A DNA stretch of 64,000 nt from an uncultured Gammaproteobacteria bacterium (GCA_964625535.1 CAZVEX010000005.1:3477-67476); one strand, 5' to 3'; positions 1 to 64,000 are shown, numbered from the stretch's first letter. Made by a program: numbers and translations. Notes: generated by a model not told the origin, from the sequence alone.

Positions 1-1990
1 ACACCCCATCACCAACTTGTGTTATATCAACAATATTCCATACGACTTCTTTTTTTGACTTCCATGGATCTTCGGTAATAATCTTCTTGGAAATGGTTAC
101 CAATTTTGATCTTAAAACTATATTCCAAAGATTTGTAATAAAACTATCCTTTTGTTGATCATCAGACAAAGAATTATAGTAATCCTTTGTTTTTTGGTTA
201 TCGAGAAAACCCGCTACAAAAGACCAGGAAGATGGAGTATCAGACAAAAATATAGCGACGAGATTAGTGACAGCTTGACCTAGCTGCGCTGGATCATTTA
301 GCTGATTTAGGTTTGAGATACCGCTTGGGAGTATTTCTTCTATTAGAGCTTTAGAAGTCCCTTGAATATCTTTTACTAAATTGGGGTCTGCGGTAATATA
401 CCTATCAAGAAAATCTTCACTTAAGACACCTCTATCCGAAGCACCTGCAAATCCAGAATAATAGAAGAAATTGTCGGGTGAATAATCCAAAGAAAACCTG
501 TCGTTATGGAAAGTTGGCTTAGTTTTTACCAGTTCAAAGAAAAGCGGAGCATTACTCCCAAGCTTTTTATTCATTAGGTTACTTTCCTCACCCGGAGAGT
601 TGCGTAATTGTTCTCTTTCCAATATTGCATAACGTGCTGGTTGCAGAGAATATTCCCTAAATGCTGAGTCGAACTTTTCTTGGATTAATAATACTTTAAC
701 CAACAAATCTGGATGCTCTTTCACTTCTTCCAAATTTTTTTTCAAATTGGAATTATTCTCTTCTTGTGATAAACTTTCCAACCTTGATTTGATAGTCTTC
801 AGGGAAAACAGCAGTAACTCAGTAAATCTATCTACTTCTCTTGGATTTCTATCAAGAAAGCTTATCATCAAGGTTTGTATTTGAGACTTTTGATTATCTT
901 CCAACTCTTCCAGTCGCTCTAAGTTTTTTTCCACTAAAGTCTTCATATAAATTCTATCTGTCGGTGGCACCCTCCAATAAACGTTAAACAACTTCTTGAG
1001 AAATCTCCTACCCTCTAATTCTTCTTCTATCTCGGTTTTTTCTTTATCTATTTCACCTGATTCATCTTTATAAACTAATCTCACATTTAACTGTTTACCA
1101 AGATATCTTTCAATAACTGTATGATCTCCAGTAACTACATAACTTACTTTAGGGTTCCTGAAAAAAGTTTTAAGAGAATCCAGAACAATTTTCACCCCTT
1201 CTGGGGTACAACGATCTAGGTCGTCAACGAAAACTACAACCTTTTTAAAATCATTAAGAATTTTATCAAATAATTCCTCAAACTCATCAACAGAGGTTAC
1301 TTTTATTTGAGAACGCTGTATTTTAATAAATTCTGGGAGCAAAGATAATACACCAAATAAAGATAATATAGCGGCTAAGATTGGGTGACCACTAATAAAT
1401 TTTATTATTTGTTCAGCAATATGTTTAAAAAATTGAAATATATTTATTTCACCAGTGGTAAATATTTTATAAACTGCCAAAAATAACAGAATATCCAAAA
1501 CTATCAAAATAAATAGGACGGCCATATGTTTATTAATTGAAGTCCTGGATTCATCAAATTTAAGGCGGTCTAAGAATCCCAGATTTGAAAAATAGAACTT
1601 GACTCTTCTCAAAATGTTTCTATAAGAGTTAAGAAATGAATTAAGATTATTTAGAAAGGTTCTGCGGAGCGTTTCGGCATTTTCAGTATATTGCCAAGGC
1701 CTAAACCAAATTACAGGGATGCAATTTTGTAACAGCTTTGGTTCTATCCTCTCAAGAAGATCTGTTTTACCTTCTCCCCATTTACCAGAAATAGCAAAAA
1801 TATAGCTATCTTCAAGAACTCCTAGGTTTTTTATTATTTCATCAGCTACATTTTGTGCATGTAGTTCCCTGTCTAAATAGTCTTTCTTTAATTGAAGTTC
1901 TTTATTCCAAGAACCGAGGATTAAATTCTGGCAACCTATAAGCATTTTTTTGCTCCAATAAAACATTCGTTGGGAAAATTTGTTTTTCAT
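1..1990 (-). CDS. KAP-family P-loop NTPase, 5' part (gene runs off window start; >660 aa)
   Basis: Not in ORF track (open at window edge). Reverse-strand translation from ATG at 1988-1990 is stop-free to position 1. Walker A 'AISGKWGEGKTDLL' (KAP GxWGxGKT type) and Walker B 'VVVFVDDLDRC'. ATGA start/stop overlap with hsdM stop. Confidence 0.6.
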   Translation of the reverse strand, partial: MKNKFSQRMFYWSKKMLIGCQNLILGSWNKELQLKKDYLDRELHAQNVADEIIKNLGVLEDSYIFAISGKWGEGKTDLLERIEPKLLQNCIPVIWFRPWQYTENAETLRRTFLNNLNSFLNSYRNILRRVKFYFSNLGFLDRLKFDESRTSINKHMAVLFILIVLDILLFLAVYKIFTTGEINIFQFFKHIAEQIIKFISGHPILAAILSLFGVLSLLPEFIKIQRSQIKVTSVDEFEELFDKILNDFKKVVVFVDDLDRCTPEGVKIVLDSLKTFFRNPKVSYVVTGDHTVIERYLGKQLNVRLVYKDESGEIDKEKTEIEEELEGRRFLKKLFNVYWRVPPTDRIYMKTLVEKNLERLEELEDNQKSQIQTLMISFLDRNPREVDRFTELLLFSLKTIKSRLESLSQEENNSNLKKNLEEVKEHPDLLVKVLLIQEKFDSAFREYSLQPARYAILEREQLRNSPGEESNLMNKKLGSNAPLFFELVKTKPTFHNDRFSLDYSPDNFFYYSGFAGASDRGVLSEDFLDRYITADPNLVKDIQGTSKALIEEILPSGISNLNQLNDPAQLGQAVTNLVAIFLSDTPSSWSFVAGFLDNQKTKDYYNSLSDDQQKDSFITNLWNIVLRSKLVTISKKIITEDPWKSKKEVVWNIVDITQVGDGV

Positions 1991-3522
1991 TCTCTTTTAC
2001 CTCCTAAGTATTTCTTTATTATATTTTTTTGACTTTCTAGTTCGATATCTAATTTAGTAAGTTCTTCCAAAATCTCCTTTGGGTCTCTGTGATTTTCCTC
2101 GTTTCCAGATCCTGCCGGTTTATAAGCACTGGCGGAGAGGATATAGTCATTTTCCTCTATGATCTTCCGATCTGCCCACCAGTCCTTCTCTGAGGCTTCG
2201 GACTGCGAAGCAGCATTTTTCTTTATTTCTTCCCAGCGCTCCAGAAGATGTGGCAAATCATTTTTATCCGGCTGGGGCCTTCTTTGAGTACCTTTAGAGT
2301 ACCCATCATTTTCTACCTCATAAAACCAAACTTTTTCTGTTGGTTTTCCGGTATTTTTGAATATTAAAAAGCTGGTTTTTACTCCGGCATAGGGATTAAA
2401 AACTCCCTGCGGCAAAGATACAACTGCCTGCAACTGCGTTTTATCCAAAATATATTTTCTAATTGCCATACTTGCTTTATTTCTTCCAAAAAGCACCCCT
2501 TCATTTACAATTACCCCGCAAGTTCCATTTGGTTTTAGCGCGTCAACCATTAAGCCTAAAAACAATACTGTCGAATCTTTTGCTTGAATTGGCAGTATTT
2601 GACGCAGTCTTTCAAGCGCAATATCTTTACTGGAAAATGGGGGATTGGCTAAAACAACATCAAAACTCATTGTTTCAAACGGGTCAGATACGCCGGCCAG
2701 TGAATCTCTTCTATAAACATGACTTGCATCCAGCCCATGTAAAACCATGTTCATTAGAGCAATTTTGGAAATATCAGGGGAAACATCAAAACCGTAAAAT
2801 GTATCTTTTTGCAGTTTATCCCAATCTGCCTCAGATAAATTATCGCCGTGTCCTTTAAGGTATTTAGATCCATTTTCGGCTGTTGCCTCTGCCGGTTTTT
2901 CTGAATTATTAGCTTTGATATGCTCATATGCGGCGATTAAAAATCCTGCTGTTCCGCAAGCCGGATCAAGAATAGTTTGGCCTATTTTGGGATCGACAAG
3001 TTGAACAATAGTCCGGATGATGTGACGCGGCGTTCTAAATTGGCCGTTTCTTCCCGATGTTGCCAGCTTCCCGACTAAATGCTCATAAGCGTCTCCTTTA
3101 ATGTCTGTATCTATTTGCGAAAAGTTTATGGGGCTTATTAAATCCACAACTTCACGAAGAGTGATCGCATCCGGAATCATGAAACGAACATCTCTAAAAA
3201 AACGTTTTACGTCTTCGTGGTCTTGAAGTCCTACCATAAAGACTAATACCTCATCACGAACGAATTTAAACATCTCCTCATTGTTAGGAATTTGGGACCA
3301 GGTTGAGAAACGGAATTTCTCATTATCCCCGAGAAAAATAGAATTAAATTTTTTATCGGAGATTTTTGACGCCTGCACCTTATCATCATCCCATTCCTCA
3401 AGCATTTTAAGAAAAAATAAAAAGCTAATTTGTTCTATATAACTGACAGGATTTGTCACTCCCGCGCCATTAAATTTATTAGCCAATTTATCTACAATAT
3501 TTAGAAATTCCTGTTTTGTCAT
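1987..3522 (-). CDS. hsdM: Type I restriction-modification N6-adenine DNA methyltransferase subunit (HsdM)
   Basis: 511 aa. AdoMet motif I 'LDPACGTAGFL', motif IV 'NPPF', HsdM_N-like N-terminus. Translationally coupled to hsdR upstream. Confidence 0.85.
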   Translation of the reverse strand: MTKQEFLNIVDKLANKFNGAGVTNPVSYIEQISFLFFLKMLEEWDDDKVQASKISDKKFNSIFLGDNEKFRFSTWSQIPNNEEMFKFVRDEVLVFMVGLQDHEDVKRFFRDVRFMIPDAITLREVVDLISPINFSQIDTDIKGDAYEHLVGKLATSGRNGQFRTPRHIIRTIVQLVDPKIGQTILDPACGTAGFLIAAYEHIKANNSEKPAEATAENGSKYLKGHGDNLSEADWDKLQKDTFYGFDVSPDISKIALMNMVLHGLDASHVYRRDSLAGVSDPFETMSFDVVLANPPFSSKDIALERLRQILPIQAKDSTVLFLGLMVDALKPNGTCGVIVNEGVLFGRNKASMAIRKYILDKTQLQAVVSLPQGVFNPYAGVKTSFLIFKNTGKPTEKVWFYEVENDGYSKGTQRRPQPDKNDLPHLLERWEEIKKNAASQSEASEKDWWADRKIIEENDYILSASAYKPAGSGNEENHRDPKEILEELTKLDIELESQKNIIKKYLGGKRE

Positions 3523-5747
3523 ATCAGTACGGTTTGATTCATCTCATCTAAGGCATTTTTTAAGCCCTGCTCGCCAAAAAGGGCAACTGCTTTTTGTATT
3601 CCGCCCTGTTCCCGAAGCGGGGGTTTGGTAAAATCTTCTGCCGTAACCTCTATATCTCCTGCCACAAATCTATTTTTAAGTTGTGATAAAAGCATTATTT
3701 GTTCAATGCTAAAATCTTTTTGTCTAAGCCATGAATCAAAATTTTTATTTACTCTTTCTTTTTTGGTGGGAAAAGTATATCTGCCTAAAGCTGCTTTAAT
3801 AAAATCAGCCAGTGATCCTGAAGGCTGATTGTATGCTTCTTTTAAGTTGTCTTCATTAAAGTAATCTTTAGGGCTATTTAATTTATCTGCTAATTTTTCT
3901 AACTCTTCTTGCTCCAGCTCTTTATCAGATAGGATTTTTTGAACCGTTTGATCCTCCTCCATTTTTTCTATAGTTTTCTCAAACTTTTGTGTATAGTTTT
4001 GGCGGTCTACAGCCATTCCTTCCGGGCCAATATAAATCATCTGCCTGCTTTGCATTTCATCAGACAGCTCATGTTCTTTAACTACTATAAATTCTTTTTT
4101 GTGCTTTGCTTCTTCCTCCTCAATTTTTTGAGCAAGTTCTCTTGGAAGAGCTTTTTCTCCGGGGACGGCATTTTCCAGCATCGGATCATTAAAACGCTCT
4201 GCATTTCCCACAAAATCATAAATTAAAAATGACTCCTTATTTATGCTTTTGTCTTTTCTTGAACCTCTGCCCCGCATTTGCTGGTATAAAACTACCGAAG
4301 CGGTCGGGCGCATCATTACTAAATTCTCAATGCTTGGCGCGTCAATACCGGTATCAAGCATGCCAACTGAAATTAAACAAACCGGAAATTGCTGTTTTTT
4401 AAAATCTTTTAGAATTTGTCCCGGGTTTGGAGTATCGGAAGTTATAACCTGGGCAAAGTTCCCCCGATACTCTGAAAAAACTTCATCAAAAAACCTTTTG
4501 AGCTGGGCGGCATGATTCTTGGTAACTGCAAAAAGAAGAGTTTTTCTAAGATGATCGCCTTTGCGTTGTTTTTCCATTTCTGCAAACTCCTGCACCATCA
4601 GCTTATTTCTGGATTCAATGGTAATAGTTCGCTCAAGCTCCGAGGGTTTATAGTCTACGCCATCGTAATGCACACCTTCTACCGTAATCCTGGATTTTGC
4701 TAGGTAAATTTGATAACTAGCTAGCCAGCCATCTTTTATAGCCTCTACTATACCATAGGCAAATGTAGGTTCCCCACTTTTGGTAGCATGATTCCAGCAT
4801 TTGTAAAATTCATAAGTGTTTCTGACTAATCTTTTTTCCTTCTCATTAACAAACTCATAGTGACCTAAATTTGGAGTGGCAGTCATGCCTATTTGCAGAG
4901 CGTCAAAGTGATTTAGTAAATCTCGGTAAACATTATAAATTGAGCGGTGACACTCATCAGTCACCACCAGATCAAAATGACCCGGACCAAAACGCTCAAG
5001 TTGGGAAGCAATAGTAGGCAGGGTTCCGATAACAATTTGGCCTAATTCTTTTGGCTTGCCCCCATACCAAACCTTTGAGGGTGTATCTTTTAAATACTCT
5101 GCAAAAACATCCTTTGCTTGTTCGGCAAGTTGCTTGCGGTCAACCAGAAACAAAACTCTTTGAATTAAACCTGCCTCAAATAAGCGCTTCATAGTCATGG
5201 CTATGGTAAGTGTTTTACCGGTGCCGGTTGCCATTTCAATTAAAATTCTTCTCTTGCCATTTTCTATAGCCTTATCTACAGCTTCCATGGCTTCATTTTG
5301 ATAAGGTCTAACTGTTATTTCTTCATTTAGGTAATTAAATTTAGACGGAAATTGTATTTGACTTAGAGGCTTGGTATTTTTTTGAAGGGTATTTCTTCTT
5401 TGCAAATCTTCTCTTGAGTAAAATGAATCTACAAGTCTGGCCGCGTCGTTTTTATAATCCCAAAAATATATAATTTCTCCATTGGAGAGAAAAATATAAG
5501 GAGCACTAATAGACTCTGCGTATTCTTTTGCTTGCTGTTGAGCTAAATTGGGTTCTATTGAAAATCTTTTTGCTTCAATAACTGCCAAAGGGCGGCCTTG
5601 ACTGTCTTTTAATAAATAGTCTGCTCTACCATCGGCGGCTGCTTCTTCTGTTGAGACTTGAGTTTTATCTTCAATATCCCAACCGGCTTCACGAAGAAGC
5701 CTATCTATAACTATACGGGCGTCTGTCTCTGGTCTTTTATCACTCAT
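3519..5747 (-). CDS. hsdR: Type I restriction enzyme R subunit (HsdR-like, short form, EcoEI-R-type C-terminus)
   Basis: 742 aa. N-terminal 'ETDARIVIDRLLREAGW' HsdR_N nuclease-fold motif, helicase motif I 'MATGTGKT', motif II 'DECHRS', motif VI 'QMRGRGSR', EcoEI_R_C-like tail. Confidence 0.8.
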   Translation of the reverse strand: MSDKRPETDARIVIDRLLREAGWDIEDKTQVSTEEAAADGRADYLLKDSQGRPLAVIEAKRFSIEPNLAQQQAKEYAESISAPYIFLSNGEIIYFWDYKNDAARLVDSFYSREDLQRRNTLQKNTKPLSQIQFPSKFNYLNEEITVRPYQNEAMEAVDKAIENGKRRILIEMATGTGKTLTIAMTMKRLFEAGLIQRVLFLVDRKQLAEQAKDVFAEYLKDTPSKVWYGGKPKELGQIVIGTLPTIASQLERFGPGHFDLVVTDECHRSIYNVYRDLLNHFDALQIGMTATPNLGHYEFVNEKEKRLVRNTYEFYKCWNHATKSGEPTFAYGIVEAIKDGWLASYQIYLAKSRITVEGVHYDGVDYKPSELERTITIESRNKLMVQEFAEMEKQRKGDHLRKTLLFAVTKNHAAQLKRFFDEVFSEYRGNFAQVITSDTPNPGQILKDFKKQQFPVCLISVGMLDTGIDAPSIENLVMMRPTASVVLYQQMRGRGSRKDKSINKESFLIYDFVGNAERFNDPMLENAVPGEKALPRELAQKIEEEEAKHKKEFIVVKEHELSDEMQSRQMIYIGPEGMAVDRQNYTQKFEKTIEKMEEDQTVQKILSDKELEQEELEKLADKLNSPKDYFNEDNLKEAYNQPSGSLADFIKAALGRYTFPTKKERVNKNFDSWLRQKDFSIEQIMLLSQLKNRFVAGDIEVTAEDFTKPPLREQGGIQKAVALFGEQGLKNALDEMNQTVLI

Positions 5748-5768
5748 ATTTTCTTCCCATATTAAACC

Positions 5769-7178
5769 ATGCTTCGATTCCTCAGCACAAGTACCTCAGA
5801 GGAGTTGATAAGAAATAACATTCCTTGTACCATACTTCCAGTGACTAAAAATTTTGCCGTTTTAAAATATTGTTTAATGCTTTTTTTGGGCTGGAGAATG
5901 GCTTTGCTTTTTATTGCCTATTTTGGCCTGTCCACCTTTCCCAGCCGCAACGGGCTGACAGATGAACTTTTTTTGCCCTCTGGGGATATTAGCTACTGGT
6001 TTCGCTGGTCCAACTGGGACGGGGGGCATTTCCGGGGGATTGCCGAAAACGGCTATTTGCCAGATCAAACCGTCTTTTTTCCCTTATACCCGCTGTTGAT
6101 TAAAATCTTAAACTTGACTGGTTTTGATGCCACTTGGGCCGGCCTGGCGATTTCTCATATATCTTTGATTTTTGCTTTATTTTTCCTTTATAAACTTACT
6201 GCTTTGGATTTTACAGAAGCGGTGGCCCGCCGGAGTGTTTTTGCCCTTTTGATTTTCCCCACTTCTTTTTATTTGGGAACTCTGTATTCTGAAAGCCTAT
6301 TTTTGGCCAGCACCCTGGCTGCTTTTTACTATCTCCGGACCAACAGAGCTCAACTGGGGGGAATGTTTGCTGCCGCCTCGGTGGCTACCAGACTGGCAGG
6401 GGTAGCTAGCTTTGCCGGTTTGCTGGGAGAGCGTCTGTTAAAACAAGGTGAAAATTTTAGTATTTCTCTACTTTGGAAAACCAAATTAAGACGATGGCTT
6501 TTGTGTTTGATGGCTTTATCTATTATCCTAAAATTGATTACAAAATTTACTCTTTTTTTAAAGTTCCTTTTAGTGCAGGGTTTGCTAAATTACCTATTCC
6601 AAATCACTACTTCAGCAATCCTTTTTACCTTGGTTCTGGTAGTGCTAGAATTTCTCCTTAAAAATGTCCATTTAAAAAAACTGTTCTCCTTAAAAACCTT
6701 GATCATTACCCTATCTCTTTTACCTATTCCTTTATATATGTTTTACCAGCAAGTTCTTTTTCAAAATCCTTTTGGATTTTTGACTAACGAGAGCGGGTGG
6801 AATAGACATTTTTCCCTGCCCTGGGAGCCGGTTTTAGGGTATTTAAATTATTTACAGTCAGTGGGTATTTTCCGGATAGGCAATTCAGCCGGGGTTTTGA
6901 CAGAACTGATCTTTTTTATGGGCGGCCTGGTGGGGTTAATCTTCTCCCTTTACAAATTAAGGCCGGCTTATTCTCTCTTTTATGCCTTGTCTTTAATTTT
7001 GCCTGCTTTTTCCGGCACCTTGATTGCCATGCCCAGATATATGCTGACTATTTTCCCTATTTTTATACTTTTGGGGCTGATTGAAAACGAAATCTTACAA
7101 AAAATAGGCATTATTTTTTCCCTGCTTTTGCTTTCCGCCTACACCATGCTTTTCATGGGCTGGTACTGGGTAAGTTAG
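5769..7178 (+). CDS. Integral membrane glycosyltransferase-like protein (GT-C fold; PIG-V/mannosyltransferase-like)
   Basis: 469 aa, more than 10 predicted TM helices. 'WSNWDGGHF..IAENGY' and 'FFPLYPLL' motifs resemble PIG-V/GT-C mannosyltransferases. True start codon uncertain. Confidence 0.45.
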   Translation: MLRFLSTSTSEELIRNNIPCTILPVTKNFAVLKYCLMLFLGWRMALLFIAYFGLSTFPSRNGLTDELFLPSGDISYWFRWSNWDGGHFRGIAENGYLPDQTVFFPLYPLLIKILNLTGFDATWAGLAISHISLIFALFFLYKLTALDFTEAVARRSVFALLIFPTSFYLGTLYSESLFLASTLAAFYYLRTNRAQLGGMFAAASVATRLAGVASFAGLLGERLLKQGENFSISLLWKTKLRRWLLCLMALSIILKLITKFTLFLKFLLVQGLLNYLFQITTSAILFTLVLVVLEFLLKNVHLKKLFSLKTLIITLSLLPIPLYMFYQQVLFQNPFGFLTNESGWNRHFSLPWEPVLGYLNYLQSVGIFRIGNSAGVLTELIFFMGGLVGLIFSLYKLRPAYSLFYALSLILPAFSGTLIAMPRYMLTIFPIFILLGLIENEILQKIGIIFSLLLLSAYTMLFMGWYWVS

Positions 7179-7183
7179 AACTT

Positions 7184-8182
7184 ATGATAATATTGGGAAT
7201 TGAAACTACCTGTGACGAGACAGGGGCTGCTGTCTTGCAGCAAAAAAATGACAGGATACAAATTTTATCTAATGTGGTGGCATCTTCTGCCTCTTTGCAA
7301 GCCAAATATGGCGGGATAATTCCCGAGCAGGCAGCCAGGGAACAAATAAAAAGTATTATTCCAGTTATTCAAGAAGCAATTGAAAATTGTAAATTAAAAA
7401 TTGAAAATTTAGACGCTATTAGCGTCTCTCATGGTCCGGGATTGATTGGATCGCTCCTGGTGGGAGTGGAAACAGCCAAAACTTTGGCCTTAGTATGGAA
7501 TAAACCCCTTATACCGGTTAATCATTTAATCGGACATTTTTATGCAAATTGGATTGGTCGATCTTCGCCCAAATTCCCCTGTATTGGTCTTCTGGTTTCC
7601 GGTGGCCACACTGATTTAGTTTTGTTCCAAAATCATGGTAAATATAAATATTTAGGAGGAACCCGGGATGATGCGGCAGGGGAATGTTTTGACAAATGCG
7701 CCCGGCTTTTGCGTTTGCCTTACCCGGGTGGGCCGGAAATTAGCAAATTAGCTGAAAAAGGATCTGATATTTATAAATTACCAAGGCCAATGATGGATTC
7801 GGGGGACTTTGATTTTTCCTTTTCCGGATTAAAAACTGCAGTAGCTAATCTCATTCAGAATTCAGAATTCAGAATTCAGAATTTGGCTGCGAGTATTGAA
7901 GCTGCTATTGTTGATGTTTTAGTTGCAAAAACTATCCTGGCTGGCCAAAAATATCAAGTTGAACAAATTATGGTGGCAGGCGGCGTTGCAGCAAATCAGA
8001 AACTAGTTTGTGAATTGAAATTGAAAATTGAAAATTTAAAATTGAAAATTACATTGCATGTGCCGTCTGCACATTTATGTACCGACAATGCTGCCATGAT
8101 TGCTGCCGCGGCATTTTTTATAGAACCAATTTCTGACCCTTTGAAACTCCAAGCCGATCCCAGTCTTGCGCTCAAGTATTAA
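7184..8182 (+). CDS. tsaD: tRNA N6-adenosine threonylcarbamoyltransferase TsaD (Kae1/Gcp)
   Basis: N-terminus 'MIILGIETTCDETGAAVL', 'SGG' and 'HxxGH' motifs. Contains in-frame short tandem repeats (separate features). Confidence 0.9.
   Translation: MIILGIETTCDETGAAVLQQKNDRIQILSNVVASSASLQAKYGGIIPEQAAREQIKSIIPVIQEAIENCKLKIENLDAISVSHGPGLIGSLLVGVETAKTLALVWNKPLIPVNHLIGHFYANWIGRSSPKFPCIGLLVSGGHTDLVLFQNHGKYKYLGGTRDDAAGECFDKCARLLRLPYPGGPEISKLAEKGSDIYKLPRPMMDSGDFDFSFSGLKTAVANLIQNSEFRIQNLAASIEAAIVDVLVAKTILAGQKYQVEQIMVAGGVAANQKLVCELKLKIENLKLKITLHVPSAHLCTDNAAMIAAAAFFIEPISDPLKLQADPSLALKY
7855..7877. repeat. Tandem heptamer repeat (AGAATTC/CAGAATT x3.3) inside tsaD
   Basis: 'tcagaattcagaattcagaattt'. Same repeat family as at 38480-38520. 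Confidence 0.8.
8010..8050. repeat. AT-rich short repeat 'AATTGAAAATT' tandem copies inside tsaD
   Basis: 'aattgaaattgaaaattgaaaatttaaaattgaaaatt'. Related copies at 7381-7410, 40958-40985 and 41394-41440. Confidence 0.75.
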
Positions 8183-8203
8183 AGCCAATATACTTAACCC
8201 CAT

Positions 8204-10312
8204 ATGGACAAACAGTATAATCATCAGGGAGTTGAAGAAAAATGGTACAAGTTTTGGGAGGAACAGGGCCTTTTTAAGGCCGAGCCCCAATCAAGCAAAA
8301 AACCATATTCCCTTCTTGTTCCCCCACCCAATTTAACAGGAGAGCTGCATTTGGGCCACGCCATGCAACATTCCATTATGGACGCCATTGCCCGCTTTAA
8401 AAGAATGCAAGGATATGACGTTCTGCTCCTCCCCGGAGTTGACCATGCCGGTATTGCCTTTGAAAGTACGTTAGATAAAATTCTTACCAAAGAAGGGTTA
8501 TTCAAACAAAAACTTGGCCGAGATAAATGGTTAGAACGAGCGTGGAAATTTAAGACGCAAGTTTATCAATCATTTCATCGCACATGGACAGTTTTTGGAT
8601 TATCGGCCGACTGGTCAAAAGAAGTTTTTACACTTGAGCCCAAGGTGCAAAAGGCGGTTTTTGCCCAGTTTCAAGCTTTCTGGGATCAAGATCTACTTTA
8701 TAAAGGCGCCTATATTGTCCAGTGGTGCCCTAAATGCAACACAGCGATTGAAGACATTGAGATGGAATATGACGAGCGAAAAGAAAAATTGTATTTTCTC
8801 AAATATGGTCCCCTCACTCTCGCCACGGCCAGGCCCGAAACAAAATTCGGTGACACGGCCATGGCAGTTAACCCAAAGGATAAAAGATACAAAGATTACG
8901 TCGGCAAAGAATTTGAAATAGAAACACTGGCGGGCAAGAAAAAAATGAGGGTGGTGGCTGATGAGGCAGTGGATCCCAAATTCGGCACCGGGGTGATCAA
9001 GGTGACACCGGGTCATGATTTTACCGATTATGAAATCGGCAAGCGCCATAATCTGCCAATTCTGCAAGCGATTGATAAAAACGGCAAGCTGACGGATTTG
9101 GCCGGAAAATATGCCGGTATGAAAGTTTACGAAGCAAGGGAGGCCATGCTGCCGGAGCTTAAGAAAAAAGGGGTTTTAGTAAAAGAAGAAGATTATACTC
9201 ATTCGGTGGCAGTTTGCGAAAGATGTAAAAGTGTCGTTGAACCCTTAATTTCCGAGGAATGGTTTGTCAAAATGGCGCCTTTGGCCCAAAAAGCTTTGAA
9301 AAATATCAAAAAAGTTAATTTTGTGCCCAAAAATTATTTAAAAATTTTAACGACTTGGATTAAAAATATTCACGACTGGTCAATTTCCCGTTCTCTTTGG
9401 TGGGGACATCGCATCCCTGTCTGGTATTGCCAAAAATGCAATCCTCATCATTTAGTAGGTAAGGATAAAGATATGGTAGTTTCAATGGATGAACCGGGTA
9501 AAAATTGCCAGACTTGCGGGCAAAAACATTGGGTCCAGGACCAACAAGTTCTGGATACCTGGTTTTCTTCAGGTATGTGGCCTTTATCTACTTTAGGCTG
9601 GCCTAATGAAACTAAAGAGCTTAAAAAATATTATCCCTGGGATTTTGAAACCTCTGCTCCGGAAATCAAATTTTTATGGATTGCCAGAATGATCATGTTG
9701 GGACTCTGGTTTGCCAGTGACATTCCTTTTAAAAATATGTTTTTCCATGGCATGTTACGGGATTTGCAAGGCAGAAAATTTTCCAAATCCCTGGGTAACG
9801 GCATTGATCCCAATGAATTGAGAAATCAATGGGGTACTGATGCCACCCGCATGGCTTTATACACTTATGCCATTCCTGGACGGGACGGCCGGGCCTCCCG
9901 GGAGACCATGGATGAGCGGTGTAAAAACTTCCGCAATTTTGCCACCAAGCTGTGGAACATCACCAGATTTATCTTAGCCTCGCAAGGCCCGACCTTGCGA
10001 ACTAAAAATGCCGATGATCAATGGATCAAGGATGAGCTTAATAAAACCATTAAATCTGTTACCAATAATCTGGAGGGATTTAAACTGCATCTGGCCAGCG
10101 AAGCTTTATATGATTTTATTTGGCACAAATTTGCAGATCAATATATTGAAAAATCAAAAACCCGCCGAGCCGAAGCTCAATCCACTTTAGAATATATTTT
10201 CAAAACCAGCCTGGAACTCTTGCATCCCTTTATGCCTTTTATTACAGAGGAATTATGGCAACACCTACCTCATCAGGGAAAATCAATTATGACTGCCAAA
10301 TGGCCTTCTTAA
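8204..10312 (+). CDS. valS: Valyl-tRNA synthetase (short form lacking C-terminal coiled-coil)
   Basis: 'PPPNLTGELHLGHA' (ValRS HIGH region) and 'KFSKSLGN' (KMSKS). 702 aa. Confidence 0.85.
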   Translation: MDKQYNHQGVEEKWYKFWEEQGLFKAEPQSSKKPYSLLVPPPNLTGELHLGHAMQHSIMDAIARFKRMQGYDVLLLPGVDHAGIAFESTLDKILTKEGLFKQKLGRDKWLERAWKFKTQVYQSFHRTWTVFGLSADWSKEVFTLEPKVQKAVFAQFQAFWDQDLLYKGAYIVQWCPKCNTAIEDIEMEYDERKEKLYFLKYGPLTLATARPETKFGDTAMAVNPKDKRYKDYVGKEFEIETLAGKKKMRVVADEAVDPKFGTGVIKVTPGHDFTDYEIGKRHNLPILQAIDKNGKLTDLAGKYAGMKVYEAREAMLPELKKKGVLVKEEDYTHSVAVCERCKSVVEPLISEEWFVKMAPLAQKALKNIKKVNFVPKNYLKILTTWIKNIHDWSISRSLWWGHRIPVWYCQKCNPHHLVGKDKDMVVSMDEPGKNCQTCGQKHWVQDQQVLDTWFSSGMWPLSTLGWPNETKELKKYYPWDFETSAPEIKFLWIARMIMLGLWFASDIPFKNMFFHGMLRDLQGRKFSKSLGNGIDPNELRNQWGTDATRMALYTYAIPGRDGRASRETMDERCKNFRNFATKLWNITRFILASQGPTLRTKNADDQWIKDELNKTIKSVTNNLEGFKLHLASEALYDFIWHKFADQYIEKSKTRRAEAQSTLEYIFKTSLELLHPFMPFITEELWQHLPHQGKSIMTAKWPS

Positions 10313-10344
10313 GCAACTGACTTGCCAAAATTGAAAGGTTAAGT

Positions 10345-10686
10345 ATGATTTCTAAAGAAATATTAGGGGTATTGGAAGATATAGCGGCTATACTACATAC
10401 TGGATCAACAGCAATGCCAAGCGGAGCTTATTATGTTTACGGGAAAGATGTACAAGAACAGCTAGTCCTAGTAAGAGCCAGACAAGAAACACCTACTGTA
10501 GCGATTCTTCAAGCGGAAATAGCATCCAGAGGAGGAACCAGAGCAACCCTGCAACTGCTAAATCCCACAATTAGAAGGATAGAGCGACCAGGAGATAATT
10601 GGATAAGAATATTCGGGGCTGAAGGTACTTTTTTAATAAGCCCCCAGTTGGGAGCACATATTTCTCACGGCCCACAGGGTTTATAA
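10345..10686 (+). CDS. Hypothetical protein
   Basis: 113-aa ORF in an intergenic position; no recognisable motif. Confidence 0.3.
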   Translation: MISKEILGVLEDIAAILHTGSTAMPSGAYYVYGKDVQEQLVLVRARQETPTVAILQAEIASRGGTRATLQLLNPTIRRIERPGDNWIRIFGAEGTFLISPQLGAHISHGPQGL

Positions 10687-10739
10687 TTTAAAAACAGGCA
10701 CGAATTCCCGCAAAATCACCGCAAATTAACCGCTTGGAA

Positions 10740-11486
10740 TTATTCTTTTGGGGGTTCTTTAGCTTCCTCTTGAGGCTGTTCAGCTTCAGTAGTAGCTTCG
10801 CCCTCTTCGCCCGCCGCAGCTTCAGCGGAGGCGGGTTCGGCCTCTCCTTCGGCCGGCGCAGCCTCTGCTTGAGCTTCTGCAGCTTCGGCAGCCTCCTCCT
10901 CCAGCAACTTCTCCATTTCTGCAGAAACAGCCGGAGCCAGTTTAACCACAATCTCCTCCAGGTCAGCGTGTATGGTCAATTTTTCCCTGTCAAATTCAAG
11001 TTGCCCCAAAGTTATAGCATCGTTAATTTCTTTAAGTAAACTTTGGTCAACTTCAATTTTTTCTATTAGATCCGCCGGTAGAGCTTCCACCTCCACTTCA
11101 TTTAAGGTTTGAAGAACTATAGCCTCCCCAAGGTGAACTTTTTCCGGCTCCTCCCCAATCAGTTCTATAGGAACAGGCACTTTCACCTTCTGGGATAAAT
11201 TAACCTGATAAAAATCAATATGCAAAGGGCTTCCTGAAATGGGGTCGTATTGCACTCCACGCACCAGCACAGGTCTTATTTTTTCCGCTCCGATCTTTAA
11301 ATCAATTAAACCGGTCTCCCCTGCTTCTTTAAAAGTTTTTAAGAAAGTTTTTCCGTCTACCGAAACATGCTCTGTTCCCAAGCCCTTACCAAAAACATGA
11401 GCCGGGAGTTTACCGCCCCGCCTTAAGTTCTTGACCTTTTTGCCTAAAATTTTTCGCTCTTCAGCAAGCAAACTTAATCTGTCCAT
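10740..11486 (-). CDS. rplY: 50S ribosomal protein L25 (bL25/Ctc form) with acidic Ala/Glu-rich C-terminal tail
   Basis: 'MDRLSLLAEERKILGKKVKNLRRGGKLPAHVFGKG' is a typical L25 N-terminus. The C-terminal ~55 aa is a low-complexity E/A tail. Confidence 0.85.
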   Translation of the reverse strand: MDRLSLLAEERKILGKKVKNLRRGGKLPAHVFGKGLGTEHVSVDGKTFLKTFKEAGETGLIDLKIGAEKIRPVLVRGVQYDPISGSPLHIDFYQVNLSQKVKVPVPIELIGEEPEKVHLGEAIVLQTLNEVEVEALPADLIEKIEVDQSLLKEINDAITLGQLEFDREKLTIHADLEEIVVKLAPAVSAEMEKLLEEEAAEAAEAQAEAAPAEGEAEPASAEAAAGEEGEATTEAEQPQEEAKEPPKE

Positions 11487-11545
11487 GGCTAGTTAATGTA
11501 CCACAAAATTCTCTCCCAAGCAAGCCCAAAAACTTAGCCCGTGGA

Positions 11546-12388
11546 TCAGGCCAGCCCCAAAATCACTACTCCCAGAAGAAGAATAACGGCGCCGGATAAA
11601 ACTTGCATCACCTGTTTTCTTTGAGTAATTTCCTTAAAATAATAAAGTCCCCATAAAACTGCAATCAATATTGCAGACTGACTAACAGGACCCATCTTTG
11701 ATAAACCAATCATAGAAAGCGAGATCAGCGACAGTAAATTACCAATATTCCAAATAAACCCACTTGATAAACTTTCTTTGATGGCCTCATTTTTAAATTT
11801 CACTCTCATTGCTTGTGAGATCAAAATACCTGTAATAAATATTCCCGCGCAAACAGGAAAGAAAAAATCCCGTGTAGCCACATTGCCAACTTTGATGGGT
11901 ACTAACTGGCTACCAAATATTAAACCAGCCACAATCCCTGCCAGCAGCCCTTTTTTAACATTTTGGCTGTGAGTATTACCAGTAGTACTGACTAAAATTA
12001 CTCCTAGCACTATCAGTCCTATCCCGAAAAACCCCATTGTTATGCCAGTAGGTAATTCACCAAACACTAATGCTCCCCATAAAAATGAAGATAGGATGAC
12101 AAGAGATGCTAAAAGCGGGGCCGCTCTCGAAAGCCCCAGATTTAATATAGCAACTAAGGATATGGCATTTGCGCTTGCCCATAAAACTCCGCTTAATAGG
12201 CCATACATATTTAATGTCAGAGAATAACCTAAAATCAAAGAGATCAAGAGCCCTGAAAGTCCTATTCCCACCGCCATTAAGGCCTGAAACTGAAGCAGGT
12301 TTTGAGATTTGGATATTTTAAAGGGGACCATATATGATCCCCAAAATAAAGCTGCCCCCAATGCTGCTAAAAAACCTAAATTTTCCAT
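11546..12388 (-). CDS. GRP-family (GlcU-like) sugar uptake membrane protein
   Basis: 280 aa, about 10 TM helices. N-terminal 'ALFWGSYMVPFK' is typical of the glucose/ribose porter family. Confidence 0.5.
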   Translation of the reverse strand: MENLGFLAALGAALFWGSYMVPFKISKSQNLLQFQALMAVGIGLSGLLISLILGYSLTLNMYGLLSGVLWASANAISLVAILNLGLSRAAPLLASLVILSSFLWGALVFGELPTGITMGFFGIGLIVLGVILVSTTGNTHSQNVKKGLLAGIVAGLIFGSQLVPIKVGNVATRDFFFPVCAGIFITGILISQAMRVKFKNEAIKESLSSGFIWNIGNLLSLISLSMIGLSKMGPVSQSAILIAVLWGLYYFKEITQRKQVMQVLSGAVILLLGVVILGLA

Positions 12389-15273
12389 TATTTGCTAAAT
12401 TGTACTTCAAAACTCCTGTCTTTTGACAGATCTGTAGAAATAGTTTGCTCCTGGGGCCCGATCACCCCTTGCTCTCCCTCCAGTTTATAATTGATGGGGT
12501 AGACAATCTTCCATTCCAGAGGCTCTTTCAAAGTACCCGGCTGCTTGATAATATTTAGTTTGTAAGAAGCAAGGTTGTTTTTAAAATCCAGCTTTTCCGG
12601 TAATTGATAGTCCAGAACCAAATTCTTCTGCTCCTTTGGATTTAACTCCAAAAGCATGGAATAGCCGGATCTGCCAAAATCCACAAAATTGGAAACTAAA
12701 GGGGTGATATCCGACTCACCCCACAAAGCCCTGATTAATTTGCTGCCAAAAGGCAGGTACATTCTCATTCTGTTTTTATATTTTCCTGCGGGCCAGACAT
12801 CAGATGGGCTTGCATTTAAATAGTTAATTTTCAATCTGTGGCGTATTTCCCCTTCCCTACCAACAACCGTTTCCAAATTATAATTTCGAACCAAATAATA
12901 ATTAGCCTTATTGGCTCCTAAATTGGCCTCGTTCAAGCTTAAAAAATCCTGAAAAAGACCTTCGATTTTAGCACCTGTCCGAGGCAGTGCCCCTGCCCAG
13001 TTTTCCGATACTACTAAAGAAAAAAGCTTGGGATCATCAAGATATAAAAGCATGTGTTTTTCCTCAAGAGACTGCCCCAGGGCCGACACAATCCCTGGCC
13101 AGTTTTGGCCCGATGAAAAAAAGATTTTATTTAAGGTTTGATTAACCAAGGCGGTTAAAAAGCTCTTTTTGGCTTGAGAACCGGGGAAAAAGCCTGCTTC
13201 CGCATGAGTCACTGCCCGCTCAAACAAATTCTCGTTGGTGATGATCTCGCCGTAGTCGGCCAGATCCAGCGGACCCAACACCTCCAGCAGCTTTTCCATG
13301 CCGGAAACGTCCAAAGCCACCACCCCCCAAACCTTCTCCCCTGTTTCCTTGGTATAAAACCATTCCGCCTGCCTGGCGGAGGTGGGAAAATCCGGTTCCC
13401 AGTTGCTATCGCGCAGATACCAGTTGTTTTGGCCCAGGTCTTCTTTAATTTCCTTGGGAGGCTCAACATGAATGCTTAACTGCCCGTCTATGGCATAAAC
13501 ATCATTTACTTTGAGAGTCTGCAGTTTGCCTCCCTGAAAATTGACCACCGCAAAAGATCCTATAAAACCGCCTGTGGGCCGAAGCTCCATATTGTTTTGC
13601 AGTAAAATCAGGTAGTTTTTACTCCCCTCCATAGCCACAATTTCCGGCAAAATGGCTGCGGCGGCTTTAGCCTGTTTAACCAGATCGCCGTAGAACAAAA
13701 GACTTTTCTTTAAGCTGTTAACTCTGGGGAGCAGAAAACTCGGCACTCTTTGCAAAAATTCCTCTTCACCCAGTTGCGCCTGCGCGTAAGATAAACCCTC
13801 ATAGGCTTTGGCCAGTTCCGCTTGCGAGGCGGCAAAATACTCCTTGGGTGAGGCATTAAGCTCCCCTGTAACAGCCCGCAGGCCCTGATAAAGAAGCTTT
13901 ATTCCTTCAATACTGGACCCTGCTGCGTCTGCCGATGCTTGCGCCAGGCTGGACAACTCATTCCCTAACCTAAATTGATCTTTTAAAAAACCCGCCTCTT
14001 TCAAAGGTTCAAGCTGACTAAAGACGGCTTTTGCCTCCAACGCTACCTGTTGGGCCCGGCCCGCATTTTGCAAGCTGGCTTCAAAATCTCCTTTAGACAA
14101 ATTTTCCGCAGCCCGGGAAAGCTCCATCCTAAAAGTCGACACCCCGACCCCCACCTTTAGAGCGGGCCATAAAAGAGCGTAAAAAATTAATGCCGCAATT
14201 AATAAAGGCCCTATTTTGTATTTGGCAAATTTCATCCCGGGTATTTTCAGAGGTTTTTTTGGAGCAGTCTCTTTAGCCAAATCTTTATGTTTTTCCAAAT
14301 CCTTAAACTCCTCCAGCTCCTTTTTTTTGTCACTCCCCCATTCCATATCTTTTTTAATCTCCTCTTCCTGCTCCAAATTCTCTGGCATGTCAAAACTGCG
14401 ATCCTTAAAATAGCTTAGAGTCTCTTTTAAAGCTTCAACCAGGCCTGTTTGTGGATGCCAGTTTAGAAATTGAATAGTTTTTTGCAAATTGGGAGTTGGC
14501 CAGGGCGGCAATTCCTGGGGAGTAAAACCCTTTTGGTCGTACCAGACAGGATCCAAAAGCACTTGTTTTATTTCAGTCACTTTGATCGGAGTGGGCAGTA
14601 CTCCGTCAAAGATTTTTAAAGCCGTGGCCCCGGACAGCATGCTTTTAACTGCCAAATCCACCGCATCGCCGATAAACAAACTTCTGGCGGAAAAATCCGC
14701 CACCAGCGTTTCACTTTGCAACTCCCCTTTTAAGGCAGCATAGATCAGACGGGCAATCGGATCATCCTTGGCAAAATCCATTCTGGGGCCAAAAACCGGG
14801 CCCAAACGCAGGATTCTGGCGTTTAAATGATGCTCGCTGGCAAACCCGGCGAGGCGAGCTTCCATCCTTTTTAACCAACTTAAATCCTCTGAAGTTTTAG
14901 CGTCGTACAGCTTGATGTTGGAAACCAGGAGAAAACGGCAGGTATGTTTTTTAAAATAATCAAAAATTACTCCCAAATCCCATTTTTTTTGGGGAATAAC
15001 ATAAATATAATCAAGTCTTGACAAATCAAGATCCAAACTGCTGGGAGGGGAGATAACCAGATGGAAATTTTTACTCTTGGATGATACTTGTAGATTTTCC
15101 TTTTTCCCTTCTTTAAAATCATCTACCCCCACTACCTGCAAACCTTTATCCAGCAAACGGTCAACCACGCTCGAACCCAAAAATCCCGCAGCTCCCACAA
15201 CTAAAGCTACCGGAGTGTTTCGCGAAAGTAAAATGCTTGCTTTTTGGTTGATATAATTTGGCTTTTCGTCCAC
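12388..15273 (-). CDS. NAD-dependent epimerase/dehydratase-like domain fused to a TM helix and a large extracytoplasmic domain of unknown function (DUF4012-like)
   Basis: 961 aa. N-terminal Rossmann 'VALVVGAAGFLGSSVV', a TM helix near aa 345-365, then an ~600-aa extracytoplasmic domain. ATGA-type 1-nt overlap with the upstream transporter gene. Confidence 0.5.
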   Translation of the reverse strand: MDEKPNYINQKASILLSRNTPVALVVGAAGFLGSSVVDRLLDKGLQVVGVDDFKEGKKENLQVSSKSKNFHLVISPPSSLDLDLSRLDYIYVIPQKKWDLGVIFDYFKKHTCRFLLVSNIKLYDAKTSEDLSWLKRMEARLAGFASEHHLNARILRLGPVFGPRMDFAKDDPIARLIYAALKGELQSETLVADFSARSLFIGDAVDLAVKSMLSGATALKIFDGVLPTPIKVTEIKQVLLDPVWYDQKGFTPQELPPWPTPNLQKTIQFLNWHPQTGLVEALKETLSYFKDRSFDMPENLEQEEEIKKDMEWGSDKKKELEEFKDLEKHKDLAKETAPKKPLKIPGMKFAKYKIGPLLIAALIFYALLWPALKVGVGVSTFRMELSRAAENLSKGDFEASLQNAGRAQQVALEAKAVFSQLEPLKEAGFLKDQFRLGNELSSLAQASADAAGSSIEGIKLLYQGLRAVTGELNASPKEYFAASQAELAKAYEGLSYAQAQLGEEEFLQRVPSFLLPRVNSLKKSLLFYGDLVKQAKAAAAILPEIVAMEGSKNYLILLQNNMELRPTGGFIGSFAVVNFQGGKLQTLKVNDVYAIDGQLSIHVEPPKEIKEDLGQNNWYLRDSNWEPDFPTSARQAEWFYTKETGEKVWGVVALDVSGMEKLLEVLGPLDLADYGEIITNENLFERAVTHAEAGFFPGSQAKKSFLTALVNQTLNKIFFSSGQNWPGIVSALGQSLEEKHMLLYLDDPKLFSLVVSENWAGALPRTGAKIEGLFQDFLSLNEANLGANKANYYLVRNYNLETVVGREGEIRHRLKINYLNASPSDVWPAGKYKNRMRMYLPFGSKLIRALWGESDITPLVSNFVDFGRSGYSMLLELNPKEQKNLVLDYQLPEKLDFKNNLASYKLNIIKQPGTLKEPLEWKIVYPINYKLEGEQGVIGPQEQTISTDLSKDRSFEVQFSK

Positions 15274-15324
15274 GCGTAAATCGTAGCACTAAAATCAGGT
15301 AATGCAAGAGAGAGGAATGGTATC

Positions 15325-15735
15325 TTAATAGATCCTGTCTAAGGCTTCATTGGCCAGTTGGTCGGCCCGGAAATTTTCCGATCTTGGCACATGAGAAAAG
15401 GTAACTCCGCAAAGTTCCAGAGATAAAATTTTAATTTGTTGAAATATTGGCTTTAGGTGTTTAGCCTTAATTTTAAAATTCCCTGAAAGCTGCTCTGCCA
15501 CCAGCTTGGAATCGGCAAAAAGTTCTGTCGTCTCTATCTCTTCGCTCAAGTTGTCCTTGACATACTGCAAAGCTTTTAAAACAGCTGTGTATTCGGCCAC
15601 ATTATTGGTTGTTACTCCTATGTATTTACCCTCCTGGTGGATAAGTTTTCCACTTTTTTCGGAAATAGTAAAGCCGTAAGAGGCTTTTCCGGGATTACCG
15701 CGCGAAGCTCCATCTGTGTAAATAATCAATTTCAT
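15325..15735 (-). CDS. rnhA: Ribonuclease HI
   Basis: 'MKLIIYTDGASRGNPG' RNase H1 signature. Start placed at the internal Met (the track ORF extends to 15798 into the upstream gene). Confidence 0.85.
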   Translation of the reverse strand: MKLIIYTDGASRGNPGKASYGFTISEKSGKLIHQEGKYIGVTTNNVAEYTAVLKALQYVKDNLSEEIETTELFADSKLVAEQLSGNFKIKAKHLKPIFQQIKILSLELCGVTFSHVPRSENFRADQLANEALDRIY

Positions 15736-16952
15736 TTCCTTAAGAGTATGGCTGCTTGCAGCCCCAAAATCAAGTATTCGGAAATTCCCGTAATCCAAGA
15801 AGCTGCCACATATGAATATCGGGGAATAAAAATAAAATTTAAAGCGATGTTTGTTACTAACCCCAAGCTGTAAATCAAAAGCATTTTTTTATACATTTTC
15901 TTGGCCACCATCATCCACATGAGCAGAGCGGATAAAAAATAGGCGGGTAAACCCAGGGAAAGAATCTGCAGGGAGGTCGCAGAACCCGCAAATCCCGTAC
16001 CTGTAATTAATTTAATTATGAGGGGTGATAAGTAGTAAATAACCAGTAGTATGGAAAAGGATAAAAACAAAAGTCCCAAAGCTGCCATTTTGATTTGATA
16101 ACCAAAACGGTCAATATTGTTTTTTAAGGTTTGGAGCATCATGGGATAAAAAGAGTTCATAATGAAGGTAGGTAGTACCAAAATAGACTGAAACACTTGA
16201 TAAGCCACATTATAAATACCAACTTCAGCTGAACCTTTGTAAAAGGAGATTATAAAAGCGTCAGCCCTAAAATAGATAACATTTAAAAATAGCGTTGCTG
16301 CCAGAGGAAAGCTACCTTGAAATAAAGCCACCAGATATTTTTTGCTAAAAATGGGGGAGAGTTGTTTAATAATTCTTCTGACCAGAAGTAGCAGAAGGCC
16401 GGTATAAATAAGCCATGACAAAACATAACCAACAGTCAATAAATACACAGGCGCGCGGGCGCTTGACAAATAAAAAATCAATAAAACTCCGGCCGGAGCG
16501 GACAGAAAAACAGGCCAGGTAGAATATTCATATTTTAGATTAACTTGAATTAATGCTTGAGCGCAGAAAAACAGGCTATTTAGAAAAATCGTTAACACAC
16601 CAACTAAAACAGCTAATTTAAAATCCACTAGACCGGGCGCAAAAACAAGTGGTAACACGGCTGCCAGAATTGTTAAAAATGCTCCCCAGAGAATTCTAAT
16701 TCCTAATAATTTTCTCCATTCTAAAGAGAAGTTCGACTCCTGAAGTCTTCTTAAAATATAACCGTTAAAACCGAAATCAGCTAAAACATAAAAGAAGGCT
16801 AAATAAGTCAGTGCTAAAGTAAAATCTCCTAAACCTGCTTCACCGTAATTTCTCGAAACTATCCCTAAAATAACAAATCCGCCTGAAGTGGTAACTACCT
16901 TAAAAACAGCCTGCCAAAAAGTCTGCTGGAAGATTTTTTTAACCTTTTGCAC
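15732..16952 (-). CDS. Polysaccharide biosynthesis protein / oligosaccharide flippase (Wzx-like, MOP superfamily)
   Basis: 406 aa, about 12 TM helices. N-terminal 'VTTSGGFVILGIVSRNYGEAGLGDFTLALTYLAFF' is typical of the Wzx/PST family. Confidence 0.7.
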   Translation of the reverse strand: MQKVKKIFQQTFWQAVFKVVTTSGGFVILGIVSRNYGEAGLGDFTLALTYLAFFYVLADFGFNGYILRRLQESNFSLEWRKLLGIRILWGAFLTILAAVLPLVFAPGLVDFKLAVLVGVLTIFLNSLFFCAQALIQVNLKYEYSTWPVFLSAPAGVLLIFYLSSARAPVYLLTVGYVLSWLIYTGLLLLLVRRIIKQLSPIFSKKYLVALFQGSFPLAATLFLNVIYFRADAFIISFYKGSAEVGIYNVAYQVFQSILVLPTFIMNSFYPMMLQTLKNNIDRFGYQIKMAALGLLFLSFSILLVIYYLSPLIIKLITGTGFAGSATSLQILSLGLPAYFLSALLMWMMVAKKMYKKMLLIYSLGLVTNIALNFIFIPRYSYVAASWITGISEYLILGLQAAILLRK

Positions 16953-16956
16953 AAAA

Positions 16957-18102
16957 TCATTTTAACTTTAAACGGGCTAAAGATAAACCCCAAACTAAAA
17001 ATAACAATCTGTAACCTTGAGGCAGGGTTAAAAAGTAATGGTCAAATAAACCCAGGAATAGTATGGCGTATAGGGTATAGCGTATAGAGGGTAATTTCAA
17101 AAAATAGCCAATAAGACCAATAAATCCAATTAGACCTATTATCCCGGTCTCCGAGAGCTCAAGAAGAAAAATATTGTGCACGGGCTGTAAAAATCTGCTG
17201 GGGCCAGAAACTAAATCCTGCTGGGCCGAAATAAAATTATTTAAGCCCACCCCAAAAAGAGGCGCGCTTTTAAACATTTCCCAGGCTTCAATGCTTAAAC
17301 CTTCTCTTCGCAAGATCGTTAAACTATCATAACTAAAAAGAGCCTGGAATCTGGTATAAAGAATGGGGGAAAGCAAAAGCGCTGATACCAACAAAATAAG
17401 TTGCCATTTTTTAGGTAAAGTCAGAAGCCCCAAGATAAATCCTCCCAAAATTGCCACTCTGGACATAGTTAAAACAATTATTATTCCACCAATTATCAGT
17501 AAAATTCTTGAGGAAAGCAGTGATAGAACAACTATCATGTATCCTGCCAAAACATTGGGATGAGGAAAGGTTGCGTAAGGCCGTAAAAATTGCCAGCCGA
17601 AGAAATCAAACTTGGCAATACCCGGCGTTGAAATAGAAAAAGTTCTTTCCCCTAAAATCCAAAGCCCCAGTGTCCCTCCTTTTATAAATTGTAAAATAGC
17701 CAAGCCTGCCTCAAATAAAATCCCTACAGAAAGAGGCAAAAAAATTCTATTTAAATTTTCCCATCTTTGGGATGCAAGGTAGACTCCCAAAAAACCAGCT
17801 ATTACATATTGTTCCAGCCTGACTAAACCCGCTCCGATATTTTCCGCTCCTAATAAAGATAAAGCTTGGGTTATTAAAAAAATTAGCAGCAGATTTAAGG
17901 CTAATTTATTAACTTTTGGTTTTGTTATAACCCAGGTTATTAAAAGTCCTATTACCAATATGTCCCAAAAATATAAAGTGGGGGAAAGATAGTCTATTTT
18001 TAGGGAATAAATATAGGAAAATTGTGGCCAAAAATGGCGACCAAGTTGAGTGGGTAAAAAGAGCAGGGTTAGAAAAAGAAGAATGCTCTCAATCCTCTTC
18101 AC
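16957..18102 (-). CDS. O-antigen ligase/polymerase-like membrane protein (Wzy_C family)
   Basis: 381 aa, polytopic. 'PVHNIFLLELSETGIIGLIGFIGL' Wzy_C-like motif with a conserved His. Confidence 0.65.
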   Translation of the reverse strand: MKRIESILLFLTLLFLPTQLGRHFWPQFSYIYSLKIDYLSPTLYFWDILVIGLLITWVITKPKVNKLALNLLLIFLITQALSLLGAENIGAGLVRLEQYVIAGFLGVYLASQRWENLNRIFLPLSVGILFEAGLAILQFIKGGTLGLWILGERTFSISTPGIAKFDFFGWQFLRPYATFPHPNVLAGYMIVVLSLLSSRILLIIGGIIIVLTMSRVAILGGFILGLLTLPKKWQLILLVSALLLSPILYTRFQALFSYDSLTILRREGLSIEAWEMFKSAPLFGVGLNNFISAQQDLVSGPSRFLQPVHNIFLLELSETGIIGLIGFIGLIGYFLKLPSIRYTLYAILFLGLFDHYFLTLPQGYRLLFLVWGLSLARLKLK

Positions 18103-18551
18103 TTTTGGCTTTTGACTTTAATCACAATATGTCTGTCCCGTCCCTCGCCAATGCTCTCGCTTTCAACTCCTTCCATCTCCGATACCACCATATGTACTAT
18201 TCGCCGCTGCCAGGGACTCATTGGCTCAAGTTCTAAATCCGCTCCCGTATCTAAAACCTTCGTCACCCAGCTTTTTGCGCTGGCAGCGAGCTCTTCTTCT
18301 TTTTGTTTTCTCCACCCTCCCACATCCAAAATTACTCTTTTATAATCATCTGCCATTTTTCTGGAAATCATCTGATTAACGATTAACTGCAGCCCGTCCA
18401 AAGATTGCCCTCCCGAACCAATTAAGCGGCCCGCGTCTTTGGTTTCAATCAAAACATGAAGGCCGTTTTCATCTTCCTCAATTTCATAAGAGCCTTCCAA
18501 AAGAAGCAGTCCCAAGATATAATCTAAAATGTTTGATAGTTCTTGTTCCAT
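18099..18551 (-). CDS. jag: Jag/KhpB-like KH-R3H RNA-binding protein
   Basis: R3H motif '...SPWQRRIVHMVVSEMEGVESESIGEGRDRHIVIK'. Conserved position downstream of yidC. Confidence 0.8.
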   Translation of the reverse strand: MEQELSNILDYILGLLLLEGSYEIEEDENGLHVLIETKDAGRLIGSGGQSLDGLQLIVNQMISRKMADDYKRVILDVGGWRKQKEEELAASAKSWVTKVLDTGADLELEPMSPWQRRIVHMVVSEMEGVESESIGEGRDRHIVIKVKSQK

Positions 18552-18563
18552 AAATTTTACACC

Positions 18564-19409
18564 TTACGCTTTAAATTTAAACTTTCCGGCGAAGCCGGAT
18601 AAACCTCCCCAGCCCGCCAGCCGATATTGCTGAATTATCCCCAGTATTGTATATGTATTCCAGTAAATTGCAAGCCCGATGGGAAATTGAAAGGCAAAAT
18701 AGCCTATCATGACAGGCATCAGATAAACCATTTGAGATTGGACCTGGCCCATGCTTTCTTCCAATCCCTCTTTTTCTTTTGTTTCTTTGGGGCTCTCTCC
18801 GGCATGATGCTTAATAGCCTTGGGCATGGTCATTTTTGACTGGATAAAGGTTAAGGCGGCGGTTGCAACAGGAATCAAAAGCAGGGCCGGCCCGTATTTA
18901 ACAAATTCCGACGGCTTAACCCCTAAATTCAATCCGAAGAAATTCGGGTCGGGCAAGCTCTTTAGATGCATGGAAGGGACATACAGGAGCGAATTCACCC
19001 AATCTAAATTGGCCTGACCCGTTCCGGGCAAAATATTAATAATTGCCTGGTACAACCCGATGAATACGGGGATCTGAAGAAGCGCCGGCAAACAGCCTCC
19101 GGCAGGATTAACTCCATGCTCTTTATAAAGAGCCATTTGAGCGCCGGCCAGAGCTTTTTTGTCGCCTGAATGTTTTTTCTTAAGCTCGTCCAGATGAGGT
19201 TTTAAATCGGCCATTTTTTTGGTCATTTTAATTTGAGACGACATCAACGGCCAGACCAAAAGTCTGATGGCCACGGTTAAAATAATCAGGGCAAATCCCA
19301 AGGCCCCAGGGAGGCGCAATGACTGCAAAAACTGGAATGTAATTATCAGAAGATTAATAATCGGCTGTATAAACGCGGCAATAAAAATATCCCCGATATT
19401 CATCTGCAA
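18564..19409 (-). CDS. yidC: Membrane protein insertase YidC/Oxa1
   Basis: 'GGCLPALLQIPVFIGLYQ' YidC signature. Conserved rnpA-yidD-yidC order. Confidence 0.9.
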   Translation of the reverse strand: MQMNIGDIFIAAFIQPIINLLIITFQFLQSLRLPGALGFALIILTVAIRLLVWPLMSSQIKMTKKMADLKPHLDELKKKHSGDKKALAGAQMALYKEHGVNPAGGCLPALLQIPVFIGLYQAIINILPGTGQANLDWVNSLLYVPSMHLKSLPDPNFFGLNLGVKPSEFVKYGPALLLIPVATAALTFIQSKMTMPKAIKHHAGESPKETKEKEGLEESMGQVQSQMVYLMPVMIGYFAFQFPIGLAIYWNTYTILGIIQQYRLAGWGGLSGFAGKFKFKA

Positions 19410-19600
19410 CTCCAGATTCTTTTTACGCCCATCAATACCCCTTTAATGATCCCGAAACGCATGACGCTTTGTTTGGTATATTCAGAGCAGGAAATGGGAT
19501 TTTTGCAAGCTCCTCCGGGGGCAAAAACCCGTAGCAACCCATGGTCAAAAGATAAGAATAATTGATAAAAGTTAATTAGGCTAATTAATAATCTTCTCAT
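19400..19600 (-). CDS. yidD: Membrane protein insertion efficiency factor YidD
   Basis: 66 aa with conserved 'C..P.SCSEY' and a C-terminal Cys. Confidence 0.8.
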   Translation of the reverse strand: MRRLLISLINFYQLFLSFDHGLLRVFAPGGACKNPISCSEYTKQSVMRFGIIKGVLMGVKRIWSCR

Positions 19601-19919
19601 TTCGTAACTTTTCCTCTAAATCCAAAAACACCAGACCTGATTTTACACTAAGAATACCTGCTTTGGGAAGGGCCACTATGTTTATGCCTGCAGGCAAGAT
19701 AGGAAACAGCGCCTCTACGGCCCAGGAAGTAAGCCTCTTGGCTCTATTTCTCTCTGCGGCTTTTTTAAATGATTTTCCGGAAACGGCAATGCCGATCCTG
19801 GGCTTTGCATTATCACCCGTTTTGATAAAAAGTTTTAAGTATTTAGTTTCCAGTTTCTTGCCTGCGGCAACCCGCTTAAAATCTGTTTTTAAGTTGAGTC
19901 TTTGGGATTTAGGAAGCAT
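19581..19919 (-). CDS. rnpA: Ribonuclease P protein component
   Basis: 'MLPKSQRLNLKTDFKRV...' RnpA family. Directly downstream of rpmH. Confidence 0.85.
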   Translation of the reverse strand: MLPKSQRLNLKTDFKRVAAGKKLETKYLKLFIKTGDNAKPRIGIAVSGKSFKKAAERNRAKRLTSWAVEALFPILPAGINIVALPKAGILSVKSGLVFLDLEEKLRNEKIIN

Positions 19920-19926
19920 ATTGAAG

Positions 19927-20064
19927 CTAGACCGTCAGTTTTTTCCTGCCTCTTGCCATTCTTCTTTTCAAAACCCTTCTGCCGTCGTGAGTTCTTGCCC
20001 TTTTAAGAAACCCGTGCTTTTTCGCTCTTTTTAATTTTTTGGGCTGGTATGTTCTTTTCGGCAT
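19927..20064 (-). CDS. rpmH: 50S ribosomal protein L34
   Basis: Absent from the ORF track (<60 aa). Reverse-strand translation gives '[45 protein letters not shown]'. Confidence 0.85.
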
Positions 20065-20073
20065 ACCAGTTGA

Positions 20074-21222
20074 TTATATACCAGCTCCGTTGGCGAAACA
20101 ATATTCTCTTGGCGCATCTTTTAAATTTTGGGCAAGTGCTTCAATTTGAGGCAGGCCTTTCAAAAATTCAATATTCCCCATACTATCTATATGAGATTTA
20201 AGATGAGCACAAAAATAACTCTGATATCTTACCCATACCTGCTGCTGGGTTAATCCGAACCTCTCGTGAAAAAGTCTTTCCAAATCAGCATATTTTTTAA
20301 CTTGATCCTGCTCTTGTTGATCCTTTATTCCACAACTTTGGGCAAAAGATAAAAGTACCTTCCTGTAAGCTTCAACCATGACTTTATACCACTCATCTAT
20401 AGAGGCTCCTGTCCTTGATCCATCAGCACTCAAATAACGCATGGTACTTTTTAAGTCCGGACGCCTTCTCCAAAAAAGATACATACAATCTTCTGAGGTT
20501 CGACCATTAGCTTCATAAAAAGGGTGGATTAAAATAAATGCCCATTGAAAAGCAGTAAGATAGTGGTAAACGCTGTCCCTTCGAACCTGCGGGTTGATCC
20601 CGTCTGGCGGAAAAAGCCCATCCATTTTATCCCCCAGCCTTCTTAATAAACCCGGGGTATTTTCATAACTTGCCCCTGGCAGCAAGTAATCGTAATTGTA
20701 GATTTCCGTCGGTAAAAAAAGGGGGGAACGAATAATTCCGGCAATGTCTTTTGATTTGGGATCTTCCACATAAACCTTGGCTTGTGAAGGATCAAGAACA
20801 TAATGCTCTCTGCCTTTAGTATGAGCTCTGTGTATTAAAAGAATTTGACTAACAGTATCTATACCAAACCTTTGGCAAAGGGGGAGAAGATTCCCTCTAA
20901 TACGATCTGTGGCTAAAACTCTCTGTCTTTTTGCTTCAAGAGCTAACCCCGGAGGGTGGGTAACTGTCCAAGACAGACGATCTATAAGCTTGTCACTTGT
21001 CCGCAAACCTTCAAGCATCAGCGGTACCCACAAACCTTCTTCGTCTTGACTATCACTAGCCCAAGCTAAACGATTGGAAAATACATCTAGTCCTTCCACC
21101 ACACAATCCTTCACATACTGCAGGCGGGCCTTGACACCTTGCATTATTGATCCTAGCCCGTTCCCAAAATCAATTTCATGCGACATGTCAGAGTGTTTTT
21201 CTTCGCCCTTCTGGGGGGACAT
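20074..21222 (-). CDS. Fic-domain protein with non-canonical active-site motif
   Basis: 382 aa. 'HPFYEANGRTSE' versus the canonical Fic motif HPFx[DE]GNGRxxR (Gly to Ala, final Arg to Glu). Located between rpmH and dnaA. Confidence 0.7.
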   Translation of the reverse strand: MSPQKGEEKHSDMSHEIDFGNGLGSIMQGVKARLQYVKDCVVEGLDVFSNRLAWASDSQDEEGLWVPLMLEGLRTSDKLIDRLSWTVTHPPGLALEAKRQRVLATDRIRGNLLPLCQRFGIDTVSQILLIHRAHTKGREHYVLDPSQAKVYVEDPKSKDIAGIIRSPLFLPTEIYNYDYLLPGASYENTPGLLRRLGDKMDGLFPPDGINPQVRRDSVYHYLTAFQWAFILIHPFYEANGRTSEDCMYLFWRRRPDLKSTMRYLSADGSRTGASIDEWYKVMVEAYRKVLLSFAQSCGIKDQQEQDQVKKYADLERLFHERFGLTQQQVWVRYQSYFCAHLKSHIDSMGNIEFLKGLPQIEALAQNLKDAPREYCFANGAGI

Positions 21223-21487
21223 TAAAAAGCGAAACCCCCTTAATTAATACTGCTACGGAGGCTAAAAGGAGTGTAGGACTACCAATTGCATCAGCAACAC
21301 GGAAAAGCGCATACGAGGCCAGCATATAAAACGGCCAAGTGAATCTTTCTGTAGATAATGGCTCTTCTGCCAGATCTCTGCCTACAAATTCTCCGTCAGA
21401 GGTAAACACCAGTGTTGATAGTTGACGATCTAAAGACGCTTTTCCAGGAAGGCTGCTTAGAATATGCCTTTCTGCTTCATGAATCAT
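21188..21487 (-). CDS. Small hypothetical protein overlapping the Fic gene start (possible partner)
   Basis: 99-aa ORF, 35-nt overlap with the Fic start. No canonical (S/T)xxxE(G/N) antitoxin motif found. Confidence 0.3.
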   Translation of the reverse strand: MIHEAERHILSSLPGKASLDRQLSTLVFTSDGEFVGRDLAEEPLSTERFTWPFYMLASYALFRVADAIGSPTLLLASVAVLIKGVSLFNVPPEGRRKTL

Positions 21488-21540
21488 GCAGGCATTTTAT
21501 CAGAGAGAGACAGTTAAATCAAAAATCTTGATCTATTTAT

Positions 21541-21603
21541 TTATAGTTTCTCTATATTGCCAAGACAAAAAGCGTGGATTAGATTGTGGATAAGTTTTCC
21601 ACA
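21541..21603. promoter_or_regulatory. dnaA upstream region with DnaA boxes
   Basis: 'tgtggataa' (21585-21593) is a perfect reverse-complement TTATCCACA; 'ttttccaca' lies next to it; AT-rich. Confidence 0.6.
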
Positions 21604-22920
21604 ATGGATAATCTGAAAATCTGGCACAAATTCTTAGAAACTATTAAGCCGCAGGTAAGTCCTGTCAACTTTAAAGGATGGTTTTCCCAAATAAAACTGG
21701 ATTCCATTAAAGACGATAAGATCACTTTTTCCGCGCCTCACGCTTTTATTAAAGAAACTTTAACGCAAAGGCATCTACCTCTTATGGAAAAAGCCGTTGA
21801 AGACGTGATGGGTAAAAAAATGCAAGTTGAGATCACAGTCAAAAAACAAAGTAACACCCGACCTGATGAGGAAGAAGGGTTTTTCCAACCGATTCAACCA
21901 ACAACATCCGCTCTTAATCCCAAATATACCCTGGAAAATTTTGTGGTTGGTTTATCAAATAACCTGGCTTATGCCGCAGCCCAGGCTGTGGTACAAAACC
22001 CCGGAGTCTCTTATAATCCTTTATTTGTCTACGGCGGTACAGGAGTAGGGAAAACTCATTTAATGCTGGGTATTGGTAATGCCCTGTTAAAAACAGCGTC
22101 CCACTTAAAAATAATTTACTGCTCTTCGGAAAAATTCATGAACGATTACGTGGAGGCAATTCAAACTCACCGCATGGGGAATTTAAGAACAAAATACCGC
22201 TCGGCTCATGTTTTATTAATTGACGACATCCAGTTTTTCTCCGGCAGGGAAGGCACGCAGGAAGAATTTTTCCACACTTTTAACGAGCTGCAGGGGAAAA
22301 ACTCGCAGATAGTTTTAACGTCGGACCGCCCGCCCAATGAAATTGCCAAACTGGAGGATCGTTTAAAAAGCCGGTTTGCAGGAGGATTAATGGTGGATAT
22401 TCAATTTCCGGATTTTGATACCAGAGTGGCAATTTTACAAGCCAAGTGTGCGGAGCGCGGGGAGAGCCTGCCTGAAGAATCCTTAAAACTGATTGCCTCT
22501 TCCATGGAATCAAATATCAGAGAGCTGGAGGGAAAACTAATCCAGCTTCTGCAGGCTCTTAAAACCCATAATCTTCCTCCAACTGCGGAAAATATTGCTC
22601 CTTATCTTTCCCAACAGGTTAAAAATAATCTTAAAATTGACCACAAAAAAATACTGGACAGCATCTGCGCTTTTTTTAATTTAAGCCTGAAAGATCTGGC
22701 GGGCCCTAAAAGACAAAAAGAGCTGGTTTTACCAAGACATCTCGCCATGTATATCCTCTGCGAAGAATTAAACATGACAGTGGAAAAAATAGGGCAGATC
22801 CTGGGCGGGCGGGATCACACCACAGTAATGCACGGCCGAGACAGAATTAAGCAGCTGGTTAACTCCGATAGAGAAGTACAAAGACTGCTGATAGAAGTCC
22901 GGCAAAAAGCAATTAGTTAA
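21586..22920 (+). CDS. dnaA: Chromosomal replication initiator DnaA
   Basis: Walker A 'GGTGVGKTHL', AAA+ boxes, C-terminal DNA-binding domain. The track start is GTG at 21586; ATG at 21604 ('MDNLK') is more likely. Confidence 0.95.
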   Translation: MDKFSTMDNLKIWHKFLETIKPQVSPVNFKGWFSQIKLDSIKDDKITFSAPHAFIKETLTQRHLPLMEKAVEDVMGKKMQVEITVKKQSNTRPDEEEGFFQPIQPTTSALNPKYTLENFVVGLSNNLAYAAAQAVVQNPGVSYNPLFVYGGTGVGKTHLMLGIGNALLKTASHLKIIYCSSEKFMNDYVEAIQTHRMGNLRTKYRSAHVLLIDDIQFFSGREGTQEEFFHTFNELQGKNSQIVLTSDRPPNEIAKLEDRLKSRFAGGLMVDIQFPDFDTRVAILQAKCAERGESLPEESLKLIASSMESNIRELEGKLIQLLQALKTHNLPPTAENIAPYLSQQVKNNLKIDHKKILDSICAFFNLSLKDLAGPKRQKELVLPRHLAMYILCEELNMTVEKIGQILGGRDHTTVMHGRDRIKQLVNSDREVQRLLIEVRQKAIS

Positions 22921-23100
22921 GTTATCCACCAACGCTGGGTCTTTTCCACAAGTTATCCACAAATTATAAACAGCTAATTAACATAAAAAGTTTTAAGTTT
23001 TAAGTTTTAAGTTTTAAGTTATCCACATATCCACCATACATATAAATATGACTATTATTATTAAAAAGATAGTGTATAATTCTAAAACAAAAGTGGAAAA
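22921..23100. promoter_or_regulatory. Putative oriC: DnaA-box cluster plus AT-rich unwinding element
   Basis: Perfect TTATCCACA at 22953-22961 and 23019-23027, near-perfect boxes at 22922-22930, 22942-22950 and 23028-23036, (ttttaag)x4 at 22990-23018, then an AT-rich tract. Confidence 0.65.
22990..23018. repeat. Tandem heptamer (TTTTAAG)x4 within putative oriC
   Basis: Direct reading of the sequence. Confidence 0.9.
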
Positions 23101-23102
23101 GT

Positions 23103-23555
23103 ATGGACATTAACTGGATTTTAGTTTTAATTATCCTGGCAGGACTTGTCATAGTTTATTTAATGGGTAGGTTACACGGAAAACCCAAGGCAGACATACC
23201 TTCTGATTTAATTGATTTATATAAGGGCTTGCAGGATTTACCGGCCAAAGTTTTACAGGTTATTCAGGGGTCGATTAACCCCCAAAAAGGTAAAATGGCC
23301 GAGCTTTTGACTTACGCCGAACTGCGTTATGACTATGACCGGATCATCCCTTTGGGCTGGCCGATTGATTTTATCGGCATTAAAAATAACCAGCAGATAG
23401 ATTTTATAGAGGTTAAATCCGGAGCTTCCCTCTTGACAGAAGAGGAAAAACACATTAAAAACCTAATTGCGGCCGGAAGGGTCCATTTTAGGCTGATTAA
23501 AGTAACGGAAGAAGAGGTGCACAAGTTTGTAACTACCCGGAAAGGTATGGAATGA
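23103..23555 (+). CDS. Membrane-anchored hypothetical protein with PD-(D/E)xK-like nuclease signature
   Basis: 150 aa, N-terminal TM helix. 'IDFIGIK...IDFIEVKSG' resembles a D...E.K restriction-endonuclease-fold core. Sits between dnaA and dnaN. Confidence 0.35.
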   Translation: MDINWILVLIILAGLVIVYLMGRLHGKPKADIPSDLIDLYKGLQDLPAKVLQVIQGSINPQKGKMAELLTYAELRYDYDRIIPLGWPIDFIGIKNNQQIDFIEVKSGASLLTEEEKHIKNLIAAGRVHFRLIKVTEEEVHKFVTTRKGME

Positions 23556-23556
23556 A

Positions 23557-24657
23557 ATGAAATTCCAAATATTGCAACAAGATTTGCTGCCTGCGCTGCA
23601 GGCTGCTACCCGCAGCGTGGGGGTGAGGGCTACTTTGCCGGTTTTGGAAAATATCCTTTTGTCTGTTGAGGGTGGCAAATTAAAAATTGCCGCAACCAAT
23701 TTGGAAATCGGCATTATGAAATTTGTTCGTGTAAAAGAAGCAGCGGCAGGGGAAGTGACAATTCCTGCCAAGTTATTGCTTGAGGTTGTTTCCGGCTTGG
23801 GGCCAAGCGAGGTGGAGATGGAGTCAAGTAATGAAATTTTAGTAGTAGCAAGCGGCAAGTTCAAAGCCACCTTAAATGGGATCGCCGCCGGGGAGTTCCC
23901 GGCCATACCCTTAACAGACGGCAAAGGCATAACTTTTTCCAAAGAAGTATTGTTGGGCTGCGGACAAATCCTTTTTGCTGCGGCAGTGGACGAGGGCCGG
24001 CCGGTTTTAACAGGAGTTTTGACAGACGTCGGGGAGGAGAAAATAGATTTTGTGGCCACAGATGGTTTCCGGTTAGCTCACAGGCAGGTTGGTTTGCCTA
24101 AAGGAACCAAGCCGTTTAAGAGTCTGATCCCCAAAAGAACATTTGAAGAATTGCTGCGCGTTATTGGCGAGGATGAAGCAGAATCAGTCAACATTTCTCC
24201 CTCGCAGAACCAAAACCAGATAGTTTTTTCCGTTGGTAAAACAGTAGTTTCCTCGAGGTTGATAGAGGGTTCTTTCCCCGCCTGGGAGAAAATTATTCCC
24301 AGCCAAACCGTTGGCCGGGCGCTGGTGGACAAAGACGAGTTCTCAAGGGCGCTGAAGCTGGCGGCGGTGTTTGGCAAAAACGAGGCCAATATTGTGGTTT
24401 TAACCTCCCAGGAGAATAAACTAACTTTGGCCTCGTCGGTCAAGGAAGTGGGCAGTCAGGAAAACGAGGTGGAGGCTCAAGTTGAAGGAGATAGTTTGCA
24501 AGTTGCTTTTAACACCAGGTTTTTACAAGATGTTGTTTCCGCTTCTCCTTCCAGTCAGCTGATGATTGAATTTTCCGGGGCCCTGCAACCGGCTTTAATC
24601 AAACCAGTGGGAGAAGAAGGCTTGGAATACATTGTTATGCCTGTTCGTCTGTCTTAA
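23557..24657 (+). CDS. dnaN: DNA polymerase III beta sliding clamp
   Basis: 366 aa, 'MKFQILQQDLLPALQ...' typical DnaN. Follows dnaA. Confidence 0.9.
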   Translation: MKFQILQQDLLPALQAATRSVGVRATLPVLENILLSVEGGKLKIAATNLEIGIMKFVRVKEAAAGEVTIPAKLLLEVVSGLGPSEVEMESSNEILVVASGKFKATLNGIAAGEFPAIPLTDGKGITFSKEVLLGCGQILFAAAVDEGRPVLTGVLTDVGEEKIDFVATDGFRLAHRQVGLPKGTKPFKSLIPKRTFEELLRVIGEDEAESVNISPSQNQNQIVFSVGKTVVSSRLIEGSFPAWEKIIPSQTVGRALVDKDEFSRALKLAAVFGKNEANIVVLTSQENKLTLASSVKEVGSQENEVEAQVEGDSLQVAFNTRFLQDVVSASPSSQLMIEFSGALQPALIKPVGEEGLEYIVMPVRLS

Positions 24658-25088
24658 AATCCCCGGTATTTGATGGTGCGGAAATGAAAAACTTCTTCTC
24701 TAACAAGTCTTGCCCCGCCTTCAAACTTGCTGTCCGCCATGATAAACAGGGTATAGGTAGTGCCCAGTTCGTAGGGGCTAACAGGTATGATTTTGGCGGT
24801 TTTACGGTCACCCGAAAGCTCCACTCTATAATCTGTTTTTGGTTCTATTCTTATTTTAAATTCAGGTACATTTTCCAGCGGTCTGGAAAATGTCAGCTCA
24901 ATTGTCTCGGTTGAGGAAACAATGGTTTCGTCCAGAGGATCAGGTTTGGTGGAAACTATTCTGGGAATTTCCGGCAAGGAAGAAGGAGCTGGTTTTGTTC
25001 TGTTTGATCCTTGCCTTGATCCCAATAGGACCACAACAATTATAAGTATTATAATCGTTATAAATATTATATTTTTTTTCATTGGCAA
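24654..25088 (-). CDS. Hypothetical membrane-anchored protein (last gene of the T4SS-like operon)
   Basis: 144 aa, N-terminal TM helix, beta-rich C-terminal domain. 10-nt overlap with the upstream hydrolase gene. Confidence 0.4.
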   Translation of the reverse strand: MPMKKNIIFITIIILIIVVVLLGSRQGSNRTKPAPSSLPEIPRIVSTKPDPLDETIVSSTETIELTFSRPLENVPEFKIRIEPKTDYRVELSGDRKTAKIIPVSPYELGTTYTLFIMADSKFEGGARLVREEVFHFRTIKYRGF

Positions 25089-27169
25089 AGGTTAAAATAG
25101 GTATCTGCCGGTTTGAATTCTCCATTTTCTTGGATGGTAATATGGACATGAGCCCCATAAGGGTTACTCTGGTAATATTTGCCGATTAGCTTATTTGATT
25201 GAGCTTGTGAACCCAATATTAAATCTGGCGGGATAGATTCAAGGTGAACAAACCGGATGCGATAATGTTTTCCCTCGGCAATAGTGGTAGCCACAAAATC
25301 TTCTCCACCGCCTTCGGCGTCAGATATTGTCTTGGAAGCTTCAGTCACATTCCAGGTGACCTCTTTCCCGTTGATGACGGGAAGATAGACAGAAGGAAAT
25401 GTGCCGACAATATCCACAGCCTTATCTCTGCCTGTATAGCCGGCTTCCCCCACGGTGCAGCCCTGGCTGCCATATTGTTGCACATAAGAAGGACTGCAAT
25501 GTCCTCCGGTTTCTTTTGATCCGTTGGTTATTCTACCGGCTGCTACAGGGCAGCCAATGATGTTTGTACCGGGGGCGGATGAGGCCTGACAGTTTTGCAG
25601 ATCTTGCCAGGTCTCTTCACAATAACTAAAGTTTCCATAAGCACAACTGTTATAATACCTGTTAATAGCCGTGGTAACTTGATCCTTGGTAGGTTGGGTG
25701 GTGATACCATTAGATTTTAATTTTTCAGCAGCAATCGATAAGCTTTCCGTCAGACTGCATAAATTTTTTCCAGGATTATAGACATCAATTATTTGCATTA
25801 GACCAACAGCTTTGGCAGTTCTGGCACCCTGGGCTATTTCTTCGCCGGTGCATGCTCCATCATGAGAGAACTGGCCGGATTTTTCGCAGAAAGTAGAACC
25901 TTCCTGACAATAGTTATTAGATTTAATGGCATCATGGTTATCATCTGCATTAGCCACCAAATTAGCACTTTCATGCATGGCTACACTGGCCAAAATAGCA
26001 GCCGGCACACCTGATTGGGCAGCAGCATTATTGACCCAACTCATTAGGCTGGAGCTTTTAATCGGTAAAGAATTACCGGATCTGGTAAATTTACAGTTGC
26101 TAAGATCTGCGACGGGTGTGGTAGATCCTCCTCCGGGTGAAGGGGTGGTAGTTTGGCTAGGGGGGGAGGTGATTGCCAAAAAGGCCAAAATCAGTAATAC
26201 CAGCAGGCCAAAAATTAAAAACTTTTTGCCCGGGCCGGGTATGGAAAGGCGCGAAGCTGAATTGGACAATCTGGCCCCGGCATTAATGGCTCCACTGCCC
26301 ACCCCCCCAAAAAACCTAGTCGCTCCGCCGCTTCTGATCCATGAGGGCAGCAGCGCTCCCAAGCCCCCTCCCCCTAATGCTCCCAAGGGCCCAAAACTCG
26401 CTCCGGCAATGCCGCCAATTCCCCCTGATGCCAATGTCCCAATTCTCATGGCAGTTAAATTTCTCTTGATAAAAACACCGGTTCTGGAAGCCAGATTTTT
26501 GCCGAATGATTTGATACCGGTAGGGAAATTAAACCGGGAAGCTCGCGGTATGGCATGTTCTCTGACCCCGCCTTTTTCGGCCACCCATATTTTTGATGGA
26601 GGTTTTTCTACAATTTTTCCGCTGCCGGTTGCCCTGACTAGTTTTGACGCATCCCCGGCTTCTCTGATTGCTCCTGTACTGGTGGCAGTGACCAAGTCTG
26701 ATTTGGCGCGTTCTACAATATGAATAACACGGGGGCGGCGGTAAGAAGAAATGGAAGGACCTGATGGCAAACCTATTCCAGGAAACCCTCCTGCTGCCCC
26801 TGCAGGTTGTTCTGACGGGCCGGCGGGCGGCGGCACTTCCTCTGCACCTGCTGGTTGTTCACCAACTACCTCAACCGGCTTTTCCTCCAATACTTTTGTT
26901 ATTTCGGTTTGTTGTTGAAGAGTTAAGTTTCCCAGCAGGCGTTTTATTTTATTGGGGTCTGACAGATACTTGGTGATGAACTCATCATCTTTTCCCTGAA
27001 GATCAGGGAACTGACGAAGCAAATCAAGACAATGGGTTTTATCAATAGGTATTCGTTCGCCATTCATCACCACAAAGGAAGGAATTTGTTTTAGATTGAA
27101 GCGGTTCTCCTGCAACGCTTTAAAAAATGCTTTAAGCTGTATAAAATCAACAGGCTTTAAATAATCCAT
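25079..27169 (-). CDS. VirB1-like bifunctional peptidoglycan hydrolase (lytic transglycosylase SLT domain + M23/LytM peptidase domain) with Gly/Pro-rich N-terminal region and a TM helix
   Basis: 696 aa. SLT-like 'ILASVAMHESANL' (catalytic Glu-Ser). C-terminal 'YGAHVHI' HxH motif of the M23 family. TM 'FLIFGLLVLLILAFLAI'. Gly-rich low-complexity linker. Confidence 0.65.
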   Translation of the reverse strand: MDYLKPVDFIQLKAFFKALQENRFNLKQIPSFVVMNGERIPIDKTHCLDLLRQFPDLQGKDDEFITKYLSDPNKIKRLLGNLTLQQQTEITKVLEEKPVEVVGEQPAGAEEVPPPAGPSEQPAGAAGGFPGIGLPSGPSISSYRRPRVIHIVERAKSDLVTATSTGAIREAGDASKLVRATGSGKIVEKPPSKIWVAEKGGVREHAIPRASRFNFPTGIKSFGKNLASRTGVFIKRNLTAMRIGTLASGGIGGIAGASFGPLGALGGGGLGALLPSWIRSGGATRFFGGVGSGAINAGARLSNSASRLSIPGPGKKFLIFGLLVLLILAFLAITSPPSQTTTPSPGGGSTTPVADLSNCKFTRSGNSLPIKSSSLMSWVNNAAAQSGVPAAILASVAMHESANLVANADDNHDAIKSNNYCQEGSTFCEKSGQFSHDGACTGEEIAQGARTAKAVGLMQIIDVYNPGKNLCSLTESLSIAAEKLKSNGITTQPTKDQVTTAINRYYNSCAYGNFSYCEETWQDLQNCQASSAPGTNIIGCPVAAGRITNGSKETGGHCSPSYVQQYGSQGCTVGEAGYTGRDKAVDIVGTFPSVYLPVINGKEVTWNVTEASKTISDAEGGGEDFVATTIAEGKHYRIRFVHLESIPPDLILGSQAQSNKLIGKYYQSNPYGAHVHITIQENGEFKPADTYFNLCQ

Positions 27170-27184
27170 AAGATAAAAGTATCA

Positions 27185-28963
27185 CTAAACGTTCCCTCTT
27201 GCCAGTATTTCTTGCGGATTAGAGGTAATGAGCTGATGTTCCTCCGGGGAGGCCACCACCCGCATGGCTACATGGGTGTTGCCAGCAAAAAACAAGCCTT
27301 GACCGATCCCTTCAGACAGCAACAATCTTTGTTCCCCCTCGGACAAATTAAAAACTTGGGCCAGAAGGTCAATGGAAACAGGAGCCTGTTTTAAAAGTAC
27401 CTGAATTGACGAGTTGGAAATTATTTCCTTACCCCGATCTCCACCCAGAAAATCTTCCACATCTTGAGTTATGGTGGTTAAACCCAGATAATATTTTCTG
27501 GCCCGCTTGGCCATGTCCACCAGAAAATTGGCAGAGTCTTCATTTCTCATTAAATACCAGGCTTCATCCACGATCATGATTCTTTTCTTGAGCTTGCTCC
27601 TTACCTTAGTCCAGACATAATCCAGGATCATATGCATGGCTAAAGGCCGCAGCTGATCGGCCAGGTCCCTGACGGAAAAGACCGTGAAGGAGTTAGCAAT
27701 GTCAATGTTGGATTGGGCGGAAAAAATGCCGGCTAAAGAGCCTTTAATAAACCTTTCCAGACGGACCGACAGTTCCATGGCCGCAGGTTCTTCCATGCCA
27801 ACCAGCACTTTATACAAATCTTCCATTAAGGGAGGCCCGCCTGTGCCGGGTTGGGTTTTGGGATCATCGGTAATGCCTTTTAAGGCGTAAGTTTGTTTCA
27901 AAGCCCGATCCAGCAGGGCAGCCTCTCCCGCGGAAAGTTGCCCCAAAACCAGTTTTAAAAAGGCAGTCAAAGATAAAATTTTCCTGCCCAGCTGGTTTTC
28001 GCCGGTAGTGTCTTGGGACAAGTCAAAGGGGTTGATTTTAACCGGAGAAGAAGAGGAAAAATTAATGAATTCTCCTCCCACCGCTTCGCAGAGAGGTAAA
28101 TATTCCTGTTCCGGGTCAATCACAATGATTTCCGTGCCAAACATCAAAGATCGCAAAGCTTCTAATTTTACAAAATAACTTTTTCCCGCGCCGGCTTTGG
28201 CAAAAACCACCGAATTGGCATTTTCCAGGGAGAAACGGTCAAACAGAATTAAAGAGTCATTGTGCTCATTGATGCCGTACATCACTCCCTCATTGGCAGT
28301 TAGTTCGGAGGAAGCAAAGGGAAAAGTGGTGGCCAGGGAAGTGGTGTCCATATTGTGAGTAAAATTTAAAAGGTCTGCGCCCTGGGGCAAGGTTGATTTA
28401 AAGCCGTCTTCCATTTGCAAAGTGGTGGGTTGGGTGGTAATGGAGAGCGAAGCCAGAGTGGATTCTATTAGTCTGGAGGTGTTATGCAGTTCGTCAAGAG
28501 AGGAGGCAGGTATTGTCACATACAAGGCAAAATCAAAAAACCTCTCCGCGCCCCTGACCAGCTGATCCTGCAGAGAGCGGGCATCTTCCAAAGCCACCTC
28601 CACTGCCGGGTCAATGGCTTTACCTCGCTCAAGATCGGTTTGAATGGTGGCTTCCATTTCGGCAATTTTTCTTTTCAACTCATCCAGCACTCCGGATGAA
28701 GGCGAGGGATAGATGAACATGGAAATAAGCAGGGAATGGTCAAAAGAAATTAGCGGTTCCAGCCAATTGGATTCCACAAACCTGGGATAATTTGAGACAA
28801 AATATGTGCGAAAATAGCGGTTATTGATTCTTAAATTATTAAAGTCAACCTCTATTTCAGCCGGAGACACCACATCCTCCAGAGTTAACTGGGGAGGAAT
28901 TTTTTCTTCCTGAACTTTTGTATTTTTCAATAAGCTGGGTAACTTCATAATTTTAAATTTCAA
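27185..28963 (-). CDS. virB4: VirB4/TraC-family type IV secretion ATPase, central and C-terminal part
   Basis: 592 aa. Walker A 'AKAGAGKS', Walker B 'IMIVDEAW' (VirB4-type DEAW), middle-region 'RYFRTYFVSNYPRFV' motif. Track start is TTG; ATG at 28948 is plausible. Confidence 0.8.
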   Translation of the reverse strand: MKFKIMKLPSLLKNTKVQEEKIPPQLTLEDVVSPAEIEVDFNNLRINNRYFRTYFVSNYPRFVESNWLEPLISFDHSLLISMFIYPSPSSGVLDELKRKIAEMEATIQTDLERGKAIDPAVEVALEDARSLQDQLVRGAERFFDFALYVTIPASSLDELHNTSRLIESTLASLSITTQPTTLQMEDGFKSTLPQGADLLNFTHNMDTTSLATTFPFASSELTANEGVMYGINEHNDSLILFDRFSLENANSVVFAKAGAGKSYFVKLEALRSLMFGTEIIVIDPEQEYLPLCEAVGGEFINFSSSSPVKINPFDLSQDTTGENQLGRKILSLTAFLKLVLGQLSAGEAALLDRALKQTYALKGITDDPKTQPGTGGPPLMEDLYKVLVGMEEPAAMELSVRLERFIKGSLAGIFSAQSNIDIANSFTVFSVRDLADQLRPLAMHMILDYVWTKVRSKLKKRIMIVDEAWYLMRNEDSANFLVDMAKRARKYYLGLTTITQDVEDFLGGDRGKEIISNSSIQVLLKQAPVSIDLLAQVFNLSEGEQRLLLSEGIGQGLFFAGNTHVAMRVVASPEEHQLITSNPQEILARGNV

Positions 28964-29688
28964 ATTGCATCCTCCAGTTCCTCCACCACAAAAGGGTGGG
29001 TTTTGACAATCTGGCTACTTAACGGAGGAGGATTATTAATGGCAGGTTTTTCTTGGACAGCAGGCGGCGGGGTAGGAGTGGACACAATCGGTTTAGGAGC
29101 ATTGAGTTTGACCGGTTGCGGCAGCGGAGTAAATTCTTCTCCACTACCGTTGTAAGCATTGTAAAAAAGCTCCAGTAGTTCCTTGCTTTGAAGCTGGGTG
29201 GCTTTTAGGCCAACACGGTTTAACTGTCTGATAACCTGATCGCGCCTTGGCAGAAGCACTGTTTTGACTTTTTGGTATAAGGCTTCTCTGGTAGGGATAA
29301 TCCCCAGCTCCAGCTTGGACAGAGGAATGACCACGTAGAATTTCTTATCCAACACCTCGTTTTCCTTAATGGTGGTTTGGATAAACTGGCGGTACGATGT
29401 CATCATAGCCGAAAGCAGTGGGTTGGTCTGGGCTTTTTGGGCATGATCCAGCAGGTTCAGATATGAGCTGATATTTAGTCTTTCCGACTGGATCACAATC
29501 TGAATGGCAAAGGACAGCGAATTTAACATTTGGGCAAAGCTGGCAATAATCCCTATTTGTTCTCTTTCCGATAACAGGCCAAAATTAACTGCGGAAACCT
29601 GCATTACCAGGGCGCCGCCGCCGTCTTTTAAAAGCAGTATATTGTCTTTAATATCGCTAATTAACAAATGTTCCTGGGTTGTGCTCAT
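28960..29688 (-). CDS. VirB4 N-terminal domain encoded as a separate ORF (split VirB4)
   Basis: 242 aa. 'LLLKDGGGALVMQVSAVNFGLLSEREQIGIIASFAQMLNSL..IQIVIQS' matches the VirB4 N-terminal consensus. 242 + 592 aa equals a full-length VirB4. The stop and downstream start are in different frames. Confidence 0.55.
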   Translation of the reverse strand: MSTTQEHLLISDIKDNILLLKDGGGALVMQVSAVNFGLLSEREQIGIIASFAQMLNSLSFAIQIVIQSERLNISSYLNLLDHAQKAQTNPLLSAMMTSYRQFIQTTIKENEVLDKKFYVVIPLSKLELGIIPTREALYQKVKTVLLPRRDQVIRQLNRVGLKATQLQSKELLELFYNAYNGSGEEFTPLPQPVKLNAPKPIVSTPTPPPAVQEKPAINNPPPLSSQIVKTHPFVVEELEDAI

Positions 29689-30695
29689 GATGAACTCCCT
29701 GCCGCCTTAGCTGTTATTATCAAAGGCGGTAAAACCTGACCGCCCAATTCTACCTGCAAGACATCAAAATTATATCCTTCCTTTTCCAGCTCCAGGGTAT
29801 AAGTGCCGTTGGGCAGTGGAGTTGAACCGCTAAACTGGCCCAGCTTATTGGTTTTTAGCGCGCGGACCGGTAAGCCTTCTTTATCATAAATAACCGTTAC
29901 CACCGCTTCCAGGTAATTCCCGGCAAGATCTTTAATAATGCCGTTTATTACATTGGGAAAGGTGGTCAGGGCAACTTGAGCCTGTTTGGGTTTGACAGGA
30001 ATGACTACTTTGACTTTTTCTATTGGGAGAGGGGGCAGAGGAGGGGGAGGCTTAACTTCATCAAGCCGGCTTCTTATTTGTGAAGCCTGAGACACCAGTT
30101 TTTGCAGTTCGGACATGATCTCACTGACCTGCTGGCTGTAATCAATGGGTACAGGAGAGGGTTTGGTGGCTTCATTCCGGATTTGGTGCAAAGCTCGCTC
30201 CGCCTGGATAATTCTCACCTGCAGCCCTTGGGCCTGTCTGGCCAGATCGACTGTTTTGCCAAGATCCTCGGTTGTGGGAAGAGATGGTAGAGATGGCGGG
30301 GGCGGAGCGGGGGGAGCAGATTCTTTGACCGGCTGGGGTCCCAGACTGGCAACATACATCACATAACGGCTTTTAAAAAGCGGATTTTCCCGAAAACCCT
30401 GACCCATTTTTTTCCAGGACCTTTTTGTGGGAGAATAAATCGTTTTTAAAAAAGTGGCCACCCAGTAATCCAGGGGGCGGGAGGCAAAAGGCAAAAAGGC
30501 AAAGGCCAAACCCAACAGGCTGGAGATGATAATCAGCGGCCAGGCTACTAAGGGGTAATCCTTGGCCACAGTCACAAATATAAGATAGGCAAACCCCGCG
30601 CCCCCGGCCAAATACAAAAACTGTTTTAGGGTCATATCCCCTACCAGGTGGAATTGAAAAGAGGTGACATTTTGCGGAATAGGATGCGGCTCCAT
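29685..30695 (-). CDS. VirB3-like two-TM protein with Pro-rich linker, coiled coil and C-terminal Ig-like/CarboxypepD_reg-like beta-sandwich domain
   Basis: 336 aa. Two N-terminal TM helices directly upstream of VirB4 (conserved VirB3 position), 'APPAPPPPSLPSLP' linker, C-terminal 'NGTYTLELEKEGY'-type beta-sandwich. Confidence 0.4.
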   Translation of the reverse strand: MEPHPIPQNVTSFQFHLVGDMTLKQFLYLAGGAGFAYLIFVTVAKDYPLVAWPLIIISSLLGLAFAFLPFASRPLDYWVATFLKTIYSPTKRSWKKMGQGFRENPLFKSRYVMYVASLGPQPVKESAPPAPPPPSLPSLPTTEDLGKTVDLARQAQGLQVRIIQAERALHQIRNEATKPSPVPIDYSQQVSEIMSELQKLVSQASQIRSRLDEVKPPPPLPPLPIEKVKVVIPVKPKQAQVALTTFPNVINGIIKDLAGNYLEAVVTVIYDKEGLPVRALKTNKLGQFSGSTPLPNGTYTLELEKEGYNFDVLQVELGGQVLPPLIITAKAAGSSS

Positions 30696-30993
30696 AGCTG
30701 AACTTCTTTATACCTCGTGAAAATACTATAGTCTAGGGGTACAAAATAGGTCAAAAAATGGCAATTTCAACCATTATATGAGTAACTACAATGTACTGAT
30801 ACAATATTTAGTGGGTTGACATCATCAGTTTTCCTGATATCCTGAAAGTGTGGTGTTTCACTCCGATGGTATATCGGAGAAGGAACAAAAAGGGAACTCT
30901 GTGTAAGTCAGAGACTGTGCCGCAACGGTGATTCCAGAGATACTGGATTAGTCCGGAGACCGACCACATTTTAGATCCCGTAGCAGGAGCAAT
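30696..30993. promoter_or_regulatory. Divergent promoter / long leader region between VirB3-like gene and 465-aa gene
   Basis: 298-nt non-coding gap. TTGACA at 30808-30813. Stable hairpin 'ctccgat-ggtat-atcggag' at 30861-30879. Confidence 0.3.
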
Positions 30994-32391
30994 ATGCTAG
31001 TAGAAGCGCCTCAATTTTCAACCACCCCAAAAGATTTAGCCGGTGGTCATTATGACCCTAACTTTCATTGGGAAGATACAATAGTCATTGCCAGACCAAT
31101 TGAGCGAATTTTACCCCCTCCAGAGGTTCAGGAACCGCAGTATCAACCAGTAGAGCTAGCAACCGGCTTGGTTATCAATCACCAGTTAAGAAAAGCCAAG
31201 TGGGATTCAGCCAAGGAAATAAAACGTTTTATATACGATATCAACGCAGGTTTAGAAAACGGGAATAATTTATCTGAAGCAGTCAACGCATCAGCAGGCG
31301 AGATTGTCAACAACATTGTGGCTTATTATAATGAGATTACCAGACAAAAACCCTTTTTAGTGCATACCAACAGATTTGATGAGTATAAAGGGCAAAGAAG
31401 GCTGGTGGGTAATAATGGTAGACCGGTGGTTGATGCCATCACAGCCGAGGAAAGAAAAGGCGCTGTTTTACAAGCCTCCCAAAAAATCGAAGCTGATTTA
31501 CTTGATGCTCCTAATAACTCCTTTATGGTCTTGATGAGTCCCGCCGGTTTAAATGGTTTTGTAGGTGAACATGGTCAAAGGTTGTCTCACTTAAATACCG
31601 AAGTAATGATTTTTTGGAAAAATCAAAACGGTTTGTTAAAAGGAGGTACGCTGGTTTTGGATTTAATGTACCAGCAAGCAGAAATGGTGATGGCGGATTT
31701 GGGAGTGACAAAAAAGCTCAGCGATGCAGATGAACTGGAAAGACTTGCCAATATTGTCAGAAACCCGATCTTATTTGCCTTTCCCCGCTCGGATATGACT
31801 CCTTTTGAGTATGTTTTAGATAAAATACTTGCGAGAAGAGGTAGCAGCGATTTCAGATTGCGTCAGCAAGACGGTAGCATAGAAACACGATCCATAGCAG
31901 AGGTCAGAGCCGATATCAGAGGATTTGATAAGATTTTGGAATTAACCGACGAGGAAGAAAAATGTCTTGCTGGATTCAGGCAGTTTATTTTGGATAATCA
32001 GGAAAGAGTTAACGAAAAAGGTGTTCAGCAGGCAATTATTAACAGGATGGGAAAAGCAGTCCTGATTATGGCAAGAATATATCTAGAAAGTAAAAATCCT
32101 GACCGAATGATCGCTTTTCATTCCCCCCAGCCTTCCGCATCTTATCACGAGGATAATTTTGATAGAGAAATTGCTTATCTTTTGACCAGAGCAGGTTGTC
32201 CGCCAGGGGGATCTTCAGGGTTGAGGGTTTTGAGTGGAATAAGTTTAGGTTCAGGTTTTTCCGGTTTCGGAGGAGGGGGAAAGAGTGAATGGTTTTGTAT
32301 TCGCTGTGGAGCTTGCGGAGCCTTGATTAATTGTGTGGTCAGGCCGGGAGAAAAATGCCCGGTTTGTCCGGCTGTTAGGCAATGCTCGTAA
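30994..32391 (+). CDS. Hypothetical protein with C-terminal Gly-rich segment and Cys-rich zinc-ribbon
   Basis: 465 aa. C-terminus 'CIRCGACGALINCVVRPGEKCPVCPAVRQC'. No recognisable catalytic domain. Immediately upstream of the 1400-aa gene. Confidence 0.4.
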   Translation: MLVEAPQFSTTPKDLAGGHYDPNFHWEDTIVIARPIERILPPPEVQEPQYQPVELATGLVINHQLRKAKWDSAKEIKRFIYDINAGLENGNNLSEAVNASAGEIVNNIVAYYNEITRQKPFLVHTNRFDEYKGQRRLVGNNGRPVVDAITAEERKGAVLQASQKIEADLLDAPNNSFMVLMSPAGLNGFVGEHGQRLSHLNTEVMIFWKNQNGLLKGGTLVLDLMYQQAEMVMADLGVTKKLSDADELERLANIVRNPILFAFPRSDMTPFEYVLDKILARRGSSDFRLRQQDGSIETRSIAEVRADIRGFDKILELTDEEEKCLAGFRQFILDNQERVNEKGVQQAIINRMGKAVLIMARIYLESKNPDRMIAFHSPQPSASYHEDNFDREIAYLLTRAGCPPGGSSGLRVLSGISLGSGFSGFGGGGKSEWFCIRCGACGALINCVVRPGEKCPVCPAVRQCS

Positions 32392-32460
32392 AATCAACCT
32401 CATTTCCGTCAGGATTTTGTAAGGAATAAATCAAGCACTTCGCTTGCGCTCAGTGTAAAC

Positions 32461-35400
32461 TTGTCGCAGAAATTGACAATTAGTTCACAAAAACCATACA
32501 CTAAAATGAGTAAAGAAATAATTATGGCAGAAACAGCAGAAGCGCCGGTTCAAGCTCCCGAAGGGGAGACATTCTCACCCGCAGATGCGCCGGATACGGC
32601 TGCCGGAGTTGAAAGATTTTTAAACCGAACCCCCCGTGATTTATCTGCCCTCGGGGATGTCCCTCCCGAAGATGCAGAAACTCAACCATCTGCGGATGGG
32701 GGTGGAACAGCAGCGGTAGGAGAAGGAGGAAGAGGTAGGGGTTCTGACGGCCCCGGCGGTAGAGGCCCGGAAGAACCACTTGAACCCCCAGAAGGATTCA
32801 GAAGATTTGATTGGGAGGGGCATTTAGAAGTACTGTGGAGTCCGGAGTTTAGAGCTGAAATGTGGGATACTGTAGAACAACTTAGCATAATTGAGGCTTG
32901 GCCGACGGAGCTAAAATATGATGGTGGTGAAACTGAGCGATATTCCAACGACCTTTTTAAATATTGGAAATATCTGGAATCTTTGGATAACAAAAGATCA
33001 TATGAAAGCAAACCATTTACCCCGGCAGATTTTGAGCCGATAAAGATTACTCCTGAAGTGCTGGAACAACCAGAAGACAAACTAACCGATTTACAACCAT
33101 TTAAAGTTGTGTTTGAACGTTATCAGAGTTCGCGTAATTCTGAAGGTGAAGTAAGCAGATATTTTAATGAGATGAGGAGAATGGGGCTTGTAAACGGCGT
33201 AGATGATTCTTTGAAAAGCATTTATGCCCAAATAATGCAGGGTATGGAAATGGTGACGGAGGAAGATGGTAGAGGAGCAAGGAGAAGAATGGATAAGGAT
33301 GAGATTATGGACAGGGTAGAAAAAGCCCGGGCAGCCATGGTTAGATCAGCAGAAAGAGCTCTGAAAACATTGAAGCGATCTGATTCAACGAAAGTAGATT
33401 TAGTAAAAATAGGCAAATTAGAAGGGGGATTGGAAGCCTATATTGAGCTGGGAGTTGGCAGATTTGACCTGTTGTTGACAGGTGGAGGATTGATGCAACC
33501 TCCGGGTATCGAAGGTGAATTCGACTTCAATATAGGGGATGTTGGGTCGGAAAGTGCTGTAGCCTTTAGAAGGTTGGCTGCTGAAGGAGAAATCTTCTGG
33601 CGTCCGACCTGGGCCAATTATTTTGAAGTATCTGCCAGAACTCCGCAGCAATTCCAGAGAGCAATAGAAACTTTTATCCGGTGGATGAGAACAGGTCTTG
33701 GAAAAGATCCTGAGGATCTTTTCCAAAAAGTAAACGGATTTAAAGAGGCTTTAACTGCTGCCGGTCAAAGAGCAGGCCCTGAAGCACAAGAATATACAGT
33801 AGGGTTAAGGTTGCTGCTGGAGATTTTAATGGGGGTAATAGGCGCTGATTTTTCCAATGAACAATATAAGGCTGCCAACTTCAAGGCTTTTTGGCAGTTT
33901 GCAGCAAAAAACGAAGGTCCTGACAGAATGCTTCAGCTGGCCAAAGCATTCAGAGGCATATTACCTGTAGTTTTACATAAATTTGATAAAGATATCACTA
34001 ATGAACTATTGTTTTCTCCTCATGGCTCAAGAGGGCAGTTAATGGGTAGAGAACGCAATGCTATCGAAATGGATGATCTGCAAAAGCAAAAATTGGCAAT
34101 ATTAACAGCACAGATAATGGGTATTGCTATGAAAGGTTATCATCCTGATGATGCTGAACAAATTCTGGATAGTAATATGTATAAGAGAAATTTGGCTGAA
34201 ATAACCAAGTTTAAATCAGATGAGTATTTTGAAAACTTGTATGAGGGGTTTGATCCGGCCGAGCAGGAAGCACTTCTTAGACAATTGGAAGCACACCCCC
34301 TCATACGAAATATTAAGTTTGCAAAGCTGGTTAATGAACAGGCTTTTATCGGGCCACTAACACCAGAACAAACACAATTTTATAAGGATTGGAAATCAGG
34401 CGATCTGATTAAATCTATCCAGGAAAAAGAACAAAACATCAAGTTCGCCAGATGGGTCCAAGCACAGATTGATAAAGGTGAGCAGCCTGAATTAAGCGGA
34501 AAAAGGCTACAAATTTATAATGACTGGAAAGAGAATGCATTGCCCCGTCCCCCAATTGCCTTATCACAGCTGCAAGCCTGGGAAAGACTGGATAGAGCCA
34601 GCAGGATTCAACAGTATCTGGCAGCAGGCAATGACCCCGATAAATTAACCGGAGAAGACAAAATCATGTATGAGGAGGCCAAAAATGTTGTTACTTTGGC
34701 TTATGAGCTGTATGGAGCAATGGGTGAAAAAGCCAAAAGGGGTGGAGGTGTTTTCCTGGTAGAGAGAAGCAAACCAGATGGTACTGTCATGAGAGATTTG
34801 CAGGGCCAGCCAGTGGTTGATTATATCCCGGTTCATTGGGCGGAAAAATTTGTCCATTTTGCCGAAAATTGGACCAAAGCTACTTATGGCGACCTGCCTG
34901 CAGCCGAATTGAAATATAGGGTAGACCAAGCTAGGAGAATGGCTACCTGGGCTTTAAAAACCTATGGATATGATGCAAAGCTATGGGATTTTACCCTACT
35001 CAGGAATGGTAAGCCTGTAGATCCTAATACTTTGGGTTATAGCAAATATGGTCAAGATCTTAGTAAAAGTGAAAGCGACCCAGTAGAAAGGATAGAAAGG
35101 TTTAGATATGCGCCTCCTGAAAACCCAAGAATTTTGGGTTATAACTCTAAAGGCGAGGAAGTAATCTTAGTTTTTGATGATGATGGTAGGCCTGTTGGTT
35201 TGGAGTTTGATCGAGATAACAAAGCTGTTATTTATGATAAGTTTTTTGTCAAAATAGATGAAAGAGGGAGACCTGTAGATCAAGAGGGCAATCCCGTCGC
35301 GCCTACCCAAACTAATCGTATTATTTTTGATAATTTTGATAAAGCAGAGCCAATGCTACTTAAAATACCCAGAGGGACTATAGATCCTAAGACCGGCAAA

Positions 35401-36663
35401 ATGATAGTACAGGGTGAGCCGGAGAAGGTGCATATAGGTTTTGATGCGATCACTCACCGCTTTCCCTCTCATCCTTATTCCCGCTGGACAGGTCATCCTT
35501 ATTGGGGTTATCAGGAAGAAGATACAGGATTGGTTTTAAGCCCCGAATCTTTTGATGCTGCCAGAAGAATCAAAAACGGCCAGTTGCGACCGGAAGATGC
35601 ACCGCCTCATGCAGTCCAGCTTTTAATAGTTGATCCAACTCTGGAACGCGTTGGCCATTTTGATTTAGAAAGCTTAGAAGCTGTGGTTGGCCTGGCTGCT
35701 GTAGAGGAGTCATATCAAGCTCACTGGAGAATTGGGGACGAGCTGTATATGAATTTTTTCCCTGAAGACGCTTCCCGTGTTAAAAACCGCACTGCTTATA
35801 TCTTGCAGGATCATGGCGGTTCTACTAAGCAGTGGTTTCACATTAGAGCCGAAGCTGCCCTGTGGCCTGATTCTAGAGTGAGAAGACTTAGGATTTTTAC
35901 TCCCTTTATACCTTTACCCTTTGCTTCCATGTCTGAAATGTGGGGGGCACCGGGAGGAGCGCTGGATGTTTTCAGAATGATGGGATATGAAAAGTACAAG
36001 ATGGTTGGACAGTTTGCCATGGATAAGTGGGTTAATCAAATAGATGGAGCCCAGGATGTGTACGAGAGTATAGCTGACTGGTATAGCCCACAGGAGAAGA
36101 GACTTAAAGAAGGGTTGGGTAGAAAACTTAACAATGAAGCTGATGTAAACCTAAAGAAGCATTATCAGCAGGTTGTGATAACTGGAGAACTTCAACCTGG
36201 ACCATCAACCCGTGAAGATATATATGAGCAGTATCTTGTTAGTTCCAGAGATTCATTAAATAGAGAGGAAGTTCTCCAGCAAAGAAACACGGTTCTAGGA
36301 TCTTTTATGAGGGGAGAACGTGCTCCTTTATGGCTGGAAGGTATAGATACTTTTCTAAAGGAGGACTTGGTGGACAAGAAGACCGGTAAAATTACCAAGA
36401 AGGGTGATTTTAATCCTAAAATTGATGAGATGAGAGATTCAGGTTCATCAAGACACACAAACAGGATATTTCACTATAGGTATGCCAGATTTATAAGGTC
36501 TCCAGCGGGACAAGCTTTATACCCTGATACGGCCAGGTATTATGCATTATTGGATAATCCTCTAGCTGATTATCCAAGGTTGGTTGAGGAATTTGCGGGA
36601 ACAGGGAAGAGCCCGGCACAAGTAACTGGATGGGATTGGTTAGACAGTAAAATGAATAATTAG
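32461..36663 (+). CDS. Giant hypothetical protein (1400 aa), Gly/Arg-rich disordered N-terminus, Trp/Tyr-rich, no TM helix or signal peptide
   Basis: Uninterrupted 4.2-kb ORF embedded antisense in the T4SS-like locus. N-terminal 'GGGTAAVGEGGRGRGSDGPGGRGPEEP'. No known catalytic motif recognised. Confidence 0.5.
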   Translation: MSQKLTISSQKPYTKMSKEIIMAETAEAPVQAPEGETFSPADAPDTAAGVERFLNRTPRDLSALGDVPPEDAETQPSADGGGTAAVGEGGRGRGSDGPGGRGPEEPLEPPEGFRRFDWEGHLEVLWSPEFRAEMWDTVEQLSIIEAWPTELKYDGGETERYSNDLFKYWKYLESLDNKRSYESKPFTPADFEPIKITPEVLEQPEDKLTDLQPFKVVFERYQSSRNSEGEVSRYFNEMRRMGLVNGVDDSLKSIYAQIMQGMEMVTEEDGRGARRRMDKDEIMDRVEKARAAMVRSAERALKTLKRSDSTKVDLVKIGKLEGGLEAYIELGVGRFDLLLTGGGLMQPPGIEGEFDFNIGDVGSESAVAFRRLAAEGEIFWRPTWANYFEVSARTPQQFQRAIETFIRWMRTGLGKDPEDLFQKVNGFKEALTAAGQRAGPEAQEYTVGLRLLLEILMGVIGADFSNEQYKAANFKAFWQFAAKNEGPDRMLQLAKAFRGILPVVLHKFDKDITNELLFSPHGSRGQLMGRERNAIEMDDLQKQKLAILTAQIMGIAMKGYHPDDAEQILDSNMYKRNLAEITKFKSDEYFENLYEGFDPAEQEALLRQLEAHPLIRNIKFAKLVNEQAFIGPLTPEQTQFYKDWKSGDLIKSIQEKEQNIKFARWVQAQIDKGEQPELSGKRLQIYNDWKENALPRPPIALSQLQAWERLDRASRIQQYLAAGNDPDKLTGEDKIMYEEAKNVVTLAYELYGAMGEKAKRGGGVFLVERSKPDGTVMRDLQGQPVVDYIPVHWAEKFVHFAENWTKATYGDLPAAELKYRVDQARRMATWALKTYGYDAKLWDFTLLRNGKPVDPNTLGYSKYGQDLSKSESDPVERIERFRYAPPENPRILGYNSKGEEVILVFDDDGRPVGLEFDRDNKAVIYDKFFVKIDERGRPVDQEGNPVAPTQTNRIIFDNFDKAEPMLLKIPRGTIDPKTGKMIVQGEPEKVHIGFDAITHRFPSHPYSRWTGHPYWGYQEEDTGLVLSPESFDAARRIKNGQLRPEDAPPHAVQLLIVDPTLERVGHFDLESLEAVVGLAAVEESYQAHWRIGDELYMNFFPEDASRVKNRTAYILQDHGGSTKQWFHIRAEAALWPDSRVRRLRIFTPFIPLPFASMSEMWGAPGGALDVFRMMGYEKYKMVGQFAMDKWVNQIDGAQDVYESIADWYSPQEKRLKEGLGRKLNNEADVNLKKHYQQVVITGELQPGPSTREDIYEQYLVSSRDSLNREEVLQQRNTVLGSFMRGERAPLWLEGIDTFLKEDLVDKKTGKITKKGDFNPKIDEMRDSGSSRHTNRIFHYRYARFIRSPAGQALYPDTARYYALLDNPLADYPRLVEEFAGTGKSPAQVTGWDWLDSKMNN

Positions 36664-36677
36664 AAGCGCGCCGAAAT

Positions 36678-38522
36678 TTATCCTCCCTGTTTATACGGCT
36701 TAATTTTTCCGCTGCTAGCATCCGAATAAATTTTGAATTTCTCTCTTATACTAGGTTGGTATTGAAGTGGGTTATATGTCCAGCCTGTTGGTTGGCCTGT
36801 TTTCGGATCAAACCCCGTTGGCATGTATGCAGGTGTTCCAAATAACCCTCTGGCTCTGGCAAGATTGCCGCTGGCAGCGCCAACTCCCTGCTGGGCCTGT
36901 TGGCCGTATCCTCTGCCGGCGGCAATCCCCCCTGAAATTTCCTGGCCGATCAGTTGTCCAGCTACTCCCACTCTGCCAATAGTTCTGGCAAGAATATCTG
37001 GAATAGCTGGGGTGGCAACTAATGCTCCAAAAGCCAGGAGCAGCTTGATGAAATCCAATCCCATTCCGCCAAAAAGAGGAAAGGTAAAAGTTCCTGTAAT
37101 CTCGACAGGGCCTTGAGCCCCCACTGTAGAAACTAAACCATTACTGACCGTAGCTCCACCTGAATCAGATACTTTAAATGGACCATACGGACCATTTGCA
37201 GAACCCAGCATAAAAGCCACAAAATAAAATACAGCTATCACAGCGGGGAATGCCAAAATATTAGCCAGCATATTTAATATCCAGCTGGTGGCAATCCCCT
37301 GTCTGCCTGGAAGGGCTGCTGCCAAAAATTGAAACGGGGCAGTGATTGTTAAAAATATGATGGTTAAATAAACGTTGATCAAGCGCATTAACAGTTTAAA
37401 CATGGCGTATAACAATATGGCTGTAACAACCAAAGCAAAAAGCGCACCTACTATTGCTGTGGGTCCTATAGGTCCTGTAGCTGTATTAAGAACGGCTAAG
37501 CCTTGTAGGGCTGCAATTATACCTTCACCAAATTTAGGTATAAGTTTGAGCCACTCAAAAGCCTGACCGGTTATTTGTGCACTAACTAAGGCTGCCAGTG
37601 TTACCAAAAGGCGCTGTGCATCATTATGAATATCATCCCAGAAAGAATTTAATACCTCAGTTACCTTTTCTTTATTAGCTACTGTGGCAAATTTACTAAA
37701 GATACTGATAAGATTTGGTTTGCGACCGGTGTTAGGATCCGGGGAATCTAAATCCTGAACTAAGTTTTGAGGGGTACCTCTGACAGTAGAAAAATAAGCC
37801 CCAACTATATTAGTACCAATAAAGGCTGTATCAGAAATTAAAGAGGCCAAGAAATAGGAAAAAGTGATTAAGATCAGGCCAATTACCAGGCCGGGTAAAG
37901 CGGCCTGGGCAGTAATGACTGTTTGGGGGTTGATTCTGTTTCTAAACATTACCATGAGTCCTATCACCACAAAAATAATGATCATAAATACATAAGAGAT
38001 ATTTCTGGATACCTGCCACAAAGTTAAAATCGGGTTTAACACCTGGGCTCCTGACCCGATCACCTGAGCTTTAGCCTCTTTGATAATTCCCAACCCCTGT
38101 CCCACCGATGCCAAATAATCAACCGTCCTAACAGGCGGGTTGGCATATAAAACGCCGATCAAAGAAGTGGTGGCTCCCAGTGCCCCTCCTCCCAGATTAA
38201 CCCGGGATAAAACCGGCACCGACTGTATGGCCCCTTGGGCATCTTTGGTAACCTGATAACTTAAACAGGGCTGGCCAATCACCGATGAACCAACAGACAG
38301 ACAGGAGAATGTATGGAATAAATTATGGACCAAAAGATCGGTGTAAATGGGGGAAGTAGGAGAAACGGTAGTTGGTAGGTTGTAGGTGGAGGCTTGCCCT
38401 GACGAAGGAAGGGTTTGGGCAAAAGCGGTAGGTACAAGCAGTAAGAATAAGGCAGTAAGAATAAAGCTTAAAAAAATCTTAATTCTGAATTCTAAATTCT
38501 GAATTCTAAAGTCTAAAGTCAT
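36678..38522 (-). CDS. VirB6/TrbL-like polytopic membrane protein with N-terminal signal peptide, periplasmic domain and Gly/Gln-rich C-terminal tail
   Basis: 614 aa, signal peptide, ~170-aa exported domain, at least 6 TM helices, C-terminal 'GQEISGGIAAGRGYGQQAQQGVGAASGN' tail as in TrbL. Follows the pilin array. Confidence 0.6.
   Translation of the reverse strand: MTLDFRIQNLEFRIKIFLSFILTALFLLLVPTAFAQTLPSSGQASTYNLPTTVSPTSPIYTDLLVHNLFHTFSCLSVGSSVIGQPCLSYQVTKDAQGAIQSVPVLSRVNLGGGALGATTSLIGVLYANPPVRTVDYLASVGQGLGIIKEAKAQVIGSGAQVLNPILTLWQVSRNISYVFMIIIFVVIGLMVMFRNRINPQTVITAQAALPGLVIGLILITFSYFLASLISDTAFIGTNIVGAYFSTVRGTPQNLVQDLDSPDPNTGRKPNLISIFSKFATVANKEKVTEVLNSFWDDIHNDAQRLLVTLAALVSAQITGQAFEWLKLIPKFGEGIIAALQGLAVLNTATGPIGPTAIVGALFALVVTAILLYAMFKLLMRLINVYLTIIFLTITAPFQFLAAALPGRQGIATSWILNMLANILAFPAVIAVFYFVAFMLGSANGPYGPFKVSDSGGATVSNGLVSTVGAQGPVEITGTFTFPLFGGMGLDFIKLLLAFGALVATPAIPDILARTIGRVGVAGQLIGQEISGGIAAGRGYGQQAQQGVGAASGNLARARGLFGTPAYMPTGFDPKTGQPTGWTYNPLQYQPSIREKFKIYSDASSGKIKPYKQGG
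38480..38520. repeat. Tandem heptamer repeat (GAATTCT/AAATTCT/AAAGTCT x~6) at the 5' end of the VirB6-like gene
   Basis: 'taattctgaattctaaattctgaattctaaagtctaaagtc' encodes N-terminal 'MTLDFRIQNLEFRI'. Same AGAATTC family as tsaD 7855-7877. Confidence 0.8.
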
Positions 38523-38571
38523 ATTTTAACACTAAAACAATTTTTTCTTATTTGCAACACTTCGACTAGCC

Positions 38572-38898
38572 TTATGGGTTGGGTTGGCACCATGGCAAGC
38601 CCGCTCCTCCGCAAAGCGCTCTGATATCAAAAAATGTTACTTTTACTCCGGTCACCGCTTCAATAAGCTGCAGAATTATCCAGGCTATGGCCAAAAAAAG
38701 TATCCCCAATAAAGCCCAGGTGACAGTTAAATGGGCAGCTTGTATAGCCTTGGGTTCTCCGCCTGAAGTTAAATATTTGATTCCGGCCCAGGTAAGCACG
38801 ACCAAAGAGGCAATAAAGCCCAATCCTACTATGACGGAAATGCCTTTGGAAAAAACCTCTTCAATTTGTTGCAAACCGGCAGGTGAAGGATTGAGCAT
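38572..38898 (-). CDS. TrbC/VirB2-family pilin-like protein (paralog 1)
   Basis: 108 aa, two hydrophobic helices around 'WAGIKYLTSGGEPKAIQAAH' (family motif W..Y..GGxxE/K...A). Confidence 0.55.
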   Translation of the reverse strand: MLNPSPAGLQQIEEVFSKGISVIVGLGFIASLVVLTWAGIKYLTSGGEPKAIQAAHLTVTWALLGILFLAIAWIILQLIEAVTGVKVTFFDIRALCGGAGLPWCQPNP

Positions 38899-38934
38899 AT
38901 ATTAAGGTTAGCACTAATAGGGTATAAAGATCAA

Positions 38935-39261
38935 TTATGAGGGGCTGGGGTTGGGGGTGGGGATAACAATGTTGGTTATGTTCAATCCTGTGAATTGTCC
39001 GGCCACTCTGGCCAGGGCAAAAGCCACAGCCAAAACAGCCAAGCCAATCAAGGCATTGATAATTCTATTTCTGGCCTTGCTGACGGCCTCTTTGTCTCCG
39101 CCGGAAGTAATCCATTCAAACGCTCCCCAGATTAGCATTACCAGAACTACCAGCAGTCCCAGACTAAAAGCCAGCAATAGAAAATTGCTGATAAACTCGC
39201 CCAAACTGGCATAACCTTTACCTTGGGGAGGGGTAATAGTAATGGTAGGAGCCGGACTCAT
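38935..39261 (-). CDS. TrbC/VirB2-family pilin-like protein (paralog 2)
   Basis: 108 aa, 'LIWGAFEWITSGGDKEAVSKARNRIINALIGLAVL'. Compare RP4 TrbC '[28 protein letters not shown]'. Confidence 0.6.
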   Translation of the reverse strand: MSPAPTITITPPQGKGYASLGEFISNFLLLAFSLGLLVVLVMLIWGAFEWITSGGDKEAVSKARNRIINALIGLAVLAVAFALARVAGQFTGLNITNIVIPTPNPSPS

Positions 39262-39300
39262 AATCTAATCTTATTCACAAAACTATTTACTTGTCAAGCA

Positions 39301-39837
39301 TCACTTTTGACCTTCAAAAAACTTAAAGCCGGTAAATTGTCCCAAAACCTGGATAACTGCAAAGGTAATAGCCAAAAGCAAAATTCCCACCACAGCATTA
39401 ATGATTTTTTTTCTGGCCGAATCCAGTTTTTCCTTGTCCCCCTCCGAGGTCATCCAGTCCCATCCTCCCCAAAGCAGCATGAAAATTAACACTACCCCGG
39501 CAGCTGCATAAATTAAACCTACCAGATTGGACAAAAACCTGCTGATCCCCCCGGCTCCTGTGGGATCAGGGGAGGTAAAGGGTAACAGTTCCGGAGGAGG
39601 ATTGATAGTGCCGAAGGACTTACCAACTTCTGATTTTTCACAAGTACCTCGACTAGGATCAGCCGTGAGGGGTTTACAAACCAACCCTGCTTCACAATGC
39701 CCATTGGGATCTTTTATAAAACAGAAACCCGGTTCTTTTATATGATGAGCCAATACTACGTTAGCGTTGATCCCGAAAAACAGACAAATAAAGATCAAAA
39801 GAAAAAGTTTTTTAATCATACAAGAATATATTATCAT
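39301..39837 (-). CDS. Pilin-like protein with N-terminal signal peptide and Cys-rich extracellular extension fused to TrbC/VirB2 core (paralog 3)
   Basis: 178 aa, signal peptide, six Cys in 'CFIKDPNGHCEAGLVCKPLTADPSRGTCEK', then 'LWGGWDWMTSEGDKEKLDSARKKIINAVVGILLL' pilin core. Confidence 0.6.
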   Translation of the reverse strand: MIIYSCMIKKLFLLIFICLFFGINANVVLAHHIKEPGFCFIKDPNGHCEAGLVCKPLTADPSRGTCEKSEVGKSFGTINPPPELLPFTSPDPTGAGGISRFLSNLVGLIYAAAGVVLIFMLLWGGWDWMTSEGDKEKLDSARKKIINAVVGILLLAITFAVIQVLGQFTGFKFFEGQK

Positions 39838-39907
39838 TAATTTACAAAGCGCAACAACTAGTTAATGTAATTCTATTATAGGTTTGATAAATAGATAAGA
39901 TTATGGT

Positions 39908-40615
39908 ATGATAGATAAAATTATGAAAAGAGAAAGCGAGCTTAAATCAAGGGCAATACGTATTGGAGGTACTGTTTTAGTAACTACAGTTATGGGTTTA
40001 GCATTAGAGCAAGGTGTAAAAACGGTTAATGCGGAAACTCCTACGGCTACAGCCACTCCCACCAGAACGCCTACTCCTACAGGTACGCCTACCCCGGATA
40101 TAGAAATAGTTAATAAACAAGCGACTATTACAGCTTTAAACAAACAGCTTGAAAGGGCAAGACAACTAGCAGATCTGCGGGCAACCGAAGCTGCTGTTCG
40201 CAGGGAAATAGATAAAGTTATGGGTACGCCTCCGGCTACTTCTACCCCTACTGCTCAAGAGCTAGAAAGACAGAGGATTGAGCAAGCTGCTATAAAAGAG
40301 ATTGCAGATAGGTGGGGGACTGCCACAGCCCAGGCAGAATTAAGACCAGCTACACCTACTCCCTTTCCTCTTCCCCCAAGACCGGCCGGGCCCAAACCCA
40401 AGGAAGAACATGATCCGACAGGCGGTTTGGATATAGGCGGGTTAGTCCCTTGGGTGGGAGGAGTAGCCGCGCTTGTTACAGCCGTGGTAGGTTGGTTAAA
40501 CAGGGGCAGAATTCTGGGTTTATTTAGAAGAGGCGGTGGAGACGCTGATGTAGATGTAACTCCTGATGATGATCCTTTGAGACCAGTCCCTCCTAGACCG
40601 CCAACAACTACCTGA
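39908..40615 (+). CDS. Thr/Pro-rich hypothetical protein with N- and C-terminal TM helices (only plus-strand ORF inside the pilin array)
   Basis: 235-aa ORF, 'TPTATATPTRTPTPTGTPTP' repeats, central coiled coil. The mirror minus ORF 39901-40143 is low-complexity. Coding status uncertain. Confidence 0.3.
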   Translation: MIDKIMKRESELKSRAIRIGGTVLVTTVMGLALEQGVKTVNAETPTATATPTRTPTPTGTPTPDIEIVNKQATITALNKQLERARQLADLRATEAAVRREIDKVMGTPPATSTPTAQELERQRIEQAAIKEIADRWGTATAQAELRPATPTPFPLPPRPAGPKPKEEHDPTGGLDIGGLVPWVGGVAALVTAVVGWLNRGRILGLFRRGGGDADVDVTPDDDPLRPVPPRPPTTT

Positions 40616-40985
40616 TGATTTGGAATCCGGTTATCCCAAAAAGACTGGATAGTAAGAATTGTAACACCAAAAAGGCAGACATTAAAATAAAAAAGCCGAT
40701 AATGGCATGAGTTATCATTTGCCTGGCTCCCTCCATTTCTTCTTTATTGCCTCCTGCCCGCAAATACCGGAAAGCCCCAAAAAGAAAATACATGATGACC
40801 ATTACTGCTGTTATCGAAAAGGCCGGAGTGACCAGCTTTGATGTGGCCTCGCCCAAAGAAGTAATATTGCCAAAGCCGAATTTTTCACCAATGGGAATGG
40901 GAGATTGGGCAAGAACGGGAATAACCATTAACAGGTAACTGGTGACGAGAATATAAATTTTTAATTTTAAATTTTTAATTTTCAT
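40608..40985 (-). CDS. TrbC/VirB2-family pilin-like protein with signal peptide (paralog 4)
   Basis: 125 aa, 'FGAFRYLRAGGNKEEMEGARQMITHAIIGFFIL'. The 5' end 'MKIKNLKLKI' is encoded by an AAAATT(A/G)AAAATTT repeat. Confidence 0.6.
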   Translation of the reverse strand: MKIKNLKLKIYILVTSYLLMVIPVLAQSPIPIGEKFGFGNITSLGEATSKLVTPAFSITAVMVIMYFLFGAFRYLRAGGNKEEMEGARQMITHAIIGFFILMSAFLVLQFLLSSLFGITGFQIIR

Positions 40986-41033
40986 TCAAATTTTAATATT
41001 TCAATTTTAAATGTTTAAATAACAATAAGTAAA
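40960..41033. repeat. AT-rich degenerate tandem repeats (aatttt/ttcaaatttt units) flanking the Avd-like gene, downstream side
   Basis: 'ttttaattttaaatttttaattttcattcaaattttaatatttcaattttaaatgtttaaat'. Confidence 0.7.
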
Positions 41034-41393
41034 TTACTTAGTACTAAATGCTATTTTAGAAAAAATCAAGGTCAATTCTTGTGCTTCTTGCCATAATTTT
41101 CTGCACGCCTCTCTCGTCTCATTAATTGCTTTTGCAAGCAATCTTAGCCAATATTTTGTTTCTTTTGCTTCTTTTTTGCAAATAAAAATTTTGTTTTTGA
41201 AATCTTTTTTACTGCTTGCTCCGTTTGCTTCACAATAGTTAGCGCCTATGCTTGTTCCGGCTCTTAGGAGTTGATCTACTATAGGTATAGTAACTACATT
41301 TTTAGGAACATTTTTACAAAGTTCAATTATACTCTCTGCAAATGTTGCAGTTCTTTCTTCCAGATCATATTTTTTGTTTAATATTTTCATCAT
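41034..41393 (-). CDS. Four-helix-bundle protein of the 23S rRNA intervening-sequence / DGR Avd-like family
   Basis: 119 aa. 'DLEERTATFAESIIELCKNVPK...QLLRAGTSIGANYCEANGASSKKDFKNKIFICKKEAKETKYWLRLL' matches the IVS-protein/Avd family consensus. Inserted between pilin paralogs. Confidence 0.75.
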   Translation of the reverse strand: MMKILNKKYDLEERTATFAESIIELCKNVPKNVVTIPIVDQLLRAGTSIGANYCEANGASSKKDFKNKIFICKKEAKETKYWLRLLAKAINETREACRKLWQEAQELTLIFSKIAFSTK

Positions 41394-41440
41394 TTAAATT
41401 TGATTTCAAATTTCGAATTGTAAATTTCAAATTTCTAGAA
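41394..41440. repeat. AT-rich repeats (tttcaaattt units) flanking the Avd-like gene, upstream side
   Basis: 'ttaaatttgatttcaaatttcgaattgtaaatttcaaatttctag'. Confidence 0.7.
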
Positions 41441-41758
41441 TGGTACTCCTCCTCTGCCTGGAGTAAAGATTTCCCCGGCATATTTGGCCACAAAATAGGC
41501 TATCAAGGTGACCAACAGCCCAATCAAGGCCCATCTGATTCTGGCCCTGGCCTTGGCCAAACCTTCTTTATTCCCTCCGGCCATAATATACTGCCAGGCT
41601 CCCCATACCAGCCAGTAAAAGGCCATAAAAACCACCAGATAAAAGGCAATGTTTAAAATAGCTGATAATAAAGAACCCAGATCGGTGAACTTTTCTCCCA
41701 CAGGAGAAGGTTGAGGAATGTTTCCAAAACCAGGTAGTTGAATAGCTAATTTCATAGT
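41435..41758 (-). CDS. TrbC/VirB2-family pilin-like protein (paralog 5)
   Basis: 'LVWGAWQYIMAGGNKEGLAKARARIRWALIGLLVTL'. Start moved to the internal Met 'MKLAIQLPG' to remove the 65-nt overlap of the track ORF (41435-41833). Confidence 0.55.
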   Translation of the reverse strand, partial: TMKLAIQLPGFGNIPQPSPVGEKFTDLGSLLSAILNIAFYLVVFMAFYWLVWGAWQYIMAGGNKEGLAKARARIRWALIGLLVTLIAYFVAKYAGEIFTPGRGGVPF

Positions 41759-41768
41759 GACTCTAGTT

Positions 41769-42890
41769 TCATCGTCCGAATCCCGGTATTCCCAAAATAT
41801 CAAAGCCAATGATTTGCAAAAGCAGTACTGCAAATATTACAAACAACAGTCCAATTATGGCGGAAGTTAATCTCTCTCTTCCTGCCTGCAGGGTTTCCGG
41901 ATTGCCTGCAGAGGTGAGCATCTGAAATGCTCCGAGTAGCATCATCAAAAAGGCCAAACCTCCCCCTATCCCCAGAGCAAACTTCAATACATCCGCAATC
42001 AAATCCGCAGGCTCCGTATGAATACACCCAATAGCAGTTTTAATGGAAGGCTTAGATGGATCACAACTCAAACTTACTGCAGAAGTGCAAATTACACCTT
42101 GATCGCCGCATTTTTTTGGTTGTGTAATAATACCAGGATCTATAGAGCCTGACGGGATAGGTAATGGCGAAGGAGCGTTGACATCTAATGTTATCAAACC
42201 GCCACAAGAGTTATATTTACTACTCGTATCTGTACTAGCTACTTTGATTTCTTTTATTTCTCCAGGATTTCCATCTATCGGAATATCAACGAATTCGCCG
42301 AGTCCATGTTCATCGGTAGTTATTTTTTTTTCAACCAGATTCTTTCCTCCTACTAAAATAAGATAGGTTTGATTTTCTGATCCTAAAAATCTGATAGGTA
42401 TTAAAGCATTAGGTTGAACTTTTGTGGGGAGAGAAGGGTTTATAAGACACTGGCCTCCCAGAATTCCAACTTGGAATTTGATATCTGTGCAATATGGACT
42501 AAAATCTTTATCGCTACTGGTTTTACTTATTTCAATCTTTCCATTTTTTTCTCCTCTCTCAAACAATACCCCATTTTCGGACGTTTTAGGTATCTTAATT
42601 TGAAAGCTAGTTTGGTCAGAGTTAATTTGAATATATTCTGATCCCCAATCCACACCAAACATATCCGTTCTATACCTAATGTAGGGTCCATTGCCCTGAA
42701 TATATTGAGCCCCTCCGGAAGTTAAGTCGAATGTCAAGAGCATAGGGTCTGAATTTACAAAAAAAGGTTTAGATGTAAGAGTAATTCCTGTATTAAGGTT
42801 AGAACAGGGTTTAACATCAACGGCATAAACGAAAGGCGGTAAAAATAATAAATGTAAAAGTAACAATATAGCTAGGATTATTTTGAACAT
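41769..42890 (-). CDS. Secreted protein with ~290-aa extracellular N-terminal domain fused to a C-terminal TrbC/VirB2 pilin core (paralog 6; first gene of the array)
   Basis: 373 aa, signal peptide 'MFKIILAILLLLHLLFLPPFVYA', C-terminal 'LLGAFQMLTSAGNPETLQAGRERLTSAIIGLLFVIFAVLLL'. Confidence 0.55.
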   Translation of the reverse strand: MFKIILAILLLLHLLFLPPFVYAVDVKPCSNLNTGITLTSKPFFVNSDPMLLTFDLTSGGAQYIQGNGPYIRYRTDMFGVDWGSEYIQINSDQTSFQIKIPKTSENGVLFERGEKNGKIEISKTSSDKDFSPYCTDIKFQVGILGGQCLINPSLPTKVQPNALIPIRFLGSENQTYLILVGGKNLVEKKITTDEHGLGEFVDIPIDGNPGEIKEIKVASTDTSSKYNSCGGLITLDVNAPSPLPIPSGSIDPGIITQPKKCGDQGVICTSAVSLSCDPSKPSIKTAIGCIHTEPADLIADVLKFALGIGGGLAFLMMLLGAFQMLTSAGNPETLQAGRERLTSAIIGLLFVIFAVLLLQIIGFDILGIPGFGR

Positions 42891-42967
42891 TACTTTTAGC
42901 TTAGCATAAAGAAAAGCTTGTAGCTAGTAGCTGGTAGTTAGTAGCTGGCGATGGTAAAATTAAGAAC

Positions 42968-44689
42968 ATGTTTGTCAAGAAGTTTATAGCAGTATTTTTA
43001 ATTGCTCTATCCTTACTACTTACTGCTTACTACTTACTACCAACGGTTCGGGCCGATGAAATTGAGGACTTGCAAAGACAGATTGATGAATTAAACAAGG
43101 CCCGGGAGCTTTCCGTTAAAGCTACCACCCCCCTGGAAGGTCAGCTTGATTCATTAAAGCGCCAGCTGGCCCAAATCCAAGTTCAGCTCGAAAATTTATC
43201 TTTAAACATCCAAAACAAACAAAGGCAGTTGGAAATCAGGGAAGAAAAATTAGCTTTGCAGCAGGCCCTTCTTGATAAAAGAGTCCGCTCCTATTATATC
43301 CGCTCCTACCTGGCAGACCCTTTACTGGTGATCCTTTCTTCCCTTCAATCGGGGGATCTTTTTAGGGAGCTGTCCTTCCGCCAGTCTGTGGCCAGGGAGG
43401 ATCGCCGGATCATTACCGCCGTCACTAGTGAAATGTTGGACCTGTTGACCCAAAAAGACAAACTGGAAAAAGACAAGTCTGTCATAGCCGGACTTCAGGT
43501 CGAGGTTGACAAAAATGCCAAATTTTTGGGAGGGGAAATCACCACAGCCAAAAAATACCAGGCCGAACTGTCAAGTAAAATTGCGAAGTTATCTGCCCGC
43601 CAGCAGGCCATTATTGCCCAGCGTCAGGCCAGTTTGAATCTTCCCACCTCTTTGGGGGCAGGGCCGCTTTTTTGTACGGATGATCGAAAACTGGATCCGG
43701 GCTTTTCTCCGGCTTTTGCTTTTTTCACTTTTGGCATTCCCCATCGCGTTGGCATGAACCAGTACGGAGCATACGGCCGGGCCAATGCCGGAGCAAATCA
43801 TGAGGATATTTTGCGCTCGTACTTTCAGGATTTTTCCTTTGAACAGCGGCCAAACATCAACATATCGGTTCAAGGATACGGTTCTATGCCTTTGGAAACT
43901 TATCTTTTGGGAATTTACGAGATGCCGGATTCTTTTCCGACAGAGGCCTTAAAAGCTCAAGCCATTGCTGCCCGATCTTATGCCCTGGCTTACACCAACA
44001 ATGGGGCAGGGGAAATTTGCACCACCCAACAGTGTCAGGTTTACAAAGGCGGCAATAAAGGAGGCAACTGGGAGCGGGCCGTTAATGAAACCAATGGGAA
44101 AACAATGATTTCAGGCGGATCAGTGGTTAAAGCCTGGTATTCGTCAACAGACGGAGGTTATACTTTTTCATCCGCAGATGTATGGGGATCGGGCACTTCT
44201 TTTACCAAAAGATCAAGGGATACAAACGGGGATATAGGTAGTTTCAGCGATCTTTTCTCAAAAGCTTATGACCGGGATTCGCCCTGTTTTTATGCGGCGC
44301 AGGGAGTAAGAAGCCAGTATGCCAAATCCGCTTGGCTAAAATTCGAAGAAGTAGCAGACATTGCTAATGTCATCATGCTGGTGAAGCAAGATTCCGGGGT
44401 TTCCCCACATATTTATCAGACCGATAAACCCAACCCTGAAGGTAATGAGACTTGGGATGGATCAAGAGTGAAACAGGAGCTGAAAAGCAGAGGAGGAAAC
44501 CCTTTTAACAGTGTTTCCGGAGTTTCCGTATCTGCGGATTTTGGATCGGGCATGACTACTTCGGTGACTGTTTCCGGGGACAGAGGATCAGAAACCTTTA
44601 ATGGGAGCGAATTTAAAAACTTCTTTAATCTGCGGGCCCCGGCCAATATCCAGATTGTGGGACCACTGTTTAATGTGGAGACAAAGTAG
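42968..44689 (+). CDS. SpoIID/LytB-domain peptidoglycan-active protein with N-terminal signal/TM and long coiled-coil region
   Basis: 573 aa. Coiled coil aa 30-210. SpoIID-like 'EALKAQAIAARSYALAYT...CTTQQCQVYKG'. Confidence 0.7.
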   Translation: MFVKKFIAVFLIALSLLLTAYYLLPTVRADEIEDLQRQIDELNKARELSVKATTPLEGQLDSLKRQLAQIQVQLENLSLNIQNKQRQLEIREEKLALQQALLDKRVRSYYIRSYLADPLLVILSSLQSGDLFRELSFRQSVAREDRRIITAVTSEMLDLLTQKDKLEKDKSVIAGLQVEVDKNAKFLGGEITTAKKYQAELSSKIAKLSARQQAIIAQRQASLNLPTSLGAGPLFCTDDRKLDPGFSPAFAFFTFGIPHRVGMNQYGAYGRANAGANHEDILRSYFQDFSFEQRPNINISVQGYGSMPLETYLLGIYEMPDSFPTEALKAQAIAARSYALAYTNNGAGEICTTQQCQVYKGGNKGGNWERAVNETNGKTMISGGSVVKAWYSSTDGGYTFSSADVWGSGTSFTKRSRDTNGDIGSFSDLFSKAYDRDSPCFYAAQGVRSQYAKSAWLKFEEVADIANVIMLVKQDSGVSPHIYQTDKPNPEGNETWDGSRVKQELKSRGGNPFNSVSGVSVSADFGSGMTTSVTVSGDRGSETFNGSEFKNFFNLRAPANIQIVGPLFNVETK

Positions 44690-44701
44690 TATACTTGAGC
44701 C

Positions 44702-45277
44702 ATGTTTTCCTCTTATGTGGAAAATCCGCAAAATTGCCGTTTTGAAGGTCAGGATCCGGAGGAGAAAATTCTGCTTTTATTGCGGGCTCATCCCGTCACC
44801 AATTTAGCCTGGATCATCCCGGCAGTAGCGCTTTTTTTCTTCCCCTTTTTCATGCCGAAAATTTTATCATTTTTAAACTTAAACCTTTTGGCCGTCCCCC
44901 AAACTTTTAAGATAGTGTTTTTGATCGTCAACTACCTGCTAATTTTAACCATTGCTTTTGAGGGCTTTTTGCACTGGTATTTTAATGTCTACATTGTGAC
45001 TAATAAAAATGTGGTTGATGTTGACTTTCACGCCATTCTTTTTAAAAATATTGATGTGGCCCCGCTTCGCAACATTGAAGATACCTCCTCATCCATGGGA
45101 GGAATATTAAATGCCATTTTCCACTACGGTGATGTTTATATTCAAACTGCCGGCGCCGCAGCCAGCATAGATTTAAAATCCGTGCCACGGCCCCATCATG
45201 TGGCTGATTTTATTTTGGATGAAGCACATAAACTCTACGGGAGGGGAGATCGACATGCCGACGGCCACCCCTTTTAA
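44702..45277 (+). CDS. Membrane protein with two TM helices and putative bacterial PH (YdbS/YdbT-like) domain
   Basis: 191 aa. TM pair followed by a ~100-aa beta-rich domain. Architecture typical of bPH_2 proteins. Confidence 0.35.
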   Translation: MFSSYVENPQNCRFEGQDPEEKILLLLRAHPVTNLAWIIPAVALFFFPFFMPKILSFLNLNLLAVPQTFKIVFLIVNYLLILTIAFEGFLHWYFNVYIVTNKNVVDVDFHAILFKNIDVAPLRNIEDTSSSMGGILNAIFHYGDVYIQTAGAAASIDLKSVPRPHHVADFILDEAHKLYGRGDRHADGHPF

Positions 45278-45491
45278 TTTTTTCGAACAGGAGGCAGTGC
45301 TGGTGTTTTTAAAAACCGCCACTTTGATTATTTTAGCCTTTTACGCTATATTTGCCTTGATGGTTTTAAGACAAGTAAGTTTAATGAGTAAAACTGTAAT
45401 GACCAGAGTTTCCCCCTGGCTTTCGGCTTTTTCTATTTTACATGCCGGAGTGGCTATAGGTTTAATAATACTGGCCTGGGGAATATTATAA
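45255..45491 (+). CDS. Small two-TM membrane protein
   Basis: Track ORF 45198-45491; start placed at the internal Met 'MPTATPFNFF'. Overlaps the upstream gene end in another frame. Confidence 0.3.
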   Translation: MPTATPFNFFEQEAVLVFLKTATLIILAFYAIFALMVLRQVSLMSKTVMTRVSPWLSAFSILHAGVAIGLIILAWGIL

Positions 45492-47284
45492 TGAAAATTA
45501 GTGTAGCTCAAGTCATCGGCTTAAATACGGACCAGCAAGCGGCTCAAGTGGTTTCACAGATCCAGGATTCCGAGAACGCTTTTTTAGCCTTGTTGCAGCT
45601 TACATGCGACGATGCTTTTACCAAAGGCAGGCAGGCTCTGTCCGAACTGGCTGATTTTTACTTTGATTTTGAAGGCAGTCCAGCCCAAAAACTCACTGCC
45701 GCTTTTGCCGAAGGAGTCAAAAAATTCTCCAACGAGGGCGAGTTTTCCCCCGGAGGCTGGGATTTGTGTTTGGCTGCAGTGTCGGGAAAAGTGTTGTATC
45801 TGATGGGACAGGGCCGGGCGGAAGTTTATTTAAAAAGAGGGGATAAGTTATCCTCGCTTCTTGCCGCAGGTTCAGAAGGCCAGCTAATATCGGGATTTTT
45901 GGAAGAGGGGGATAAGCTGCTGCTTGTAAGCAAAAGTTTGTCTGATTTTCTGGGCGAGGATTTGGCCAAAACAATGGATCTTCCCAAGGATGCATGGGAA
46001 GAGGAAATGAGTTCTAAAGTGGGAAGAGCGGAGAATAGCGAAGGGGGGTTGGCAGGGCTTTTTGTGCGGATAGATCAGGAAACGCAAACAAAAGAGGATG
46101 ACATTGCGGCTTTCCCGAGTTTACAGGAAGAGAGATTTGTCCCGGGTCGGACCAAAGAAATTCTATTAAATTTAATCAGATTTTTCCCTAAAAGCGGGCG
46201 GGGCAGGTTGATTTTAGCCCTGATTTTAATCCTGATTATCGGTACCGGAGTAGCGCTAAAATATAAGAGCAGCCGGGATCAGCAGCAACAGGCTGTTTTT
46301 GCCCAAACCCTGCAAGGGGCCAAAGACGATTTTAATGCTGCCAAAGGCCTTTCTTCTTTAAACCCGGCAGAGGCCAAAAACAAACTGGAAGCTGCCAAGG
46401 GAAAAGTTGACAAAGCGCTGGCTCTAAAGCGGGACGATCAGGAAGCGCAAAACTTGAAAAAACAAATCGAAGAAGAGGCTTCTTCTATTTTGCAGCAGCA
46501 AAATGTGACTGATTTTCCTCTGTTTTTAGACTTGGATCTTATAAAAAAAGACTTTAAAGCCCAAAAAATAAGTTTTTCGGCCGGTAAAATATTGGTTCTG
46601 GACAACTCGCAATATTCCCTGGCCGCAATTGACGCGGCCAAAAAAAGCAATCAAATTCTGGCTGGGAAAAGCCAGTTGGGGGAAGCTGCGCTGGCTTCAT
46701 TAAACGGCAGTCTGGCTTTTACTTACTCTCCGGACAAGGGGCTGGTTCGCACCGATGCGACAAACCAAAAACAAACCCAGGTGGCTAAAGTTGATGAGGA
46801 TTGGGGTCAGATCGCAGATCTAGTGGGTTTTGCTGGCAATGTCTATCTTTTGGATAAAGGACAAATCTGGAAGTATTTGCCCGCGGCCGAGGGCTATTCT
46901 GGTAAAAGAGAATACTTAACTCAAAATACCAAGGCGGATTTTTCCTCTGCCCTCCGAATGCAGATTGAATCTTCGGTTTATGTTTTAAAATCCGGAGGAG
47001 AGATGATGCGTTTTACCAGGGGAGAAAAAGACAATTTTTCCTATTCGGGTTTGCCTTCGCCTGTCAAAGACCCCAAAAGCTTTTTTACCTCATCGGATAC
47101 TGACAATTTGTATCTGCTGGATTCGGGTAATTCGCGCCTTCTGGTTTTGAGCAAAATCGGAGCCTACAAAGGTCAATATCAAAGCGAGCGCTTTGACCAA
47201 TTTTCCGATCTGGTGGTGGATGAAAAAGGTAAAAAAGTGTATTTGCTGGAAGGAAGTAAAATTTACTCCATGGATTTGAAATGA
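45491..47284 (+). CDS. Hypothetical membrane-anchored protein: ~230-aa cytoplasmic N-domain, single TM, extracytoplasmic repeat (beta-propeller-like) domain
   Basis: 597 aa. TM 'RLILALILILIIGTGVAL'. Repeated 'VYLLDKG../LYLLDSGNS../VYLLEGSKIY' blade-like motifs in the C-terminal half. Confidence 0.35.
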   Translation: MKISVAQVIGLNTDQQAAQVVSQIQDSENAFLALLQLTCDDAFTKGRQALSELADFYFDFEGSPAQKLTAAFAEGVKKFSNEGEFSPGGWDLCLAAVSGKVLYLMGQGRAEVYLKRGDKLSSLLAAGSEGQLISGFLEEGDKLLLVSKSLSDFLGEDLAKTMDLPKDAWEEEMSSKVGRAENSEGGLAGLFVRIDQETQTKEDDIAAFPSLQEERFVPGRTKEILLNLIRFFPKSGRGRLILALILILIIGTGVALKYKSSRDQQQQAVFAQTLQGAKDDFNAAKGLSSLNPAEAKNKLEAAKGKVDKALALKRDDQEAQNLKKQIEEEASSILQQQNVTDFPLFLDLDLIKKDFKAQKISFSAGKILVLDNSQYSLAAIDAAKKSNQILAGKSQLGEAALASLNGSLAFTYSPDKGLVRTDATNQKQTQVAKVDEDWGQIADLVGFAGNVYLLDKGQIWKYLPAAEGYSGKREYLTQNTKADFSSALRMQIESSVYVLKSGGEMMRFTRGEKDNFSYSGLPSPVKDPKSFFTSSDTDNLYLLDSGNSRLLVLSKIGAYKGQYQSERFDQFSDLVVDEKGKKVYLLEGSKIYSMDLK

Positions 47285-47721
47285 GAATAGTTAATAAAAA
47301 AGCTCTTCATAATTATCACATTTTGGAACATTTGGAGGCAGGGGTAAAGCTATCCGGAGCCGAAGTTAAATCTATCCGGGCTGGCAGAGTGGATCTGGGT
47401 CAAGCTTATGTCAAAATCTTAAACGGAGAGGCCTTTTTGGTTAATGCCAATATCCCGAAGTTTGCCCAAACTTCGACCAAAACCTATGATCCGGCTGGAT
47501 CAAGAAAATTACTTCTGCACAAAGCTCAAATCATGAGTTTAACAGGTAAAACTTCAGGTAAGGGGGTAACCCTGGTGCCTGTTTCCCTTTATGAAAAAAA
47601 TAATCTTTTTAAAATAGATATTGGTTTGGGTAAGAGTAAAAAAGAATTTGACAAAAGAGCCGTTATGAAAGAACGCGACCACAAGCGTCGCATAGAACAG
47701 GAGCTGCGGGGAAAAGAATAA
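47281..47721 (+). CDS. smpB: SsrA-binding protein
   Basis: 'MRIVNKKALHNYHILEHLEAGVKLSGAEVKSIRAG...' is a typical SmpB. Confidence 0.9.
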   Translation: MRIVNKKALHNYHILEHLEAGVKLSGAEVKSIRAGRVDLGQAYVKILNGEAFLVNANIPKFAQTSTKTYDPAGSRKLLLHKAQIMSLTGKTSGKGVTLVPVSLYEKNNLFKIDIGLGKSKKEFDKRAVMKERDHKRRIEQELRGKE

Positions 47722-47763
47722 ATACTTGCTTTTTGGGTTAATATGTGGTAATGTAATGTTTAC

Positions 47764-48162
47764 GGGGACGTACAGTTTCGATTGGATGGCACTTTAAAAA
47801 CTGCAAGCCGAATAGGAAACATTATTCGTTAAATATTGTTTCAAACAACAAACGGCAATAACCTTGTCCGTGGTGCGCAAGCACTAGCTCTGGGCCTTTT
47901 TGGTCCTGTTGCTAGACCAGCTTATCTGGTAGCTTAAAGCATCTATTTTAGAATTCTTTTTCTGGCTAGAACCTAAAGTAATGTACCCAGTCAGAATGCT
48001 GTTAATACAATTCTGATCGATCAGTATTAACAAAAGAAAGTTTGATCATTCATTAGTTTTCCTGCTAACTGGTTACAACTAATGAACAAAAATTAATTAG
48101 CTAAGCTTGTAGAAGTTTTTAATTTGTTTTTCAACACAGGGCTCACAGCCCTCGTCTCCACA
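47764..48162 (+). ncRNA. ssrA: tmRNA (SsrA), ~400 nt
   Basis: Immediately downstream of smpB. 5' 'GGGGACGUACAGUUUCGAUUGGAUGG' (tmRNA-type 5' acceptor/D region with UUCGA). 3' 'CGUCUCC-ACA' pairs with the 5' GGGGACG acceptor half. Internal ORF-like segment ends '...AYLVA-UAA'. Followed by a terminator hairpin. Confidence 0.65.
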
Positions 48163-48192
48163 AAAAACCCCGCTATCGACGGGGTTTTTGCT
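48163..48192 (+). terminator. Rho-independent terminator after tmRNA
   Basis: 'aaaaaaCCCCGctatcgaCGGGGttttt' (GC stem plus T-run). Confidence 0.65.
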
Positions 48193-48203
48193 AAAATGGT
48201 TTA

Positions 48204-48908
48204 GTGAATCTGTTTCTTGAGTTTTTATTTCCCAAAAAATGTGTAGGCTGTGGTAAGGAAAGTACATATTTTTGCAAAAATTGTATTGCGGATATTTTGC
48301 AAACAGACCTGATTTGTCCTCAATGTGATAATTTGTCAATCGGCGGGCTGACCCACCCCGGCTGTGAGAAAAGCTTTAGTTTGGACGGGTTATGGAGTTT
48401 GGGCATATATCAGGGTTCCTTAAAAAGAGCCATCCAAAAGCTAAAATATGAACCCTCGCTGGTCAAGGATTTTGCTCCTGTTCTGGCGGATATCACTGTA
48501 GAATATTGGGAGAAGCATCAACCCTATCTTTTTGATTTGATCAGAAAAGATCAGGGCAAAGACTGGGTGATTATACCTGTACCGCTGCACTGGTTTAGGG
48601 AAAACAAAAGGGGTTTTAATCAGGCAAAATTAATTGGACAAATTATATCCAAAAAACTAGGTTTGGCCTATTGTGATGGGTTAAAACGCATTCGTTATAC
48701 CAAGTCCCAGGTTAAACTGAAAAAGCATGCTCGCCGTCAAAACATCAGAGATGCTTTTGCAATTTCTTCTAACTGTAACCTGTCCCCTGAAACCTGTATC
48801 CTTTTAATAGATGATGTCTGGACCACAGGTTCAACCCTGCGGGAGTGTTGCTATGTGTTGAAAAAGCACGGAGCCCAAAAAGTCTGGGCTCTGACATTGG
48901 CTAGATAA
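48204..48908 (+). CDS. comFC: ComF family protein (double zinc-ribbon + phosphoribosyltransferase domain)
   Basis: 'CVGCGKESTYFCKNCIADI..CPQCDN' zinc ribbons. C-terminal PRTase 'LLIDDVWTTGSTL'. Confidence 0.75.
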   Translation: MNLFLEFLFPKKCVGCGKESTYFCKNCIADILQTDLICPQCDNLSIGGLTHPGCEKSFSLDGLWSLGIYQGSLKRAIQKLKYEPSLVKDFAPVLADITVEYWEKHQPYLFDLIRKDQGKDWVIIPVPLHWFRENKRGFNQAKLIGQIISKKLGLAYCDGLKRIRYTKSQVKLKKHARRQNIRDAFAISSNCNLSPETCILLIDDVWTTGSTLRECCYVLKKHGAQKVWALTLAR

Positions 48909-48909
48909 G

Positions 48910-48991
48910 CGGAGGAGGTGGGGGTCGAACCCACATGCCCTTTCAGGCCCCAGTTTTCAAGACTGGTGAGCCACCATTGCTCAACTCCTCC
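48910..48991 (-). tRNA. tRNA-Ser (anticodon TGA)
   Basis: Reverse complement folds as acceptor GGAGGAG/CUCCUCC, anticodon arm CCAGU-CUUGAAA-ACUGG, long variable arm, T-arm GUGGG-UUCGACC-CCCAC, discriminator G. Confidence 0.8.
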
Positions 48992-49017
48992 TTGTTTACA
49001 CTGAGCTTGTCGAAGTG

Positions 49018-49104
49018 CGGAGAGGGTGGGATTTGAACCCACGGTCCGATTGCTCGGACAGCGCATTAGCACTGCGCCGCACTAGGCCACTATGCGACCT
49101 CTCC
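49018..49104 (-). tRNA. tRNA-Ser (anticodon GCT)
   Basis: Reverse complement: acceptor GGAGAGG/CCUCUCC, anticodon arm GCGCA-GUGCUAA-UGCGC, long variable arm, T-loop UUCAAAU. Confidence 0.8.
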
Positions 49105-49107
49105 GTG

Positions 49108-49977
49108 AACTTAATTTTACCAGAATACTTAGGTACATGCTATCATGATTTAGTGGATTATCAGAAGATTGACCGCTGGCAAAATTTAAGCGAGCTGAAA
49201 AAACTACTTGATTTATCTACCCCGCCCAAAGACCTTTATTTTCAAGGAACTTGGAATAGTGAAATTTTTGCAAATTGCACGGCAGTGGTCGGTTCCAGAA
49301 AAATGACCGGTTATGGAGCTACCGTGGTAGAAAAAATTATCCCGCAACTGATTGCCCAGGGTCAGACAGTTGTGTCCGGTTTTATGTACGGAGTTGACCA
49401 ATATGCTCATCAGGTTTGCGTGGAGCAAGGTGGTAAGACCATTGCCGTTTTGGGCTGGGGGATCACTCATAAACTTTCAGGAGACGATTTAAAGTTAGCC
49501 AAAAAAATTATCGATGCGGGAGGGTTGTTACTCTCCGAATGGGAAGAGCAAAAACCAACCCATTGGACCTTTCCCTTAAGAAACCGTCTGGTGGCTGCGC
49601 TGTGTCAGGAAATCATTGTGGTGGAGGCGGCGGAAGGAAGCGGCTCACTGATTACTGCCAGAATTGCCGCCAGGCTGAAAAAGACAGTTTGGGCAGTACC
49701 CGGGCCGATTACCAGCCGGACCTCCAGAGGAACCAATCACTTAATTGCAGAGGGAAAAGCCAAAGTGTGGCTGGGGCAGAGTTCGGTTCAGCTGCCTCTT
49801 GCCCAGGGCAGCGATCCTCTTTTGCAAATTCTGGAGAACGAGGCTTTATCTGCTGATGAGCTGGTCAGAAAACTTAATCTGGCTGTTTCCGAGATTGGAG
49901 CCAAGCTTTCGATCTTACTGCTATCTGGTCAAATTATTGAGAAAGGGGGAAAATATTACCTAAGCGATGCTAGTTAA
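49108..49977 (+). CDS. dprA: DNA processing protein DprA/Smf
   Basis: 'AVVGSRKMTGYGATVV...VVSGFMYGVDQYAHQ..GGKTIAVLGWGI' DprA Rossmann core. The 5' end of track ORF 49015-49977 overlaps tRNA-Ser, so the real start (possibly non-ATG) lies after 49104. Confidence 0.7.
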   Translation, partial: NLILPEYLGTCYHDLVDYQKIDRWQNLSELKKLLDLSTPPKDLYFQGTWNSEIFANCTAVVGSRKMTGYGATVVEKIIPQLIAQGQTVVSGFMYGVDQYAHQVCVEQGGKTIAVLGWGITHKLSGDDLKLAKKIIDAGGLLLSEWEEQKPTHWTFPLRNRLVAALCQEIIVVEAAEGSGSLITARIAARLKKTVWAVPGPITSRTSRGTNHLIAEGKAKVWLGQSSVQLPLAQGSDPLLQILENEALSADELVRKLNLAVSEIGAKLSILLLSGQIIEKGGKYYLSDAS

Positions 49978-51517
49978 AATTCCCTCCATTGCCAATATCG
50001 GGTTGGATTCCGTCCCTGTGGATGTGGAGGTTGATGTGGCCTCAACGGGTTTTCCCGGATTTACCATTGTCGGGCTGGCCAGTAAAGCTGTAGAAGAAGC
50101 CCGGGAAAGAGTTAAAACAGCCATTGTCAATTCCAAGCTGGATTTTCCGCCCAGAAAAATTACTGTTAACCTGGCTCCGGCGGATCTGCCTAAAGACGGG
50201 GCTGCTTATGATCTGCCAATGGCTCTGGGTGTGCTGTTGGCCAGCGGACAAATCAACTTACCCGAGAATTTTGATTTAACCAAATCTTTTTTCTACGGCG
50301 AGCTTTCTCTTGACGGCACTTTAAGGCCCACCAAAGGCATTTTATTGCTGGGCCTTTTTGCCCAAAAATGCGGCCCCACTGCTACCATTTTTGTGCCATC
50401 TCCCAGCGCGCCGGAGGCAGGAATGGTGGCCGGCATAACAGTGATGCCGGTTGAAACTCTGTCTCAACTGGTTGAGTATTTACTGGGACAAAAGAAAATT
50501 CCAGCCTTAAAACTCCCACCCCGTCAGGATTTGTTGGAAGAACATGCCGTGGAGTTTGATCTGACAGAGATTGCCGGACAGGAACAGGCCAAAAGAGCTT
50601 TGATTATTGCCGCTGCCGGCGGGCATAATCTGTTGATGTGGGGCCCACCGGGCACCGGTAAAACCATGCTCTCACGAGCTTTGCCCGGTATTCTGCCTCC
50701 GCTTTCAGCAGAGGAAGCTTTGGAGGTGACCAGGATTTATTCCGTGGCCGGGTTGCTTTCACCCGGGCAAGCCATGGTAGCCTCCCGACCATTCAGGGCG
50801 CCGCATCACGGTATTTCCGGTGCCGGCATGATCGGGGGCGGCAGCAACCCTTTGCCGGGGGAGGTAAGCCTGGCCCATTTGGGAGTGCTTTTCTTGGATG
50901 AGATGCCCGAGTTCCAAAGGAGCCTGATTGAAAGCTTGAGACAGCCGATGGAGGATGGGGTGGTGGAGATTGTGCGGGTGGCCGGCCATGTCAAATATCC
51001 CGCCTCCTTTACTCTCATTGCCGCCATCAACCCCTGCCCCTGCGGTTACCTGGGTCACCCCAAAAGAGAATGTAAATGTTCCGACAAACAGATCGCCAAA
51101 TACAGACAGCGCATATCGGGTCCGATCCTAGACAGGGTTGATCTTTTTGTCCATGTCTCTGTGGTGGAAACGGACAAGTTGTCCATCACCTCAGCTTTTC
51201 AAGGGAACAGGATTTCCTCACAGGATGCCAAAAAACAGGTTGTCAGTGCCCGAAAAATTCAAAAAGAGCGTTTTCAGGGGGAGAGTCGAAACATTTACAC
51301 CAACTCCCAGATGAGAAACAGCGATGTTAAAAAGTATGGTAAATTAACTCCGGAAGCGGAAAATCTTCTTAAACTGGCCTCCGACAGGTTTGACTTTTCC
51401 GCCCGCAGCTATTTTCGTTTGATCAAAGTCTCAAGAACTATTGCTGATTTAAGCGTTAGCGATCGAATTTTGCCTGTTCATATGGCGGAGGCCCTGCAGT
51501 ACAAACAGATTATATGA
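49967..51517 (+). CDS. comM: Mg-chelatase-like AAA+ ATPase ComM/YifB
   Basis: 516 aa. N-terminal Lon-like domain, Walker A 'GPPGTGKT', Walker B 'LFLDEMPEF', C-terminal ChlI-type domain. Confidence 0.85.
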   Translation: MLVKIPSIANIGLDSVPVDVEVDVASTGFPGFTIVGLASKAVEEARERVKTAIVNSKLDFPPRKITVNLAPADLPKDGAAYDLPMALGVLLASGQINLPENFDLTKSFFYGELSLDGTLRPTKGILLLGLFAQKCGPTATIFVPSPSAPEAGMVAGITVMPVETLSQLVEYLLGQKKIPALKLPPRQDLLEEHAVEFDLTEIAGQEQAKRALIIAAAGGHNLLMWGPPGTGKTMLSRALPGILPPLSAEEALEVTRIYSVAGLLSPGQAMVASRPFRAPHHGISGAGMIGGGSNPLPGEVSLAHLGVLFLDEMPEFQRSLIESLRQPMEDGVVEIVRVAGHVKYPASFTLIAAINPCPCGYLGHPKRECKCSDKQIAKYRQRISGPILDRVDLFVHVSVVETDKLSITSAFQGNRISSQDAKKQVVSARKIQKERFQGESRNIYTNSQMRNSDVKKYGKLTPEAENLLKLASDRFDFSARSYFRLIKVSRTIADLSVSDRILPVHMAEALQYKQII

Positions 51518-51867
51518 AAGCCTTAAACCGCGAGACAGGCCGTTTAGCCGAAAACCTGGCCACGGAAGCACTAATCAAGAAGGGTTATCAGATTTTGGAG
51601 CGAAATTTCAGCAATCGTTTTGGGGAAATCGATATTATTGCCAAAGATCAGGATATTTTGGTATTTGTGGAAGTCAAGGCCAAGAAGGGAGTGGAATTTG
51701 GTATGCCCGAAGAAATGATCAATAGTTATAAATTGCAAAAAATCCGGCATATGGCCACAATTTATATGAAAGGGCAAAGTTTGCCCTGCCGGATTGATGT
51801 GGTGGCAATCGTGTTATCTCCCACCAATGATCTTGTCAGATTGAACCATTACGAGAATGTTGTATAA
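51514..51867 (+). CDS. yraN: YraN-family (UPF0102) endonuclease-fold protein
   Basis: 'GYQILERNFSNRFGEIDIIAKDQDILVFVEVKAKK' is the YraN signature. Confidence 0.8.
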   Translation: MKALNRETGRLAENLATEALIKKGYQILERNFSNRFGEIDIIAKDQDILVFVEVKAKKGVEFGMPEEMINSYKLQKIRHMATIYMKGQSLPCRIDVVAIVLSPTNDLVRLNHYENVV

Positions 51868-51878
51868 TCAAAATTACC

Positions 51879-52436
51879 ATGCCAAAGGCTAAACAACCGC
51901 CTAAAGAAAATTCACCGCTTACCCCCAAGATGATGGAGGCGGAAGAAATTAAAACTCTCCTGTCCTGGGAAGCTCCCTCCCGCCCCTTTAGAAAAAAAGA
52001 CCGCTCCTTTTATACCACGGTGGCCATCCTGGTGGTATTGCTGGTGTTGATTTTGCTTTTGGCCAGGGAGTTTTTGCTGATCGGGGCGCTTTTATCGCTT
52101 ACCTTTGTGGCTTATGTTTTGGCATTTGTGCCGCCTCATCGCATCAACTATAAAATTTCCACCCAAGGGGTCACCATTGGTGAGGATTTTTACTTCTGGC
52201 ATTTTTTGGATTCATTTTGGTTTAAAGAAAAAGATGGATCAAAGGTGTTGCATATTCAAACCAGGTTGCGCTTTCCTGCGCAACTCATGTTAGTCTTAGG
52301 TTCGCAAGAGGAGGAAAAAGCCAAAAAGACAGTGGCCCGTTTTTTGCCTTTTGTGGAGGTGCCATATAAATCCTGGATGGAAAAATGGTCAGAAGGATTG
52401 CAAAAACATTTCCCCCTGGAAAATCCACATAGATGA
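51879..52436 (+). CDS. Hypothetical two-TM membrane protein
   Basis: 185 aa, two adjacent TM helices (aa 45-95). No known motif. Confidence 0.35.
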   Translation: MPKAKQPPKENSPLTPKMMEAEEIKTLLSWEAPSRPFRKKDRSFYTTVAILVVLLVLILLLAREFLLIGALLSLTFVAYVLAFVPPHRINYKISTQGVTIGEDFYFWHFLDSFWFKEKDGSKVLHIQTRLRFPAQLMLVLGSQEEEKAKKTVARFLPFVEVPYKSWMEKWSEGLQKHFPLENPHR

Positions 52437-52459
52437 ATTCTGTGCTAAAATACCCATGT

Positions 52460-52532
52460 TGCGCCCGTAGTTCAATGGACAGAACGCATGGTTGCGGTCC
52501 ATGTGGTTGGGGGTTCGATTCCCTCCGGGCGC
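52460..52532 (+). tRNA. tRNA-Arg (anticodon GCG; unusual isoacceptor)
   Basis: Acceptor GCGCCCG/CGGGCGC, D-arm GUUC/GAAC, anticodon arm CAUGG-UUGCGGU-CCAUG, T-arm GGGGG-UUCGAUU-CCCUC. Confidence 0.6.
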
Positions 52533-52538
52533 GCTCGA

Positions 52539-52624
52539 AGGAGGCGTGTCCGAGCGGTTTATGGAAATGGTTTCGAAAACCATCGGCTCGAAAGGGCCTC
52601 GCAGGTTCGAATCCTGCCGCCTCC
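52539..52624 (+). tRNA. tRNA-Ser (anticodon CGA)
   Basis: Acceptor GGAGGCG/CGCCUCC, anticodon arm UGGUU-UCGAAAA-AACCA, long variable arm, T-loop UUCGAAU. Confidence 0.75.
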
Positions 52625-52629
52625 GCTTA

Positions 52630-52703
52630 AGCCCTCGTAGTTCAATGGACAGAACTTCTGGTTCCGGTCCAGACGGTTGGAGGTTCGACTCCTCTCGAGG
52701 GCG
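52630..52703 (+). tRNA. tRNA-Arg (anticodon CCG)
   Basis: Acceptor GCCCUCG/CGAGGGC, anticodon arm UCUGG-UUCCGGU-CCAGA, T-arm GGAGG-UUCGACU-CCUCU. Confidence 0.75.
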
Positions 52704-52709
52704 CTAACT

Positions 52710-53111
52710 ATGAAAAGAGAATTTTCGGCAGGAGGAATAGTCTTTAATAAAGCTGGTCAGGTATTGTTGACCAAGCATTCTCGAAACCATCACTGGAGTT
52801 TTCCCAAGGGTTTGATTGACCCCGGGCAAACCAGCGAGCAGGCAGCTCTGCGGGAAGTAAAAGAAGAGGGTGGGGTAGAGGCCAAAATTTTGGATAAAGT
52901 AGGGTATTCAAAATATGTCTATACCTTAAACAGGGAAAAGATTTTCAAAATTGTGACTTATTTTTTAATGAAATATGTCTCCGGTAGTCCAGAGGACCAT
53001 GACTGGGAAATGGAAGAAGCAGGATGGTATGAAGTGGAGGAGGCATTAAAAAAACTGACTTTTTCTCAAGACAAAACTTTACTCAAAAAAGCATTAGAAA
53101 TGGTAAAATAA
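52710..53111 (+). CDS. NUDIX hydrolase
   Basis: Nudix box 'GLIDPGQTSEQAALREVKEEGGVEA'. Start placed at 'MKREF' because track ORF 52677 overlaps tRNA-Arg. Confidence 0.8.
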   Translation: MKREFSAGGIVFNKAGQVLLTKHSRNHHWSFPKGLIDPGQTSEQAALREVKEEGGVEAKILDKVGYSKYVYTLNREKIFKIVTYFLMKYVSGSPEDHDWEMEEAGWYEVEEALKKLTFSQDKTLLKKALEMVK

Positions 53112-53129
53112 GCCCCGCTGCTCCTTAAA

Positions 53130-54323
53130 ATGTATAAAAACAATCTGGTAAGCTGGAAGATAGTTACCCCCATTATCGGAGATGTGCTTATTTCCCCTTG
53201 GAATTTGTTAATAGGAGGACTGCTTGTTTCCAAATTAAGCTTTCCTTATGCTTTTATTTCCATCATTGGAGGTTATATAGTTTTAAGTCTGGTTTTTTAC
53301 TATTATGGCGGGCTGGGATTTCAATTTAGAAAAAGAACCTCGGAGATTATAGAACCGGTTTTTGGCCGCGTTGGCACAAAATTATTTTTCAGCATTATTT
53401 TGGCCATGGGACAAATTGGCTGGTTTGCCATTGTTAACCAGATTGGCGGAGAATCTTTGGCAATACTGGCAGGTGTCCCTTCTTACATTGGTATCCTGAT
53501 ATATGGAGCAGCAATGGTAATCATGGCAACTCTTAATTTACACAAATTGGCAATCGTGAAATCCATGATTGTGGTTTCTTCTGTTGGCTTGTTGATTTAT
53601 TTAATTGCCATAAACAGAGCGGATTTTAATCTGACAAGACTGACGGATTTAAGTTATAACAAAGAAACAATTCTTTGGGGCATTTCAATAGTTGTAGCTT
53701 CTTTGATGTCTTTTTCCTCGGTTAGTCCTGATTTTATGTCTGGCTTAAAAACCAGAAAAGATGTTTTATTAACCATTTTAACAGGCTTATTTTTGCCGGG
53801 AGTTTTAATCTCTACTTTAGGGGCAGCGCTTTTTTTAGGTAAACCCCTAATTCTGGAGGCTATTATCGGTGTATCTTTGTTGGCCGGTTTTGGCCACTGG
53901 TTTAATGTGATAACCAACACTGATGCGGCAGTGGCAATTTATACTCCGGGTTACAGGTTAAGTTATGCTTTTGGGTGGCCATTTAAAATCTCGGTTCTCG
54001 TGGCTGCGTCTTTGGGGTCTTTATTTTCTTTGCTTAATATCAGATCTCAACTGGAAACTTGGTTGTCAATTATTGCCGGTATTTATCCGTCTTTAGTAGG
54101 GGTGACAGTGGCCCATTATTGTCTTAGATTTTTCCAGAGAAAAGCGGTTAAATACTCAAAAACAAATTGGAGATCAGTTATTATTATCCTTTTTTCTTCA
54201 ATGCTGATATTTATAATAAATATTTCTTTACTTAACTGGGTAGTTGGGTTAACCTCATTTGTTTTGTATATCGCCATGACAGGAGTGACTGTAAAGATAT
54301 ATTTTGGAAGAAATAATAAATAA
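53130..54323 (+). CDS. Polytopic membrane permease (possibly nucleobase/NCS1-like)
   Basis: 397 aa, about 12 TM helices. No decisive motif. Confidence 0.35.
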   Translation: MYKNNLVSWKIVTPIIGDVLISPWNLLIGGLLVSKLSFPYAFISIIGGYIVLSLVFYYYGGLGFQFRKRTSEIIEPVFGRVGTKLFFSIILAMGQIGWFAIVNQIGGESLAILAGVPSYIGILIYGAAMVIMATLNLHKLAIVKSMIVVSSVGLLIYLIAINRADFNLTRLTDLSYNKETILWGISIVVASLMSFSSVSPDFMSGLKTRKDVLLTILTGLFLPGVLISTLGAALFLGKPLILEAIIGVSLLAGFGHWFNVITNTDAAVAIYTPGYRLSYAFGWPFKISVLVAASLGSLFSLLNIRSQLETWLSIIAGIYPSLVGVTVAHYCLRFFQRKAVKYSKTNWRSVIIILFSSMLIFIINISLLNWVVGLTSFVLYIAMTGVTVKIYFGRNNK

Positions 54324-54325
54324 TT

Positions 54326-54919
54326 ATGTATAATTTTGTCTCCCGCGGCGGCATTAAACTTCAATCAGCCATTGAAAATTGGAAGCTAAATTTGGAAAAT
54401 TTGGTTTGCTTGGATGTGGGTTCATCAACAGGTGGATTTGTGGATTGCCTTTTGCAGAATGGAGCAGCTAAAGTTTATGCCCTTGATACTGCTTATGGGG
54501 AACTTGCCTGGAAGTTGCGAAATGACCCAAGAGTGGTGGTTATGGAACGGACAAATATTTTATATTTGGAAAGTTTACCAGAACAAGTGGATTTAGTGAC
54601 TATTGATGCAGGTTGGACCAAACTGGAACTTGTTTTGCCGGTTGTTAAAAAATTTTTAAAACCGGATGGAATAATTATTGCATTACTTAAACCCCAATAT
54701 GAAGCAGATAAGCGAAGCTTTCCTTTTCCTGGCGGAAAACGTAAAAAGGATTTAGTGAAAGGTATTTTGCCAGAGGGTATTGCCGAGAGAGTAAAAGATG
54801 AAGTGGTAGAAAGGTTACAGGTTTTAGGTTACAGGGTACAGCAAGTTATGGAATCGCCAATTCTGGGTGGGGCAGGAAATCAGGAATACTTGCTTTATTT
54901 GACTTTTCAGAAGAAATAA
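54326..54919 (+). CDS. tlyA: TlyA-like FtsJ-fold rRNA 2'-O-methyltransferase lacking the S4 domain
   Basis: 'SRGGIKLQSAIENW...LDVGSSTGGFVDCLLQNGAAKVYALD' matches the TlyA MTase core. Confidence 0.7.
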   Translation: MYNFVSRGGIKLQSAIENWKLNLENLVCLDVGSSTGGFVDCLLQNGAAKVYALDTAYGELAWKLRNDPRVVVMERTNILYLESLPEQVDLVTIDAGWTKLELVLPVVKKFLKPDGIIIALLKPQYEADKRSFPFPGGKRKKDLVKGILPEGIAERVKDEVVERLQVLGYRVQQVMESPILGGAGNQEYLLYLTFQKK

Positions 54920-55007
54920 TCTTTAGTATATTTATAGACTACTTTTTAATTTTACCTAACTCATAGTAATTTGACACGAGATGAATTTAGTCCTATAATA
55001 GCTAAAT

Positions 55008-56156
55008 ATGCCACCTGAGCTAAGAGCAAGATTAAGTATCCGTACAAAAGAAGGATTAATCTTATACAAGGCTGGTTTAAATAATAATAGTGGGGGAGAA
55101 GATTATTCTCAAAATTTTTCTCGAGATGTCCTTGAAGCTGGGATGATGGCGGGCGATACAAGGATGATTCGAGACCAGTTGATCTACGGTAACTTACATC
55201 AAGCCAAACGGCCTGATCCCCAAAAAGGTGCTGAACGTTTTAAATATCATCACCAATTACCAGGTGTAAGACTAAAGACAGGGTTGTCAACTGAATATAA
55301 CGCCTCTGATGTCAATGCTCTCTATTTAATAGGACATGCTTATTATCAAAGGATAACCGGAGACGCATCATTGACAGAAAGATTCAGAGATAATCTACGA
55401 GGGGCGGTAGAAGTTTACATCTTCTCCCACCTTAATCCAACTACAAACCAATTTGAAGAAAACCCCAAGTTTTGCGATGCAGAAGATTTTGCTCTTGACA
55501 GAACTGATTGGAAAGATTCTATGACACCGGGTCGAGATGATGGTAAAGTAATTTATCCGGTTGTCTTGCCTAATCTCCAAGCTATATACATGAGAGCATT
55601 GAGAGAAGCTGATCTAATACTTGGTAGCAGGGAGTTTACTAGTGAAGCCGTTAAGATGAGGAGAGGATTACAGGCTTTATATGATAAAAAACTGGGAACT
55701 TTCTATATTGCGGTGGATAGACTTAGTTTTATCCAAGGGATCAGCTCAGACGGATTAAATATGTTTGCCTATTTGGATTTGGAAGATTTAGCGCCAGGGC
55801 AGTGGGAAGCTATTATTAAAACTTCAAGAGTGCTCGAGACAGTGGCCGGTTATCAAAATATCGATCCTGTGATAGCTAGGACAATGTCAGATGATTACCA
55901 TGCCAGGGTTTGGCCTAAAGAAAATGCCAATATTCATAAAGGAGCTAGGAGGTTACAACAAAGAGCCAAAGAGGAAGGCTTGCATTTTCTGGTTGATGCC
56001 TTTGGTCATGTCATGGAAGTGAGTTCAAGAACTTATGCTTTTCTTGATACTTACCCTGAAACTTTAAAGGTGAAAGGTGATAATGTAGTGAAAGTGGGGT
56101 GTGATCCTCAGCTTTGGACGGTTACAGCTAAGCAATACTATAGATCCCTCTATTGA
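55008..56156 (+). CDS. Hypothetical protein (possibly alpha/alpha-toroid glycoside hydrolase-like)
   Basis: 382-aa ORF. No confident motif. Confidence 0.3.
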   Translation: MPPELRARLSIRTKEGLILYKAGLNNNSGGEDYSQNFSRDVLEAGMMAGDTRMIRDQLIYGNLHQAKRPDPQKGAERFKYHHQLPGVRLKTGLSTEYNASDVNALYLIGHAYYQRITGDASLTERFRDNLRGAVEVYIFSHLNPTTNQFEENPKFCDAEDFALDRTDWKDSMTPGRDDGKVIYPVVLPNLQAIYMRALREADLILGSREFTSEAVKMRRGLQALYDKKLGTFYIAVDRLSFIQGISSDGLNMFAYLDLEDLAPGQWEAIIKTSRVLETVAGYQNIDPVIARTMSDDYHARVWPKENANIHKGARRLQQRAKEEGLHFLVDAFGHVMEVSSRTYAFLDTYPETLKVKGDNVVKVGCDPQLWTVTAKQYYRSLY

Positions 56157-56243
56157 TGTATGAAGGCAAACACCGACCAGGTGTAATGGCAGCTTTGGTA
56201 AATGCTCCTCAACGTGGATTGAAAGATATACAGTTGTAGTTTG

Positions 56244-56489
56244 TTACTTTTTAAGATGTAAAAATTTAAGGGTATTAAAAACCACCTCTTCCAGTTGTTT
56301 GCTTCTCCAAAGATAAATTATGGGAATAATGCCAAAAAGATTAATTAAAAATATGGCTGTAAACCATAAAGTGTCTCCTTTTTTGGCAGATTTCCAAAGG
56401 CCCATGGCTTTCCAAAAAGTCTCCCAAATAATAAGCACCAAGATTCCCAAGCCTGCCGGATTAAAATTAAAACCGTTCCAGTTAAACAT
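56244..56489 (-). CDS. Small two-TM membrane protein
   Basis: 81-aa ORF, two hydrophobic helices. Confidence 0.3.
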   Translation of the reverse strand: MFNWNGFNFNPAGLGILVLIIWETFWKAMGLWKSAKKGDTLWFTAIFLINLFGIIPIIYLWRSKQLEEVVFNTLKFLHLKK

Positions 56490-56508
56490 TTATTTATTAT
56501 ACAGCATT

Positions 56509-56596
56509 TTGGCGGAGAGGGAGGGATTTGAACCCTCGATACCTTGCGGTATACGAGCTTTCCAAGCCCGCGCACTAGGCCACTATGCGACCTCTC
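56509..56596 (-). tRNA. tRNA-Ser (anticodon GGA), CCA encoded
   Basis: Reverse complement: acceptor GGAGAGG/CCUCUCC, anticodon arm CGGGC-UUGGAAA-GCUCG (one G-U), long variable arm, T-arm GAGGG-UUCAAAU-CCCUC, 3' GCCA. Confidence 0.8.
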
Positions 56597-56740
56597 CAAA
56601 ACAGCCTAAATTTTAACAGAAAAATAGATTCTTCGCTATAAACGCCTCAGCTTGTGTTGATAAGCCCGCTGAGGTTTTTTCTTGGCTATTTTATGCTCTG
56701 CATTTTTGTTAGAATTGGTTTACTCTTAATTAAAATTTCT

Positions 56741-57460
56741 ATGGAAATCTTATACATCTCGGTTCTAACCCTTGTAGCCGCCACCATTGGCACCATCACC
56801 GGTTTTGGTACCTCCACCCTGATGATTCCGGTGCTGGTGATATTTTTTCCGCCTGTCGAGGCCATATTTTTGGTGGCGATTATTCACTGGTTCGGCAACA
56901 TCTGGAAAGTGGCGCTTTTTCGCTCCGGTTTTAATTTGCGTCTGCTTATTCTTTTTGGAGTTGTCGGCTTGGCAACAAGTTATCTTGGCGCATATATCTC
57001 GCTCGGAGCAAACGAGCAAATCTTACTCCGTTTCCTCGGTGCGTTTCTGGCAGGCTACTCTATCTTTTTAATATTCCAATCTAAGTTTAAGATTCCTGCA
57101 GGAAATCTAACGGCTCTGTTAGGCGGAGCATTGTCGGGATTTTTCGCCGGCATGTTTGGTATTGGCGGAGCCATCCGCAGTCTGTTTTTGACTGCTTTTG
57201 ATTTGCCAAAAGCCACGTATATCGCCACTGCCGGGGCCATCGGGCTGTTGGTTGATTCAACCCGTATCATTACCTATTTCACCGGCGGCGCGACACTTCC
57301 AGGAAAGCTTTGGTACGGACTGCTTCTTTTTATACCTGTTTCATTTATCGGAGCGCAGATTGCCAAAAAAATTGTGGATAAAATCCCGCAAAATGAATTT
57401 CGCATAGTGATCTCTGTATTTCTTTTCGCCATCGGATTAAAATTAATTGTCTGGCCGTAA
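56741..57460 (+). CDS. TauE/SafE-family (DUF81) sulfite/anion exporter-like membrane protein
   Basis: 'TITGFGTSTLMIPVLVIFF' and second 'GIGGAIRSL' half-repeat. Start placed at 'MEILY' (track ORF starts 56654). Confidence 0.7.
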   Translation: MEILYISVLTLVAATIGTITGFGTSTLMIPVLVIFFPPVEAIFLVAIIHWFGNIWKVALFRSGFNLRLLILFGVVGLATSYLGAYISLGANEQILLRFLGAFLAGYSIFLIFQSKFKIPAGNLTALLGGALSGFFAGMFGIGGAIRSLFLTAFDLPKATYIATAGAIGLLVDSTRIITYFTGGATLPGKLWYGLLLFIPVSFIGAQIAKKIVDKIPQNEFRIVISVFLFAIGLKLIVWP

Positions 57461-57509
57461 TCCATATCCACTTGACATAACTGTTTACATATGCTAATAT
57501 GAATTTGTT

Positions 57510-57800
57510 ATGAATACTTTGAGTGTTTCTCAACTGGTTTCCATATCCGAACTGCAAAGAGGTTATGCCTCTTTGATTAAAAGAATCAAAAAAATGTCTA
57601 AGCCATTGTTACTCCTGCGCCGAAATGAACCGGAAGCGGTTTTAATTTCCGTGCCGACTTATGAAGATCTGGTGGAGAAAAAAAGACTCTATGAGGAAAA
57701 AATGGCACTGGAGGCAATTGTTGATTTTGAAAAAGAGAAAAAAGCTGGTAAACTTTTAATTGCCAAAAGGCCCGAAGATCTTTTTGGACAAGTTGAATGA
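57510..57800 (+). CDS. Phd/YefM-family type II antitoxin
   Basis: 96 aa, 'SISELQRGYASLIKRIKK..KPLLLLRRNEPEAVLISVPTYEDL' Phd/YefM fold pattern. 4-nt overlap with the downstream toxin. Confidence 0.7.
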   Translation: MNTLSVSQLVSISELQRGYASLIKRIKKMSKPLLLLRRNEPEAVLISVPTYEDLVEKKRLYEEKMALEAIVDFEKEKKAGKLLIAKRPEDLFGQVE

Positions 57801-58063
57801 AGATCAGGCAAATAGTTTATTCAAAAAGTTTTGCTAAAAAACTGGCCGGATTTTCCCAAAAAGATCAAGAAAAATTTCTTCAGAAGATTCGCCTTTTTTG
57901 GCAAGACCCGTTTACTCCTTCTTTGAAAACCCACAAATTAACAGGCAAATTAAAAAACTATTGGAGTTTTTCCGTATCTTTTAACTTAAGAGTGATGTTT
58001 CAATTTGCCAAGCAGGAAACAGTTGCCTTTATTGATATTGGCGGCCATGAGATATATAAATAA
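57797..58063 (+). CDS. RelE/ParE-family type II toxin
   Basis: 88 aa, 'LKTHKLTGKLKNYWSFSVSFNLRVMFQFAKQETVAFIDIGGHEIY' RelE/ParE signature. Confidence 0.65.
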   Translation: MKIRQIVYSKSFAKKLAGFSQKDQEKFLQKIRLFWQDPFTPSLKTHKLTGKLKNYWSFSVSFNLRVMFQFAKQETVAFIDIGGHEIYK

Positions 58064-58079
58064 CTGCCAGGTTTAAATT

Positions 58080-58667
58080 ATGACTAAAGTAAAAATTTTA
58101 ATTGAAGGTTATGCCAAAAAACTTAAAAATGGCTGGATAGCAAGTTCTACTACCTGTTTGGTAACCACAGAAAATAAAAAAATAATTACAGACCCGGGAT
58201 GTAATCGTCAAAAACTATTTGAAGCTCTAAAAAGCCAAGGTTTAACTACGGATGATATTGATTATGTTTTCTTGTCACATTGCCATCCTGACCATATTTT
58301 GCTGGCAGGGATTTATGAAAAAGCAAAATTTATCACTTTTGATACCAACTTAATGTATGACGGCGACCTAATACTGGAATTTGACAAACACATATTGGGG
58401 AAAGATATTGAAATTATGGAAACACCAGGGCATGTACTTGAACACCTCTCGCTTCTAATAAAAACTCCCAAAGGGAAAATTGCCATTGCCGGTGACGCGA
58501 TCTGGTGGATTGAGGGAGAGGAACAAGTATTTGATATAAACCAAAAAGACCATTCACAAGCAAAAGGGATGAACATGGAGGAGTTGATTGAAAGCCGAAA
58601 AAAGCTTGTAGAAACTGCTGATTACATCATTCCCGGACACGGTAAGATGTTTAAAGTTGAAAAATAA
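58080..58667 (+). CDS. MBL-fold metallo-hydrolase
   Basis: 'LSHCHPDH' (HxHxDH) and downstream His/Asp ligands. Confidence 0.7.
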   Translation: MTKVKILIEGYAKKLKNGWIASSTTCLVTTENKKIITDPGCNRQKLFEALKSQGLTTDDIDYVFLSHCHPDHILLAGIYEKAKFITFDTNLMYDGDLILEFDKHILGKDIEIMETPGHVLEHLSLLIKTPKGKIAIAGDAIWWIEGEEQVFDINQKDHSQAKGMNMEELIESRKKLVETADYIIPGHGKMFKVEK

Positions 58668-58669
58668 TT

Positions 58670-59206
58670 TTAAGATCTGTATCTTAAAAATACCTCATCT
58701 TTGATTTTTTTAACAGAAATAAGTTTAAATCTTTTAATTTTGGAGGGAGGGAACAAATAGCTTTCTACCAGGGTTAAAGTATCCTTGCTGCTGCCGAATA
58801 TTTTGGGGGAAATGGTTAAAAATATTTCATCAATTAAATCTTCTTTAAGAAAGGAGGCTAAAAGTGTGGGTCCGCCCTCCACCAAAACATTTCTATAACC
58901 TTTTTGATATAAATCACTCACTAGTTTTTTAAGATCACGGTTGGCAACCAGATAGGGGAGATGAGGATGGTGTTTTTTTAGAGATTTTAGAGTTTGCTCG
59001 CCAAATTGTCTGTATAGATTCTTGCCGTGAATTAAACAATCGGCATGCGATCGAAGTTCAAGTAGAACTTGGTGATCAGTGGAGCTGCCAATCGGCCAAT
59101 ACCCCTTTTTTCTAACCGCAGTTTTCCCGTCTAAAGTCTGAATAAAATTAGTATAAAAAAGGGGTCTGCCCTTAATTTTGGGAAAGATTAAGTTCTGGTA
59201 AAACAT
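58670..59206 (-). CDS. Dihydrofolate-reductase-like (RibD C-terminal domain family) reductase
   Basis: 'FIQTLDGKTAVRKKG...' RibD_C/DHFR-like beta-alpha core. Start trimmed to the internal Met. Confidence 0.55.
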   Translation of the reverse strand: MFYQNLIFPKIKGRPLFYTNFIQTLDGKTAVRKKGYWPIGSSTDHQVLLELRSHADCLIHGKNLYRQFGEQTLKSLKKHHPHLPYLVANRDLKKLVSDLYQKGYRNVLVEGGPTLLASFLKEDLIDEIFLTISPKIFGSSKDTLTLVESYLFPPSKIKRFKLISVKKIKDEVFLRYRS

Positions 59207-59840
59207 GTTTTGCCGCCAGAAACTTGAAGGTATGTTTGACAACTATAAATGAGACAGCTATGCCTGTTGCAAAAAGCAGTCTTTCGGAAATGACAATGGG
59301 AATCAGGCCATTCCAAACATTGGCCGGTAAATTAAATGCCCAGATCCAGGCAGCTCCGCCAACAGAGTGAGCTGTAAATGTTGCCCCTAAACTTTTTAAG
59401 AAAAGATTACTTCTGAATTTATAGGTAACAAGTGGGATTAACCAGAACATTAAGGGGTAATACCAGACCGTTCTGCCAATGGGATGAGAGAGAAAAGCGA
59501 TCATAGCCAAAATGGGTATAGCCAGTATCCATTTCCCGTTATTCTTTTTGGAGACAGTAGCAAAATAATAAACGGCAAACAGTGTTGGGAAAAGCCTGAT
59601 AATAGTACCACTGGTCCAGGGAGTCTGTTTGATCAAATTATTGGCCACTTCCACTGCCAAAACCGATCCCACTCCAAAAATTGGCCCTAAAAATGCTCCG
59701 GCTAAAGGAGCAAAAAAATCAAACAAAGTAAAAGAAACGTTGGAACCGGCCAGTTTGTTAAAGGGGATCTGCAGGGTTAAAAAACCTACCAGAGTAAAAA
59801 GAGTTAAAAACAGTAATTTTTCCCTGACAGCCTTGGACAT
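59172..59840 (-). CDS. Polytopic membrane protein (ECF-transporter S-component-like)
   Basis: 222 aa, 5-6 TM helices. Adjacent to the DHFR-like reductase, which suggests vitamin/folate-precursor uptake (inference). Confidence 0.3.
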   Translation of the reverse strand: MSKAVREKLLFLTLFTLVGFLTLQIPFNKLAGSNVSFTLFDFFAPLAGAFLGPIFGVGSVLAVEVANNLIKQTPWTSGTIIRLFPTLFAVYYFATVSKKNNGKWILAIPILAMIAFLSHPIGRTVWYYPLMFWLIPLVTYKFRSNLFLKSLGATFTAHSVGGAAWIWAFNLPANVWNGLIPIVISERLLFATGIAVSFIVVKHTFKFLAAKHVLPELNLSQN

Positions 59841-59985
59841 AAGAAGGCAAGAATAAAATAAATAGGATTAAATGTCAAGGAACAGTTGCTTTCGGGGAAA
59901 TTTTGGAGTATCATTCGTAATTAATCTCCCAAAGAAGCGGGATGAGTCTAATGGCCGCGTTTTATACGAGCGATTGGATAAAATT

Positions 59986-61755
59986 ATGGACGATAGAGAT
60001 TTAATCAAGCAGAAAATTAATATTGTTGATCTAATCCAAGAGTATCTTCCTTTAAAAAAAGCAGGGATTAATTTTAAAGCCCTTTGCCCATTCCACAGCG
60101 AAAAAACGTCTTCTTTTATAGTTTCCCCCGAGCGGCAAATTTTCAAGTGCTTTGGCTGCCAAAAAGGCGGCGATGTTTTTACTTTCTTAATGGAAAAAGA
60201 GGGCATGGAATTTAAAGAGGCGCTGGAAGTTTTGGCCAAAAAAGCAGGAGTCAGCTTAAAACGGCAGGTTGACCAAAAAGACTTCAAAGAAAGATTGTTT
60301 CAGGTAAACCTTAAAGCCCAGGAATTTTATCATTATATTTTAACCAAACACTCCCTTGGCAAGAAAGCGCTTGAGTATTTAAAGACAAGAGGATTGAGCG
60401 ATGAGTCAATAGAAACCTTTGGTTTAGGTTATGCTCCCAACTCTTGGGAATCTTTGACTAAATTTTTGCTAAAACGAGGGTTTAGCGTTTCGGAAATAGT
60501 GCTTTCCGGATTAGGTGTGGCCTCAAAAACAGGCAGTTATGATCGTTTTAGAGGCAGGGTGACTTTTCCTCTGATTGACGGTAAAGACAAGCTGCGGGGA
60601 TTTTCCGGACGGGTGCTTCATCAGCAAGAGCCAAAATATATTAATACTCCCCAAACACCCATTTTTGATAAGGGAAACATGCTTTATGGCCTCAACTTTG
60701 CCAAAGGAGAGATCAGAAGTACGCAGGAGGCAATTTTGGTGGAAGGAGAAATGGATGTGATTTTATCCCACCAGGCAGGAGTAAAAAATGTCGTGGCCCC
60801 CAAAGGCACTGCTTTAACCGAAGGTCAAATTGACCTTCTTAAAAAATACTGCCAAAATATACTGCTTTGTTTTGATATGGATTTGGCAGGGGACTCTGCT
60901 TCCAGACGGAGCATAGAAATGATAGACCGGGCCGGATTTAATATTAAAGTTATCAGGTTGGACCAGGGTAAAGACGCGGCAGAGGTCGCTCAAACAGACA
61001 TTAAACTTTGGCAAGACGCTACTTCCTCTGCCACGGCGATTTATGATTATTATCTGGAGTCAGTTTCCGGCCGGTTTGACCTGAAAAACCCGTCCCATCT
61101 TCGGGTAATTAGAGATGAGTTAGTGCCTGTTTGGGCCAAAATCAGCGATGATCTGCTGCGCGATCATTACATCCAAAAATTATCCAGTTTTTTAAAGATT
61201 GACGATACAGTTTTGCGCAGGGCCATAGAAAAAGTCAGATCCAGCGAAAAAAGAAGTTATACCCAAATCCTTCATCAGACTAAAGATGATGCAGTAGGGG
61301 TCAGCTCCCGCCGGGAATTGCTGGAAGAATACCTTATTGCTTTGCTGTTACATATTCCTCCAACCTTAAATTTTGTACCTTCTTTCCCGGAAACTATATT
61401 TGCGAAAGAAGAGTGGCGGCAGATTTATGTGTTGCTGGTGCTTTATCTTGACTCCATTTCTTTTAAGAGTAAAGAATTTAGCATTAACGAATTCATTTCT
61501 ACTTTGCCAAAAGAACAAATTAATGAGGTGGACAGGCTGTATTTAACCGAACTTGACAATAAACTTTCCGATCCTAAAATTTGGCAAAAAGAGCTGGAAC
61601 AGGTAGTTTCGGAGTTGAAAAAAGCCCTGATTAAAGCTTCACTGCAGAAGCTGTCTTTCGAGATAAAAAATGCCGAGCAATTTGGTAATATAGAAGTATT
61701 GGAAACATTAAATAAAAGATTTAGGGATCTTTCGGTCAAGCTGAAGAATCTATAA
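59986..61755 (+). CDS. dnaG: DNA primase
   Basis: CHC2 zinc finger '[14 protein letters not shown]...[15 protein letters not shown]', TOPRIM 'ILVEGEMDV'. Start placed at 'MDDRDLIKQ' (track ORF starts 59872). Confidence 0.85.
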
Positions 61756-61759
61756 ATTT

Positions 61760-62851
61760 ATGGCTAAAAAGACTAAAGAAATTATACTTGATCCTAAAAA
61801 ATTACTTAAACTTGGTAAAGAGCGGGGTTTTATTACCCAAGAGGAAATTCTGCAGGTTTTCCCTAAGCCGGAGGAAACTATTGAGGAGTTAGACGATTTT
61901 TATATCAAACTTCTTGAACTAGCAGTGGATGTATTTGAAACAACGGCCGAGGAGCTGGAGGCGGATGTTAAAGGGGCAACAGAGCTGGAAAAAGAATTAG
62001 AGCTGTTGACTACTTTAGAGGAAGGATCGGTGACCGATCCGGTCAGGCAGTATTTGCGCGATATCGGCAAAATCCCCCTGTTAACTGCCCAGGATGAAAT
62101 AGAATTGGCCAAAAAGGCGGAGAAAGGGGAGAAAAAATCCAGAGACAGATTAATTAGTGCCAATCTGCGTTTAGTTGTTTCCATAGCCAAAAAATATGTA
62201 GGTCGAGGAATGAGTTTACTCGACTTGATTGAGGAAGGAAATATCGGGCTGATGCGCGCGGTTGACAAATATGACTGGAGGAGAGGCTATAAATTTTCCA
62301 CCTACGCCACCTGGTGGATCAGGCAAGCTATTACCCGGGCCATTGCCGATCAGGCCAGAACTATCCGTATTCCCGTGCACATGGTTGAAACTATAAACCG
62401 CTTCAATAGAACTCAAAGAAAGCTCATGCAGGAGTTGGGCAGAGAACCAAATCCGGAGGAAGTGGCAGCGGTTTTAGGGATTGATCCGGCCAAAGCGAGG
62501 GAAATTGTCAAAGTTTCCCAGGAGCCGACTTCCCTGGAAACGCCGGTGGGGGACGAGGAAGACTCGCACTTGGGAGATTTTATTGCCGACCAGGGTTTGC
62601 AGCCGGATGAGCAAGCCACCAGAGAGCTTTTAAAAATTCATCTGGATGAAGTGTTGGATTCTCTTTCTCCGCGGGAAAAAAGAGTGCTGCAGCTTCGATT
62701 CGGACTGGAAGACGGAAAACAGAGAACTCTTGAAGAAGTGGGAAGGGAGTTTGGAGTGACCAGGGAGAGAATCCGCCAGATTGAAGCCAAAGCTATCAGA
62801 AAATTAAAGCACCCCACCAGAGCTAAAAAGTTAAGGGATTATTTGGAATAA
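61760..62851 (+). CDS. rpoD: RNA polymerase sigma-70 factor
   Basis: Regions 2-4: '[54 protein letters not shown]', '[29 protein letters not shown]'. Confidence 0.9.
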
Positions 62852-62855
62852 ATAA

Positions 62856-63329
62856 TTACACCCTAGATGAAAGTTGTAAAAGAGCAGGTGGGATTTCCCC
62901 TCCATTTATTTGTTGTACAAACTTAACTGCTAGACCTAAAGCTTCCTGACTGTTTTTAGCCGGTGACTCAATAATATCCTTCCCATCATACCCTCTTCTT
63001 TTCCTCCAGGTAGAAATAAACGGATTTCTATAAGAGCCTATTCCTCCTGGTTGAACAGTTATTCTCCATTCTGCGCCAGAGGTTAAAAGACTATATGTAG
63101 AAAAGCTGCCACTATCTTCTACCTCCCACAATCCTTCACCGTTTGCTCCTTGAGGTCTGTAGAATTCTCTAACACCTTTTTTGTCTGCTGAACTAGAGTT
63201 TTGATATTCTTCCCAAGAGGATAAAATCTCTCCTACAGAATTCCTTAGCAAGTCTGCAGCCCTCTTAACTTCCTCTGAGGGTAAGACTGGAGCCCTTTGC
63301 TCGGTTTCTAAAACTGCTGCATTAGTCAT
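62856..63329 (-). CDS. Hypothetical protein
   Basis: 157-aa ORF convergent with rpoD. No motif. Confidence 0.3.
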   Translation of the reverse strand: MTNAAVLETEQRAPVLPSEEVKRAADLLRNSVGEILSSWEEYQNSSSADKKGVREFYRPQGANGEGLWEVEDSGSFSTYSLLTSGAEWRITVQPGGIGSYRNPFISTWRKRRGYDGKDIIESPAKNSQEALGLAVKFVQQINGGEIPPALLQLSSRV

Positions 63330-63449
63330 CCTAATTTAAAAGTAACAGAAACTATGGGTATAGTCAATGCGAAGGATAGATTTCAGATTTATAAGCGGAG
63401 CTTTCAAACTTGTTTATTAGGTGGTAAAATTCCAAGGGTACATTGATAT

Positions 63450-63524
63450 TCCCCTGTAGCTCAATGGTAGAGCGAGATCCTGTTAAGATCGAGGTTCGTG
63501 GTTCGAATCCACGCGGGGGAGCCA
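63450..63524 (+). tRNA. tRNA-Asn (anticodon GTT), CCA encoded
   Basis: Acceptor UCCCCUG/CGGGGGA, D-arm GCUC/GAGC, anticodon loop CUGUUAA, T-arm CGUGG-UUCGAAU-CCACG, 3' GCCA. Confidence 0.75.
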
Positions 63525-63557
63525 GGTGGCACTTAATATACCAAAATAAAGATTTTT

Positions 63558-64000
63558 ATGCTGTCTTTACATCAATTTTACGAAAAGATTAATTCTGATG
63601 AGGGAAAGCAAGAAATTCTTACGGCTTTTTCAAATATTGACTACAAAAGTTCTACTCAAGCTGATGAATTTTTTCGGACTTACTGTGTAGGTCAATGGAA
63701 TGCGGATAGGCCATCAGTCATATATCACCAAAGAGATTACATAGGAAGAGTAGATTCTTATCAAGATTTACTCCTACTACTTAAAGAAAGTGACAAAGAA
63801 AAATTTAATAAGATCCACAAAGGAACCCCATATTGTTTTTTAGGGTGGTTATATATTGATGTTGGAGATTATGAGAAGGGTGTTTTTTATATTGATCTTG
63901 CCATACTTGAAGACATTAGAATGCATGGAGCTGATTGGTGCAATACTCCCGCTACAAGACTCTTGACACTGGAAGAAATAGCTCAAGATGTACCAATTCA
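63558..64000 (+). CDS. Hypothetical protein, 5' part (runs off window end)
   Basis: ORF from ATG at 63558 is open to the window end ('MLSLHQFYEKINSDEGKQEIL...'). Confidence 0.3.
   Translation, partial: MLSLHQFYEKINSDEGKQEILTAFSNIDYKSSTQADEFFRTYCVGQWNADRPSVIYHQRDYIGRVDSYQDLLLLLKESDKEKFNKIHKGTPYCFLGWLYIDVGDYEKGVFYIDLAILEDIRMHGADWCNTPATRLLTLEEIAQDVPI

Follow-up and report, generated by a model that had tools for sequence, protein, structure and literature searches.

A probable IVS-type cassette: a PF05635 four-helix-bundle gene between heptamer arrays in a bacterial pilin operon

The intervening sequence (IVS) carried by Coxiella burnetii is an element of 428 nt within helix 45 of the 23S rRNA, with an S23p open reading frame (ORF) on its sense strand. 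Three to four tandem heptamers (GACAGAT), variable in number between strains, lie just upstream of the ATG, and the element has an inverted-repeat stem, at the first repeat of which RNase III has been shown experimentally to cut (PMC4990558). The occurrence of the element is patchy, horizontal transfer is suspected, and the ORF is reportedly decaying and probably untranslated (PMC4990558). IVS ORFs of Leptospira, Xanthomonas and Brucella are cited in the same work, as are earlier proposals that IVSs are remnants of transposition or, in another version, that the ORF is a component of mobility (PMC4990558). The related protein XCC0516 is described as a homopentamer of four-helix bundles (as cited in PMC4990558 and PMC10053308).

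In this study, we describe a gene of this family that lies in a pilin operon. Together with its two flanks it forms what is probably a compact IVS-type cassette of ~480 bp, in which a PF05635 ORF is bracketed by arrays of ~7-nt units, the 3' array being largely the 5' array inverted. The locus was compared with related pilin arrays, with homologous copies from metagenomes and with plasmid-borne homologues from other phyla. The term window is used throughout for the whole stretch of DNA analysed, 64,000 nt in length.

The four-helix-bundle gene and its pilin setting

A first-pass annotation of the window had placed an AT-rich ORF of the four-helix-bundle (4HB) family inside a run of PF18895 pilin genes and between AT-rich repeats, and both the family and the setting were confirmed. 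The ORF lies at 41034-41393 on the minus strand and encodes 119 aa of the PF05635/TIGR02436 '23S rRNA IVS protein / S23p' family. The HMM searches placed its product above the curated cut-offs of PF05635, '23S rRNA-intervening sequence protein' (E 1.1e-18; 67.9 bits, cut-off 33.8), and of the NCBIfam model TIGR02436, 'four helix bundle protein' (E 6.4e-24; 84.3 bits, cut-off 24). The protein is basic, with a pI of 9.4, and an identical protein is on record as 'four helix bundle protein [Ca. Daviesbacteria]'. More than 8000 close matches to this one protein were found; within the 64-kb window the gene is single copy, with no second 4HB paralogue.

The best sequence match of the protein in the PDB was 2RLD, an uncharacterised protein of Bacteroides (E 9e-16, 36% identity; 8e-27 via profile). 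The 4HB profile also matched 2GSC, the Xanthomonas protein XCC0516 (1.7e-21), and the Avd entry 4DWL was out of reach of the sequence and profile searches of the PDB. An AF2 model (pLDDT 92.6) placed helices at 12-27, 35-57, 62-89 and 91-117. Foldseek comparison of this model gave TM scores of 0.79-0.86 to 2RLD and ~0.76 to 2GSC, followed by Avd in 8UB7 (a DGR ribonucleoprotein) and 4DWL, with TM 0.64-0.67 at 13-15% identity. The predicted structure is an up-down four-helix bundle of the 2RLD/2GSC type. Both of these PDB entries contain five chains and, by analogy, the 4HB protein is presumably pentameric.

The pilin genes surrounding the ORF share its strand. PF18895 (T4SS_pilin) matches on the minus strand were found at 38572-38898, 38935-39261, 39301-39837 and 41769-42890. 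The upstream host pilin, pilE (41435-41755, minus strand; 106 aa from MKLAIQ), was identified by its PF18895 match and a tblastn core alignment, and the 106-aa gene was also called in two Logan contigs, L001 and L002. The downstream host pilin is pilD (40608-40985, minus strand; 125 aa; PF18895 E 1.8e-10). The array had been described as homogeneous apart from the 4HB gene; the pilin run holds, and a GC-rich insert of 770 bp at 39838-40607 interrupts it a second time. The GC content of the 4HB ORF is 0.31 and that of its two flanks 0.15 (5') and 0.08 (3'); the value for the window is 0.42, and the adjacent pilins have 42-45%. The closest SpoIID neighbourhoods came from Daviesbacteria MAGs, and the host lineage is a Candidatus Daviesbacteria (Microgenomates, CPR).

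The flanking heptamer arrays and their homologues

By homology to the ends of other copies, the cassette occupies approximately 40955-41434 (~480 bp, minus strand). Its 5' flank (41394-41434, minus strand) extends from the stop codon of pilE (TAG, 41435-41437), directly beyond which the array begins, to the ATG of the 4HB gene, and comprises about five to six degenerate heptamers (GAAATTT, GAAATTT, ACAATTC, GAAATTT, GAAATCA, AATTTAA). The 3' flank (40955-41033, minus strand; boundary uncertain by a few nt) is composed of AT-rich repeats of ~7 nt with inverted similarity to the 5' flank. Tandem Repeats Finder reported period-7 arrays at 40956-40982 and 41403-41435, and, for the 3' flank, arrays across 40954-41020. 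Profiles of the two ends, built for nhmmer from the cassette ends of other copies with the window excluded, matched at 41441-41373 (5'-end profile, E 7e-7) and 41029-40940 (3'-end profile, E 2e-10). Each profile also matched the opposite flank reversed, the 3'-end profile at the 5' flank with E 4e-7 and the 5'-end profile at the 3' flank with E 4e-6, thus identifying the cassette ends as terminal inverted repeats of heptamers. The inverted match between the two flanks of the window copy itself, at the DNA level, had a z of 5.5, part of which is automatic in this AT-rich subfamily because AAATTTN units are nearly palindromic.

These results alter the earlier description of the flanks, which had been annotated as degenerate 'ttcaaattt' direct repeats. 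Flanking repeats are indeed present, and the literal motif was rejected as their signal, since the 9-mer AAATTTGAA is not enriched in the window (3 found, 4.2 expected). The true signal is the 7-nt periodicity together with the homology to other copies. Direct symmetry was likewise found at the flanks, but not alone, inverted symmetry being also present. The left block, given as 40960-41033, does consist of repeats but extends to ~40955 and includes the ATG of pilD. The flanking repeats would accordingly be read as conserved cassette termini of ~7-nt units and not as direct repeats of the target-site type. Period-7 arrays were also found elsewhere in this genome, even within tsaD, and are common in the window; a heptamer array by itself does not mark the end of a cassette. 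Both Logan contigs terminate inside the 3' array of this locus, as is expected of a sequence that is repeated in the sample. No Rfam match was found within 40500-41900.

In a metagenome scan, close homologues (61-82% identity, many contexts) turned up at 80 more loci. The same two flanks surround nearly every copy, and in total ~90 homologous copies lie in unrelated contexts. Alignment of 74 distinct copies revealed that conservation starts abruptly ~50-55 nt upstream of the ATG (consensus TAATTTTnAATTTnAAATTTTAAATTTnAAATcAATTTT) and stops ~70 nt after the stop codon (consensus ATTnAAAATTgATTnAAAATTnAAAATTnnAAATTnAAAATTa). The 3' flank of the window copy is homologous to the flanks at four of the loci (L083, L084, L085 and L088). 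Self-match at lag 7 was 0.45 and 0.42 in the flanks and 0.27 in control DNA. In divergent subfamilies the units are not palindromes, and the downstream array is clearly their inverted copy, as in the 5'/3' pairs GATTTAAGAT... (GATTTAA...) and ATCTTAAATC, GAGTTTTAGA and TCTAAAACTC, and GGGTTTAG... and CTATACCC...; the inverted score of a copy's own 5' array against its own 3' array was significant in 13 of 17 representatives.

Most of these copies are from CPR bacteria. The upstream neighbour shares the orientation of the cassette in 79 of 81 cases, and the downstream neighbour does so in 75 of 86. The median gaps to the neighbours, 58 and 70 nt, approximate the conserved flank lengths (~50-55 and ~70 nt), indicating that the cassette fills the spacer. 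The neighbours of the CPR copies include T4SS-type and type IV pilins, glycosyltransferases, large surface proteins, pth and nadE.

Synonymous sites were saturated, which made dN/dS over all pairs uninformative, and pN and pS for six compared copies were used instead. The window copy had pS values of 0.66-0.87 against these six; for the three closest (L054, L083 and L087) pS was 0.74-0.85 (saturated) and pN only 0.10-0.13. Saturated pS combined with low pN and conserved flanks points to old copies in which protein and flanks are both under purifying selection, the arrays belonging to the cassette and evidently being selected together with its protein. Copies of this age would not represent a recent transposon burst; those in different genomes diverged anciently and the 64-kb window contains a single one, a pattern that gives no sign of recent transposition. 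The only ORF in the cassette is the 4HB gene, and no transposase was found in it. Miniatures that lack the ORF, a 5' array running straight into a 3' array within ~140 nt, were also detected, for example at 1836-1979 and 3119-3264 of L158.

Occupied and empty junctions, and other readings of the locus

Related neighbourhoods, 80 in number, were fetched using the adjacent SpoIID-like gene as an anchor. Their conserved gene order is mem614-pilA-pilB-pilC-pilD-pilE-pilF ... SpoIID. In 13 related Microgenomates arrays in which both genes are present, pilD follows pilE directly, leaving no room for a gene, and among the related arrays compared only the window has a gene at this junction. In the closest relative (L019; SpoIID 87% identical), the pilD orthologue has a TTG start codon that overlaps the stop codon of pilE. 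A jackhmmer search of six-frame ORFs showed that the 4HB genes of the relatives belong to several divergent subfamilies; they share the strand of the pilins in every case, and almost all of them occupy the pilE|pilF junction. Where that junction is empty, the relatives have spacers of 0-15 nt or overlapping genes, with no heptamer arrays, which shows that the arrays arrive with the gene.

The comparison of pilin arrays between relatives had been set beforehand as a check on the proposal that a small cassette with repeats at its ends had been inserted. Presence and absence do differ, with 13 empty junctions, and in ~90 copies the gene is accompanied by the repeats, so the proposal is upheld. 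The cassette entered a pilE/pilD spacer of near-zero length in this Daviesbacteria lineage, in the orientation of the operon, and the pattern of presence and absence among the relatives could partly reflect losses. The lack of heptamer arrays at empty pilF|pilE junctions speaks against pre-existing arrays as the target of insertion; in L019, however, where the pilD|pilE site is empty, unrelated arrays lie inside the signal-peptide coding region of pilD, and such arrays may yet have been the target. Inspection of the junctions and of filled against empty sites revealed no convincing target-site duplication, an outer shared TA being inseparable from the repeat. The difference between the identity of the 4HB protein to that of L054 (84%) and the identity of the corresponding SpoIID (58%) was considered as evidence for horizontal transfer and was dropped, as copies of the subfamily are all 73-89% identical whatever their context.

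The same survey bears on the unlikely alternative that the 4HB gene is a resident accessory of a pilus/T4SS-like operon, for example a cytoplasmic chaperone or a regulator of pilin expression, inherited vertically and repeatedly lost, with flanks that are ordinary initiation or regulatory sequence. The 4HB genes are enriched in pilin arrays, where 11 of the 13 in the surveyed neighbourhoods were found (the arrays make up 15% of the DNA, p 6e-8), and the constant strand of the relatives' genes and the strong purifying selection on the protein suit this reading too. However, the position of the gene varies among the relatives, the pilE|pilD junction is empty in the 13 arrays, and close relatives carry different subfamilies at the same junction. 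The same gene with the same flanks also adjoins glycosyltransferases, pth, nadE and type IV pilins, occurs in other phyla inside RND, restriction-modification and CRISPR-Cas operons, and has flanks that are conserved as part of the unit and not as host spacers.

The homologues from other phyla were obtained by a tblastn search of plasmids with the 4HB protein, which gave 31 records, mostly cyanobacterial, and eight plasmid-borne loci were taken from Cyanobacteriota, Bacteroidota, Chloroflexota, Bacillota and Spirochaetota. Arrays of ~7 nt lie on both sides of the gene in all eight, with lineage-specific units and 3' arrays that are mostly inverted; self-match at lag 7 was 0.51 and 0.44, whereas other lags gave 0.25-0.33 and the coding DNA nearby 0.25. 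The flanking units of the Planktothrix homologue (CCCCAAT and CGTAAAT) appear to resemble the cyanobacterial STRR heptanucleotide repeats. In seven of the eight loci, the two genes on either side of the homologue are co-directional, and most of these pairs clearly belong together in an operon: an RND adaptor and RND permease, hsdS and hsdR, a helicase and a methylase (twice), csx2 and cas1, fabH and an M20 hydrolase, and a DMT transporter and DUF4832.

Some of these settings would be compatible with a defence or conflict protein (anti-restriction, anti-CRISPR-like or abortive-infection) that travels as a cassette, a reading which agrees with a mobile cassette and adds a benefit to the host. 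Plasmid homologues separate hsdS from hsdR, a helicase from an N6-methylase gene (twice), csx2 from cas1 and cas2 from cas1, and an association screen lists '23S rRNA IVP' among CRISPR-linked domains (PMC10910872). We nevertheless regard a defence function as improbable, given that no PADLOC model matched this locus, that the genes neighbouring the cassette here and in most CPR copies are for surface structures and housekeeping, and that no conserved partner gene was found.

The first-pass annotation had also linked the gene to the DGR accessory protein Avd, while reporting no reverse transcriptase (RT) and no template/variable repeat (TR/VR) pair in the window. This absence was borne out by RT-motif and repeat-pair scans, which detected neither an RT-like ORF or motif nor a TR/VR-like pair within the 64 kb; a crude motif scan of 163 loci carrying relatives likewise found no RT-like ORF. 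DGRs are reportedly common among CPR bacteria and the view here is confined to 64 kb of the genome, which would leave room for an orphan Avd that serves a DGR elsewhere in the genome, acting in trans with its RT. The Avd-like fold described above would suit such a role, and PF05635 is the most frequent Pfam family near DGR RTs (PMC10053308). This is nonetheless very improbable, in view of the comparison with the Avd of Bordetella phage BPP-1 (bAvd). The Avd equivalog model NF033474 was absent among the NCBIfam matches of the 4HB protein at E<=0.01, while bAvd scored 106.9 bits against a cut-off of 80. The hhalign profile-profile probability between the 4HB protein and bAvd was 5%, and in both sequence and fold the 4HB protein has its nearer relatives in 2RLD and 2GSC, which are not DGR proteins. 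The bAvd gene, for its part, is bordered by mtd and the TR and has no heptamer arrays. The suggested link to Avd and DGRs thus reduces to a resemblance at the level of fold and, on the 64 kb analysed, the 4HB cassette is not a DGR component.

That an ordinary small gene lies by chance between low-complexity AT-rich intergenic stretches, as the lack of over-representation of the literal 9-mer and the frequency of period-7 arrays in the window might suggest, is considered refuted by the homology of both flanks to ~90 other copies with sharp conservation boundaries, by the end-profile matches and by the array-less empty junctions of the relatives.

Proposed working of the cassette and comparison with known elements

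For the IVS-type cassette, the reading that we favour, four steps are proposed in descending order of confidence. Firstly, the cassette would be transcribed by read-through from the pilin operon. A sigma-70 consensus scan of the cassette gave a best match of only 9/12, uninformative in DNA this rich in AT, and a scan for terminator-like sites in the cassette found none; these weak matches and the lack of a terminator make read-through the simplest assumption.

Secondly, the AT-rich 3' array of the cassette probably now donates the start codon and the signal-peptide n-region of pilD. The pilD ATG (40983-40985) falls within the 3' flank, as do the 11 codons with which the gene begins (MKIKNLKLKIY), and, as we read the sequence, the only plausible start codon of the gene and its Lys-rich n-region both lie there; the n-region of the orthologue with the TTG start codon is different.

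Thirdly, the arrays are candidate cis-acting sites, for which two roles may be envisaged. In the first, by analogy with Coxiella, they would form an IVS-like stem for RNase III, the cutting of which would release the ORF RNA and separate the flanking cistrons. The predicted RNA duplex between the flanks of the window copy has an energy of -16.3 kcal/mol, compared with -12.0 kcal/mol for shuffled sequences (z -1.4), and the family median z is -2.8; the fold of the whole cassette does not improve on that of shuffled sequences (z -1.0). These values do not establish, for the window copy, an IVS-like stem around the ORF, and the weak pairing here together with the family median makes an RNase III stem plausible for the family but not demonstrated at this locus. 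In the second role, which may apply in addition or instead, the arrays would be putative binding sites for the basic, presumably pentameric 4HB protein; the heptamer unit co-varies with the protein subfamily, and this favours specific recognition.

Lastly, and with the least confidence of the four, the cassette may spread or persist as a selfish passenger of operons; miniature copies lacking the ORF exist.

We know of no function established for the very large S23p/'four helix bundle' family since its discovery in rRNA intervening sequences, its distant relative Avd aside. In the literature searched (PF05635, TIGR02436, and Patescibacteria and cyanobacterial heptanucleotide repeats), no description was found of an association of PF05635 with heptamer arrays or of free-standing cassettes. 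The IVS architecture of an ORF with upstream heptamers and inverted ends is not confined to genes for rRNA, since in CPR bacteria protein operons are split by it as well. We raise, as a tentative idea that is less likely than not to hold, that PF05635 genes and heptamer arrays make up one ancient, pan-bacterial class of cassettes invading operons and rRNA genes. The protein would recognise the ~7-nt repeats specific to its own subfamily, in DNA or RNA, as a factor of maintenance or mobility, and ORF-less 23S IVSs, the CPR miniatures and part of the STRR and CPR heptanucleotide arrays would be derivatives or footprints of such cassettes. Two old puzzles, the role of the IVS ORF and the origin of bacterial heptanucleotide arrays, would be joined in this way in one testable hypothesis, involving recognition of the repeats by the protein, processing by RNase III, or both, and the apparently family-wide link between PF05635 and heptamers is the part worth pursuing. 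On the practical side, such cassettes can donate start codons, break metagenome assemblies and pass for DGR components.

Among known systems, the free-standing PF05635/TIGR02436 proteins BT_0352 (2RLD) and XCC0516 (2GSC) belong to the same family by HMM and have a similar fold. Four invariant cysteines, one in each helix, are a trait of the CPR subfamily of the 4HB protein; they are not general to PF05635 and set the subfamily apart from the 2RLD/2GSC family at large. Avd (Bbp7 of BPP-1; 4DWL and 8UB7) is likewise a small, basic four-helix-bundle protein of the same superfamily, from which the 4HB gene differs in having no adjacent RT, TR or VR and whose product differs in its low sequence identity and in not matching NF033474. 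With MITE-like elements the cassette shares terminal inverted repeats, the existence of ORF-less miniatures of ~140 nt and the breaking of assemblies at the repeats. It differs from them in that its conserved unit includes a protein gene under purifying selection, in that its copies are ancient and not near-identical, and in that neither a transposase nor a target-site duplication was found.

The closest likeness is to the 23S IVS of Coxiella. Both elements are ~430-480 nt long, with a single S23p/PF05635 ORF that reads in the same direction as the host transcript; both have tandem heptamers directly upstream of the ATG and terminal inverted repeats, and lack a good Shine-Dalgarno sequence; and both are sporadic among relatives, suggesting horizontal spread. 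The cassette, in contrast, lies in the spacer of a pilin operon and not in helix 25 or 45 of the 23S rRNA, its units are AT-rich (AAATTTN) and arrayed on both sides of the gene, its ORF is under strong purifying selection whereas that of Coxiella is reportedly decaying and probably untranslated, and the stem predicted for the window copy is weak. Because of its site in a pilin operon, its strongly conserved ORF and its weak stem, we describe it as an IVS-type element by its working and not as a 23S IVS proper; its gene belongs to a known family, and what is new is an operon-borne, heptamer-flanked variant of the IVS-type element.

Heptamer arrays in the window and in read assemblies

Tandem Repeats Finder analysis revealed that period 7 is the dominant tandem-repeat class within the window, and perfect tandem arrays with at least three copies were found to consist of heptamers only. 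Three period-7 arrays (7378-7409, 7853-7883 and 8013-8050) lie in frame within the tsaD-like coding sequence, where they encode IENCKLKIENL, QNSEFRIQNL and ELKLKIENLKLKI, and are similar to the ends of the four-helix-bundle (4HB) cassette (nhmmer E 7e-6 to 6e-3). Further period-7 arrays lie at 17061-17087, 22988-23020, 28944-28966, 38473-38517, 42915-42946 and 43012-43040, some of them coding for N-terminal or signal-peptide portions of the 614-aa membrane protein and SpoIID. Repeats of another kind were also observed, namely two direct repeats of 75 nt each (52461-52535 and 52631-52705; 79% identity, 170 nt apart). Their sequence is tRNA-like, and they are probably two tRNA genes.

Two independently assembled Logan contigs of the window locus, SRR12113419_676789 and SRR12113424_293800, both end in the 3' array of the cassette, 77 nt past the 4HB stop codon, and many close homologues of the window 4HB gene are carried by contigs of less than 2 kb. 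Together, these results suggest that the heptamer arrays are present repeatedly in the samples and cause assemblies to break.

The pilin array and its closest relative

Besides the 4HB cassette, the pilin array of the window is broken a second time, by a GC-rich segment of 770 bp between pilC and pilD (39838-40607; GC 0.53-0.57). The ORF that it carries, at 39908-40615 on the + strand, opposite to the pilins, encodes 235 aa rich in Pro and Thr and gave no match in a Pfam search. A counterpart of the segment was absent from all 16 of the closest related pilin arrays tabulated.

In the closest relative, locus L019, the pilE|pilD site is empty of the cassette and contains the perfect heptamer arrays (AAAAGTA)x5 and (CTGTACC)x4 at 4416-4486. 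These fall within the part of pilD that encodes the signal peptide; pilD begins with a TTG codon that overlaps the stop codon of pilE. Slippage of the heptamers would change the pilD reading frame, and thus phase-variable expression of this pilin is conceivable. The same locus carries a divergent 4HB gene (4842-5195; TIGR02436, 99.9 bits) at the pilE|pilF junction, on either side of which no recognisable arrays were found; it apparently substitutes for the final ~29 codons of pilF, which encode a hydrophobic C-terminal tail.

Miniature elements and cysteines of the 4HB protein

Miniature elements lacking an ORF were identified at L158 1836-1979 and 3119-3264, L087 2680-2785 and 3394-3509, L090 4600-4728, L096 4867-4985 and L100 170-344. 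In these, the 5' heptamer array is fused straight onto the 3' array over a span of ~100-180 nt, and the far end is often exactly at the ATG of the following gene.

The window 4HB protein (41034-41393) has Cys at residues 26, 54, 72 and 97, one in each helix. All four are invariant among 24 close homologues but are not conserved in divergent 4HB subfamilies. Cys-lined copper-storage four-helix bundles are also among the Foldseek matches, at low rank, and a metal or redox site in the protein is possible.

4HB genes on plasmids of other phyla

Plasmid loci L163-L170, from Nostoc, Chondrinema, Monoglobus, Chlorohelix, Planktothrix, Pseudanabaena, Bernardetia and Treponema, carry 4HB genes that interrupt evident operons (RND, type I R-M, helicase/methylase and CRISPR-Cas). 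Heptamer arrays with lineage-specific units flank these genes, and they are still present around the Monoglobus copy, although this has become a pseudogene. The Planktothrix units, CCCCAAT and CGTAAAT, appear similar to the heptanucleotide repeats (STRR) of cyanobacteria.
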